Below are positions 1 to 64,000 of a DNA stretch of 64,000 nt, piece after piece. The notes under the pieces are model-generated. The model was not told the origin of the DNA, made no database searches, and worked only from the letters and a program-made list of their open reading frames with translations. The stretch's first letter is position 1, and the number at the start of each line of letters is the position of its first letter. Source of the DNA: Ylistrum balloti (lineage: Eukaryota); contig NW_026782484.1 of assembly GCF_031769215.1 (NCBI RefSeq), forward strand, positions 496,001 to 560,000, read 5' to 3'. The translations under genes and the position numbers were made by a program.

Positions 1-1332
1 GGAGATGTAACAAGGACTACAGACTGCTGGAGATGTATTCGGGACTACAGACTGCTGGAGATGTAATGTAACCAGGACAACAGACTGCTGGAGATGTATT
101 CGGGACTACAGACTGCTGGAGATGTAATGTAACCAGGACAACAGACTGCTGGAGACGTAGTCGGGACTACAGACTTATGGAGATGTAACCAGGACTACAG
201 ACTGATAAAGATATAACCAGGACAACAGACTGCTGGAGATGTAACCAGGACAACAGACAGTGGAGATGCAACCAGGACTACAGACTGCTGGAGATGTAAC
301 AGGACTACAGACTGCTGGAGATGTAACCAGGACAACAGACTGCTGGAGATGTAACAGGACTACAGACTGCTGTAGATGTAACAGGACTACAGACTGCTGG
401 AGATGTAACAGGACTACAGACTGCTGGAGATGTAACCAGGACAACAGACTGCTGGAGATGTAACCAGGACAACAGACTGCTGTAGATGTATTCGGGACAA
501 CAGACTGCTGGAGATGTAACCAGGACAATAGACTGCTGGAGATGTAACAAGGACTACAGACTGCTGGAGATGTAACCAGGACAATAGACTGCTGGAGATG
601 TAACCAGGACAACAGACTGCTGTAGATGTATTCGGGACTACAGACTGCTGGAGATGTAACCAGGACAATAGACTGCTGGAGATGTAACCAGGACAATAGA
701 CTGCTGGAGATGTAACAAGGACTACAGACTGCTGGAGATGTAACCAGGACAACAGACTGCTGTAGATGTATTCGGGACAACAGACTGCTGGAGATGTAAC
801 CATGACTACAGACTGCTGGAGATGTAACCAGGACAACAGACTGCTGGAGATGTAACCATGACTACAGACTGATGAAGATGTAGTCAGGACTACAGACTGC
901 TGGAGATGTAGTCAGGACTACAGACTGCTGGAGATGTAACCAGGACTACAGACTGCTGGAGATGTAACCAGGACTACAGACTGATAAAGATATAACCAGG
1001 ACAACAGACTGCTGGAGATGTAACCATGACTACAGACTGATGAAGATGTAGTCAGGACTACAGACTGCTGGAGATGTAACCATGACTACAGACTGATGAA
1101 GATGTAGTCAGGACTACAGACTGCTGGAGATGTAACCAGGACTACAGACTGCTGGAGATGTAGTCAGGACTACAGACTGCTGGAGATGTAACCAGGACTA
1201 CAGACTGCTGGAGATGTAACCAGGACTACAGACTGCTGGAGATGTAACCAGGACTACAGACTGCTGGAGATGTAACCAGGACTACAGACTGCTGGAGATG
1301 TAACCAGGACTACAGACTGCTGGAGATGTAAT
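1..1332. repeat. 28-bp minisatellite (CTGGAGATGTAACCAGGACTACAGACTG), truncated by the window start
   Basis: About 45 directly visible copies with 27-bp and other variants. Confidence 0.95.
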
Positions 1333-3401
1333 CAATTGAGTCTCCCACGTTAATGATATTAGCATCAATGAAACTTTGAGATAGTCGAAATCCAATGGTT
1401 TTGAACATAGTGTTGTAACATACTGACTATAAACAGATTCTCCGTGATGATCAGGCTTATGCCGGGGGCATTGGATCGCTGTATGACTTCCGTCAAAACA
1501 CCGTCACATTATTCGATCCGACAGCCTGTATCAGCCCTACTTTTGTATTCTATACACATACAAGGCTTGCCACAGAATTCTACAGAAATATGTTTTACCT
1601 TGGTATTGATGCCAGCGACACAATCGAGATAGCATGCAGATTGTTACTGTTCGGGTTACAATCTTATATATAACAAAAAGACCCTGAAAATATGAGAAAG
1701 AAATGGTAAATGTGATACATTCAAAAGCTTAAAAAAGAAAAATCGGACTAATTTTATAAGGATTGTTGATAAATTCCCCAACGAATCAACAATTTATATA
1801 TATAATTACCTACAATATAACACGTTTATTCGACTGTGATGTATGTAGAATACTAGGGTAATGTGGAAGTCCGGTTGGTCGTTACCTCTCCTTTAAGACG
1901 ATCTGGATCATTATTATTTATTTATTTATATATTTTGTTACACTTTTTTCACCGACGTGACAAATCAGAACCAAAAGTTTGTCTACTTATAAATTCATCG
2001 TCCTCGCTGACGTTCGTCGACGAGACCGTGCTTACAAATAGGAAAAGTCGAGGAGACGGGAAACATGTAACCAACCTATCACTGATGAGTGTCATTGGTT
2101 ACAACCATTTGCCGTTCTTAGAGGTGACTTTCATACATCCTATCAGTTATGCAGATTAATTTATAAGCTTTGATGCGTTACAGCATGTACAAATAAAACA
2201 ATGAAATGGTGTTTCTGAAACTCACACGAATATACGGAAAATGGAGAAGCCAAAACTCTCCCATTGTGTGTCAGAAAGGGGTGAAGGCTTGAGAGGCATC
2301 ATGACGAGCTGCACGTGAAACAGAAGGCATTTTAAGTACACGGTTTCATCACTGTGTGCTGAATTGCACTCTGCTATTTTAGATTATGCGTTTTATGCAA
2401 CCTACCCGAACTATTTTTAGATTTGCATCGACATATTTTACATGATGATGCAGACAATTGCGTAATTTGTGAGGTGACAGGCACATGAAAACGTTTGGAC
2501 CAGTACCCCTATATATAACTACATTATAATTGCACAAAAATTATCGTTTAAAACTGACATGGATATAACCCATCTTAATAAATGGACTACCAAGTGTTGG
2601 GGAAAAAAAGACATCGTAATACAGTGCTATGATAAAATCACAGAAATTGCACTTTATTCGATCCCTGTATCATAACTAACCGACCTACCACCGGGGGTGC
2701 TCTAGTGTCAAGTCTATTGACTTGTCCCTCGCCTTAGCTACCCCCCAAGGACCATATTCTAGAGACAACGACTGCTATAGAATCACGTTTGTGTTGTTCA
2801 CCTTGCCGACATTAAATGTCAATAAACTCAATTATCACGTCTTTACATCGATGGCGGACATAAAGCCCGAGTTATCTGTAATACTATAGTACTGTTGCAT
2901 GAAAGCGCCTCCCCGTACATAAACAGCACTGTATCAACAGTCATCAGGCGGCTGTGTTAATTAATACTCCAGACCCTGTCACGTGTGGTAGAGAGGAACA
3001 ATTTAGTAAACAACATTGTTACTGTTGTCAACTGAATTATGAGTGAATGGTGTAGCACAAGCAAAGCTGTCATGATCGATGTAGAAGAAACTCGCTCACG
3101 AGGAGAGTAAATATGAATGTGATGATCGTTAAGACATGGCAATCTCTCGACGGTAAAAAACATGAATACATCTGACTGAATCGTCTTTCCCTCGGGTTTA
3201 GATCCTCCTACCTCGCCTTGAACGGATGGAAAATTGTTATTCTTAAGATGTCTTTCAAAGCCTGATTTTTTTATATGCAATGAGAACATTGTAAAGACCC
3301 TAAAACTTCCCCATAATCAACATCAGCCTGCATCTCTCAAACCCCTGTCTTGTGACTTAAACGTTTCAATATGGAATCAACTTTATAATGTATGTACCAT
3401 A

Positions 3402-3567
3402 GACTGGGAAAGGTTTGTCATCCGGAAGTGTAAACATCATAGGCTGGGAATGTACGGTTTGTCATCCGGAAGTGTAAAAACCGTAGGCTGGGAATGAAAG
3501 GTTTGTCATCCGGAAGTGTAAAAACCGTAGGCTGGGAATGAAAGGTTTGTCATCCGGAAGTGTAAAT
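3402..3567. repeat. ~44-bp tandem repeat x4, each copy with CCGGAAGTG
   Basis: AGGCTGGGAATGAAAGGTTTGTCATCCGGAAGTGTAAAAACCGT. Confidence 0.9.
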
Positions 3568-4944
3568 TTCACAAGGATATCGAAATCATCACACTACAAG
3601 ACGTAGTTCTTTCCGTCGATGAAAGGTACATTTGGGGATTCTGTTTTTCATTAGATATTTCCTCATGGTAATAAGCTAATTAGGAAATTGAAACCACCGA
3701 GAAAGTGCAGGATAGAAAGTGTCGTTCATACTGTCTTATTTGTCACTGTCAAGACTTGTATGGTCCGCTTGATTTTCAAGGATCCGGTTGTTTTCCTGTG
3801 AAAGTCTGCCATTGTACTATTCTAACATTCTTTTGTCCAAAATCTTCCAAGAACAAGAAGTGATTAAAAGGAAAAGAAAAAAAACAAATGAAGAAGAAAC
3901 AAAACGAGACAAAGGAACATTTCCAAAGACTTTACTATATCGTAATATATACAAATTTACAGTTAATTTCACTGTCACATCAAGTCACAGTAAGTGAAAC
4001 AATGCAACGGTGAAGCTAACGCTATACAACCTGTTAACGATGGCTTCAGGGCCGTTTACCTACCGGTGTAATACCTTGTTTTATGTAACGTTATACATAG
4101 CATCATGTGGCATAATCAACACTCACCATACCCCACAAGGCCCTCTTGTTATAACAAAGCTAAATATGTTCTATACTATAACAGATAATACATCCATATT
4201 GGTAAAGACACAGTAACATGACCATCTATTGACGAATACAGATATTCTTTTAAAAACAAACTAATATAGAAAATTAGTTTCATACATAGGGATTTGGTTA
4301 GTTTTCTTTATGTAAAAACACTTCATTATCACAGACACAGTTTGCACGTGGCAGAAGAACAACCTATGTCGTATTGTGTTACAATACAAAATCGCGTGCG
4401 AGACACGTTACTATATCTACGGTAACCACGGAGAACTAGTGTGAGTGGACAATACAATCAATAAGACACCTGGAAATGAGGCATCGAAACAACTAAAGCT
4501 AGCAGCATTCTAAATAAAACTACCATATACTCCTTCTATATAGAATCTGTGGAAATACGTTGTTTTATTAATTAAGGTGGAGAAGTGAAAATTCCCCGAT
4601 AAAACACTTTACCTGACGTGTTCACTGTAATAACTAGTATACTTCTGCGACTTTAACACATACAATGACGTGCAGAATTTTACATACCAAGGGTATACTG
4701 CGTGTTATGGTAGTAATGGATTCGCTAGAAAATAAATATTGAGCAAAGATACTGACACAAAAGAATCAACCTAGATTCGCTAAGAAAACCTTTTCATGCA
4801 TGAGTTTAATTCTACATTATTGTAATGAAGTCATTTAATTAATGTGAAGATATTGCTCCTGTTGAAGGTTCCTTGGACTGAAATAAAAAAAATAGTGTGC
4901 AAATAGTCAAATAAGAGCACTGTTTTTTATGTGAAAATATGTAA

Positions 4945-5360
4945 GGAGGCTGATGTTATCACCAATCTGATGTTTGATGAGGTCACCAATCTGATGTTTG
5001 ATGTTATCACCAATCTGATGTTTGATTAGGTCACCAAACCGATGGCTGATGAGGTCACCAATCTGATGTTTGATTAGGTCACCAAACCGATGGCTGATGA
5101 GGTCACCAATCTGATGTTTGATGAGGTCACCAAACCGATGGTTGATGAGGTCACCAAACCGATGGCTGATGAGGTCACCAAACCGATGGCTGATGAGGTC
5201 ACCAATCCGATGGCTGATGAGGTCACCAAACCGATGGTTGATTAGCTCACCAAACCGATGGTTGATGAGGTCACTAAACTGTCAGATGATGAGGTCATCA
5301 ACTGTCAGTGGATGAGTTCACCAACTGGTGGTGGATGAGGTCACCTAACCCATGTTTGAT
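4945..5360. repeat. 24-bp minisatellite (GATGAGGTCACCAAACCGATGGCT)
   Basis: About 17 copies. Explains the MRSPNRWL-repeat ORF. Confidence 0.9.
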
Positions 5361-5739
5361 GAGTTCCTCTACAAGATGAATGGTTGGTAATACGCTCATT
5401 TTTCAGAGATTGATGTCTATAAAGCCTCCCCACTGTTAGATTTCTCTGAGTTCTCTGAATGTCTCCAGCATTCAAACCATTGAGCACTACATTTTCTTTA
5501 AGAATTAAAACCACAAGAACATTCCCAAAGAGCTCATAATTAAGACATCTAAATATACATTCTTATGTTAGATATATAAGCACAAGATTTATGTTAGTAA
5601 TGTCTATTGTAGAACTGGCTATCACCTAACATACAGAGCCTTATAAACCAAGAGTGGAGCAGATTCCTTAAGGAGGAACAGTTTGAACCAAGCTATTCAG
5701 CAAAAACACACAGGACAAATGCAAAAGCAAACAGCACAG

Positions 5740-6240
5740 CAGACAAATGTGCAGTAAAAAAGGTAACAATACACAGACAAATGCTCGGTACAAAAAGAAA
5801 CAATACAAAGACAAATGTCAGATACACATGGTAACAATACACAGACAAATGTCAGATACACAAGGTAACAATACACAGACAAATGTCAGATACACAAGGT
5901 AACAATACACAGACAAATGCTCGGTACAAAAAGAAACAATACAAAGACAAATGTCAGATACACAAGGTAACAATACACAGACAAATGTCAGATACACAAG
6001 GTAACAATACACAGACAAATGTTAGATACACAAGGTAACAATACAAAGACAAATGTCAGATACACAAGGTAACAATACACAGAAAAATGTCAGATACACA
6101 TGGTAACAATACACAGAAAAATGTCAGATACACAAGGTAACAATACACAGAAAAATGTCAGATACACAAGGTAACAATACACAGACAAATGCTCGGTACA
6201 AAAAGAAACAATACAAAGACAAATGTCAGATACAAAAAGA
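5740..6240. repeat. 34-bp minisatellite (ACAAATGTCAGATACACAAGGTAACAATACACAG)
   Basis: About 14 copies with a recurring variant unit ACAAATGCTCGGTACAAAAAGAAACAATACAAAG. Confidence 0.9.
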
Positions 6241-7469
6241 AACAGTAGTTGCTATCTATCTTCATTTCTACAACAATGTGTATCACATTAAATATTTTTA
6301 CATTGATAACAGTATAGTGGAAAACACTACAGAAACAAAACATGTTAACAACAACAACAACACACTAACATCCTTTATAACAAATCAGAGAGCTAGCTTG
6401 TATAACATTGAAGCTAGTTTTCATTGTATCAAAGGAAACAAATATATTATGTTCATACTAAATTGTTTTTGTTTTATAAATGCTAGCTCATTGTTCTGCC
6501 TTACATCAGTTTTTATAACTTTTGGTAAGTGTTGACTCCTCTAGTTTAACATCACAAAGAAATCTGTTATCATCTGGAGGATATTTGGCAATACAGAAAC
6601 TAGCCAGTGGTACAAGTTCTTATATGTCACCACAGAATAAGCCCTATTCAATGCGTATTACATACATATAAGCTAATCTAATATTCCAAACATATCATAT
6701 ACACCCTTTATTTTACAAATAAGCAATGTGAATGGATTCGTGTTACACAACATAAGCACTTGGGAGGTAGACGTTTCTGTTAGATCTAATATACAGAAAT
6801 ATAGAGCACTTCTTTAAACAAATATAAACAAAACAACATCACATTAAACATGTGAACTTTGTAAATGTTTACACAACATTTGCACATTAATATATTTTTC
6901 CTTTAACTAACTTCAGAAAATGAAATGCTGGTTAACATATTCATCTTTTCACATCAATATTTGCAAAATACACTGCAGATACCAAAATATTTAAATGAAA
7001 ACAATACTGGGATAAACTATGTGTACAATCTGGTGTCAATCAACACCCTGTGTCTAGAATAAATACATCATAAATTTGTCCATGGTTAATACCTCTGTAT
7101 ATGTACATCATTCCGTAATAAAGCAACATTTCATCAAAGCTACAGTTTGCATCTATAGAGAGTACGGATAATCACTTTAGTATTCACCTCCACCAGAACT
7201 TCTTGAATACAACTGTAATCATTTCCTATAATTAAGCAGAAAAATGAAACCAGGTTTTGAAACACATATACTGTGGTTAAAGCTTCCATGTCACCAGAAT
7301 GAGTTATCTGTTTATACAGAAGAGGGATGTCAAAATCCACCACAAACATAATTGAAATGAAGTTATCTACAAAAAACAACACCAAAACAAATCCATTTAT
7401 CATCTTGTAGGAATGGATCTAGGTTAACATAAACACACACATGTATTGTCCTGTGCTGTTGTGTTTCTA

Positions 7470-8130
7470 ATACTAGAGACCCATGGGGTCTTGCCTTGAT
7501 GTCTTAGTTTTCACTTCAAAACACTTTAATTCACAATTATAATGTTATATTTTCCCTAAAAGATGAGGAATTTTAAAACTTCAAGCTAAATTTTGACAAA
7601 TACTTTCATGCAAGCAGAATTTTTTTCAAAACTTTTACCTCTATTTCCCATAATGAGACCTGCCCTTCTGCAGACCTTTGATTTACATAAAATTGAGTCC
7701 CCTGTTGGGACAAAAGCCTAATTCTGCAGGGAGTTGTGACCAATAACTTATACAAATGTTTTTTCAGACTTGATCAATATCAATACAAAACTGAGTGACT
7801 TCACCCAAGGAAGCTTCATACCACATTTGGACAAAATGCTGTCATTCCTCAAGAAGAGGACTTTTAAAGAATTTGCTATAAATCTCATTTTTGGCTCCAT
7901 CCCTCAGGTTCCATGGAGATTAGCCCTCCATTTGCACAACATTTTAATCTACTTTTTACCTGAAAGCTTCAAGCAAAATATGAGTGATATCTGGTGCATG
8001 GATCTTGAGTAAAACTCATTTAAAGCAAAGTTTTAAAGCTAAATTTCACAATTTTGGCACTTCCCCTCAGCCTCCTTGGGGGGTCAGATCCAACCATTTG
8101 TATAACTCTGAAAACCACCACCTAGATATG
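7470..8130 (-). mobile_element. Probable HINE-like remnant
   Basis: Terminal hairpin AGACCC-ATG-GGGTCT (7477-7491), followed by degenerate subunits resembling those of the other copies. Confidence 0.4.
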
Positions 8131-8669
8131 CTTCCAATCTAATATGTGTGATTAAAACCTATACCAAGCCTTTGATAAACTCTAGATAGTGTATACTTGC
8201 TAGTGATCACCAGATTTATTGCTATGATGAAGCTATTGTTAAAATATTCTGTGACTGTTTTGCTTTCTGTAAATCTTACAATGTGTGGAGTTCAAGCAGT
8301 ATACCAAGCAGTTTGAAAATAAATGATAATTTTCCAATATATATTCATCGAATTGATGGCCAAGTTGTGTCCTCTTTTTAAATAACAAAAATAAACAAAT
8401 GTACAAACTAGAAATTAACAGAATATGGAAACTCTCAGAAAGTAAAAGAAGATGTCTACAACATCATTATGGCAATGGCAAGTAGGACTTAACAGACAAA
8501 AATGTATACCTTCTAGACGAATTAAACATGAAAACAAAAAAAAAGTTAATATATACAACTCAAAGAATAAATCACAGATAGCAACAGGTATCTCAGGTAT
8601 AACAGAAAACAGTCTTCATCAGCGGTAAGCAAACTTAACAATAATGTCCCAGGAAAAATGAATGACCAT

Positions 8670-9470
8670 CAGGTATCTACAGGACAATACACAGGGTAAC
8701 ATTGAATCTCCTGGTATCTACAGGACAATACACAGGTAACATTGAATCCCCTGGTATCTACAGGACAATACACAGGGTAACATTGAATCCCCTGGTATCT
8801 ACAGGACAATACACAGGGTAATTTGGATCCTTTGGTATCTACAGGACAATACACAGGGTAACATTGAATCCCTTGGTATCTACTGGACAATACACAGGGT
8901 AACATTGAATCCCCTGGTATCTACAGGACAATACACAGGGTAGCATTGAATCCCCTGGTATCTACAGGACAATCCACAGGGTAACATTGAATCCCCTGGT
9001 ATGTACAGGACAATACACAGGGTAACATTGAATCCCCTGGTATCTACAGGACATTACACAGGGTAACATTGAATCCCTTGGTATGTACAGGACAATACAC
9101 AGGGTAACATTGAATCCCCTGGTGTCTACAGGACAATACACAGGGTAACATTGAATCCCCTGGTATCTACAGGACAATACACAGGGTAACATTGAATCCC
9201 CTGGTATCTACAGGACAATACACAGGGTATCATTGAATTCTCTTGTATGTACAGGACAATACACAGGGTAACATTGAATCCCCTTGTATCTACAGGACAA
9301 TACACTAGGTAATATTGGATCCTTTGGTATCTACAGGACAATACACAGGGTAACATTGAATCCCCTAGTATCTACAGGACAATACACAGGGTAATATTGG
9401 ATCCTTTTGTATCTACAGGACAATACACAGGGTAACATTGAATCCCTTGGTATGTACAGGACAATATACA
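8670..9470. repeat. 41-bp minisatellite (TGGTATCTACAGGACAATACACAGGGTAACATTGAATCCCC)
   Basis: About 19 copies. Confidence 0.95.
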
Positions 9471-9898
9471 AAACCACATTGAATTTATATTTACCAGGTG
9501 ACTGCTACCCTATACCTGTATCTAGTTATTGATACAAAGTTACCAGTTCCCTACACCAGTACCTAGGTACATATTCTTGTGCTTAGTTACCCTTAAAATA
9601 TCATTACATAAAATATTGTTGACATTTACTTGTAAACCTGCAGTATATAGCTTACATAGCACTGTTTACTCTCCTCAATAAATATATACCTTAATATCTG
9701 AAATACATTATCGATGCACTATAAATATTTTACCGAGATACCTCATCACCAAATTTAAAAAGACTTGATTAACTGGAACAAAAATTCAATATGTTTTCTA
9801 TACCACCAAATTGTAGTACATTGTCTTGATACAAATATACCTGTGATAATTCTTGTGTTTAACACAAAGAGACAAAAATTATGGTATCATACCCAATA

Positions 9899-10425
9899 AA
9901 CAAGAGGCTTAATAGGCCTGAATCACTCACCTGTTCTGAAGCTTACATTGAAAACTGTCAGTTTGTTTAATGAATTTCTTTAAAATTGAAAGCATATTTC
10001 TCAAGCATGCATCTACACTTAAATACCATGACCCAGAACTTATTGCTTGTTGAAAAGAAGAAATTTGAAGACCTAAACACATTTAAGCCCGAACCTTAAT
10101 GGGTCAAGGTCATTCATTTTCACAAACTTTGTAGCCCTTCATCCTAGCATGCAACATGGTCAATATCAGAACACCAGGTCTTTCAGTTATTGCGGAGTTA
10201 CAAGATTTTTAAAATTTTTGATCAGTTTGGTCTTGAAAGATGGTTAAGGTTAGTTATTGGTAACCTTTCATCACAATATGCTACAGGCCCAATATCATTA
10301 CCCAAGGCCTTTAAGTTATGGGAAGTTGTTTGAAGGGAAAAGGTTGATGTGAAACAGAAGGGCAGACAGCAAAAACTACTGAAGACAGACTCTATCACAT
10401 GGTATAAGCTCACTTTAGTCGAAAA
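9899..10425 (-). mobile_element. HINE-like element remnant
   Basis: Minus strand reads ...CAGGTGAGTGATTCAGGCCTATTAAGCCTCTTGTT at the 3' end and AAAGTGAGCTTATACC plus a GTCY tract at the 5' end. Confidence 0.55.
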
Positions 10426-11379
10426 ACAAAACAACGTGAAAAGTGTTTGATGCACCATTAAACCTTGAAGATGAAAATCTTATTTAAAATGATCACAAAA
10501 AGAGCTCCCAAAAAGTTCCCAGAAAGTTACCCGCACTGGTATCCATTTAGTTAGTTTTGATATAGTATGTTCCTACATTTATATAAAGTCCTTGTGTATA
10601 TAATCAGTATAAGAATAAGAGTGTCACAGCAGCCATTTTCTGTCTGTTATCTCCTTTGTAAGACTTCCTTTACTTGGTAAAAAAAAAACAGTTTTTTTCA
10701 ACTACCTAAATTATAAATATTTGTTGAAGATATAAGGCTTTATGTTCAAATATTGAGAATATTATTTAATTGTTTACTTCAGGGTTTTGTTTTTTTTTTG
10801 TTTTTGATTTTTTTTCAAGTTCATATTTGGAGGGAAAAGTTTACCATGTATGACTGTATAATTCTTTTGTGATACACTCATTCTATACCATTAAAAATTG
10901 GAATTCTTAAAAAATGATGATGATGATGTAAAATATTCAATTCAAATTAATGTTTGTCTTTTTATCAATTTGAATTTGTTTGAAATCATCTGTGTAGAAA
11001 TTAGTACCAAGATCGTTAATTATTAACAAGTTGTTAGAAAAATGAACTATAAAAACCATGTAGCTATGTAAGGAATGTGACAAGATAATCTGCACCGCAC
11101 AATAACTACTGACAACCAGTTATAACACTTAAACAATAACTAGTTGTCTGTAAGCAAATTAAAACAACAATGATGCACCAGAAGATTAACACAGTTAAAT
11201 TATTGTATAAAGTTCTACCATAATCTGTTAAAACATTGATGTATCAAGAACATCATATCTCAACTGTGGAGGAAGAAAAGTGGACATATAAACAGTAAAT
11301 TCCTTATTTGGAAGCAAAGTCAAATGGAAGCATTCATTTAAATGCATATAAACTGAGGGCTTTTTATCAAGGATTTCCT

Positions 11380-11680
11380 ATATAAACGAGGGGCATAATG
11401 CACCTAGGTTTTCCTTTTAACATTGTGACCAGGGGCATGCATCAAGGATTTACTGTAAGTAAACTGTGGGGCATTACATATAAGTTTTAATGTATATAAC
11501 CAGGGGCATTATGTCAAGATCTCACTGTATATAAACCAGGGGTATTATATCAAGGTTTTACTGTATATATATAACCAGGGGCATGTCAAGATCTCACTGT
11601 ATATTAACCAGGGGCATTTGATCAATGTTTTACTGTACATAAATCAAGGTTTGACTGTAAACATAAACCAAGTATATTAT
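11380..11680. repeat. Degenerate ~40-bp tandem repeat (CCAGGGGCATT..ATCAAGGTTTTACTGTATATAAA)
   Basis: About 7 diverged copies. Confidence 0.65.
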
Positions 11681-11994
11681 TTCACCAACATTTTTACACA
11701 TTTCAGAACAAATTCATACATATTATGTATCAATGCAAAACCATGTAAACACAAAATCATGAAACATTTTTCACATTGATGTGGTAACATATTTCAGAAT
11801 AGGTATTTCATTTAAAGATGTACACAGCAACAACTACAGGTATCAGCATCCTTGTTAAAGCAAACCATTCCTAGTAATTCAGAGAGGATTACAGAAAAAT
11901 TATATTGGAAATTCAGGATGAAAGGCAATGTAACACAAGAAATGAATTTGTGATGAATAGGGATCAAGGTCTCATTATATAATGTGAACAATAT

Positions 11995-12262
11995 CCCTCA
12001 TACATTGTACAAAAACCAGAGGGGTATTGATCAACCCTCATAAATTGTACAAAAACCAGAGGGGTATTGATCAACCCTCATAAATTGTACAAAAACCAGA
12101 GGGGTATTGATCAACCCTCATACATTGTACAAAAACCAGAGGGGTATTGATCAACCCTCATACATTGTACAAAAACCAGAGGGGTATTAATCAAGGTCTA
12201 AATATATAATATGAACAATAACCCTCATACATTGTACAAAAACCAGAGGGGTATTGATCAAG
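11995..12262. repeat. 40-bp minisatellite (CCCTCATACATTGTACAAAAACCAGAGGGGTATTGATCAA)
   Basis: 5 contiguous copies plus one separated copy. Confidence 0.9.
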
Positions 12263-13674
12263 GTCTCAATATATGCTCACAATAGGATAGCGTCATCATT
12301 TCTATACTATATATATATATATATGTATAGTGAAACCACATTGATAAGGTCATCATTTTCGACACACATTTCACGGGACATTGATGATGACATGATGAAT
12401 AGGTTTCACAACAACTTACAATTTGATACTGTATTTTTAAGCATCTGAGAAAAATAATCAAACATTGGTCTGTTCCATGGACAAAGATGTCACAACAAAC
12501 CTAATGCTGATGGCAGCCAGTTTCTTGTACTCGGGTTGAGACATCCATATCCATGGAACAGACCCCTGTAAGATTCTATCAACCGATAAAAATCCCTTTG
12601 GAAAATCATTCACAATATCACAAAATGAAATGATTCTGAAGCTGCTCCAATCACCTTGCTAAAGCATGACAGTACATACAAGACATTTTTAACATGTTAT
12701 CATAAATATTACAGACATATTAAATGTATTTACTTCTGATCAAGAATATTGTGATGAGGGTTAGGTTGCCAAATGCGTTGAGATCTGTCCTGTATAACTG
12801 TGACTAAAGCATGAATCCTCTGTGAACATATTACATGATGTGAAATAATCAGTCTGATTATTTGAATGTACAAAACAGGTTTATCAGTCCCGTCATATAA
12901 ATCTATACCAATACAGACTACAATTTGTACTTTTGTCTTGGTCCTTGTAGAATTTTTAGTAAAGACATGACAAATGTATAATTTATATGAAATGAAAAAG
13001 TATATCATTGTACACATAATAAATAGAAATGGGTAATTTTTTTTGTGAAAATTAGCACATTGTATATTATATAAGTTATATTTAGTATATATCTATATAA
13101 ATATCACCGATTTAAAACTTTAACACGAAGAGAACCCATGAAAATACAGGTAAACGTCTGGTATGAAAAATACATGATCAAGGCACATATACATTATCAT
13201 ACGATAGATAAAACTGGTTTCTCTACCAACAGGGTGAGGAGGCGATGTTAATGATACAGCTGCAATAACGAATTGTCTTTGTGTAAGACACCACATGTAG
13301 AAAGTGTGTGGGGATGTATATATACATCCAGTGCCTAGAAACTTCCAGTCTTTCAATCGTCCCAATACCTAGCATTTATAGTCATTGGAACCAAGAACTC
13401 CTAGTCTTTCTATTGCCAGAGATACCAAGTACTGTACCAGTCACTGCCTTGAAAGTTTCATCATTCTGGTACATTCATTTCTGCCGCCAGGCCACAATAC
13501 ATTGTTTACAAGTTCTCTTTCACAAAATGTTAAGATAATCTTTTGGACTTTTAACTTGCAAACATCTGGGCTGTGGTTCCAACTTTTTCTTTCAAATTTA
13601 GATGGAGGTGACATGTGCCCATAAATATTGTTTGTAGCAAGTTAAACCTGTCGCACACAATGGTGTAATGAATA

Positions 13675-13893
13675 TCACTGGACCACACATGCTTGTGACA
13701 TATCGCCATGTCTCCCTGCTGCTTTAGCAAAACATATTGCCTGCATCCACTCATTCTGAATGTTTTCATTATCAGCATGAATATAAAATGTTCGCTTGAT
13801 ATCTTTGGATTTTATTCGGAATGCATAGTTCTTCTTGTCTATATTGGTCTCCGAGATTTCTGAATTGGTCAATGGTATTCTTTTAGATGTTTG
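13675..13893 (-). CDS. Stand-alone PH-domain/CaaX protein, coding exon 2 (QTSKRIPLTNSEI...FRI...FYIHADNENIQNEWMQAICFAK...SQACVVQ*)
   Basis: Polypyrimidine tract ttttcttttcttttcag forms the acceptor, in frame with exon 1 across a 1002-nt intron. Has PH C-terminal strands and helix (EWMQAI). TGA at 13677-13675. Spliced product is 135 aa. Confidence 0.9.
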   Translation of the reverse strand, partial: QTSKRIPLTNSEISETNIDKKNYAFRIKSKDIKRTFYIHADNENIQNEWMQAICFAKAAGRHGDMSQACVVQ

Positions 13894-14049
13894 CTGAAAA
13901 GAAAAGAAAATGCTACATTATAATGCTGGTTTCTCTGCATCGTAAGAAGAGAGCGAATAAGAAAAAACAGATTTGAATGTTTCACAAGAGGGCATATGTA
14001 ATATGTGTTGCTTTTCTGGGTTTACTGGTTACCTGGTCATATAATTTTT

Positions 14050-14400
14050 TTTTCTTTATTTGCAGTATGTCTATAGGTATAACACAATTTTGTAGAAGCA
14101 TATGTAACAGAGGTCATTATTTCAATGTCTCTGCTAGGAATCGAACCCAGGACCCTGCCTTACTAGTCTTGAAACTCAACTGATTAAGTTAGAGAGTTCT
14201 CAAACAGAAGTGTCCAAGGGTTACAGTGATATTTATAAGACAATGCTAAGTATTATTCCCGATTCTCTACAAGGGCGTCATTGTAAAGGGGGTCATTATT
14301 TATTTTAATGCCTCCGCTAGGATTCAATTCCGGGACCTATGGCTTACTAATCTGATGTTTAATCCATCACGCTAAAGACAAGTTCTCTCTAGCAGAGCAA
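14050..14400 (-). mobile_element. Two adjacent degenerate tRNA-headed SINE-like copies in the PH-CaaX intron
   Basis: B-box GGTTCGATTCC on the minus strand at 14137-14147, and a degenerate copy at 14320-14330. Both sit in a shared GGTCATTATTT...GCTAGGA...GACC...CTTACTA context. Confidence 0.5.
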
Positions 14401-14895
14401 TATATTGCAGCTGGTATTTTACCATAGTTACACATATTTCAGTTGTTGACATAATTGTTGTTGCTTGTTTTATCTAATTTACCAAACAATTGCATGATTA
14501 TCAAAGAGATAAAATTATTGTTGACATGGTCATGTTTACGGTAGTGATGGGTGTTTTCTTTTAAAAGATATCTTTTATACTTAACATGGATCAATGATGT
14601 GTTTGTAATCATGAGTGTCCATCAACTGTAGCATGTTTGAAGGGCAAACTTTCAAACGACAATGTTTAACATGTCAAACAGGTAGACTAACTGAATATGT
14701 TCATGTACTTATCAAAGTGTGTGATATCCATACCAATAAAAATGATATTTTTAAATGAAGAAATTAATATCACGTTTACCAAAACATATGTTCCTAACCT
14801 ACATATAGTTACACTTTAGCAGAAACATAGGTCTCAACTCAACAAGTAGTCCTAGATCAGCAGATGTTATTGCGAAACAAGCTGTCAAATCTAAC

Positions 14896-15084
14896 CTCGG
14901 GTGTGTCCCCATAGGCAAGTTCGGTGTTCTTTAGCAAAAACCACTGTTTCTTCCATTTCTTCGACATCTTCGATCTTTTCATCAGCCATCCCTTCATTTC
15001 TATGTGCGTTACGCTGTCGTCGTTGTGACTACTGGTGGTATTTAGGCTGTTCGTCCGACTATCAGAGGACTCCGAGGAAGCCAT
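14896..15084 (-). CDS. Stand-alone PH-domain/CaaX protein, coding exon 1 (MASSESS...KGWLMKRSKMSKKWKKQWFLLKNTELAYGDTPE)
   Basis: ATG at 15084 (minus strand). Contains a PH beta1-beta2 motif (KGWLxK...WKKQWFxL). Ends GAG|GTTAGA at a phase-0 donor (GT at 14895-14894). Confidence 0.9.
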
Positions 15085-15599
15085 TTCTACCGTCGTCAAA
15101 TTTTGTTGTGCCGTAAACCGATCTAGGTGTTTGTCGCAACAATGCTTGATAAATTACATTTTACTGAAGTTTTACTCTACAACCATAATATTGACAAGAC
15201 AATTATATATAATATGAATAAGTCATTGTATTTAACAATATGAGATAAAAGAAGAACAATTTGTACGACATCTATTATAGATCATGTCACGTGATTGACT
15301 AAGTGAGGCGATTTGGGAAAATAAAGTTGCGTTGACTTGTCAGAGTGACTGTGCGTGATATAGGTAGCACCTGCTGTCCACGTAATCTGTGGGACGGACA
15401 GTTACACATATAATCAACCTGCTCACAGACGAAACACGCCTCAGTGATGCTGACAAGTTGAATTCTACCAATATCAACCAAGTTGAATTATATTTCCGAG
15501 ACAGCAGGTTCGTTTACCCCGGAAGCTAACAGGAGAATATTTTGATGTCATCTAGACGTGGTGACATCGCCTAGTCGGAGGGATCGAACACATGGCAAG
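15085..15599. promoter_or_regulatory. Probable bidirectional promoter and 5'UTRs between the PH-CaaX gene and PRKD
   Basis: Divergent ATGs at 15084 (-) and 15600 (+). Motifs seen: GTCACGTGA E-box 15286-15294, CCGGAAG ETS core 15519-15525, TGATGTCA CRE-like 15543-15550. Transcription start sites cannot be seen from sequence. Confidence 0.6.
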
Positions 15600-15728
15600 A
15601 TGGAAGACGGGAGGAAAAGTTTGACTTTCCAAATGCAAATAGGTCTTACTCGAGACCAAATAAATGTGGATGGGGAATTGACTTTAGCGAGCTTGAAAGA
15701 CATCGCTTGTTCGTTTGTGGATAGAAAG
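15600..15728 (+). CDS. PRKD: Protein kinase D exon 1 (ubiquitin-like domain, N-terminal part)
   Basis: MEDGRKSLTFQMQIGLTRDQINVDGELTLASLKDIACSFVDRK matches the PKD ULD pattern (FxxQIGLxRE...LKDxxCSxVxxK). Donor AAG|GTGAGA, phase 0. Confidence 0.9.
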
Positions 15729-18700
15729 GTGAGATGTGTATTGTATATTGTGATCTGTGTTAGTATGTTGGGGACAACGGAAGTGTATCATCTTGGGCTA
15801 CCAAATCGTGAGACACACCCTCCACCTAAACAATGCCTCACGGTTCAAGTGTTGACTTAATCATTACACCCTTGCTATTTTTGAACTTCATTCAATGAGA
15901 TCGTGAATTTATACTGTAATGCATCGTTGAATGATGATCCAAGTGAATACATTGTACCAGGTTTACATATTAAACAGAATGGCTTTCCAGTGTTGAGACA
16001 TGTACCCTTTGAAACGTTAGGTTTACTCTATATATATATGACTGAATAATAAGATTACACACTTTACCTCTTAGTCCAGACTTGATAAACAGTAAACTAC
16101 AGTTTGTATAGAAGTAGGTAAATTACCTAACCTACCTTTATCCAAACATTACTATTGATGTGTATGATGACCACGTTGAACGGCTATGATGGTATCATGC
16201 TTACATTCCTATCTCTTCTTTTCCTAAACGATAGGAAATAGCTAAAATATTTTTTATATAACATTAATTGGTAATATTTATTGTCGCCTTGGAAGAAATA
16301 CCAAAATATTCACTGAAGGGACAGGATAGAGGTATGTGTTCCGCGCAATTTAAACACTCAGGGAAGTTCAATGAAACTATTGAAAGTCCATTGGAAAGAT
16401 TTAAGAAAGAAAAGCTTCACCTTTAGAGTTGATGGCTAAATGGAACAGTCTGCCAGAACACGTAGAGGACCTGGTCGTGCAGGCAAAGGCAGCATCTGTA
16501 AACAGAAATCAACTTATCATATAATAACACAGAAATCAGTCATGAAATCACACACACATTTTATAAGAATTTCTTGAAATGGAATCATCACCAGGTACAT
16601 TTACCTATGTTACAATTACACATAATGAATGAATGTCAATACTCCTATGAGTAAAATGGATGTTCTACTCAAGGCCCTGTGATGAGTTATTTAATCAGTT
16701 TTGAATTTCCAAATTTCTGGTATATTCATAATTATTCCAGGGTTTCCTGATATTTGATATCTTCTGATTGAAATTTAAGTACAGTCAAATTTTTATGATT
16801 TGGATTTCTTGATGTAGTAAAGTTTTTGTCTGGTCACAAATTTTATTCCTGTATATTAACAAAGTCTCACTTTTTAGTTTTAAGCATATAAGCATGAGAA
16901 ACACAGTGATTTATCTGTCAGTCATACATGCTCCGATTGATCCAGAGCATAGGAAAACACTCTTGTAACATCTACGACCAAAGATGTATGATGTTAGTGC
17001 TATTGTTTCTGGACAGAATACATTATGATATTAATTTGCTTTCTTTTGAATTCATTAGTGCCTATGCCATTGATGTATCAGTCTTTAACTAATTACTGTA
17101 ACATGTGAAGACCATGCACTTTCATGCTGCATGTCGTTTCATTTAAAAGCAACATGTACAAAGCATATACTGTGTGAAATGAAAGCTAAATGTCTTGTTG
17201 ATTTCTATGTAAAGTAATATCTTTTTAAATGAATGAAAATGTTTTGTTTAAAGATATGAAATCATCTTTTCATTCAAACTTGTGTTTTGGTATTTGTCGT
17301 GGTTGTTAAGGTAGAAATATTGTGTCATCAACCATTACAGCTATGAATATGAAAATGTCGATTTAACCCACCATGCATGAATGAAAGTCTCCATGTATCA
17401 AAAGTTTTTGGTAGTCCCTTGAACTTTGAAACAGTGATATAAACCAAGAAAATCAAGAATATGGGCCTGAAAACTTAAACTTATCAGTGAAAGAAGATCA
17501 GGAGATTTCAAACTGTTAACCGAACAAGTGAAATTGTTTTTATATTTCTGATGGTAAGTTACTTCAGTAGAACCTTATCAACCAAGTTTTGTAGGCATAC
17601 TGTTGTGCTATATGTTAATAATACGTGCATGTCTGTGTTAGACTATTTATATGCAGGTAAATGTCTGTGCATTTCCTACAAAGTATTTCAAAATAGGAAT
17701 ATATTTAAATCTGATTTATTTTACACATTGCTCTACTCATTAATTTTACATATAAATGCAGATGTATAGAGATGCACTTATTATCACCATTTAACATATA
17801 TCTATTCATTCTTAAAGCACTAGAGGCAATTCTGGAATTTTTATTGAACAAAATTGATTGCTTATTCCATACAAAAACATACAGAAACAGGTGTAAGCTT
17901 TCTGTAATGACGTGGCAATAAATAAAAAGCTCGAAATAAACTACTTACAAATTACAAGATTAACATTTGCTTCTGAGACTTGTTAGTTACTTTCAGATTC
18001 AGAAGGTGTGTTTTCCCTGTTCCAACCCTTAAATTCCTTAAAATCTAATATGTTGGGACCTCCAGATATCAGGCCAAGTGGTTTGGGGTACTTTTCCATA
18101 AAAATCAACTGAGGTTCTTGGAGGCATTCTGTTTTTCTCCAAGGATTATTTTTTTCTGCACAATGCCATATAATTGTTTATTCTAATATTCTAAATCTGC
18201 ATATTTCGTCACATTGATTGAAAATGTAGGGTTACAGAAAAGGTTACAGAAATGAGTAAAATCACAGTTTTACTATAGCACAAGAAAGTCGAATCAAAAA
18301 CCAAAAAAACTACGTTAGTACCATCACTTGTTTTACAATAGCTCGACATATGCAAAAAAAATACAAAACAAAATGAAAACAAATCTGCTTTAATGTATAA
18401 CGTCAGTATTAAGTTTTATAAAAGTGAACATAGCAGTATAAGGATTGAAGAGATAATCATTAGATTGATTTATTATCACCATTGCTTAAAAAGTTCTTTT
18501 CTGGTTCAAATTAAATTGGTATTGTTTGAATGCCATTATTGTAATCTGTTTATTTAGTCATGTTAATATCTAGATCATCACATAGCACTTTACTTTGTTG
18601 AGTTTTTAAGAAGCATTTATCTGAGTGACCTTATCTGCAGTAATTACATACAGCATACTGAAAGTTTACAATCATGATGTCCAGCTCGATATGATTATTG

Positions 18701-21104
18701 ATGTATTAATCAGTTTATACAGAAAGTAAATGGCAATCCACTGACAAAAGTAGAGCTGTTCTCATATACTGACATCATGATATATTGTGATCGCAGAAGC
18801 AAAAGATATATATCATGAAAAGTTATTAAGATTGGCAATATTGCCACCAGCAAAAAATAAAACAATAATATATCTTGGTAAAAAAAATATTAAAGAAAAA
18901 TTAAGCCACAGGGGCTGTATCAAAATACCATTAAATCAATTTATCACTAAAAACTGTCCTTTCATTTTATTAGATACTTAAATGTCTAAACACTAAGGCA
19001 TAGTACAGTATTTCTAAAAATGGATTGAGAAATACTCTCAGCAACATGGTCATTAAAATGCTTGTTTAATGTTCAATAGCTGCAAAGCATCTTTATAGCC
19101 ACACTTTAAAAATGAGGTTATGCTTCCACCAGTAAGATAAAAAGTTTTTGGTTACAGGAACATGTCTTCTAATATTATGTTTGACATTGTAATAGCCAGG
19201 GGGACAATTTATTTTATCACAAAATATATATTGCATATATTCTGGTAAAGAAATAACATTGTGATAACTTTTAGGTCATGTTGTGTGTCAGATTTTTTCA
19301 TTGATAACGAAAAACAAATGGAACAAAGTTTTGTGTTCAGATTTTATTGGCAAAAATTAGGTTATTATTGCAACAATATCTGTACGTTTTGATGATATCC
19401 CGGTGGAGATTTTTATCACGATAACAGCTCTAGAAAAAAATCACGTTAATTTTAATCTCGTGTATAGAAATCATAGCACAACACTTTCTCATAAAAATCT
19501 CAATACCACTGCCAAGAGTGATCCAAGGGTTTCTTCAATTTATTCATATAACAAATTGACACACAAATCCGCAGATGTTCTGTATATGCATCTTTTGCTG
19601 AAACCCATGAGAGTACAATAGATACTCATTATCACTTTTCCTGATTTCGCGGTATTCCCAGACATATATATATAAAATCCAGATTATAAGAATTATCTCC
19701 CTTTAACACATCAATGTTCCTGAGGAGACAACCTTTGTTCTAATTAACTGGCTTTCAGCTAGAAAGAGAGAACAATAATTGATAACCCTTTGGTCCGGAA
19801 GTTTCCAATGAGCTGAAAATCTTGGAGAATTCAAAATTCCTTAATATCATTTTGAGATGGCAGTCTTGAAATCTTTTTCCGATTTCAGTTAACATTAGAA
19901 GTAGAAATTAGGTAGAAAGTGCAATTCATTCATGACGTGTGAATGTATTACATTTTGCAATTTTTCCAGACATTTTTAAAACGTCTTTCTTGTACTCTGG
20001 TCCTGAATTTGAAAACACTGATACTTTCTTTGATCTAATTACTGGGAAAACAAATTAATTATTTGCCTATGAACTTCACCAAAAGATATTTGAAAGTAAC
20101 AATTGGGGAAAAGTTGATAAAAGAGCTTATTGTTATTGGAATTATTGGTGTATACTCAGAAAGATGATTACTATTCCTCCATTGTAACACAATATATCAT
20201 ACTTCATTTATCTTATTTGTGTAGTGTAGTTTTCGTTAACAAGGTCATTTATCCCTGGCCACAATCCCATAAGTAAAAATTACATGTAGCTCTCTGGGCA
20301 AATCTGACATAATAAGATATCCATGGAGGACAGTACTGGTATACCATCCCTGCTGATATCATCATATTTTCTTAGTATAGGGGACCAACATGTACATGTA
20401 GCTTGCTACAGGACCACATGTAATGGCCAAAATAAATACAGGAAAATGCACTATGTGTGTCAAAACTGTGAATATTTGGTTATAATTATACTGTGTCCTA
20501 TATTAACCTCAGAATCTATATGTACATAATTATATGTGTCTATATAGTAATGTGGAGCTAGATGTTACCGTGTGCATGATGACAATTCCAACAGTGAGGT
20601 TGTATTGTTGTGGTATGGAATGTACAGTGAATGATCTTCATGTATTGTCCATTTTTTTTTTATATAAATATGAAATATGAGTCTGTCTGGCCACTGGTGT
20701 TGGGATTAGAATTTCCCAAACATTGTAAATGTCAGACATGACTGAGTGGGAGTAAGTTTGAGTCATATTAGGAAATGTTTGTGAGGAGGACGAGGGGGTG
20801 GCTAATGGAAATCATAGGTTTATAAATATGCATTTTTTTTTCAAAGGCAAAACATACAGAATAATTGACCTTTGTCATGGCATTTGGAAAATTATTTTGT
20901 GTATACGTATCACTGTACAATTTTTACCACATTTTCATGTTATACTGCTATCTGGCGCTTTTGCTATTAAATTCACAACAATTTATGCATGTCTGCTCTT
21001 AATCTTTTTATATAAAGTCAGTATTTTTCTTAATTATAGCAACATAGCATTAAGATACATATATTCCATAAACAGGTAATCACATTGTTTAATTTTACCA
21101 AATT

Positions 21105-21280
21105 CAGGGTTTTCCATAAGAGCCGGTCGCCGTCCAATTTGACCGGCTACTTTGATCATTTAGCCGCCTACACCAATCTAGTTCCGTAATAATGTTCCGT
21201 ACATGACTACACGTACACGGCAGGACAGCCTCCTATTTTCAATACACATCCTACTATTGACAAAATTATGGAAAACCCTG
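21105..21280. mobile_element. 176-bp MITE with perfect 15-bp TIRs
   Basis: CAGGGTTTTCCATAA (21105-21119) and TTATGGAAAACCCTG (21266-21280). AAATT direct repeat on both flanks. Internal 8-bp stem AGCCGGTC/GACCGGCT. Confidence 0.8.
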
Positions 21281-22049
21281 AAATTAAAAGACAATTTAAT
21301 CTACATGGCTTTCCTAATCAGCCAAGCCAAATTCACACATTTCCTATATCTGTTAATAGAACTGGGGACTATTAAAATGTAACTCACCTGATAAGAGTTG
21401 TATTGTTTCATGTTTAATACAGATGTTATTGGTACGTTAATTACAACATCAGGCCACCTAATGATCAGGACTGACATAATATTATCAAGTATTTTGTTAC
21501 ATGTTTAATTTGTATAAATTCATAATATCAAATATCACATTCTTCCCTACAAATTGACATCAAGAAGTGTCTTTATAAGCATACGTCTACTGATTTTTAT
21601 ATGTAGTTATAGAAGGTACAGTAGGATACAAATGTACTTGTATTTATGTTATATATGTATACTGTCTACAGAAACATCCATAAATATATCCATTTGTTTT
21701 CCTCTGAGTCCTCTGGCATGGGGTCAATGGGTTGTGTAAATCACCACACTCTATATATTTATACAACCTGGTCATCCTATGTAAGATAAATTAATTAGGG
21801 TTAATGTTAAAGTCTGTAGGAAGTATATGTAGTCCTTCAGGCTAACCTGATATCAAATATATAGGAGGGAAAAGGAGAAAACAATGTGCTATAATGTTGA
21901 AATAAAATTGCTACTTGAAAGGTAGTTATAAGACTTTTAAATTGAATTCTCCAAAAATTGTCTCCTGACTTTGATTTAAATGAATTGCATTAGAAATGTA
22001 TATGATCTATCATAAGGACATAGTGGGTACCTCAGCATTGGTATCAATT

Positions 22050-22770
22050 GCCTGTTGTATATACTGACAGTTGTACCTCAACATCAGTATCCACAACCTG
22101 CTGTATAAACTTTTAGTTGTACCTCAGCATCAGTATCTATGACCTGCTGTATATACTGACAGCTGTACCTCAACATCAGTATCCATGACCTGTTGTATAT
22201 ACTGACAGTTGTACCTCAACATCAGTATCCATGACCTGCTGTTTATACTGACAGCTGTACCTCAACATCAGTATCTATGACCTGCTGTATATACTGACAG
22301 CTGTACCTCAACATCAGTATCCATGACCTGTTGTATATACTGACAGTTGTATCTCAACATCAGTAAACATGACCTGCTGTTTATACTGACAGCTGTACCT
22401 CAACATCAGTATCCATAAACTGCTGTTTATACTGACAGCTGTACCTCAACATCAGTATCCATGACCTATTGTATATACTGACAGTTGTACCTCAACATCA
22501 GTAAACATGACCTGCTGTTTATACTGACAGCTGTACCTCAACATCAGTATGCATGACCTATTGTATATACTGACAGCTGTACCTCAACATCAGTAAACAT
22601 GACCTGTTGTCAATATACTGACAGTTGTATCTCAACATCAGTATACATGACCTGCTGTTTATACTGGCAGCTGTACCTCAGCATCGGTAAACATGACTTG
22701 TAAATATACTGAAAGCTGTACCTCAACATCAGTATCCATGACCTGTTGTAAATATACTAACAGTTGTATT
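22050..22770. repeat. 46-bp minisatellite (ACAGCTGTACCTCAACATCAGTATCCATGACCTGTTGTATATACTG)
   Basis: About 15 copies. Degenerate copies reappear at 23680-23770. Confidence 0.93.
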
Positions 22771-23094
22771 ATTCTACTTCTAAACACTGTAAGATATATA
22801 CATGCATATGATCTATTAACATGGAATCTTGTATACCTCTTTCGTACTTCTCTCTCACACAAACCGAAATCTCAAACAACTTTTTTATCACAGAACAAAT
22901 ACATTCAAATATCTAAATATTTTGGCTCTGTTGTTGGCTGTGTCTGTAGGAAAAGCCACTTGAGATATAACTTCAGATTCTTGTATATCTATGGATCATC
23001 TCGCTACAACAGTATGAGAACTAGTTAACTGTTACCATAAACTAACCTAGATCAGGGACTGAAAGTCCCCTATGCTGGAACCAGAGGTTCCAAA

Positions 23095-23570
23095 GGGACT
23101 GGAGATTCCAGAGCCTAAGTGGAAATCGGTGGTCCAAGAGTCTATGTGGGGACTCGAGGTCCCAGAGCCTTAGTGGAAATTGGTGGTCCAAGAGTCTATG
23201 TGGGGACTCGAGGTCCCAGAGCCTAAGTGGAAATCGGTGGTCCAAGAGTCTATGTGGGGACTCGAGGTCCCAGAGCCTAAGTGGAAATCGGTGGTCCAAG
23301 AGTCTATGTGGGGACTCGAGGTCCCAGAGCCTAAGTGGAAATCGGTGGTCCAAGAGTCTATGTGGGGACTCGAGGTCCCAGAGCGTAAGTGGAAATCGGT
23401 TGTCCAAGAGTCTATGTGGGGACTCAAGGTCCCAGAGCGTAAGTGGAAATCGGTTGTCCAAGAGTCTATGTGGGGACTTGAGGTCCCAGAGCGTAAGTGG
23501 AAATCGGTGGTCCAAGAGTCTATGTGGGGATTCGAGGTCCCAGAGCGTAAGTGTGGACCAGAGGTCATAG
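23095..23570. repeat. 54-bp GC-rich minisatellite (GAGTCTATGTGGGGACTCGAGGTCCCAGAGCCTAAGTGGAAATCGGTGGTCCAA)
   Basis: About 8 copies. The 18-aa periodicity in three ORF-track entries derives from it. Confidence 0.93.
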
Positions 23571-24629
23571 AATTTATGTGGGGACCAAGAACCTATGTGG
23601 GGACCATCTGCAAATCTGTCCATCCATTCATCTATTGTCAGATGACCGTTAAGGGCCATGGTCCTCTTGTTATCTTAATATCAGTATCCAAGACCTAATG
23701 TATATACTGCCAGTTGTACCTCAGCCTTAGTTTTCACAATCTGCTGTATATATGTACTGATAGTTCTACCTAAGTAAAAATGTTTATATCAGCTGTGTAT
23801 ATACTCATGTCTTATTTTGACTGGTTTGGGATTGGGTATTTTGGTCTTATTTCAGGAGAAAATGTGTGAAGTGGGAAGGATGTTTTCAGGTGTGAATTTC
23901 AAATTTTTTGGAATTTCGTTAAAATATGAAATAATTTCAATTCAAATTCATGAAACCATTATTAGCTATAAAAATCCCCCCAAATGCTCTGATGCTGTCA
24001 TTTGTATCTCAGCATTGATTTGTACGGCCTGCCAGTTAGGTAACATATCAGTGCTGAAACTAAGACAAAGTCTAGAAATATTGCGTCATAACTGAAATCT
24101 TATATTCCACATGGAAATACACTTTCACATTTGTGGCAATGTCATTGATTGTTAATGGTCATTTTTCTCTCTTTAAACCTATCAGAATGTGTGTCTTATT
24201 GCATATTACTTGTAATTCCCTCATGTGGAGTGTTACCTCATTACTTTCATGAAGGCTTACACAATATCTGTACCACTAAGACCCCAATTAATGTAAACTA
24301 GAAAAGTTTTACTTTTTTAAACAGCAAGATTCAAATTATAAAAGTTAATCATGCAAATTTTATATACTTATGCCAGTAAATCAATAAACCTACATATGTA
24401 AACAGAACTAATTATAACTGGCCACTTCCAGTATTTCTTTCTAGACTTTGTCACAATATCAAAATATGTATTGTACTTAAGGAATTATATTGCTTTACTG
24501 TGCAATTACATCTATAAATACTTTCATGCAAATCCTTAAGCTTATTTGCATATTAAACTGGATGCATAACTTTGTGGAATTTTTTTACATGTTGACATCT
24601 GACTTTGAGTAACCTTTGTCTTAGTTCCA

Positions 24630-25528
24630 TTTTTAGCTCACCTAGCCCTAGGGCAAATCGAGCTAATTATGGCATATACTGCAGCATCTGTTGACTGTCC
24701 CTCTGCCCTTGGGGCCTGACGGATTGGTCTCAAAAGGAAAAATTTTGAAAATTCTTTAAAAAGTTTTTTTTATGTATGAATGTTTTGATTTTGACCAAAT
24801 TTGGCCAGAAGCATTAGGTTAAGTCCTTCTTCCTCTGTAGCAAAGTCAAGATTTTGTCCCAGCTTGGTCTGAAACATCCCGGTGTGAAGGGGAATCAATT
24901 TCATATAAACTATGAGCTTGAGGAGCTCCACACCCTGAGGCAAAAGGTGCAGGGTGCAGTAAAGGAATGGAGATGAAGTAAATACAGCCAACTTCAAAAT
25001 TCATCTTCTTCTCTAGAAGTGGCAGGTTTCTGTCCTAATTTGGTTTGAAAGATCCTTAGGTGAAGGGGAATTGATTTTAATTAAATGGTTTGACTCAGTC
25101 ACCTTGAGAAGGAGGGTCAGGGCCCAGTTGAGGAAATAGAACAAAAAAAAAAATTCTGTAGGAATTTGGTGCCAATTTTGTCTGATTGAGCATGGATGGG
25201 TGAAGAGAAATCTATTTTGTATGCACAGTGGATCTAGGCCACATGGAATGGGAGGGGTGGGGCCTGATAGGGGTAATACACTTAATTATTGAAAATTAAT
25301 CTCTTCTTTAAGAATTGCAGGATTCTGACCAAATATGGTCTGAAGCATGCTTTGGTGAAGCAGAACTGTGTATAAATGATTTACCTAACCTCTTGGAGGC
25401 AGAGGGTCAGGGCCCAATGGGATAGATAATAGATAAAACACTTGGAATTTCTTTTCCTTAAGTTTGGATGAAACAATTTCAGTCAAACAAAGAAAGGTAG
25501 ATGATACAGGCCCAATAGGCATATTGTT
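24630..25528 (+). mobile_element. Helentron/HINE-like non-autonomous element with degenerate ~150-bp internal repeats
   Basis: 5' end TTTTTAGCTCACCT...GAGCTAATT, GTCY-type tract and degenerate internal subunits. 3' end AGGTAGATGATACAGGCCCAATAGGCATATTGTT resembles the family 3' hairpin motif. Confidence 0.65.
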
Positions 25529-26034
25529 ATCAGTTAAAGCTGTTCTATTTTCAATAGATATTTTTTATTCTTGAAATATTGAGATAGTAATAATTGGTAT
25601 TGTTTGTAATTACATCATACAGCAGCCCGTTTCCTTTCCTGATAATGTGAGTTTTAAGACTTTGATGTGCTTCACCAACTGTGCACTATATATATTGCCT
25701 GGTATACACGTACACAATATCTTACTAGTAACAACTTGTGATTTGCATTACCTGTTAAGTGAAAGTTGCATATAAATTGTATTCTAAGCTGTATTTTGCT
25801 GGATTATGAGAAACCGTACAAAATTCAGATGTGAAATTTCTTTGCAATACCTCAATTTTGTAGTTACAGCTGTATTGTGTAGTGATCAGATCAAATCAGA
25901 ATTTAAATTTTACAGCAGTAAAATTGATGTAGAAAGATCAGGTGTATTGATGTACAACAGGTTCATTGATGTAGAAAGTTCAGGTATATTGATGTAGAAC
26001 AGGTTCATTGATGTAGAAAGTTCAGGTATATATA

Positions 26035-27562
26035 TACTGAAAAGATAAAGAAATGCAACTTCTTTTATTGTACAATATTTTGTATTGAATCTACATAGCT
26101 GTATAAAAAGTAAGAGGAATGATAGTAAATGATATATTAGGACACCTTTTTACCTAATCCTCCATTAAATGTTAAAAATCTGCCTCTGTGACAAAAAACT
26201 TACTCACATCCGGTGCACCTAAATTACCAATATACAGTGACTGTACAAATACCTGCGTTCTTTCCCATTCAAACTAACATCAGTTTCTGACTATCACTAA
26301 GATGTGTGATTACCAATACATTTGTAATCAATAAACATGCCACAGCTATCCCAACTTGATAGAGGACAGACTCCGGCAATGCTCATTGAAGGTAGCACTT
26401 GACAGCAGTTAAATACTCACTTCGGAGTTCACAAATTAACAAGTTGGTTAGTTTTTACGTCTCAATGCAATGGAAAGATGTGAAGACAGACCGAGATCCA
26501 GGCGTCCACGTATAATGTGGGGACGTCAAGATCAGTTCATTAGACTTGCCCACCTGCATGACAAGAGATTACTGGCGGCCAAAATGGCACAATATACCTT
26601 GGTAATCAAAACTGTCAAGTCTTCCCAAAAACTAAGAAACAGACAGCCTACTATGCCAGTATGTTGGTTTGCCTTTGACACCTCAACAAAGAACAGGTCT
26701 TATGCCATGGTTGACAGTATATGTATCCAGACATTTCCCTGAGACGTTGGAGGTTGAGACGTTTGAGGTTCATGCTCTTTAGGGATAAATAACACTTTGT
26801 GTTATTTCAATCAGATGGCAATCAACGTGTATACTGCTGTAGAGAAGATTGCCTTGCAGACGCTGGTGCTTTGGAGCACAACTGGTTTGGATGGATCAGT
26901 TATGGTTTGGAGGGAAATTTTGCATGATTTTAAGACACCTGTAGTGATCCTCAATGATAATTGAACAACTCTTTCTATTGAGATGAGATCCGAAGTCATC
27001 ATGTTGTGCCTTTCATTGTTAAGCACCTTTTGGTCTTTCAGCATGGTAACTCTAGGCTAGGAGATGCAGGAGTTTTGTAAGGACTTTCTTGTTATCCAGA
27101 ACATTATCCCTGTTGACTAGCCTCTACATAGTTCCAATTTTCCCCCTTTCGAACACTTGTGGGACAAATTGGACAGAAGAGCACGGAATCAACCAAACAT
27201 CCCAAACAACCTCCACCAGTTGGCAAACGCTTACCACAGAATAGAATAACATTCCTCTATGGCCAGTCAATGTCCTTATGAACTCTGTGTCATGCAGAAT
27301 AAGAAACGCTACTGCTTTTCAGGAAGGGCACTCATGATATTTGGGATCAGTTTGACAATATAACTGCCATTATATCAACTTTGTGTACCCTAATTCATGA
27401 CGGCCTGACAAAGTCCTTTTTATTTAAAAATCCCAGAAAATTTGAAAATCAATTGTCCAATATTTGAAGTTAACTATCGCATTTCATATTTAGGCAAGTT
27501 AATCGTAATTAATATTTCAACACACCGTTAATTTTAAGTTGCATTTCTTTTTCCTCTTAGTA
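26035..27562 (+). mobile_element. Decayed full-length Tc1/mariner-like DNA transposon (~1.5 kb) in PRKD intron 1
   Basis: Inverted ends tatactgaaaagataaagaaatgcaactt (26033-26061) and aagttgcatttctttttcctcttagtata match 25/29, with TA runs on both flanks. Frameshifted transposase motifs: DRPRSRRPR..RQDQFIRLAHL, SDGNQRVY, GSVMVW, FQHGN (D->G), FEHLWDKLDRR. Confidence 0.88.
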
Positions 27563-28667
27563 TATATAGATGTATGGATGTAGCAAGTGATTATCAGTAT
27601 CGTACTGACAATTTGCATTAGTAAGGTAGTTTCAGAATTTCAGAATAATGCAATTTGCATGCTATGCACCTACATCTTAGTTTTGGTATCCAGGTACTTG
27701 TGTTTAAAGTCAGAAGGCTACACATTGTTTATCACATGGATGTCTTGTTAATCTGTGAGTATAACCATGTCAGACATCTCTATATTCTATTTACATGTTT
27801 AGTACGACTTTTTGTGATGTCAGGTTTAGGTAGTGAAATGTTTTATATAGATATTTTCTGTGTAAATCTCTGGGTACTATAGTGTGGTCACTGATGCAGC
27901 CCTGTTAGCAATGCATATAAAAATTTTCTTGTAAAGTCAACCCAATGCATTTTTAGCTACTCCATGTATATTTATAGATACAAAATGCTAAAATTATAGA
28001 TTTAACAATTGAAAAAGAGTAAAAGACATTCCTTAATGGAGAAATATATTGTTTAAAGGAAGAATTGTCTCTTGGAATCAGAGAAGAAAATTTTACATTA
28101 AAGGGCACATTTTAAACTTGTCAGTTTTCAACTGACTGGGCATGATATTTCTAGTTACCTATGAAAACTAAATCCTGTCAGCTTTTGGTGATCAGTTTGA
28201 TATAAATTTTCATGTGGCATATATTGTGTCTGTTTATTTGATACATAGACATATCAAATGTTCAGTTTATGTACGTATATAATGGCATTGCTGTCATGAA
28301 ATGTTGTTGTAGATCAAATAAACAAAATATATTATCGCTAATGGGATTGTTTATCTACAAATCTACAAATATATAACTTCAAGGAATATTTTATATTTAT
28401 GTTTTTAAAAATAAAATTATCTATATTGGCTTTGTTTACTCATTCCCTTCCACGACTATTATAATAATGTACAGGATTTGGTTGAATTGTGTTAAATGTG
28501 CAAGGAATACTGCCTTGTGATTTTTCATTATATGTAGACTTGTGTGTAGGATGTCCGATTGTCAACAAAGTCATTCATGGTTTGTAATTCTTTGTAATTA
28601 CAGTATAAAAGCTTTTAGTGTGATATTTCTTGTTATATATATCCTTAAGGCTATGGTTTATTTCTAG

Positions 28668-28806
28668 TTTCCAGAGCACGGATTTTATGGCCTAGTGGAC
28701 AAGATTCTTCTATTCCGCCATGATGTCAGTAGTGCCAATGTTCTCCAAATGATCAACTCACCAGCCGACGTTAAGGAAGGATGTTTGGTGGAGGTTGTCT
28801 TATCTG
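28668..28806 (+). CDS. PRKD: Protein kinase D exon 2 (ULD, C-terminal part)
   Basis: tttctag|TTTCCAGAG; [46 protein letters not shown], the [22 protein letters not shown] signature. Donor G|GTATGT, phase 1. Confidence 0.95.
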
Positions 28807-29514
28807 GTATGTGTACAGGAAATACACACTTTTACTCAGTAAATATACACTATTACTCAGTAAATATACACTATTACCTAGTAAATAAACATTGTTACCC
28901 CAAAGATATATGCTGTTACCCAGTAAATATATATTGTTACCGATAGCAATAACTCAATACATTCACTGTTACTCAGTAAAAATCATACTTAACGTATTTT
29001 CATGAGTGGTCGGGCGGATGAAGAGTATAGTCTGAACATCGATTCTGGACCGTTACGTATTTAAGAATGGCCATTTTTTTGAGGCGTTTGATGTGCAATA
29101 TCGACCTGCATGACCTTGTACCCTGATAATTTTGGTTGCTGTAACATGTTACACTACAAGAAAGAATGAAAAATATTTATTCAAATCAAGGACACAGTAC
29201 GAGACTTCGGTGCCAAGTTATTTTACAAGTACCTGTCCATCAAGTGTTTGTGACTGAAACAGACAGTTTAGAACTGTCATTTGTAACCATATTCAGGATG
29301 GTTTCATTAATCATACCTTTTAATATGAATCGCTATATTATCTTCTGAACTTTCGTAATTGCTTTAGAAGCCATCGCAGAAGTTAACACTAGCCTAGCGC
29401 ATCCTTGGATCGATAGGTCTTCAGGTCAAATTCTGGAATGACTGCCATGCTTGTTTACGATAAGAATGGCATCGTGTAACTTATAAGAAATCAAATTGGA
29501 CTATAAGAATTATA

Positions 29515-30555
29515 TTGGCATAAATTCTTGTTACCGCTATTTCTGAGAAAGTATTGGATGGATCTTCCTCAAATTTCATATGCAGTTTCCCCTTTGTCCC
29601 TAGTTGTGCATTGTACCTTTTTTGGACTGATTCAAATTCAAGATGGCAGACAGGCAGCCATCTTGGATTTTGGAAGTAAAAGTTTGTTACTGCTATTTCT
29701 TGGAAAGTACTGGATGGATCTTTCTCAAATTTCATATGCAGTTTCCCCTTAGTCCCTAGTTGTGCATTGTACCTTTTTTGGACTGATTCGAATTCAAGAT
29801 GGCCGACAGGTGGCCATCTTGGATTTTGGATGTAAAAGTTTGTTACTGCTATTTCTTGGAAAGTACTGGATGGATCTTTCTCAAATTTCATATGCAGGTT
29901 CCCTTTGGTTCCAAGTTGTGCATTATACCTTTTTTGACTGATCCGAAATCAAGATGGCAGACAGGTGGCCATCTTGGATTTTGGATGTAAAAGTTTGTTA
30001 CTGCTATTTCTTGGAAAGTACTGGATGGATCTTCCTCAAATTTCATATGCAGGTTCCCCTTGGTCCCTAGTTGTGCATTGTACCTTTTTTGGAGGAATTC
30101 AAGATGGCTGACAGGCAGCCATCTTGGATTTTGAGAGTAAAATCTTGTTACTGCTATATCTGAGGAAGTCCTGGATGGATCCTTCTAATATTTCATAGAT
30201 ATTGGTTTCCCTTGGTCCCTAGTTGTGCATTGTACCTTTTTTGGACTGATTTGAAATCAAGCTGGCCCACAGGCAGCCATCTTGGATGTCGACAGTAATA
30301 CAGCACAAGCATATTGTCCATTATCCACCTGTAACTGACTGCTATCTAATAATACTTTGGGATCTTTTTCAAATGATATTTGCTAATAGGTGCTTAATAA
30401 AAATATCTTGTGCCATCATTGAGTACATTCAATGAAGACCACTTCATGAACATTTACAACACCTGTAACAAACAAAAAAAAAAAAAACAAATCTTCAAGA
30501 ACTGAAAACAGATCCTCAAATGGTGGGCGCCAAGATCCCTCTGGGATCTCTTGTT
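29515..30555 (+). mobile_element. HINE-like element carrying ~5 copies of a ~156-bp satellite-like unit
   Basis: GTTAC anchors at 29530, 29686, 29842, 29997 and 30147. Units contain AAGATGGC...GCCATCTTGG. 3' end has hairpin AGATCCC-TCT-GGGATCT (30533-30549) followed by CTTGTT. The 5' end was not identified. Confidence 0.7.
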
Positions 30556-30983
30556 AAGTAAACCATATGAAACGTCAGGCCTTATATCTGTGTGTATACA
30601 ATCTTTGAAGACTGCCAATCTAAACCAGTTTGATAATCGCTATTTTATGTTTTTCAAATACATCAATAAAATAAAGAGTTATCTTTGTATCATTCATTTG
30701 CAAACTTATATTAAATGTTTCACTGATGATCTTGATAAAATGCCTTCCATTGTCTGTTATATCAACGAACTTTGGTCAACATAACGGTTACCACTTCGTA
30801 AGAAAGGATGCTGCTTAAATTCCTGTGCATCTTATATGTGGATCAAATAGAAAAAATTGCTAAAAACCAGCCCTGCGGCTTATACTCAGGTGCAGTTAAT
30901 AGCTCGGATAATATGGTACACATTACAGAATATATCAATTGTTATCCAGTAAACAAGCACTTTTCCCAAACTAAATACACACA

Positions 30984-31220
30984 CAGTGGCCGAGTGATGA
31001 AGGCATCAGACCATCTGTATCACTCGCCCTCAACCTCTGAGTTGCGGGTTCGGGGCCTACACAGGGCTGTTGCCTATGTAGAAGTATTTGCAGATGATGG
31101 CCTCTGACCAATATCTTTGGCCTCATGTCAGCTGTTTTTCTCTGAGAACTACTCGATTCTTCTACCATGCAAACCTGGCACATCCTTAAATGACCCTGGC
31201 TGTCCGTAGGATGTAAAGTA
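30984..31220 (+). mobile_element. tRNA-derived SINE-like copy
   Basis: A-box-like GTGGCCGAGTGATGAAGGC and B-box-like GGTTCGGGGCC. Shares an identical 25-mer TGGCACATCCTTAAATGACCCTGGC (31176-31200) with the copy at ~54 kb. Confidence 0.7.
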
Positions 31221-31269
31221 AGTGTTAACTAATACATACACAGCAACTCCATTAATATACATTAACCCT

Positions 31270-32010
31270 TAGCTTAATACATACACAGTAACCCAGTAAA
31301 CATACACTCATCCTTAACTAAATACATACACAGTAACCCAGTAAACATACACTCATCCTTAACTAAATACATACACAGTAACCCAGTAAACATACACTCA
31401 TCCTTAACTAAATACATACACAGTAACCCAGTAAACATACACTCATCCTTAACTAAATACATACACAGTAACCCAGTAAACATACACTCATCCTTAGCTT
31501 AATACATACACAATAACCCAGTAAACATACACTCACCCTTAACTAAATACATACACAGTAACCCAGTAAACATACACTCACCCTTAACTAAATACATACA
31601 CAGTAACCCAGTAAACATACACTCACCCTTAACTAAATACATACACAGTAACCCAGTAAACATACACTCACCCTTAACTAAATACATACACAGTAACCCA
31701 GTAAACATACACTCACCCTTAACTAAATACATACACAGTAACCCAGTAAACATACACTCATCCTTAACTAAATACATACACAGTAACCCAGTAAACATAC
31801 ACTCATCCTTAACTAAATACATACACAGTAACCCAGTAAACATACACTCACCCTTAACTAAATACATACACAGTAACCCAGTAAACATACACTCACCCTT
31901 AACTAAATACATACACAGTAACCCAGTAAACATACACTCACCCTTAACTAAATACATACACAGTAACCCAGTAAACATACACTCATCCTTAACTAAATAC
32001 ATACACAGTA
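31270..32010. repeat. 45-bp minisatellite (AAATACATACACAGTAACCCAGTAAACATACACTCA(T/C)CCTTAACT)
   Basis: About 16 near-identical copies. Confidence 0.95.
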
Positions 32011-32679
32011 AACATACTCTTTTTTTTTACTCCTAACTAAATATATACAGTGTTGCCCACTAAACATGTACACACAGAATGTAATGTGTTTAATAATTCA
32101 GACAAAGATTAATAACTTATGTTTAATCACAGGTACTTGTTTGTATGTCTGACCTTCAACATTGGTATAGTTTCAAGAATATCCATACATACAGGTTCTA
32201 TTTTTGGCTGAATTCCACTTTCTTGGGAGATTGGATTTACATTGAAATTGCATTCACTGATTCAGTCCAAGAAGCCTAATTTGTAAAGACTGTGGTAATT
32301 TCCCAGGCTGATGTCTTGACTGTAAATACATTTTACTACATCTACACAGATGCATTCCTCAAGGTTAAAGGCCGTACCAGAATGACATTAATAAAGAATC
32401 AAAGTCTGTATTTGAATTTCTAGAACAGTAATCAATTGTTTTAACTAAATTTGTAAATTAAATACTGGCAACATTGTAGTTGATAGAAGTGATTAATCAA
32501 TAAATATTAAAGGAAAATTAATTAACATTCTCTCTGTAATACAGGAACAGCGTTGAACCCAATAACCGTATTACCTGTCACAACATAGATTAGTGACACG
32601 TAGTTGGACACAATGGGTTTAATATGTCAGAGTACAACTTCATCAAAAAAAGTTGTTTGTGTCAGACAAATAATTGGTA

Positions 32680-33300
32680 CCAAGTTGTCAGCGGTAGATC
32701 ACTCGAAACAAGAAGTTAGTGTCAGATCACAACTTGATTTTAAGTTCACAGTGTCAGATCACAACTTTTTAGCATGTGATCAGTGTCACATTACAACTTG
32801 TAAACAAGTTGTTAATATCAAATCACAACTTGGTAACAAGTAAATAGAGTGCTATGTAACAAATTGTTGGTGTCAGATCACAGCTTGGTAACAAGATTTT
32901 AAGTTCACAGTGTCAGATCACAACTTTTTAGCATGTGATCAGTGTCACATTACAACTTGTAAACAAGTTGTTAATATCAAATCACAACTTGGTAACAAGT
33001 TGTTAATATCAAATCACAGCTTGGTAACAAGTAAATAGAGTGCTATGTAACAAATTGTTGGTGTCAGATCACAGCTTGGTAACAAGTTGTTGATGTCAGA
33101 TCTCAACTTAGTAACAAGTTGTTAGTATCAAATCACAACTTGGTAACAAGTTGCTAATATCAAATCACAGCTTGGTAACAAGTAAATAGAGTGCTATGTA
33201 ACAAATTGTTGGTGTCAGATCACAGCTTGGTAACAAGTTGTTGATGTCAGTTCTCAACTTGGTAACAAGTAGATAGTGTCAGATCTCAGCTTGGTAACAT
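32680..33300. repeat. Degenerate ~30-bp repeat (TCAGATCACAGCTTGGTAACAAGT core) with internal block duplications
   Basis: The core recurs about 20 times. A ~100-bp block is duplicated at ~32742 and ~32901. Confidence 0.8.
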
Positions 33301-34249
33301 TTCCTGGTATAATATTAACCGTTAAAGTCATTAACCATTTGATGGTTTGAAGGAAGGGGAGTTCTTATAGTGCCGTCCATTTGTTTTTGTGGTATTGTGG
33401 GCGCCGGGATATTCAGGTCTAACAGACATTTTCTATGATAAGACAACAAATAAAGGTGCCAGTAGTGTTTAAACTAATTGGAAGGAAGCTATTAATTAAA
33501 ATGCCAAACTGGTTGAACTTTGTGCTTTACATGTAGGCTTATTTATGTAAGGGCACCAGGTACACTGTTGTCATTGAGCACACTAGGTATATTACATGCA
33601 TGATATATTCTTTAGTTTAATTGTGCCTACTCTCTACATACACGTGCTTTGTGTGTATGACACATTGTTAGATTACTATTTTTAGATTATTATTTCTAAT
33701 TTGTTATTTCGGTTGCATTTTCTCAATTTCTTCAGCTTCTCCTCAGTTTGGAATAATCTGTGTTTCTTTTTTTTAATAGTAAACACATGTAAAAAAAAAT
33801 TTCATTGGTTCTAATAAAGAGTATACCTTCTTTGTAATACATTGTATCAACAGTATCTATATGTAGGTATCAATATAATGTTCTTATAAACATTGGTAAC
33901 TGTATCATAAGTTGTTATACTATATATGAAATCTGTGGTAATACTAAAGTCAGGTCTAAATATACAAATATATCTATGTTATGTTATATAAAGGTAATTG
34001 ACACAGCATATTTATGATAAATATTAAATTGCCAACTGTGCAGTAAATGCACATCACGTCATTTATGATATGACACTTTTGTATAATAAGAGGTAAGTAG
34101 AATTAATATACCTTGTCTCGATTAGGTGTAATATGAATAGGCATCAAGATGTTGCTATATAGATATAGGATCAGATCAGAAGGAGGAACTGAATTATTAT
34201 GTATGTCATACTGATAAGGATTTATGAAATCATTCTTCACAATAATGGA

Positions 34250-34970
34250 CAAAAGTACAGGTAGGTTATTATCTATAATGTTAATTAAGATCCAGTCACT
34301 ATTAATGTTGATTTTAAGTACAGGTAGGTTATTATCTATAGTATTAATTAAGATCCAGTCACTATTAATGTTGATTTTAAGTACAGGTAGGTTATTATCT
34401 ATAATATTAATATCCAGTCACTGTTAATGTTGATTTTAAGTAAGGTAGGTTATTATCTATAATATTAATATCCAGTCACTGTTAATGTTGATTTTAAGTA
34501 CAGGAAGGCTATTATCTATAATATTAATTAAGATCCAGTCACTGTTAATGTTGGTTTTAAGTACAGGAGGTTATTATCTATAATATTAATATCCAGTCAC
34601 TGTTAATGTTGATTTTAAGTACAGGAAGGCTATTATCTATAATATTAATTAAGATCCAGTCACAGTTAATGTTGATTTTAAGTACAGGTAGGTTATTATC
34701 TATAATATTAATATCCAGTCACTGTTAATGTTGATTTTAAGTACAGGAAGGCTATTATCTATAATATTAATTAAGATCCAGTCACTGTTAATGTTGATTT
34801 TAAGTACAGGTAGGTTATTATCTATAATATTAATATCCAGTCACTGTTATCATTGATTTTAAGTACAGGTAGGTTATTATCTATAATATTAATATCCAGT
34901 CACTGTTATTATTGATTTTAAGTACAGGTAGGTTATTATCTATAATATTAATTAAGATCCAGTCACTGGA
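34250..34970. repeat. 59-63-bp AT-rich minisatellite (GTACAGGTAGGTTATTATCTATAATATTAATTAAGATCCAGTCACTGTTAATGTTGATTTTAA)
   Basis: About 12 copies, partly alternating CAGGTAGGTT and CAGGAAGGCT variants. Confidence 0.93.
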
Positions 34971-36275
34971 GATCATTGGTGAGGAGTACAGTCTTAATGA
35001 AGTCTCAACTGGAAATTGTTGTATCACTTCCAGCATATTGTCCAACTTTTGACGCGCAGGCTTTAATGCTGTGAAATTATCACACAACCTTCAAAGTTTT
35101 TTGGAGCACATTATTTGTTGAATTTCTGCTGAAGTTTGTTGCCATTTTTCAAGGTCATTTGCTATATAATAACGAATAATCTGCCTATTTTAAGTGTAGT
35201 TAAGGCAACGGAGAAGCAACATAGCCCTAGGCCCAACATGATGCCTCCATATTCCAAACCAATTGGACTCTAGAGGCAGAAGGGAAGTCAATGGCTGACA
35301 TATAACTGCTGTGATAGTGGATGCACGCACAGTGTTAACAAACACCACAGAGTGTGGTACCAGTCTTTATATCATTACTCAAAATTATCAAAACTGATGG
35401 TTATCAACCATGATATGTAAGCCACAGAGCCAATTTTTTAACAATTATTTCAATTTGATCCACATATTAGCGGCATCGAAATATAAGCCGCACCCATTCT
35501 TATGATGTGGTTAACCATTATGTCGATCAAATTTTGTTGACAGAAGACAATTAATCAAGATTGTCAGTGAAACTTTAACAAAGTTTGAAAATGAATTATA
35601 CGCAGATCATCCTTTATTTTATTGATGTGTTTGAGAAATGTAAAATAGCAATTAGCGAACTGGTTTGATTTTGGAGCCTTCAAAGATTGTCTATACACAG
35701 ATATAGGGCCTGACATTACATATGGTTTACTTATATCTTATTTGGTATCTGTACTGTTATATATTAGCCAAGGCTCTTGCATGCTGACAAAATTCTTATA
35801 GTTCCATATTATTTCTTATAAGTTACAAGAATTTGACCAGATGACCTATCGATTGATCGCAGGATGCAACAGGCTAGTGTTAACTTGCGCTATAGCTTCT
35901 GAAGCAACAACCTAAGTTCAGAAGATGTTCATTTTCCTCTAAATTCAAATTGTTTTAACTTGGGTCATTAACATCTGGTATCCGTCTTGAATTTTACAGT
36001 TTAGGACATTTCCATCTTGTTAGTGTCATTAATTTTACATTTTAGTTCATTTACACATGGTATCCATCTTTAAAATGTTACATTTTAGGACATTTACATT
36101 TGGTATACCTCTTTCATGTTGCATTTTGATTCTAACTGCAAAACATTGATTAAACAGTGTTGAAATAGTGTGAGCAGAAACACTGTTCTGTTATTGAAAA
36201 TGTAATTTTTCATTTTGAGTAGAATGGGCTGTGTGCTCAGTAACTGATTATGGATCTCTTGTTTTGTTGTTGTAG

Positions 36276-36407
36276 CCCAGACCACTATGGAGGACCTACA
36301 GATCCGACCTCACCTACTGTTTGTGCACTCTTACAAGTCACCACACTTCTGTGACTTTTGTGGGGAGATGCTCTTTGGACTTGTTAAACAAGGCCTCAAA
36401 TGTGAAG
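36276..36407 (+). CDS. PRKD: Protein kinase D exon 3 (C1a zinc finger, N-terminal half)
   Basis: ttgttgtag|CCCAG; (A)[43 protein letters not shown]. Donor G|GTACGA. Confidence 0.96.
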
Positions 36408-37175
36408 GTACGATTTGTATTGGTAGAGTACATCAGACTCCTCAGCTGGAACTTAGTAACTGTTTGGAGCCAAAAAGATTTAACTTTTATATAGATAAGG
36501 GGAATCGATCATAAGCATATCGTCATAGAAAAATCAATTTATTTAGAAGAAAAAATATATCTTGAGAATGATTGTAATAGTTATGTATGTATTTAGAATA
36601 AGTATAATATATTTTGATAGCTACATATACCACATATTTTAAAATACTTTTGAAAAGTTTTTTAAACCAGTTTTCTGATACTATGAGGATTAACTACAGA
36701 GCTGAAGGCCAGTAAGATTACTGCAACATAAGAGATCGGTGATATAAGTCACCTGTAAGTTAAAAAATACATCCAGAGCAGGAATCCACATTTCAGAGTA
36801 CCATGAAGTTGGGTTATTGACTTGTTTGGGTTAAAATATCTTCACAACAGCCATGGTCATAGGAAGATGGTAGGGGTGTCGACAGCTGATAAAGTCAAAG
36901 ACATATGCTTTTGTAGTATCATCACACTGAAATGTCATTACCTGTACACAACACCCCACCTTGTCACATTATATCTGACTACAGGGACACGTTTAAAGTG
37001 CCATCACACTGAAATGTTTACTGTTCAATGGTATACTTACAGGATATTATTAGTTCTGCTAGTGTTTATGTTTTCTTTGTTGTTTTTTTTTTTTGATAAT
37101 TTTGAAGAGAAAAGCAGTGGATATTTTAAAGTTGTCACATTAGTATGTTGACATCGGGTTTTTTATATTGGATAG

Positions 37176-37324
37176 GATGTGGCTTGAACTTCCATAAACG
37201 TTGTGCCTTCAAGATTCCCAACAATTGCTCATATGATCGCCAGCGACGCCCATCAACTAGCAGCTTGTCATACTCTATGAGAGAAAAAGTTGACATGAAC
37301 ACAATGCCAGATGGAGGAAGTCAG
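37176..37324 (+). CDS. PRKD: Protein kinase D exon 4 (C1a C-terminal half and linker)
   Basis: gatag|GATGT; [27 protein letters not shown]...GGSQ. Donor CAG|GTAAGA, phase 0. Confidence 0.95.
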
Positions 37325-37672
37325 GTAAGATTTAAAGATATATACCATCGCAAACCTAACTCCTGGTGTATACCATAACAAGACTGGTAACTGTGCAAAC
37401 CTAACTTTTGGTATATACCACTACAAACTGATAATTCTGCAAACCTAATTCCTGGTATCACGATAACAAACCTGGTGAATGTGCAAACCTAACTCCTAGT
37501 ACATACCATAACAAATCTAGACACCTCATATCTACCACAATAAGGCATAAAGACATATGATACTCATGAATGAATAATATTTTTTGTGGTCATGAATAAT
37601 ATTGTTATCTCAACTAAGAATATGGAGAAAACTGCCTATTAAAACTATTTTACTCACATGGTTTGTTCACAG

Positions 37673-37901
37673 ACTCTAGCTGTACCAAATCAACAGTCAC
37701 TCCCCCTGGTGGGAGAACCACGCAGCAGTCGCTCTAAGTCACTTGGTGGGCGACCAATCTGGATGGAACGAGAATTGTATGGGCGCATAAAACTCAAAGT
37801 GCCTCACACATTTAACGTTCACAACTACACGCGTCCCACCATCTGTCAGTGGTGTCGACGGTTACTAAAGGGACTATTCAGGCAGGGTCTACAGTGTAAA
37901 G
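37673..37901 (+). CDS. PRKD: Protein kinase D exon 5 (linker and C1b N-terminal half)
   Basis: ttcacag|ACT; ...[51 protein letters not shown]. Donor G|GTGAGT, phase 1. Confidence 0.96.
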
Positions 37902-37949
37902 GTGAGTAATACTGTATATATCTTTTAGTGTTGTCTACAACTACTGATT

Positions 37950-39965
37950 GTCTACAGCTACTGACAGGACTCTTAGGCAGGGACTGCAGTGTTATATATC
38001 TTTCAGTATTGGGGGCAGACACTGATAGGACTCTTCAAGCAAGACCTGCAGTGTAATTATATATCTGTCTGTATTGGCATCAGACACTGATGGGACACTT
38101 CAGGGAGGTTCTGCAGTGTAATTATATATCTGTCGATATTGGCATCAGACACTGATGGGACTCTTCAGGGAGGTTCTGTAGTGTTATTATATATCTGTCG
38201 ATATTGGCATCAGACACTGATGGGACTCTTAAGGAAGGTTCTGCAGTGTTATTATATATCTGTCTGTATTGGCATCAGACACTGATGGGACTCTTCAGGC
38301 AGGGACTGCAATGTAATTATATATCTGTCTGTATTGGCATCAGACACTGATGGGACTCTTCAGGGAGGTTCTGCAGTGTAATTATATATCTGTCGATATT
38401 GGCATCAGACACTGATGGGACACTTCAGGCAGGGACTGCAATGTAATTATATATCTGTTGATATTGGCATAAGACACTGATGGGACACTTCAGGCAGGGA
38501 CTGCAATGTAATTATATATCTGTCTGTATTGGCATCAGACACTGATGGGACTCTTCAGGGAGGTTCTGCAGTGTAATTATATATCTGTCTGTATTGGGGG
38601 CAGACACTGATGGGACTCTTCAAGCAAGACCTGCAGCGTAATTATATATCTGTCTGTATTGGCATCAGACACTGATGGGACTCTTCAGGGAGGTTCTGCA
38701 GTGTAATTATATATTTGTTGATATTGGCATCAGACACTGATGGGACACTTCAGGCAGGGACTGCAATGTAATTATATATCTGTTGATATTGGCATAAGAC
38801 ACTGATGGGACACTTCAGGCAGGGACTGCAATGTAATTATATATCTGTCTGTATTGGCATCAGACACTGATGGGACACTTCAGGCAGGGACTGCAATGTA
38901 ATTATATATCTGTTGATATTGGCATCAGACACTGATGGGACACTTCAGGCAGGGACTGCAATGTAATTATATATTTGTTGATATTGGCATCAGACACTGA
39001 TGGGACACTTCAGGCAGGGACTGCAATGTAATTATATATCTGTCAGTATTGGGGGCAGACACTGATGGGACACTTCAAGCAAGACCTGCAGCGTAATTAT
39101 ATATCTGTCTGTATTGGCATCAGACACTGATGGGACACTTCAGGCAGGGACTGCAATGTAATTATATATCTGTTGATATTGGCATCAGACACTGATGGGA
39201 CACTTCAGGCAGGGACTGCAGTGTAATTATATATCTGTTGATATTGGCATCAGACACTGATGGGACACTTCAGGCAGGGACTGCAATGTAATTATATATC
39301 TGTTGATATTGGCATCAGACACTGATGGGACACTTCAGGCAGGGACTGCAGTGTAATTATATATCTGTTGATATTGGCATCAGACACTGATGGGACACTT
39401 CAGGCAGGGACTGCAATGTAATTATATATCTGTTGATATTGGCATAAGACACTGATGGGACACTTCAGGCAGGGACTGCAATGTAATTATATATCTGTCT
39501 GTATTGGCATCAGACACTGATGGGACACTTCAGGCAGGGACTGCAATGTAATTATATATCTGTTGATATTGGCATCAGACACTGATGGGACACTTCAGGC
39601 AGGGACTGCAGTGTAATTATATATCTGTTGATATTGGCATCAGACACTGATGGGACACTTCAGGCAGGGACTGCAATGTAATTATATATCTGTTGATATT
39701 GGCATCAGACACTGATGGGACACTTCAGGCAGGGACTGCAGTGTAATTATATATCTGTTGATATTGGCATCAGACACTGATGGGACACTTCAGGCAGGGA
39801 CTGCAGTGTAATTATATATCTGTTGATATTGGCATCAGACACTGATGGGACACTTCAGGCAGGGACTGCAATGTAATTATATATCTGTTGATATTGGCAT
39901 CAGACACTGATGGGACACTTCAGGCAGGGACTGCAGTGTAATTATATATCTGTCGATATTGACAT
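37950..39965. repeat. 64-65-bp minisatellite derived from the exon 5 3' end
   Basis: About 31 copies of CTGATGGGACACTTCAGGCAGGGACTGCAATGTAATTATATATCTGTTGATATTGGCATCAGACA. Confidence 0.95.
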
Positions 39966-40129
39966 CAGTTTAAAGATGAATAATACTCAGCTATATCACA
40001 ATACATTGTAAAGGTAAGTATAAATATATAGATGTGATTTTACAGTGTAAATCAGCTTGAGGTGAGAATGCAAAAAGCAGTGTAATTCAGAGATTAGAGA
40101 AAAAGTGTTAATAAGGAGGAGATCTGAAT

Positions 40130-40680
40130 ATAAATTTGAGATGGTGATATAGTGTGAAAGTAAAAGTAAGTTAGATTGAGATGGTGATATAGTGTGAAAG
40201 TAAAAGTAAGTTAGATTGAGATGGTGATATAGTGTGAAAGTCAAAGTAAGTTAGATTGAGGTAGTTATACAAAGTGAAGGTCAAAGTAAATTAGTTAGAG
40301 ATGGTGATACTGAGTAAAGGTCAAGGAAAAAAAGCTGGTGGTACAATATGAAGGTCAAGGTAAATAAACATGAGATAAGTTTGAGGTGGTAATACAGTGT
40401 TAAGGTCAATGTCAATAAGTTTTATGATGGTGATACAGTGTTAAGGTCAATGTCAATAAGTTTTGAGACTGTGATACAGTGTTAAGGTCAATGTCAATAA
40501 GTTTTGAGATGGTGATACAGTGTTAAGGTCAATGTCAATAAGTTTTGAGATGGTGATACAGTGTTAAGGTCAATGTCAATAAGTTTTGAGATGGTGATAC
40601 AGTGTTAAGGTCAATGTCAATAAGTTTTGAGATGGTGATACAGTGTTAAGGTCAATGTCAATAAGTTTTGAGATGATACT
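40130..40680. repeat. Two related 40/41-bp arrays sharing GAGATGGTGATA.AGTGT
   Basis: 40-bp x3 (40130-40260) and 41-bp x~7 (40390-40680). Confidence 0.85.
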
Positions 40681-41369
40681 GCAAAGTAGTGATGATGATG
40701 CAATATGAAAGTCAAAGTGAATAAATTTAAGATGATGATGCAGTGTGGAGGTTTTAATAAATTAGTTTTTAAGGTTAAATAAGTATCTTTTTGATGTTGA
40801 TACGTTATAATACCTTCTGGTGATGAGTATAGTGTATGTAACCACCAGATAAAATGTTAGTTTTTATATAAGTTATTGATATTTTTGCCATGGAATTAAT
40901 TAATGTTCAGTGTAGTAAGAACTCTTAGTTCTGGGAAATAACAGTTTATGTCGTAATGTAAGCAGCTGAGAGCAACTGTAAACAGGAAGGTCTTTGTAAA
41001 TAATTTAGGTATCATTAATGACAGAATTATATTTATGTAGTCTGGTTAACCGGGGAGTAAGTGTTTATAAGGGCGTGGGCATCTGTGATCCTGACAGTGT
41101 TAAATCTGTACGAGTGATTTGACAATTAAAACCTGATACAGACAGGATTAGGAGGTTAGTGATCACAACAGTCACGGTAATGCTGCAATACCACGATACA
41201 CAGGTGTGAATCAGGTCAGGTGACCTATAGGTCAATTAGATGTGTAGAGGATATCACTATGTGGCAAGTGAGGCAGCCAATGATCAGATGATGGAGTGCA
41301 GGGTCCTGTCTCATCTTACACTTCTGATAAATGAAAGTAATTAATTAGAAAATGTAGGAAAACATTGGG

Positions 41370-43500
41370 ATGTTTGGTCTGCATATCAGCTAAGATGTCT
41401 GGTCTGCATATCAGACAAGATGTCTGGTCTGTATGTCAGTTTAGATGTATGGTGTATATGTAAGTTTAGATGTCTGGTCTGTATGTCAGTTAAGATGTCT
41501 GGTGTATATGTAAGTTTAGATGTCTGGTCTGTATGTCAGTTTAGATGTCTGGTCTGTATGTCAGTTAAGATGTCTGATCTGTATGTCAGTTAAGATGTCT
41601 GGTGTATATGTAAGTTTAGATGTCTGGTCTGTATGTCAGTTTAGATGTCTGGTCTGTATGTCAGTTAAGATGTCTGATCTGTATGTCAGTTAAGATGTCT
41701 GGTCTGTATGTCAGTTAAGATGTCAGGTCTGTATGTCAGTTAAGATGTCAGGTCTGTATGTCAGTTAAGATGTCAGGTCTGTATGTCAGTTAGGATGTCT
41801 GGTCTGTATGTAAGTTAAGATGTCTGATCTGAATGTCAGTTATGATGTCAGGTCTGTTTGTCAGTTATGATGTCAGGTCTATTTGTCAGTTATGATGTCA
41901 GGTCTATTTGTCAGTTATGATGTCAGGTCTGTATGTCAGTTAGGATGTCTGGTCTGTATGTCAGTTAGGATGTATGGTCAGACAAGATGTATGGTCTGTA
42001 TGTCAGTTAAGATGTCTGGTCTGTATGTTAGTTTAGATGTATGGTCTGTATGTCAGACAAGATGTATGGTCTGTATGTAAGTTAAGATGTCTGATCTGAA
42101 TATCAGTTATGATGTCAGGTCTGTTTGTCAGTTAAGATGTCTGGTCTGTATGTCAGTTAAGATGTCTGGTCTGTATGTCAGACAAGATGTCTGGTCTGTA
42201 TGTCAGTTAAGATGTCTGGTCTGTTCAGTATGTCAAGTCTGCAAATCAGGGATATTTAAATAGTCACATGTCTGGTCTGTAGATCATTGATACGTGTAAA
42301 AACATGGAGATATCTGGCTTGTAGATCAGGAACATTAAACATTGAGATATTTTGTCTGTATATCAGGGATATGCAAACATTGTGATACCTAGGTCTATAG
42401 AACATCAATGATATGTAAACATTGTGATACCTGGTCTATAGAACACCAATGATATGTAAACATTGTGATACCTGGTCTATAGAACATCAATGATATGTAA
42501 ACATTGTGATATCTGGTCTATAGAACATCAATGATATGTAAACATTGTGATACCTGGTCTATAGAACATCAATGATATGTAAACATTGTGATACCTGGTC
42601 TATAGAACATCAATGATATGTAAACATTGTGATACCTGGGTCTATAGAACATCAATGATATGTAAACATTGTGATACCTGGTCTATAGAACATCAATGAT
42701 ATGTAAACATTGTGATACCTGGTCTATAGAACACCAATGATATGTAAACATTGTGATACCTGGTCTATAGAACACCAATGATATGTAAACATTGAGATAT
42801 CTGGTCTGTATATCAGGGATATGCAAGGATAGAGATGTATGGTCTATAGATTTGACCTTGAGATGTCTGGTCTACAGATTTGACCTTGAGATGTCTGGTC
42901 TATAGATTTGACGTTGAGATGTCTGGTCTATAGATTTGACATTGAGATGTATGGTCTATAGATTTGACCTTGAGATGTCTGGTCTATAGATTTGACATTG
43001 AGATATCTGGTCTATAGATTTGACATTGAGATGTCTGGTCTATAGATTTGACATTGAGATGTATGGTCCATAGATTTGACATTGAGATGTCTGGTCTATA
43101 GATTTGACATTGAGATGTCTGGTCTATAGATTTGACATTGAGATGTCTGGTCTATAGATTTGACATTGAGATGTCTGGTCTGTGTATCAGTAGTATGGAA
43201 ACTTTGAGATGTCTAATATTTAGTCATGAGATATATTAACATTGAGATGTCTGGTCTGCAGATCATTGATATGTAATATTGAAGTGTCTTGTTTATATTG
43301 ATATGTAAACAATGAGATATTTGGTCTCTATCAGGGATATGTAAACATGGAAATATCTGGTCTGTATTATTAAGATATATTAACATTGAGATGTCTGGTC
43401 TGTAGATCATTGGTATGTTAACATTTTGATATCTAGGCTGTAGATTTGATATACGTAAACATTGAAATTTCTGGTCTATAGTTTGGAATATATGTAAATT
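41370..43500. repeat. Compound array of 25-bp, 41-bp and 28-bp sub-arrays sharing a TCTGGTCT(G/A)TA-type core
   Basis: 25-bp (41390-42230), 41-bp (42375-42800) and 28-bp (42830-43185), with degenerate flanking copies. Confidence 0.9.
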
Positions 43501-44159
43501 TAAACTGTATATTTGAAACAAATTTAACCTAATAATGTCTGGTGTATTATTACAACATCTCTTCCTAAGTTGAAATCAGCCAGTTTTGGCTATTTGACCA
43601 TTCCAACTGATATAACATCCTGGTTTGGAAACAAGTATAAATGAAAGGTTGATAACAACTAGTTCATCCAGTAGATTTGGAACATGCATGTTGGGAAAGA
43701 TGTAGGACAGGTGGAAAAAAACTCTGAATTCCTATGATTGTTGTTAAGAGCTCTTGATTACAGAGGAGTTACGTAAAGTTGTAGTACATGGAAGGTCATG
43801 GTAGCAGAGGCGAGGAATCAATCAGCAGGCTTGGCACGGTACTTATAGATCTAATAGTAAAGCAATTAGACTTGTTAGTGCCTAACACATTAATGTCGAC
43901 TACAATAGCTCCACACAGGGAGCACCACATGTGTGAAAACAGATATAAAAGCATTAGATCAGGATTATTCTACATATCTACATGACCCAGGTGTGATTTC
44001 ATGTAGATTTAAAAGAACCCTGTCATTGTTAATAAGTATTCCATATACTGTCCATATATTTCAGGTTTTCTGTACCATGCTTTAGGAGTTCTGAGATCAT
44101 TTGACCTATTAAACAAATTAGCCAATGTTTTCCATGATAAAATTTGCAGATTCTATCTG

Positions 44160-44590
44160 TTACAAAAACTTCTACCTGTACAAAGTTCTGCTGATAAAAA
44201 TTCTACTTGCATAAATTTTACTTGTACAAAACCTACCTGTGTAAATTCTACCTTACAAATTGTACCTGTCCAGATTTTACATGTACAAAATGTACCTGTC
44301 TAGGTTTTACATGTACAAATTGTACCTCTACAGATTCTACATGTACAAATTGTACCAGTTCAAATTCTGCTTGTAAAAATTCTACCTGTACAGATTTCTC
44401 ATGTACCATTTCTACCTATACAAATTCTACCTGTACAAATTTCACCTGTCCATATTTTACATCTACAAATTGTACCTGTACAGATTTCACATGTACAAAT
44501 TCTACCTCTACAGATTTCACATGTACAAGTTCTGCTTTTGTAAATTCTACTAATATAGTTTACCTGTATAGATTTGACAAATTCTAACGA
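44160..44590. repeat. Degenerate 15-bp repeat (AATTCTACCTGTACA)
   Basis: About 27 diverged copies. Produces the Cys/Thr-rich ORF at 44207-44587. Confidence 0.8.
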
Positions 44591-45019
44591 TACAATTTCT
44601 GCCTGTTCAATTTTATTTCAAGCTTTATGCTACAATTATCCTTAGATGGTTCCCTTTTGAAGATAATCTTCTTAAGTTCCCAAGACTATCATATGGAAAA
44701 AAGTCAATTTTCAACTTCCTTTTACATTCTGTCAGAGAGGTTTACCTAAAATCATTGCTTGTGTTGATGTTGTAAAGATATGTCTTCTAGTGTTTACACC
44801 GTTTGATGTGGTACATGTAGAATTGTTTTGATATTAAAAGCCAAATCCATTGACTATCCACAAGGGCATTGTAGAATATTGATTTTGAATATGCTTTATG
44901 TAAGGTGTGAAAGCAGAGTTGACAGGTTAGGATCAGTAATTGATAATGCCACTGATTTCAGGTAGTTCAGTCTGTGATCGATGCTGTCCAGAAATCACCA
45001 TCACTGTACTCACCTTTAA

Positions 45020-46800
45020 GATATACCACACCTCACTGTAGTCAGCTCACAGACATACCACACCTCACTGTAGTCAGCTCACAGACATACCACACCTCAC
45101 TGTAGTCAGCTCACAGACATACCACACCTCACTGTAGTCAGCTCACAGACATACCACACCTCACCATAGTCAGCTCACAGACATACCACACCTCACTGTA
45201 GTTCGCTCACAGACATACCACACCTCACTGTAGTCAGCTCACAGACATACCACACCTCACTGTAGTCAGCTCACAGACATACAACACCTCACTGTAGTCA
45301 GCTCACAGACTCTCAGAAATACCACACCTCACTGTAGTCAGCTCACAGACATACCACACCTCACTGTAGTCAGCTCACAGACATACCACACCTCACTGTA
45401 GTCAGCTCACAGACATACCACACCTCACTGTAGTCAGCTCACAGACATACCACACCTCACTGTAGTCAGCTCACAGACATACCACACCTCACTGTAGTCA
45501 GCTCACAGACATACCACACCTCACTGTAGTCAGCTCACAGACATACCACACCTCACTGTAGTCAGCTCACAGACATACCACACCTCACTGTAGTCAGCTC
45601 ACAGACATACAACACCTCACTGTAGTCAGCTCACAGACATACCACACCTCACTGTAGTCAGCTCACAGACATACCACACCTCACTGTAGTCAGCTCACAG
45701 ACATACCACACCTCACTGTAGTCAGCTCACAGACAAACCACACCTCACTGTAGTCAGCTCACAGACATACCACACAGACATACCACACCTCACTGTAGTC
45801 AGATCCCAGCCTTACCACACCTCACTGTAGTCAGCTCTCATTCTCACCACAACTTAACGCATATATCTAGTCAGCTCACAGACATACCACACCTCACTGT
45901 AGTCAGCTCACAGACATACCACACCTCACTGTAGTCAGCTCACAGACATACAACACCTCACTGTAGTCAGCTCACAGACATACCACACCTCACTGTAGTC
46001 AGAGACATACCACACCTACTGTAGTCACACAGACATACCACACCTCACTGGAGTCAGCTCACAGACATACCACACCTCACTGTAGTCATATCATAGACAG
46101 CTCACAGACATACCACACCTCACTGTAGTCAGCTCACAGACATACCACACCTCACTGTAGTCAGCTCACAGACATACCACACCTCACTGTAGTCAGCTCA
46201 CAGACATACCACACCTCACTGTAGTCAGCTCACAGACATACCACATCTCACTGTAGTCAGCTCACAGACATACAACACCTCACTGTAGTCAGCTCACAGA
46301 CATACCACACCTCACTGTAGTCAGCTCACAGACATACCACACCTCACTGTAGTCAGCTCACAGACATACCACACCTCACTGTAGTCAGCTCACAGACATA
46401 CCACACCTTAATGTATATATATAGTCAGCTCACAGACATACCACACCTCACTGTAGTCAGCTCACAGACATACCACACCTCACTGTAGTCAGCTCACAGA
46501 CATACCACACCTCACTGTAGTCAGCTCACAGACATACCACACCTCACTGTAGTCAGCTCACAGACATACCACACCTCACTGTAGTCAGCTCACAGACACT
46601 GTAGTCAGCTCACAGACATACCACACCTCACTGTAGTCAGCTCACAGACATACCACACCTCACTGTAGTCAGCTCACAGACATACCACACTTAATGTATA
46701 TATGTAGTCAGCTCACAGACATACCACACCTCACTGTAGTCAGCTCACAGACATACCACACCTCACTGTAGTCAGCTCACAGACATACCACACGTCACCA
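45020..46800. repeat. 32-bp minisatellite (ATACCACACCTCACTGTAGTCAGCTCACAGAC)
   Basis: About 55 copies with a few interruptions. Confidence 0.95.
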
Positions 46801-47499
46801 CAGTTAGTTCCCAGATATACCAAATAGACTATCCACAGCACTGTAGCTGTCAATACTGAGCAGCTGTCTTCAAAGATAATGAAATCCTTTTTTTCTTTCA
46901 AATCTGTCTTGTCATTGCTTTGTGATAGGGGTTACCAAACCCTGTAGCTTAGAGCCTACAAGGAATCACATCATGACTCAGCTTACACAAGTCTCTTTTT
47001 CCTCGTATTACACCTTGTAGGATTCTATACAAAATCAAAAGAAACAAGTGTCAGGAGTACAGTTATAGAAATCTAAAAGCATTATTTAAATCTGTAAAGG
47101 ATATCATTGCTGGTTAGTCACCTTCATTATTGTGTTTTGATTGTTCCCCAAAGTACATAATGTTTTGAAACTAAACCAGAGCTCTTATCTCTTTTATGAT
47201 TAAATGACAGGAAATGTTCACAATGGCAATAAAATTGGAATTATTTTTTGTTACCAATTTTGTAAATTTCTATGTTGCGTGCTGGTTTGGGACTGCAGTG
47301 TCACCTTTGTCATCACAGGGAGCATGGTCACACAGGACCAAACTGTAAGCTGGTGTATTAACATCAAACTATCATTTAACAACAGGCACTTGTTTTGATT
47401 CTTCTACTACAGCATTGCTATGAAGTACTTTTTGTCAAACCACCAGCAGCTCAACTTGCATAGCTATTCAGCACAGTTGTATCAATACCTTGAATGTCA

Positions 47500-49700
47500 G
47501 TGTGTCACAGCTGTGTCAATAATTTGGGTGTCACAGTTGTGTTAGTACTTAGTGTGTCACATCTGTGTCTGTACTCAGGTCATTGTGTCACATTTGTGTC
47601 TGTACTCAGGTCAATGTGTCACATCTGTGTCTGTACTCAGATCAATGTGTCACATCTGTGTCTGTACTCAGGTCAGTGTGTCACATCTGTTTCAGTTTAT
47701 AGTAAGTCGGTGTGTCACATCTGTGTCTGTATTTAAGGTCAATGTGTCACATCTGTGTCTGTACTCAGGTCAATGTGTCACATCTGTGTCTGTACTCAGG
47801 TCAATGTGTCACATCTGTGTCTGTAATCAGGTCAATGTGTCACATCTGTGTCTGTAATCAGGTCAATGTGTCACATCTGTGTCTGTACTCAGGTCAATGT
47901 GTCACATCTGTTTCAGTTTATAGTAAGTCTGTATGTCACATCTGTGTCTGTATTTAAGGTCAATGTGTCACATCTGTGTCTGTACTCAGGTCAATGTGTC
48001 ACATCTGTTTCAGTTTATAGTAAGTTGGTGTGTCACATCTGTGTCTGTATTTAAGGTCATTGTGTCACATCTGTGTCTGTACTCAGGTCAATGTGTCACA
48101 TCTGTTTCAATTTATAGTAAGTCTGTATGTCACATCTGTGTCTGTATTTAAGGTCAAAGTGTCACATCTGTTTCAGTTTATAGTAAATCGGTGTGTCACT
48201 TCAGTCTGTATTTAAGGTCAATGTGTCACATCTGTGTCTTTACTCAGGTCAATGTGTCACATCTGTTTCAGTTTATAGTAAGTCTGTGTCACATCTGTGT
48301 CTGTATTTAAGGTCATTGTGTCACATCTGTGTCTGTATTTAAGGTCATTGTGTCACATCTGTGTCTGTACTCAGGTCAATGTGTCACATCTGTTTCAGTT
48401 TAAAGTAAGTCGGTGTGTCACATCTGTGTCTGTATTTAAGGTCATTGTGTCACATCTGTGTCTGTACTCAGGTCAATGTGTCACATCTGTTTTAGTTTAA
48501 AGTAAGTCGGTGTGTCACATCTGTGTCTGTATTTAAGGTCATTGTGTCACATCTGTGTCTGTACTTAGGTCAATGTGTCACATCTGTTTCAGTTTATAGT
48601 AAGTCTGTGTCACATCTGTGTCTGTATTTAAGGTCATTGTGTCACATCTGTGTCAATACTTGTATGTCTGTGTGTCATGTTTGTGTCAGTACTTAGTGTG
48701 TCACATGTGTGTCTGTACATTGTATGTCAGTGTGTCACCTGTGTGTCTGTACATTGTATGTCAGTGTGTCACGTGTGTCTGTACATTGTATGTCAGTGTG
48801 TCACATGTGTGTCCGTACATTGTATGTCAGTGTGTCACATGTGTTTCATTACTTAGAGCATCAGTGTCACATGTGTTTTGTTACTTTGAGCGTCAGTGTG
48901 TCACATGTGTGTCCGTACATTGTATGTCAGTGTGTCACATGTGTGTCTGTACATTGTATGTCAGTGTGTCACATGTGTGTCCGTACATTGTATGTCAGTG
49001 TGTCACATGTGTGTCATTGCTTAGAGCATCAGTGTGTCACATGTGTTTCGTTACTTTGAGCGTCAGTGTGTCACATGTGTGTCACATCTTACTTTGTCAC
49101 AACTGTACTGCATTAGTAATTATTGTGTAACAGCTGTATCAATAATTGATATTTGGATCAGTGTCTCACAGCTTCATCAATACTTGTTGTCACAGCTGTG
49201 TCCTGTTTCATTACTTGATGTGTCACAGCTGTATTACATTTCGTATTCCATTATGTCACAGCTGTGTTACATTTGGTATTCCATTATGTCACAGCTGTGT
49301 TACATTGGGTATTCCATTATGTCACAGCTGTGTTACATTTGGTATTCCATTGTGTCACAGCTGTGTTACATTGGGTATTCCATTATGTCACAGCTGTGTT
49401 ACATTTGGTATTCCATTGTGTCACAGCTGTGTTACATTTGGTATTCCATTATGTCACAGCTGTGTTACATTTGGTATTCCATTATGTCACAGCTGTGTTA
49501 CATTTGATATTCCATTATGTCACAGCTGTGTTACATTTGGTATTCCATTATGTCACAGCTGTGTTACATTGGGTATTCCATTATGTCACAGCTGTGTTAC
49601 ATTTGGTATTCCATTATGTCACAGCTGTGTTACATTTGGTATTCCATTATGTCACAGCTGTGTTACATTTGGTATTCCATTGTGTCACAGCTGTTTAAAT
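47500..49700. repeat. Compound TGTCACA-core array (31/34-bp units, then a 34-bp unit, then a 33-bp unit)
   Basis: Three successive sub-arrays. The last is TGTCACAGCTGTGTTACATTTGGTATTCCATTA x~14 (49230-49700). Confidence 0.92.
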
Positions 49701-49874
49701 ACTTATTCTGAAATAGCAAAGGTTTCTTTGGCAAAACATCAAAGTATTTTGAGATTGTTTTTTGTAAACTTAGCACTCAGGATTATATGATATCGAATGG
49801 AATTTACCTGCTTGTAATTATGATGATATCATGTGATATTTTTGTGTTAGAAACAAAGTTTATAATGTGAAATC

Positions 49875-50735
49875 AGTTAGGTTGGAGTTGTTTACTCCAG
49901 TGCTGAAAATTGTCCAGCCAGTTTAATGTTAGATTGGACTTTCTCATTCCAGTGCTGTAAGATGTCCAGCCAGTTTAATGTTAGGTCAGAGTTTCTCACT
50001 CCAGTGCTGTAAGATGTCCAGCCAGTTTAATGTTAGGTCAGAGTTTCTCACTCCAGTGCTGTAAGATGTCCAGCCAGTTTAATGTTAGGTCGGAGTTTCT
50101 CACTCCAGTGCTGTAAGATGTCCAGCCAGTTTAATGTTAGGTTGGAGTTGTTTACTCCAGTGCTGTAAGATGTCCAGCCAGTTTAATGTTAGGTCAGAGT
50201 TTCTCACTCCAGTGCTGTAAGATGTCCAGCCAGTTTAATGTTAGGTCGGAGTTTCTCACTCCAGTGCTGTAAGATGTCCAGCCAGTTTAATGTTAGGTCA
50301 GAGTTTCTCACTCCAGTGCTGTAAGATGTCCAGCCAGTTTAATGTTAGGTCGGAGTTTCTCACTCCAGTGCTGTAAGATGTCCAGCCAGTTTAATGTTAG
50401 GTCGGAGTTTCTCACTCCAGTGCTGTAAGATGTCCAGCCAGTTTAATGTTAGGTCAGAGTTTCTCACTCCAGTGCTGTAAGATGTCCAGCCAGTTTAATG
50501 TTAGGTCGGAGTTTCTCACTCCAGTGCTGTAAGATGTCCAGCCAGTTTAATGTTAGGTCGGAGTTTCTCACTCCAGTGCTGTAAGATGTCCAGCCAGTTT
50601 AATGTTAGGTTGGAGTTGTTTACTCCAGTGCTGTAAGATGTCCAGCCAGTTTAATGTTAGGTCAGAGTTTCTCACTCCAGTGCTGTAAGATGTCCAGCCA
50701 GTTTAATGTTAGGTCAGAGTTTCTCACTCCAGGTC
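49875..50735. repeat. 52-bp minisatellite (CCAGTGCTGTAAGATGTCCAGCCAGTTTAATGTTAGGTCAGAGTTTCTCACT)
   Basis: About 16 copies. Confidence 0.95.
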
Positions 50736-51099
50736 AAGGGCGGTAAAATTTCATTTACAGTGTATTACAATTGCTGACTTCATCCAGCATCTAGATTTGT
50801 GATTGTGAGCAGAGGTTTTTACTTCTCAGTGGGAACTTGAAATCAATTGTCTCTAAATCCAGAGTGATACTCTGAGGAAAACACACGGTATTGATTACTG
50901 GGTCAGTGGCTTAAAGGCCCACAGCTTATTGGAAGTCTTCCTTGTGTTCTCTTTGTTAAGGGTTAGTATCAGAGTGAATATAAGATATATCAGCTCCTTT
51001 TAACTCCTGAGAATCCTTCTGGGAAATACTTCCGGTAGATATTGATAATTGAGCAAGTTAGATACCTGTCAGTAATTAAAAAGTATAAAGTGTGATAGT

Positions 51100-52195
51100 A
51101 ATTAAGACCCCGCACGAAAGTGTGGATGGCCTATAGTAATCATGATGTCCTTCCGTCTGTCTGTCCTTGCATCTGTCTGTTAGCACTTTTGATTCCGTGT
51201 GACATTTTGAGTTTGTTTGTGCCGATCAAACTCAAACAAAGCAGTACTTTCTTATTGAACATGGTTGCATGGGATTGCTTCACAGTTTTGAAGGTCAAAG
51301 GTCAAGGTCACTGTTACTATAAATAGAAAACTATAAATAGAAAAATCAGTTTCCCTGTGATAACTCAAGTTTGCTTTGGCAAACTCAAACCACATACAGT
51401 ACTTCCTTACAAAAATGGGTTGCTTTTCAGGTCCCAGGGTCAATGATCCAGATTACTGCTACTCTTGGTAGAAAATTGGTTTCAGTGATATAACTTTAGT
51501 TTCCTTGGGCCAATCAAACTCAAACTTGATGCAATGTTTTCTTACAGAAAGTGCTTGTTAGGGATTACTTTTCAGACTAAGAAGTCAAGGTTAGAGATTA
51601 TTGTTGCAATAATGGAAAATCCATTTTGTTGAATTTGCTGTAGCCAATCTAAGTTAATGTTGATGCAATGCTTCTTAACCAAAAGAGCTTGTTTGAAATA
51701 GATTACCATTCAGGTCCAATGGTTGAAGGTCACTGTTTACTTTCTATAAGGTAGAATAAGTTTTGTGTGATAACTCAAGTTTGCTTTGCCCAATCTAAAT
51801 CAAACTTCATGGCCGCCATCTTGAAAACATCTTTTAAACTTCTTCTCAAGTTCCAATGGTGCCATTGGTGAGAATATCACGGACAGGTAGCCAATAAAGT
51901 GTTGTTATTTTCAACCTTGTCAAAACTTCAACACGGCAGCCAGGGTGGCCATTTTGTAACATGGTTGTGCTATCATGGTTTCCCTGTGCAACACTTCTTT
52001 CAAACTTCTTCTCAAGTTTTACCAGTTGGTATGAGTTCCAACTTGTCAAAAATAGGTATCACTTGTTATAGTTACCTACTCCTCACCAAAAGTACCATCT
52101 GCATCATGGAAAACACGGTTGGGTTGGTGGGTTGGTGAGAGGGGAGGAATTTCCAGCCACATAGCTTGGCCCTTGCTCACCTTTCAGTGTTCTAG
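51100..52195. mobile_element. Composite of HINE-like elements
   Basis: CCTTCCGTCTGTCTGTCC microsatellite near 51150, repeated TGATAACTCAAGTTTGCTTTG subunits (about 51360 and 51770), GGCCGCCATCTTGAAAA-type units and GCTCACCT at ~52180 in opposite orientation. Confidence 0.5.
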
Positions 52196-52985
52196 TTAAC
52201 AGGTGTTAAGTCTGACAGTAATTAACAAGTGTGAAGTCTGAATGTAATTAACAAGTGTTAAGTCTGACAGTAATTAACAAGTGTTAAGTCTGACAGTAAT
52301 TAACAAGTGTTAAGTCTGACAGTAATTAACAAGTGTGAAGTCTGACAGTAATTAACAAGTGTTAAGTCTGACAGTAATTAACAAGTGTGAAGTCTGACAG
52401 TAATTAACAAGTGTGAAGTCTGACAGTAATTAACAAGTGTTAAGTCTGACAGTAATTAACAAGTGTGAAGTCTGACAGTAATTAACAAGTGTTAAGTCTG
52501 ACAGTAATTAACAAGTGTGAAGTCTGAATGTAATTAACAGGTGTTAAGTCTGACAGTAATTAACAAGTGTTAAGTCTGACAGTAATTAACAAGTGTGAAG
52601 TCTGACAGTAATTAACAGGTTAAGTCTGACAGTAATTAACAAGTGTTAAGTCTGACAGTAATTAACAAGTGTTAAGGCTGACAGTAATTAACAGGTTAAG
52701 TCTGACAGTAATTAACAAGTGTGAAGTCTGACAGTAATTAACAAGTGTTAAGTCTGACAGTAATTAACAAGTGTTAAGTCTGACAGTAATTAACAAGTGT
52801 TAAGTCTGACAGTAATTAACAAGTGTGAAGTCTGACAGTAATTAACAAGTGTTAAGTCTGACAGTAATTAACAAGTGTGAAGTCTGACAGTAATTAACAA
52901 GTGTTAAGGCTGACAGTAATTAACAGGTTAAGTCTGACAGTAATTAACAAGTGTTAAGTCTGACAGTAATTTTAACAGGTGCTAC
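52195..52985. repeat. 26-bp minisatellite (AAGTCTGACAGTAATTAACAAGTGT(T/G))
   Basis: About 30 copies. Confidence 0.95.
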
Positions 52986-53733
52986 AAATTTTAACTAGTT
53001 TGAAGTGTAGTTAGGTTTGGAAGCAATTTTTCATGCTATTTTAATGTTGTTTGACATGAAAGAGAATCCCAGATGGAACAAACTTTATCTCAATATATCG
53101 TTGTACCTAGCATTCAAAAAGAGAGGTTTATAGACTTCCAGATGTGTTGCAGACGAATCAACAGCCAACTTACACATTAAAAGCAAGGTGTAAAATAGAC
53201 ACAATTAGATTTTCTGGTGTATTTAAAAAGGCATCTAGCATATAGAAAGTGAGCTGTTTAGTGTACAACACTGTACCATGTTCTGTGGAAAATCATAAAT
53301 TGATTTATTTGGGCTGATAATCATCCACACACTAACAAATTTACTCCACTATACATATTTTGGGACTTATTAAGTTATATGGACTTCTATTCTCATTGGC
53401 CTTTGTTTAGTAATGAGGATTTCTACTGTTATTTTGGACTTATTGTGATAGCAACCTATAATATTATTGGGACTTAGAAAGTAATAGGGACTTCTGCTGT
53501 TATTTGCACTTATTTAGTAAAAAATATTTCTAATGTTATTGAGGCTTATCCAGTGAAATTGAAACAGAATGAAGACTGAAAGGACGAACAAGAAAAATAT
53601 TATACTTGTACAAAAAGACAAAATAAATGTACAGTGACTTAAAATCAAGGGTTACTTACATCCTGAAAGTGAAATTACAATTTTTATGAAAAAAGAGAAC
53701 CATTTTCAGAATAGATTTTCTTGACTTTTGCAG

Positions 53734-53814
53734 ATTGTAAGTTTAACTGTCACAAGAAGTGTGCCCAGTATGTCCCTAAAGATTGCACTGGAGAGATGTT
53801 ACAGTATGATGGGG
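53734..53814 (+). CDS. PRKD: Protein kinase D exon 6 (C1b C-terminal half)
   Basis: cttttgcag|AT; DCKFNCHKKCAQYVPKDCTGEMLQYDG completes C1b. Donor G|GTAAGT. Confidence 0.95.
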
Positions 53815-53981
53815 GTAAGTTTAAGCATCTGGTGTGTGTTACTGTTACAACAATGAAAGTGATAAGACCTAGAGTCACAAACTTTTTAGGCTACCTAAGT
53901 CCGAGTGTCCATCGTGTAATAAGCGTCTTAAGAAGTTTTACCATATTTGACTTCTTTTTCTAAGGGGTTTTGTCGACTTCT

Positions 53982-54185
53982 GCAGTGGTCAAGTGGTTTA
54001 GGCATGTAAACATCTTTATCACTAGCTCTCCACCGCTGGGTCGCAGGTTCAGCTTCTACATGTGGTATTTACCAGGTACTGGCCACAGGTCAGTGGTTTT
54101 TCTCGAGGAAATCAGGTTTTGCTTCACCACCCAAATATGGCACATCCTTAAATGACCCTGGCAGTTCATAGGACGTACAGCAATA
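53982..54185 (+). mobile_element. tRNA-derived SINE-like copy (same family as 30984-31220)
   Basis: GTGGTCAAGTGGTTTAGGC head and GGTTCAGCTTC B-box-like motif. Shared 25-mer at 54138-54162, and a similar GTTTTTCTC...TAGGA(C/T)GTA tail. Confidence 0.7.
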
Positions 54186-54261
54186 ATGAACTAATGCTTG
54201 TGCTCAGTGATATAAATAGATTTATATAGAAAATTGATAATGATGTGTCATGTTTTGTCAG

Positions 54262-54394
54262 CCCCGGAACCCAGTGAGATGGGAGACACAAATAGCACTA
54301 TTGATACAGACAACACAGATGCCCTATCATTCTCATATGAGGAAGGATCACCACCAGAGGAGGAAGAGGAATCAGACCCAAAACCTCCGCTCAG
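54262..54394 (+). CDS. PRKD: Protein kinase D exon 7 (acidic region)
   Basis: ttttgtcag|CC; (A)PEPSEMGDTNSTIDTDNTDALSFSYEEGSPPEEEEESDPKPPL. Phase 1 in and phase 2 out (AG|GTGAGT) keep the frame between exons 6 and 8. Confidence 0.85.
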
Positions 54395-54800
54395 GTGAGT
54401 TGAACTTAAGTTATCGCTTAGATGAGCAGAACTCAAAGTCAAACTAGCACTCCTATAAGTGGAATGCAATCTACCACTCAGATGAGGAGAACTCAAAGTA
54501 CCAATCATATGAGTAGAACTCAAACTAACACTCAGGTGAGTATAACTCAGTCTACTGCTCAGATGAGTAGAACTCAAACTCAGTATACTGCTCAATTGAG
54601 TATAGAATTAAAATTACTACCCAGTTGAGTAGACCTCAAATTACCAATCATATGAGTAGAACTCAAACTCAGTCTACTGCTCAGATGAGTTTAGAATTCA
54701 AAATACTACCCTGTTGAGTAGACCTCAGAGTACCAATCATATGAGTGGAACTCAGACTTATCTTTGGTAGAACTCCAACGATTTCCTAGCTGAGTAGAAA
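54385..54800. repeat. Degenerate ~30-bp repeat derived from the exon 7 donor junction
   Basis: CTCAG(G/A)TGAGTAGAACTCAAA-like units follow CCGCTCAG|GTGAGTTGAACTTAA. Confidence 0.75.
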
Positions 54801-54963
54801 CCTTATTATTGCTTGATCTTAATTAAAGCTCAAGTTCCAAATCTTCTTGGTATAGAGTGAGATCAGATGATAAATTAGTCATCCTGCTACCAAGTCCAGA
54901 CTCAATATATATTTTGTATTTCATATGATTAGTGATTTCTGTACAAAAATCCTCTCGTTTCAG

Positions 54964-55084
54964 CCCAACTGGTAGTAACATTCCACTTCAGAGAATTGTG
55001 CAATCAATTAAACACACAAAAAGGACTGGGTCCAAAATCATCAAGGAAGGATGGATGGTCCATTACTCCGACAGAAACCCCCAG
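54964..55084 (+). CDS. PRKD: Protein kinase D exon 8 (pre-PH segment and PH beta1)
   Basis: cgtttcag|C; [41 protein letters not shown] (PKD NIPLxRxVQSxKHTKR/KEGWMVHY). Donor CAG|GTACAC. Confidence 0.96.
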
Positions 55085-55911
55085 GTACACAGATAATCTT
55101 ACATGCAGTGTTTGGATGATGACGTCCATATGAAGTATTTAGAAACACAGCTAAGTCATTATGATGATTTTATACCACTTAAAAAATCCTGTGGTAGATC
55201 CTTCAGATTTCTGTCCTTCTGTTGAGATACAGGGGATGGTACCTGTATAGAATGTACAAGGACATTGGACTTTAACAGATGTTATCTGTACCTGTTATAT
55301 AATTAATGCATACAAAGTCAGTATTGTCTGGGTATAGGTCAATACACACTGATATTTTTAGTTAATGTTGGGTGACAGCCGATCATTAAAAAAACCTAAA
55401 CAAAGCATATCTGATTATACATATGTAGGTAGAACTTCATAAGCTGAAGATATTACTTATTAGCTCTTGAAGAAAAGCAGGTTTATGATTTAGTATACGT
55501 TTGCTGCAGATATTGAAATACATGAATATTTTATTAAATATGGGTATTGTCATATCTGGTAATTATGAAGTTTTTTAGTGTAAAATTCACTAAGCAGAGT
55601 TGAAATGGATTTTTTTCAATTGCAAATTTTACATATTTTTAGACTTCAAGTTTTGTTTGGTTAAAGTTTACTTGTGTAACAGAACAGGAAGAAAACATAT
55701 ACCAATCAAGCACCCCACCAGGAATCAAATCCATATCGAAACCAACTGAGCCAAAGAAGTATGCTCTGTGGCTGAGTGACAGAGAATTTATTTATTACTG
55801 TACAAACCACACTGACTTACTTCTTTTACACTTGCAAGTATTAAAACATGCTAGTTTCAAGAAGTATTGTGTCACTACAGTGAAGTTTTTAGCTAGTTTT
55901 TAGTTAGGTAC

Positions 55912-58430
55912 TTAATCACAACATACCCTCAAATAGAGATAAAGTACCCCAGGTATTTACCAGCCACAACATACCCTCAAATAGAGATAAAGTAACCCAG
56001 GTATATACCAGCCACAACATACCCTCAAATAGAGATAAAGTAACCCAGGTATTTACCAGCCACAACATACCACATGGCTAGAGATAAAGTAACCCAGGTA
56101 TATACCATCCACAACATACCACATGGCTAGAGATAAAGTAACCCAGGTATATACCAGCCACAACATACCACATGGCTAGAGATAAAGTAACCCAGGTATA
56201 TACCAGCCACAACATACCACAAGGCTAGAGATAAAGTAACCCAGGTATATACCAGCCACAACATACCACATGGCTAGAGATAAAGTAACCCAGGTATAAA
56301 CCAGCCACAACATACCACATGGCTAGAGATAAAGTAACCGAGGTATATACCAGCCACAACATACCACATGGCTAGAGATAAAGTAACCCAGGTATATACC
56401 AGCCACAACATACCACATGGCTAGAGATAAAGTAACCCAGGTATATACCAGCCACAACATACCACATGGCTAGAGATAAAGTAACCCAGGTATATACCAG
56501 CCACAACATACCACATGGCTAGAGATAAAGTAACCCAGGTATATACCAGCCACAACATACCACATGGCTAGAGATAAAGTAACCCAGGTATATACCAGCC
56601 ACAACATACCACATGGCTAGAGATAAAGTAACCCAGGTATATACCAGCCACAAAATACCACATGGCTAGAGATAAAGTAACCGAGGTATATACCAGCCAC
56701 AACATTCCACAAGGCTAGAGATAAAGTAACCCAGGTATATACCAGCCACAACATACCACATGGCTAGAGATAAAGTAACCCAGGTATATACCAGCCACAA
56801 CATACCACATGGCTAGAGATAAAGTAACCCAGGTATATACCAGCCACAACATACCACATGGCTAGAGATAAAGTAACCCAGGTATATACCAGCCACAACA
56901 TACCACATGGCTAGAGATAAAGTAACCCAGGTATATACCAGCCACAACATACCACATGGCTAGAGATAAAGTAACCCAGGTATATACCAGCCACAACATA
57001 CCACATGGCTAGAGATAAAGTAACCCAGGTATATACCAGCCACAACATACCACATGGCTAGAGATAAAGTAACCCAGGTATATACCAGCCACAACATACC
57101 ACATGGCTAGAGATAAAGTAACCCAGGTATATACCAGCCACAACATACCACATGGCTAGAGATAAAGTAACCCAGGTATATACCAGCCACAACATACCAC
57201 ATGGCTAGAGATAAAGTAACCCAGGTATATACCAGCCACAACATACCACATGGCTAGAGATAAAGTAACCCAGGTATATACCAGCCACAACATACCACAT
57301 GGCTAGAGATAAAGTAACCCAGGTATATACCAGCCACAACATACCACATGGCTAGAGATAAAGTAACCCAGGTATATACCAGCCACAACATACCACATGG
57401 CTAGAGATAAAGTAACCCAGGTATATACCAGCCACAACATACCACATGGCTAGAGATAAAGTAACCCAGGTATATACCAGCCACAACATACCACAAGGCT
57501 AGAGATAAAGTAACCCAGGTATATACCAGCCACAACATACCAGCCAGCCACAACATACCACATGGCTAGAGATAAAGTAACCCAGGTATATACCAGCCAC
57601 AACATACCACATGGCTAGAGATAAAGTAACCCAGGTATATACCAGCCACAACATACCACATGGCTAGAGATAAAGTAACCCAGGTATATACCAGCCACAA
57701 CATACCACATGGCTAGAGATAAAGTAACCCAGGTATATACCAGCCACAACATACCACATGGCTAGAGATAAAGTAACCCAGGTATATACCAGCCACAACA
57801 TACCACATGGCTAGAGATAAAGTAACCCAGGTATATACCAGCCACAACATACCACATGGCTAGAGATAAAGTAACCCAGGTATATACCAGCCACAACATA
57901 CCACATGGCTAGAGATAAAGTAACCCAGGTATATACCAGCCACAACATACCACATGGCTAGAGATAAAGTAACCCAGGTATATACCAGCCACAACATACC
58001 ACATGGCTAGAGATAAAGTAATATAAAGTAACCCAGGTATATACCAGCCACAACATACCACATGGCTAGATAAAGTAACCCAGGTATATACCAGCCACAA
58101 CATACCACATGGCTAGAGCATTTAAAGTAAAGTATATACCAGCCACAACATACCACATATATACCAGCCACAACATACCACATGGCTAGAGATAAAGTAA
58201 CCCAGGTATATACCAGCCACAACATACCACAAGGCTAGAGATAAAGTAACCCAGGTATATACCAGCCACAACATACCACAAGGCTAGAGATAAAGTAACC
58301 CAGGTATATACCAGCCACAACATACCACAAGGCTAGAGATAAAGTAACCCAGGTATATACCAGCCACAACATACCACATGGCTAGAGATAAAGTAACCCA
58401 GGTATATACCAGCGACAACATACTACTTTG
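55912..58430. repeat. 49-bp minisatellite (CCACAACATACCACATGGCTAGAGATAAAGTAACCCAGGTATATACCAG)
   Basis: About 51 copies, highly homogeneous in the centre. Confidence 0.96.
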
Positions 58431-58659
58431 CTAGAGAGAACTTTTCTGGGATCCTCTGACTGTAGAATAGCAAGAGCCAGAGGCTTAATGTTAGGTCCCT
58501 GGTAGAGGGAGGCATTAAAATTAATCATGACCTTTGTTAGATTGAGAAATGTTCAAACTATAGTTTTAACGCATTTCAAGTATGAACACCAAACCTTCGA
58601 TATATTGAGATGAAAACAATCATTGTATGGACTGTACAACAATACCTATTTATTTACAG

Positions 58660-58737
58660 AGAAAAAGGCATTATTGGAAGTTAGACTCCAAGTCAATCAC
58701 TCTTTACCAGTCAGAAAATACCAGTAAATACTACAAG
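58660..58737 (+). CDS. PRKD: Protein kinase D exon 9 (PH domain)
   Basis: tatttacag|AGA; [26 protein letters not shown]. Donor AAG|GTATGT. Confidence 0.95.
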
Positions 58738-59161
58738 GTATGTGTACCCTGAGTCAATCACTCTTTACCAGTCAGAAAATACCAGTAAATACTACAAGGT
58801 ATGTGTACCCTGAGTCAATCACTCTTTACCAGTCAGAAAATACCAGTAAATACTACAAGGTATGTGTACCCTGAGTCAATCACTCTTTACCAGTCAGAAA
58901 ATACCAGTAAATACTACAAGGTATGTGTATCCTGAGTCAATCACTCTTTACCAGTCAGAAAATACCAGTAAATACTACAAGGTATGTGTACCCTGAGTCA
59001 ATCACTCTTTAGCAATCAGGCCGGTATATACCACAAGGTATGTAGACTCTGAGTCAATCACTCTTTACCAGTCAGAAAATACCGGTAAATACTACAAGGT
59101 ATGTAGACTCTGAGTCAATCATTCTTTACCAGTCAGAAAATACCGGTAAATACTACAAGGT
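58691..59161. repeat. 61-bp array duplicating the last 47 nt of exon 9 plus its donor
   Basis: The exon copy plus 7 intronic copies. The first four intronic copies are 47/47 identical to the exon end. Confidence 0.96.
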
Positions 59162-59491
59162 GGGGGTCACTGGGATTGATTGATCTGCAGGGGTTTAGGA
59201 TATTTGTATCCTCAGGATGACAGGTCTAGTTTTGATTTATCAAATTGAATTTATCTGTGTATAAAAGAACACTTATACAGGTGACTTAGATTTTGTTATT
59301 GAAATGTTAGGATGGATACAATCAGTGTTTGATAGAAAAATTTGAGGGGTTCTGTTTTATTTCTGCTCAGATTGATTTGTAGCCAGGTGTTAATTTTTTC
59401 TGCTGTCTGATTTTTCCTTTCCTGTTTTGAATCGGATGTATAGTACAAATCACATTCTTACACGATATCCTCACAATTGCTTTGATTCTAG

Positions 59492-59753
59492 GAAATACAA
59501 TTAGCTGACATATTATGCATAGAGCAAGCCAAGGTGAAACAACAGGTGGACATGTCCAGGGCACCCAATGTGTTTGAGATTCGTCTTCAGTCTGCCACCT
59601 ATTTTGTTGGGGAGGATCCCACTTTCAATGGACGGGAGGGTAATATTGTTGTGTCGTCTGAAAGTGGAAGTGGACTGGAGCAGGCCCGTTATTGGGAACA
59701 CGCCATTCGTCAGGCCCTCATGCCAGTTACTCCAACAACCAGTGTGGTAGGAG
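59492..59753 (+). CDS. PRKD: Protein kinase D exon 10 (PH domain C-terminal part)
   Basis: gattctag|GAA; EIQLADILCIE...PNVFEIRLQSATYFVGED...WEHAIRQALMPVTPTTSVVG. Donor G|GTGAGT. Confidence 0.95.
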
Positions 59754-60225
59754 GTGAGTTTAATATATCTGTGTTGTATTGTCCCGTGTCATTCCTACAA
59801 CCACTGTGGTCCCTAGGGGGTGAGTGTGATCTAACAGTTTTGTGTCGTCCCTAAGTCATTCCTACAACCACTGTGGTCCCTAGGGAGTGAGTGTGATCTA
59901 ACAGTTTTGTGTCATCCCTAAGTCATTCCTACATCCAGTGTGGTCCCTAGGGGGTGAGTGTGATCTAACAGTTTTGTGTCGTCCCTAAGTCATTCCTACA
60001 ACCACTGTGGTCCCTAGGGGGTGAGGGCGATATAACAGTTTTGTGTCATCCCTAAGTCATTCATACAACCACTGTGGTCCCGAGGGGGTGAGTGTGATCT
60101 AACAGTTTTGTGTTGTCCCAAAGTCATTCCTACAACCACTGTGGTCCCTAGGAAGTGAGAGTGATCTAACAGTTTTGTGTCGTCTCTAAGTCATTCCTAC
60201 ATCTAGTGTGGTAGAAGTTGAGTTT
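59725..60225. repeat. 67-bp array derived from the exon 10 donor junction
   Basis: CATTCCTACAACCACTGTGGTCCCTAGGGGGTGAGTGTGATCTAACAGTTTTGTGTCGTCCCTAAGT x~6. Confidence 0.92.
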
Positions 60226-60359
60226 GATCTATATAGAGATTGACAGCTTGTGACCAGCCCATTAGTGATGACTCTTCATTTGTAGAATGTCTTCAATATC
60301 AATTGTAGTAATTTTCAATAAGGAAAGGTATGACTAAAATTTATTCTCTTATATTACAG

Positions 60360-60400
60360 AGAAACAAGGTCAGCAGGGTTCAGGAACTGATGAACAACAG
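60360..60400 (+). CDS. PRKD: Protein kinase D exon 11 (41-nt PH-kinase linker exon)
   Basis: ctcttatattacag|AG; (E)KQGQQGSGTDEQQ. Donor CAG|GTAAGC. It supplies exactly the phase 1 to phase 0 correction needed between exons 10 and 12. Confidence 0.8.
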
Positions 60401-61225
60401 GTAAGCATACTGACTGGTGACAAGTAGGCTAACTGACCAACAACAGGTAAACATGACTGGTGACAGGTAGACAAACTGACCAACAACAGGTAAACATGAC
60501 TGGTGACAGGTAGGCAAACTGACCAACAACAGGTAAACATGACTGGTGACAGGTAGGCAAACTGACCAACAACAGGTAAACATGACTGGTGACAGGTAGG
60601 CAAACTGACCATCAACAGGTAGACATGCTGACTGGTGACAGGTAGACAAACTGACCAACAACAGGTAAACATGACTGGTGACAGGTAGACAAACTGACCA
60701 ACAACAGGTAAACATGACTGGTGACAGGAAGGCAAACTGACCAACAACAGGTAAACGTGATGACTGGTGACAGGTAGGCTAACTGTCAACAACAGGTAAA
60801 CATGCTGACTGGTGACAGGTAGACAAACTGGCCAACAACAGGTAAACATGCTGACTGGTGACAGGTAGACAAACTGACCAACAACAGGTAGACATGCTGA
60901 CTGGTGACAGGTAGGCTAACTGTCAACAACAGGTAAACATGCTGACTGGTGACAGGTAGACAAACTGACCAACAACAGGTAAACATGCTGACTGGTGACA
61001 GGTAGACAAACTGACAAACAACAGGTAAACATGCTGACTGGTGACAGGTAGACAAACTGACCAACAACAGGTAAACATACTGACTGGTGACAGGTAGGCT
61101 AACTGTCAACAACAGGTAAACATGCTGACTGGTGACAGGTAGACAAACTGACAAACAACAGGTAAACATGATGACTGGTGACAGGTAGACAAACTGACCA
61201 ACAACAGGTCAACATACTGACTGAT
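60385..61225. repeat. 43-46-bp array derived from the exon 11 donor junction
   Basis: AACTGACCAACAACAGGTAAACATG(CTG)ACTGGTGACAGGTAGACA x~19. Confidence 0.93.
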
Positions 61226-61560
61226 GACTTTGTTTTCAACTCATGCCTGAGAACACTGTGTTTTGAAGTGTTTTTTTTTTTTGCAAACAAGTGCCTACAA
61301 CAGCCACAATTTTCTGATTGGTAGAGGAAATAAAGCTAAAAATAAAAACCTTTGACAATTTATTAAAGAAATGTTGAATCTCTGTAATTCATAGTTTGAA
61401 GTGGTTTGTCCATTCCATTGCTAACTAAATCATGTGAGCCTGTGTCCAGAATTTGAATGCAGTCATTTGTAGATTTGTGTATTTATTGTGTTGCTGCAAG
61501 TTATTTGTAAGAATAATGTATGTAGGAGATATATATTGTGTGCAGTATTTTGTTGTTCAG

Positions 61561-61633
61561 GATATTAGCCAGCTGTACCAGATCTATCCGGATGATGTAC
61601 TAGGATCAGGACAGTTTGGTATTGTTTATGGAG
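61561..61633 (+). CDS. PRKD: Protein kinase D exon 12 (kinase Gly-rich loop)
   Basis: ttgttcag|GAT; [24 protein letters not shown]. Donor G|GTAGGT. Confidence 0.96.
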
Positions 61634-61954
61634 GTAGGTTCTGCGTATATAAATTAGCTGCAGAAAGTTTCACCAGAAATAGTACTCCAAGTGTCCCTAA
61701 ACATTTCAATTGATTTGGCACAGTTCTTGTTCTTAATATCAAATTTAAACCTAAAATTATTCACAATGCCAAATACCCTTCAGGCATTATTTCATTTGCT
61801 CATTAGTATCTTTAAGTAAGTATTCTATAGTTCAATCATTTTGAAACCAAAACTGATTACAAAAGCATTTGTTTTCCCAAGAACAAGGTGCTTTGACTCA
61901 AATAAGTGTAATGTTGATAGTCATTCATTAGACTGTACAATTTTCTTTACACAG

Positions 61955-62061
61955 GGAAACATAGGAAAACAAACAGAGAAGTGGCAATCAAAGTGATAGA
62001 TAAATTAAGATTTCCCACGAAACAGGAGGCTCAACTCAAAAATGAAGTATCAATTTTACAG
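61955..62061 (+). CDS. PRKD: Protein kinase D exon 13 (kinase subdomains II-III)
   Basis: tttacacag|GG; [36 protein letters not shown], with the catalytic Lys (VAIK) and alphaC Glu. Donor CAG|GTAAGA. Confidence 0.97.
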
Positions 62062-63710
62062 GTAAGACCCAAGGCAGGCCTCTAATTTGTACAGGTAAGA
62101 AACAAGGCAGGCCTCTAATTCCTACAGATAGCAAGACACAAGGCAGGCCTCTAATTCCTACAGGTAGTAAACAAGGCAGGCCTCTAATTCCTACAGGTAG
62201 TAAACAAGGCAGGCCTCTAATTCCTACAGATAGCAAGACACAAGGCAGGCCTCTAATTTCTACAGATAGCAAGACACAAGGCAGGCCTCTAATTCCTACA
62301 GATAGCAAGACACAAGGCAGGCCCCTAATTTCTACAGATAGCAAGACACAAGGCAGGCCTCTAATTCCTACAGATAGCAAGACACAAGGCAGGCCCCTAA
62401 TTTCTACAGATAGCAAGACACATGGCAGGCCCCCAATTTCTACAGATAGCAAGACACAAGGCAGGCCTCTAATTTCTACAGATAGCAAGACACATGGCAG
62501 GCCCCTAATTTCTACAGATAGCAAGACACATGGCAGGCCCCCAATTTCTACAGATAGCAAGACACAAGGCAGGCCTCTAATTTCTACAGATAGCAAGACA
62601 CATGGCAGGCCCCTAATTTCTACAGATAGCAAGACACAAGGCAGGCCTCTAATTTCTACAGATAGCAAGACACATGGCAGGCCCCTAATTTCTACAGATA
62701 GCAAGACACATGGCAGGCCCCTAATTTCTACAGATAGCAAGACACAAGGCAGGCCTCTAATTCCTACAGATAGCAAGACACAAGGCGGGCCTCTAATTCC
62801 TACAGTTAGTAAGAGACTAGACTGGCCTCTAATTTCTACAGATAGCAAGACCCAAGGCAGGCCTCTAATTTCTGCAGATAGCAAGACCCAAGGCAGGCCT
62901 CTAATTTCTACAGATAGCAAGACACAAGGCAGGCCTCTAAATTCTACAGATAGCAAGACACAAGGCAGGCCTCTAATTTCTACAGATAGCAAGACACAAG
63001 GCGGGCCTCTAATTCCTACAGGTAGTAAACAAGGCGGGCCTCTAATTTCTACAGATAGCAAGACACAAGGCGGGCCTCTAATTCCTACAGGTAGTAAACA
63101 AGGCAGGCCTCTAATTCCTACAGGTAGTAAGAGACTAGTCTGGCCTCTAATTCCTACAGGTAGTAAACAAGGCAGGCCTCTAATTCCTGCAGTTAGTAAG
63201 AGACTAGGCTGGCCTCTAATTCCTGCAGGTAATAAACAAGACAGGCCTCTAATTTCTACAGAGAGACTAGGCTGGCCTCTAATTCCTACAGGTAGTAAAC
63301 AAGGCAGGTCTCTAATTACTACAGGTAGTAAACAAGTCTGGTCTCTAATTACTACGGGCAGTAAACAAGTCTGGTCTCTAATTACTACAGGTAGGAAACA
63401 AGTCTGGTCTCTAATTACTACAGGTAGTAAACAAGTCTGGTCTCTAATTACTACAGGTAGTAAACAAGTCTGGTCTCTAATAACTACGGGCAGTAAACAA
63501 GTCTGGTCTCTAATTACTACAGGTAGGAAACAAGTCTGGTCTCTAATTACTACAGGTAGTAAACAAGTCTGGTCTCTAATTACTACAGGTAGTAAACAAG
63601 TCTGGTCTCTAATTACTACAGATCCTGAACAAGGCTGGCCTCTAATTCCTACAGATCCTGAACAAGGCTGGCCTCTAATTCCTACAGATCCTGAACAAGG
63701 CTGGCATACA
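62050..63710. repeat. 33-36-bp array derived from the exon 13 donor junction
   Basis: TTCTACAGATAGCAAGACACAAGGCAGGCCTCTAAT and ACAGGTAGTAAACAAG variants, about 46 copies. Source of the 341-aa antisense ORF. Confidence 0.94.
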
Positions 63711-63951
63711 TTTTATTTAGGAACTCTTGATAGTAGTCATGATTTTCTGTGAACACTGCTTATGCAATAATTTGGTCTCGGTCTGGGCAAGGATCTATTC
63801 ACAAATACAACTAAAAAAGATTATCAGAACATATTAGATCAGAGAGTTCAGGTGTTAAATGTCTAATAAAATCTTTAGTAGCTCTTCTGCCCTGTTCATG
63901 TCTTGTGATTGATTTAGTCTACAAGTCATTATATTACTTTTTGTATTTTAG

Positions 63952-64000
63952 AACTTACATCATCCAGGAGTTGTAAACTTAGAGAAGATGTTTGAAACTC
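63952..64000 (+). CDS. PRKD: Protein kinase D exon 14, truncated by the window end
   Basis: tttttgtattttag|AAC; NLHHPGVVNLEKMFET, the PKD subdomain IV motif. Confidence 0.93.

What the first reader, a model, noticed from the sequence alone, without database searches (positions are those of the whole stretch)
13675..15084. Stand-alone 135-aa PH protein with a C-terminal CaaX box and a substituted lipid-binding Arg
Seen: the spliced product is a Ser/Thr-rich N-tail, a single PH domain and ...SQACVVQ*. Established: CaaX with X=Q is a farnesyltransferase-type signal. PIP3/PI(3,4)P2-binding PH domains use the Arg in W-x-x-R-x-F (Akt R25, Btk R28). Here the motif is W-K-K-Q-W-F, with Gln at that position, although the beta1-beta2 loop is very Lys-rich. 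Inference: a prenyl-anchored PH adaptor that may not read 3-phosphoinositides canonically. No polybasic or palmitoyl second signal lies next to the CaaX, so the basic PH face may supply it. I cannot assign it to a named family.
Basis: partly seen in the sequence, partly recalled or inferred. Interest (0 to 1): 0.7.

Follow-up and report, generated by a model that had tools for sequence, protein, structure and literature searches.

The report
Small PH-domain protein with lipid-anchor tail
This scallop gene encodes a 135-residue protein that is only a membrane-lipid-binding (PH) domain ending in a farnesyl-anchor signal, and it belongs to an unnamed, apparently unstudied family found from sea anemones to ray-finned fishes but not, in these searches, in land vertebrates.

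Summary
Observation confirmed. On the minus strand, exon 1 (15084-14896) and exon 2 (13893-13675) join across a 1,002-nt GT..AG intron. The product is 135 aa and identical to the public model for Ylistrum balloti. The two exons match complementary halves of Pfam PH.

The CaaX box is not a chance ending. Relatives of about 120-155 aa occur in cnidarians, molluscs, brachiopods, nemerteans, annelids, echinoderms, hemichordates, tunicates and ray-finned fishes. Of 78 models of at least 105 aa, 73 end in C-aliphatic-aliphatic-Q/S. The five exceptions look like fragments or faulty models. The prenyl Cys is one of four invariant residues. Transcript-like contigs from two other bivalves carry the uninterrupted CDS ending CVIQ-stop.

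Gln47 does align with Akt1 R25, but this position varies across the family (Q, A, R, M, K, V, L).

Best reading: a farnesylated PH module held on membranes by two signals, the lipid anchor plus a basic PH face. It is probably not a canonical 3-phosphoinositide reader. No step has been shown biochemically.

I found no paper or gene name beyond zebrafish-type "si:ch73-111k22.3". The gene lies head-to-head with protein kinase D in scallop, Lingula and gar. No RNA run was available for this species. The scan's earlier notes hold nothing on this family.

The parts
14896..15084 (-). Coding exon 1 (63 codons). It encodes the Ser/Thr-rich acidic N-tail (residues 1-28) and PH strands beta1-beta3, including the Lys-rich beta1-beta2 loop.
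   Evidence: Pfam PH profile positions 2-32, E 6.9e-6. Identical to residues 1-63 of P0001.
14944..14946 (-). CAG codon of Gln47 in W-K-K-Q-W-F, the position equivalent to Akt1 R25.
   Evidence: Sequence. Ungapped HMMER alignment to the Akt1 PH domain. The position varies across the family.
13894..14895 (-). Phase-0 GT..AG intron of 1,002 nt in the beta3-beta4 loop. The intron position is shared from Nematostella to gar.
   Evidence: tblastn of nine orthologues on their own loci.
14081..14435 (.). High-copy interspersed repeat inside the intron, with tRNA-like ...GGTTCGATTCC... ends. It looks like a SINE and is not part of the coding function.
   Evidence: Summed contig depth of 235-4,170 here against about 9-10 on the flanks in DNA run X1. 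Sequence.
13675..13893 (-). Coding exon 2 (72 codons plus TGA). It encodes PH strands beta4-beta7, the C-terminal helix (106-123), a flexible linker and the CaaX box. The 219-nt length is shared by Lottia, Nematostella, gar and sea urchin.
   Evidence: Pfam PH profile positions 46-104, E 1.4e-7. Exon lengths. AF2 secondary structure.
13678..13689 (-). CaaX box Cys132-Val-Val-Gln135, a farnesyltransferase-type signal, followed by TGA at 13675-13677.
   Evidence: The Cys is invariant. X is Q in 88 and S in 2 of the CaaX-ending relatives.
15085..15599 (.). 515-bp spacer between the two divergent start codons. It is a candidate shared (bidirectional) promoter with the protein kinase D gene.
   Evidence: GC 0.39; CpG 21 observed against 19.5 expected. 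Promoter function was not tested.
15600..25084 (+). Neighbouring protein kinase D gene (837-aa model: PRKD1-type N-terminal ubiquitin-like domain, two C1 domains, PH, kinase). It lies head-to-head with the PH-CaaX gene and runs on beyond 25084.
   Evidence: Called genes of locus L006. First coding exon starts MEDGRKSLTFQMQIGL... at 15600.

Best explanation
The locus is an intact two-exon gene for a 135-aa protein made of three parts: a disordered, acidic, Ser/Thr-rich N-tail, one PH domain, and a short flexible linker ending in a farnesyltransferase-type CaaX box (CVVQ).

Proposed mechanism, all inferred:
- Cytosolic farnesyltransferase puts a C15 farnesyl on Cys132.
- The usual CaaX processing then removes VVQ and methylates the new C-terminus.
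- A single farnesyl holds a protein on membranes only weakly, and the tail has no polybasic or palmitoyl helper. The strongly basic beta1-beta2 face of the PH domain therefore supplies the second signal by binding anionic lipids or phosphoinositides.
- The protein should then sit only on membranes that offer both signals. It would work like a natural version of the 'PH-CAAX' constructs used in cell biology.

One of the four canonical headgroup-binding basic residues is Gln here and varies freely in the family. The conserved function is therefore probably not high-affinity, stereospecific 3-phosphoinositide reading.

On the membrane, a PH-only protein could occupy or mask lipid headgroups (my comparison with PHLDA3 comes from memory and was not tested), or it could present its highly conserved C-terminal helix to a partner.

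It belongs to an unnamed family that dates at least to the common ancestor of cnidarians and bilaterians.
For: Shown by tools:
- Gene structure and product, identical to public model P0001.
- PH domain: Pfam 61.1 bits. The AF2 model has pLDDT above 90 over residues 29-123, with seven strands and a C-terminal helix. Foldseek top hits are the PH domains of PLEKHA7, PLEKHA5/6, GRP1, TAPP1 and Akt.
- CaaX conservation: 73 of 78 relatives of at least 105 aa end in CaaX; X is Q in 88 and S in 2; a2 is always V, L or I.
- W44, R97, W112 and C132 are the only invariant residues in a 20-sequence alignment spanning cnidarians to fishes.
- The spacing from the helix Trp to the Cys is 19-21 residues in 60 of the 64 tails where the helix Trp could be placed.
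- The tail 126-135 is predicted disordered, with the helix ending at 123. This fits the flexible hydrophilic linker required of prenylation substrates (PMC1175975).
- A CxxQ box (Rab28, CAVQ) is prenylated by farnesyltransferase only (PMC1847700).
- Synonymous differences run across the CaaX codons between scallop and another bivalve.
- Transcript-like contigs L001-L005 carry the uninterrupted CDS, an upstream in-frame stop and a long 3' UTR after CVIQ-stop.
- Another individual differs at 13 sites in 2.1 kb, none of them in the 408 coding bases.
- The two-exon structure and the 219-nt last exon are conserved from cnidarian to fish.
- Charge: +9 on the domain, +8 in residues 33-52, -1 on the tail.
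- Pocket mapping: K36=Akt K14, K39=E17, K45=R23, Q47=R25. R97 aligns with the Arg of TAPP1 'SRTFYV'.
Against: - No RNA run for this species could be found, so the 14896/13893 junction is supported only by homology, the public model and relatives' transcripts.
- Farnesylation, CaaX processing, membrane binding and lipid preference have not been shown for any member. I found no experimental paper.
- The linker from helix end to Cys is about 8 residues, shorter than the roughly 11 described as typical.
- I could not inspect model coordinates, so the basic face and the exposure of the conserved helix residues are inferred from sequence alone.
- The downstream role (lipid masking or adaptor) is speculation.
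Confidence: 0.65

Rival explanations
1. The protein is farnesylated, but the main ligand of its PH domain is a protein rather than a lipid. Candidates are an Arf/Arl-type GTPase, as for the GRP1 and FAPP PH domains, or protein kinase D itself. It would then be a membrane-tethered adaptor or decoy, and the basic face would be secondary.
For: The C-terminal helix W-M-Q-A-I-C-F-A-K is far more conserved than in PH domains generally. M113, A115, C117 and A119 are nearly invariant across phyla, which suggests a constrained surface. The canonical lipid-pocket position 47 is unconstrained. The gene is head-to-head with protein kinase D in a mollusc, a brachiopod and a fish, which would fit co-regulation.
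Against: No partner is known. Conserved small helix residues may simply pack against the sandwich. The beta1-beta2 basic residues K36, R37, K43 and K45, and also R97, are conserved as in lipid-binding PH domains. Gene adjacency is not evidence of physical interaction, and it is missing in 7 of the 10 loci inspected.
Confidence: 0.2
2. The protein is cargo of a prenyl-binding chaperone of the PDE6-delta type. Its conserved Ser at -3 and small hydrophobic residue at -1 would set the affinity and so the destination compartment, for example Arl3-dependent delivery to cilia. This reading adds to the best explanation rather than replacing it.
For: Upstream of the Cys, the family keeps Ser at -3 in 73 of 84 tails and Ala at -1 in 74 of 84 (Leu in 4), more tightly than a mere linker would need. 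For PDE6-delta, affinity is set by exactly the -1 and -3 residues. Ser at -3 with Ile or Met at -1 (INPP5E, GRK1) gives nanomolar binding and Arl3-specific release (PMC5512577).
Against: The -1 residue is Ala, not Ile or Met, so affinity cannot be predicted. Sea urchins have Ser at -1. Small residues at these positions also fit the general linker preference of prenyltransferases. No localisation data exist.
Confidence: 0.15
3. The terminal C-V-V-Q is conserved for a reason other than prenylation, such as a C-terminal recognition motif, a redox or metal-binding Cys, or a degron. The protein would then be a soluble PH module.
For: No member has been shown to be prenylated. The linker is a little shorter than the typical 11 residues.
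Against: Every defining feature of a farnesyltransferase substrate is present and conserved together: Cys exactly four residues from the end, aliphatic a1 and a2, X limited to Q or S, and a flexible hydrophilic linker. No other known C-terminal motif requires this combination.
Confidence: 0.05
4. The model is an annotation artefact: a decayed gene, or two exons that really belong to a larger transcript.
For: There are no RNA reads for this species. No canonical AATAAA lies within 2.1 kb after the stop.
Against: The frame is intact, with an in-frame stop upstream of the ATG. Full-length orthologues have the same two-exon structure in nine other genomes. Relatives' transcript contigs have 5' UTR stops and 3' UTRs bracketing the same ORF. 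The nearest gene is on the opposite strand. A second individual shows no coding differences.
Confidence: 0.02

Closest known systems
Unnamed orthologue group: 'PH domain-containing protein DDB_G0274775-like', 'pleckstrin homology-like domain-containing protein', and Si:ch73-111k22.3 of cyprinid fishes
   Same: Same length class (about 120-155 aa). Same architecture: tail, one PH domain, then S-x-A-C-a-a-Q. Same two-exon structure with a 219-nt last exon. Identity to the scallop protein is 30-96%. The ESM Atlas puts the fish cluster first by both features and structure.
   Different: Nothing of substance; this is the family the scallop gene belongs to. The names are automatic and no function is recorded. 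Position 47 and the N-tail differ between lineages. The DS-RTNSL tail motif is confined to molluscs.
IPCEF1 / CNK-type and PLEKHA4-7 PH domains (PDB 5mr1, 2yry, 2d9y, 2dkp, 7kjz)
   Same: These are the closest solved PH domains by sequence profile (E 7e-12 to 1e-10) and by fold (Foldseek ranks 1, 2, 4 and 5). IPCEF1 also lacks the beta2 Arg (W-K-K-F-W-V).
   Different: They are domains of larger proteins and have no C-terminal CaaX. Identity is only about 24-30%. The scallop protein consists of nothing but the PH domain and its tails.
Evectins (PLEKHB1/2)
   Same: The architectural idea is the same: an N-terminal PH domain and a C-terminal membrane anchor in a small protein. The evectin-2 PH domain appears among sequence and fold matches.
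   Different: From my own knowledge, evectins are anchored by a hydrophobic C-terminal segment, not a prenyl group. Here there is no hydrophobic stretch, only CaaX. The sequence similarity is weak.
PHLDA2 / PHLDA3 (PH-domain-only proteins)
   Same: They are small proteins that consist essentially of one PH domain. From my own knowledge, PHLDA3 is reported to compete with Akt for membrane lipids, which gives a model for what a PH-only protein can do.
   Different: They have no CaaX box. They did not appear among the sequence hits in any search here. They occur in mammals, whereas this family was not found in tetrapods.
Farnesylated proteins with a two-signal membrane anchor (K-Ras4B polybasic tail, H-Ras palmitoyl Cys; Rab28 -CAVQ)
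   Same: A farnesyltransferase-type CaaX at the end of a flexible linker, with the need for a second membrane signal. CxxQ is a proven farnesyltransferase-only box in Rab28.
   Different: In this family the second signal is not in the tail: there is no polybasic run and no nearby Cys. It would have to come from a folded lipid-binding domain. There is no GTPase domain.

Membership tests
PH domain (Pfam PF00169) | Profile score above Pfam's gathering cut-off over the whole domain | tested here: met
   61.1 bits against a cut-off of 25.1, residues 29-119, profile positions 2-103 of 105. The two exons hit complementary halves.
PH domain (Pfam PF00169) | Seven-stranded beta sandwich capped by a C-terminal helix that carries the signature Trp | tested here: met
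   The AF2 model has strands 29-102 and helix 106-123, with pLDDT above 90. More than 350 PH structures match at E<=0.001. W112 is invariant.
CaaX farnesyltransferase substrates | Cys exactly four residues from the C-terminus, aliphatic a1 and a2, and X among the farnesyl-type residues (S, M, Q, A, C) rather than L or F | tested here: met
   C132-V-V-Q135 followed by a stop. In the family, a1 is V in 68 of 84, a2 is always V, L or I, and X is Q in 88 and S in 2. The X rule is established knowledge. Rab28 -CAVQ is farnesyltransferase-only.
CaaX farnesyltransferase substrates | Flexible, small or hydrophilic linker of about 11 residues before the Cys | tested here: inconclusive
   The helix ends at 123 and residues 126-135 have pLDDT below 50. 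The linker G-R-H-G-D-M-S-Q-A is small and hydrophilic but only about 8 residues long.
CaaX farnesyltransferase substrates | Covalent farnesyl on the Cys in cells or in vitro | not testable with these tools
   This needs labelling or enzyme assays. No published data were found.
Canonical 3-phosphoinositide-binding PH domains (Akt / Btk / GRP1 type) | Basic signature: beta1 Lys, then [K/R]-x-R at the start of beta2 (Akt1 K14, R23, R25) | tested here: not met
   K36 and K45 are present but the R25 position is Q47. Across the family this position is Q, A, R, M, K, V, L, T or I. Only sea urchins, a nemertean and a few unnamed members have Arg.
Canonical 3-phosphoinositide-binding PH domains (Akt / Btk / GRP1 type) | Measured high-affinity, specific binding to PI(3,4,5)P3 or PI(3,4)P2 | not testable with these tools
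   No binding data exist for any member.
IPCEF1 / CNK PH-containing proteins | PH domain embedded in the IPCEF1 or CNK multi-domain architecture | tested here: not met
   This is the best solved sequence match (E 7.3e-12), but the scallop protein has no other domain and ends in CaaX. NCBI's 'IPCEF1-like' label on the Argopecten and Haliotis orthologues is by similarity only.
High-affinity PDE6-delta cargo (INPP5E / GRK1 class) | Ser at -3 and a hydrophobic residue (Ile or Met) at -1 relative to the farnesyl-Cys | tested here: inconclusive
   -3 is Ser in 73 of 84 tails. -1 is Ala in 74 of 84 and Leu in 4. The rule is from PMC5512577. Ala was not among the residues tested in that paper.

The most novel reading that the evidence does not exclude
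An ancient animal gene encodes a natural 'PH-CAAX' device. It would be a farnesylated PH domain whose destination is set by a conserved S-x-A-C(farnesyl) chaperone code, and whose expression is tied to protein kinase D through a divergent promoter kept since the bilaterian ancestor. It would tune phosphoinositide or diacylglycerol-linked signalling on a specific membrane, such as Golgi or cilium. The gene would have been lost independently in tetrapods and ecdysozoans.
Probability: 0.15. Interest if true: 0.75.

Novelty: new variant of a known kind. Interest (0 to 1): 0.6.

Why it matters
PH domains and CaaX boxes are both textbook modules. A stand-alone protein that is only a PH domain with a farnesyl signal, conserved with an invariant Cys from cnidarians to fishes, does not seem to have been described.

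It would be a natural test case for how a folded lipid-binding domain and a single prenyl group cooperate in membrane targeting. So far that question has been studied mostly with engineered PH-CAAX fusions and with Ras tails.

A zebrafish-type orthologue (si:ch73-111k22.3) and tunicate and sea-urchin orthologues make the family open to genetics. Its apparent absence from tetrapods limits direct medical relevance, but it makes the gene a clean example of lineage-specific loss of a signalling module.

The repeated head-to-head pairing with protein kinase D offers a concrete hypothesis about where to look for function.

Tried and rejected
- RNA evidence in this species. The run search found one holder only, and it turned out to be DNA contigs spanning the intron. 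The junction could not be confirmed directly.
- Literature. Searches for PH + CaaX + farnesyl, the fish gene name, six locus or accession names, the tetrapeptides CVVQ/CVLQ/CVIQ, PRENbase and 'PH domain-only' gave no paper on this family. The tetrapeptide search returned only noise. The one paper naming DDB_G0274775 concerns a Dictyostelium protein listed in an interactome and says nothing about this family. I recall from memory that INPP5A ends in CCVVQ and is farnesylated. I could not verify this here, so I do not rely on it.
- NCBIfam gave no hit, as expected for a library aimed at prokaryotes.
- A MOCS3-like neighbour was sought in the window by tblastn and not found.
- A poly(A) signal was sought. 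Only one ATTAAA lies 2.2 kb after the stop, and there is no 3' UTR similarity to the relative's transcript. The prokaryote-type promoter/terminator scan is irrelevant to a eukaryote.
- The second-half alignment to solved structures mainly returned choline-binding repeats, which are chance matches. Only the TAPP1 and IPCEF1 rows were informative.
- Considered and rejected: a PKD-consensus phosphosite in the N-tail (R10-x-x-S13 has Asp, not Leu, at -5); N-myristoylation (the N-terminus is MAS, with no Gly2); palmitoylation next to the CaaX (no nearby Cys; C117 lies in the folded helix).
- The many multi-PH proteins high in the exhaustive search owe their rank to summed domain scores and are not orthologues.
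Full report
**1. What is in the sequence**

The window is eukaryotic: 31-43% G+C, no N, and many minisatellite arrays that create long spurious ORFs.

The gene lies on the minus strand:
- ATG at 15084, with an in-frame stop 23 codons upstream.
- Exon 1 of 63 codons, ending at 14896, with donor GAG|GTTAGA.
- A 1,002-nt intron with a strong polypyrimidine acceptor, TTTTCTTTTCAG|CAA.
- Exon 2 from 13893 to the TGA at 13675-13677.

Scanned separately, the two exons hit Pfam PH in complementary parts of the profile: positions 2-32 and 46-104 of 105. The whole protein scores 61.1 bits against a cut-off of 25.1. The splice therefore rebuilds one PH domain.

I copied the 135 residues from the output into one search. 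This returned a 100% identical public model, P0001, named 'PH domain-containing protein DDB_G0274775-like [Ylistrum balloti]'. That identifies the genome as Ballot's saucer scallop and shows that annotators chose the same splice.

**2. Is it expressed as drawn?**

No RNA run holding this stretch could be found. The only holder is a DNA data set. Its contigs run through the intron, and a high-copy repeat at about 14081-14435 reaches summed depths in the thousands. That individual differs from the window at 13 sites in 2,101 bases, none within the 408 coding bases. This fits purifying selection, but the numbers are too small for a test.

Indirect transcript evidence is good. Short Logan contigs from two other bivalve species (L001 for P0004; L002-L005 for P0006, from four runs) carry the coding sequence uninterrupted. 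Each has an in-frame stop in the 5' leader, and CVIQ-stop is followed by 0.5-1.4 kb of untranslated sequence. The scallop and L001 coding sequences differ mostly at synonymous sites, including inside the CaaX codons (TGT GTG GTC CAG against TGT GTA ATA CAA).

**3. The family**

I ran a word-indexed search, an exhaustive HMMER search of 1.84 billion representatives with a 19-sequence profile, two further profile searches, and cluster look-ups for names. Together they define a family of about 120-155-aa proteins (199-201 aa in cephalopods, which have a longer N-tail).

Taxa found:
- Cnidaria: Nematostella, Exaiptasia.
- Bivalves, gastropods and cephalopods.
- Brachiopoda: Lingula.
- Nemertea: Tubulanus.
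- Annelida: Dimorphilus, Ridgeia, Lamellibrachia.
- Echinoderms: a crinoid, sea urchins, a sea cucumber.
- Hemichordata: Saccoglossus.
- Tunicates: Phallusia, Styela.
- Ray-finned fishes: Polypterus, Polyodon, Amia, Lepisosteus and many non-acanthomorph teleosts.

No tetrapod, shark, lamprey, arthropod or nematode protein appeared. These searches are limited in length range and word content, so absence is provisional.

All public names are automatic and inconsistent: 'IPCEF1-like', 'rho GTPase-activating protein 22-like', 'DEF6-like', 'oxysterol-binding protein 1', 'kinesin-related protein 1' and 'pleckstrin homology-like domain-containing protein'. The only gene symbol is the clone-based Si:ch73-111k22.3. 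The ESM Atlas independently puts that fish cluster first, both by language-model features (0.95) and by structure.

Gene structure supports orthology. Nine of ten loci have two coding exons, with the intron just after the conserved Y-G-x-x-x-E loop. The last exon is exactly 219 nt in scallop, Lottia, Nematostella, gar and sea urchin.

**4. The CaaX box**

Of 78 family models of at least 105 aa, 73 end in C-x-x-x. The five exceptions match over only about half their length, or run on past the expected stop (P0020). They look like fragments or faulty models.

Among the CaaX-ending sequences:
- X is Q in 88 and S in 2.
- a2 is always V, L or I.
- a1 is V in 68 of 84 distinct tails.

In a 20-sequence alignment spanning cnidarians to fishes, only four residues are invariant: W44, R97, W112 and C132. 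The prenyl Cys is thus as conserved as the signature Trp of the fold. The distance from W112 to the Cys is 19-21 residues in 60 of the 64 tails where the helix Trp could be placed.

The AF2 model gives a confident PH fold for residues 29-123 (pLDDT above 90). The N-tail (1-25) and C-tail (126-135) are disordered. This agrees with the flexible hydrophilic linker that Maurer-Stroh and Eisenhaber describe as part of the prenylation motif, although at about 8 residues it is shorter than their 11 (PMC1175975).

That X = Q directs farnesylation rather than geranylgeranylation is established knowledge. In the held literature, Rab28 (-CAVQ) is prenylated exclusively by farnesyltransferase (PMC1847700).

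The tail lacks a second signal. There is no further Cys in the 12 upstream residues in 80 of 84 tails, K/R counts there are 0-3, and the net charge in the scallop tail is -1.

**5. The lipid pocket**

An ungapped HMMER alignment of residues 30-55 to the Akt1 PH domain gives these equivalences:
- K36 = K14
- R37 = R15
- K39 = E17
- K45 = R23
- Q47 = R25

The best-scoring Akt entries are the E17K mutant structures, because the scallop protein has Lys at that position. R97 aligns with the Arg of TAPP1 'SRTFYV'. From my memory of the Akt1 sequence 'ERTFHV', it also aligns with R86. Three of the four classical basic contacts are therefore present and one is Gln.

Across the family, position 47 is Q (20), A (21, fishes), R (9), M (7), K (5), V, L, T or I. 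The Gln is a molluscan, cnidarian and ambulacrarian state rather than a family hallmark. The lack of constraint argues that a canonical 3-phosphoinositide pocket is not the conserved function.

The conserved features are the beta1-beta2 basic cluster (+8 in residues 33-52; +9 for the domain) and, unusually, the whole C-terminal helix W-M-Q-A-I-C-F-A-K.

The closest solved PH domains are IPCEF1 (E 7e-12), which also lacks the Arg, and PLEKHA5/6/7, at about 24-30% identity. There is no closer named family.

**6. Mechanism proposed**

Shown here: an intact, conserved gene; a PH fold; and a conserved farnesyltransferase-type C-terminus on a flexible linker, with no tail-borne second signal.

Inferred:
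- Farnesylation of C132 followed by standard CaaX processing.
- Weak membrane affinity from the farnesyl group, reinforced by the basic PH face binding anionic lipids.
- The result is a coincidence-type membrane anchor.

Further inferred, with lower confidence: the protein either masks lipid headgroups or recruits a partner through its conserved helix.

An additional lead concerns the residues before the Cys. They are more conserved than a linker needs: Ser at -3 in 73 of 84 tails and Ala at -1 in 74 of 84. These are exactly the positions that set affinity for the prenyl chaperone PDE6-delta. There, Ser at -3 with a hydrophobic -1 residue gives nanomolar binding and Arl3-specific release (PMC5512577). 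Ala was not tested in that paper, so this stays a hypothesis.

**7. Surroundings**

The nearest gene is a protein kinase D homologue (837-aa model with a PRKD1-type ubiquitin-like N-domain, two C1 domains, PH and kinase). It lies on the opposite strand, and its ATG at 15600 is only 515 bp from the PH-CaaX ATG.

The same head-to-head pairing is seen in Lingula and in the spotted gar. A ThiF+rhodanese (MOCS3-like) gene lies tail-to-tail downstream in gar, Saccoglossus and the crinoid Antedon.

Neither neighbour was within 10 kb in Lottia, Nematostella, the sea urchin, a loach or Dimorphilus. No MOCS3-like coding sequence is in the scallop window.

This suggests an old PRKD - PH-CaaX - MOCS3 arrangement that has been partly eroded. 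It does not prove a functional link.

**8. Comparison and novelty**

The protein works like the engineered PH-CAAX anchors and like two-signal farnesylated proteins. It resembles evectins in architecture and PHLDA2/3 in being PH-only. It is a member of none of these (see the membership table).

I found no paper on the family. The library lacks most subscription journals, so a description elsewhere cannot be excluded. The gene model itself is already public.

I class the finding as a new variant of a known kind: two familiar modules in an undescribed, deeply conserved stand-alone combination. It is a solid lead with a clear set of experiments, but it has no biochemical support yet and no human orthologue. 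I score interest at 0.6.

The window holds no N runs. No toxin, effector or viral sequence is involved.

Noticed in passing
window 15085-25084 (+), with loci L010 and L013: A protein kinase D gene lies head-to-head with the PH-CaaX gene, and the two start codons are 515 bp apart. The same divergent pairing occurs in Lingula and in the spotted gar, which suggests ancient microsynteny or a shared promoter.
   Followed up: partly
L009:26197-29377, L010:15353-21876, L011:12365-16517: A ThiF+rhodanese (MOCS3-like) gene sits tail-to-tail just downstream of the PH-CaaX gene in Saccoglossus, gar and the crinoid Antedon. No such coding sequence is in the scallop window (tblastn).
   Followed up: partly
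window 14081-14435: The intron holds a very high-copy interspersed repeat with tRNA-like ends, resembling a SINE. Summed contig depth in the DNA run is 235-4,170 here, against about 9-10 on the flanks.
   Followed up: no
L013:10504-10731, 12353-12580, 15479-15706: In the Lingula locus, the last exon of the orthologue matches three separate places at 98.7% identity. This is either a recent tandem duplication of the exon region or an assembly artefact.
   Followed up: no
L014:12277-20745: In the loach Triplophysa, the orthologue lies directly upstream, on the same strand, of a CNKSR (CNK2/3-type) gene. That gene's family, with IPCEF1, provides the closest solved PH domain by sequence.
   Followed up: no
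window 14968-14970 (codon of Lys39): Lys39 aligns with Akt1 Glu17. The best solved-structure matches to the beta1-beta2 segment are the Akt1 E17K mutant entries 2uzr and 2uzs. The family usually has K or R at this position.
   Followed up: no
window 175-836, 23042-23698, 31499-32002, 48618-49790, 60370-61169, 62036-63061: Several minisatellite arrays give long repetitive ORFs on both strands. These are almost certainly not genes.
   Followed up: no
window 15043-15063 (residues 8-14, D-S-R-T-N-S-L): The N-tail motif DS-RTNSL is nearly invariant in molluscs but absent outside them. It contains an R-x-x-S site that could be a basophilic-kinase target. It does not fit the PKD consensus, because there is no Leu at -5.
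   Followed up: no
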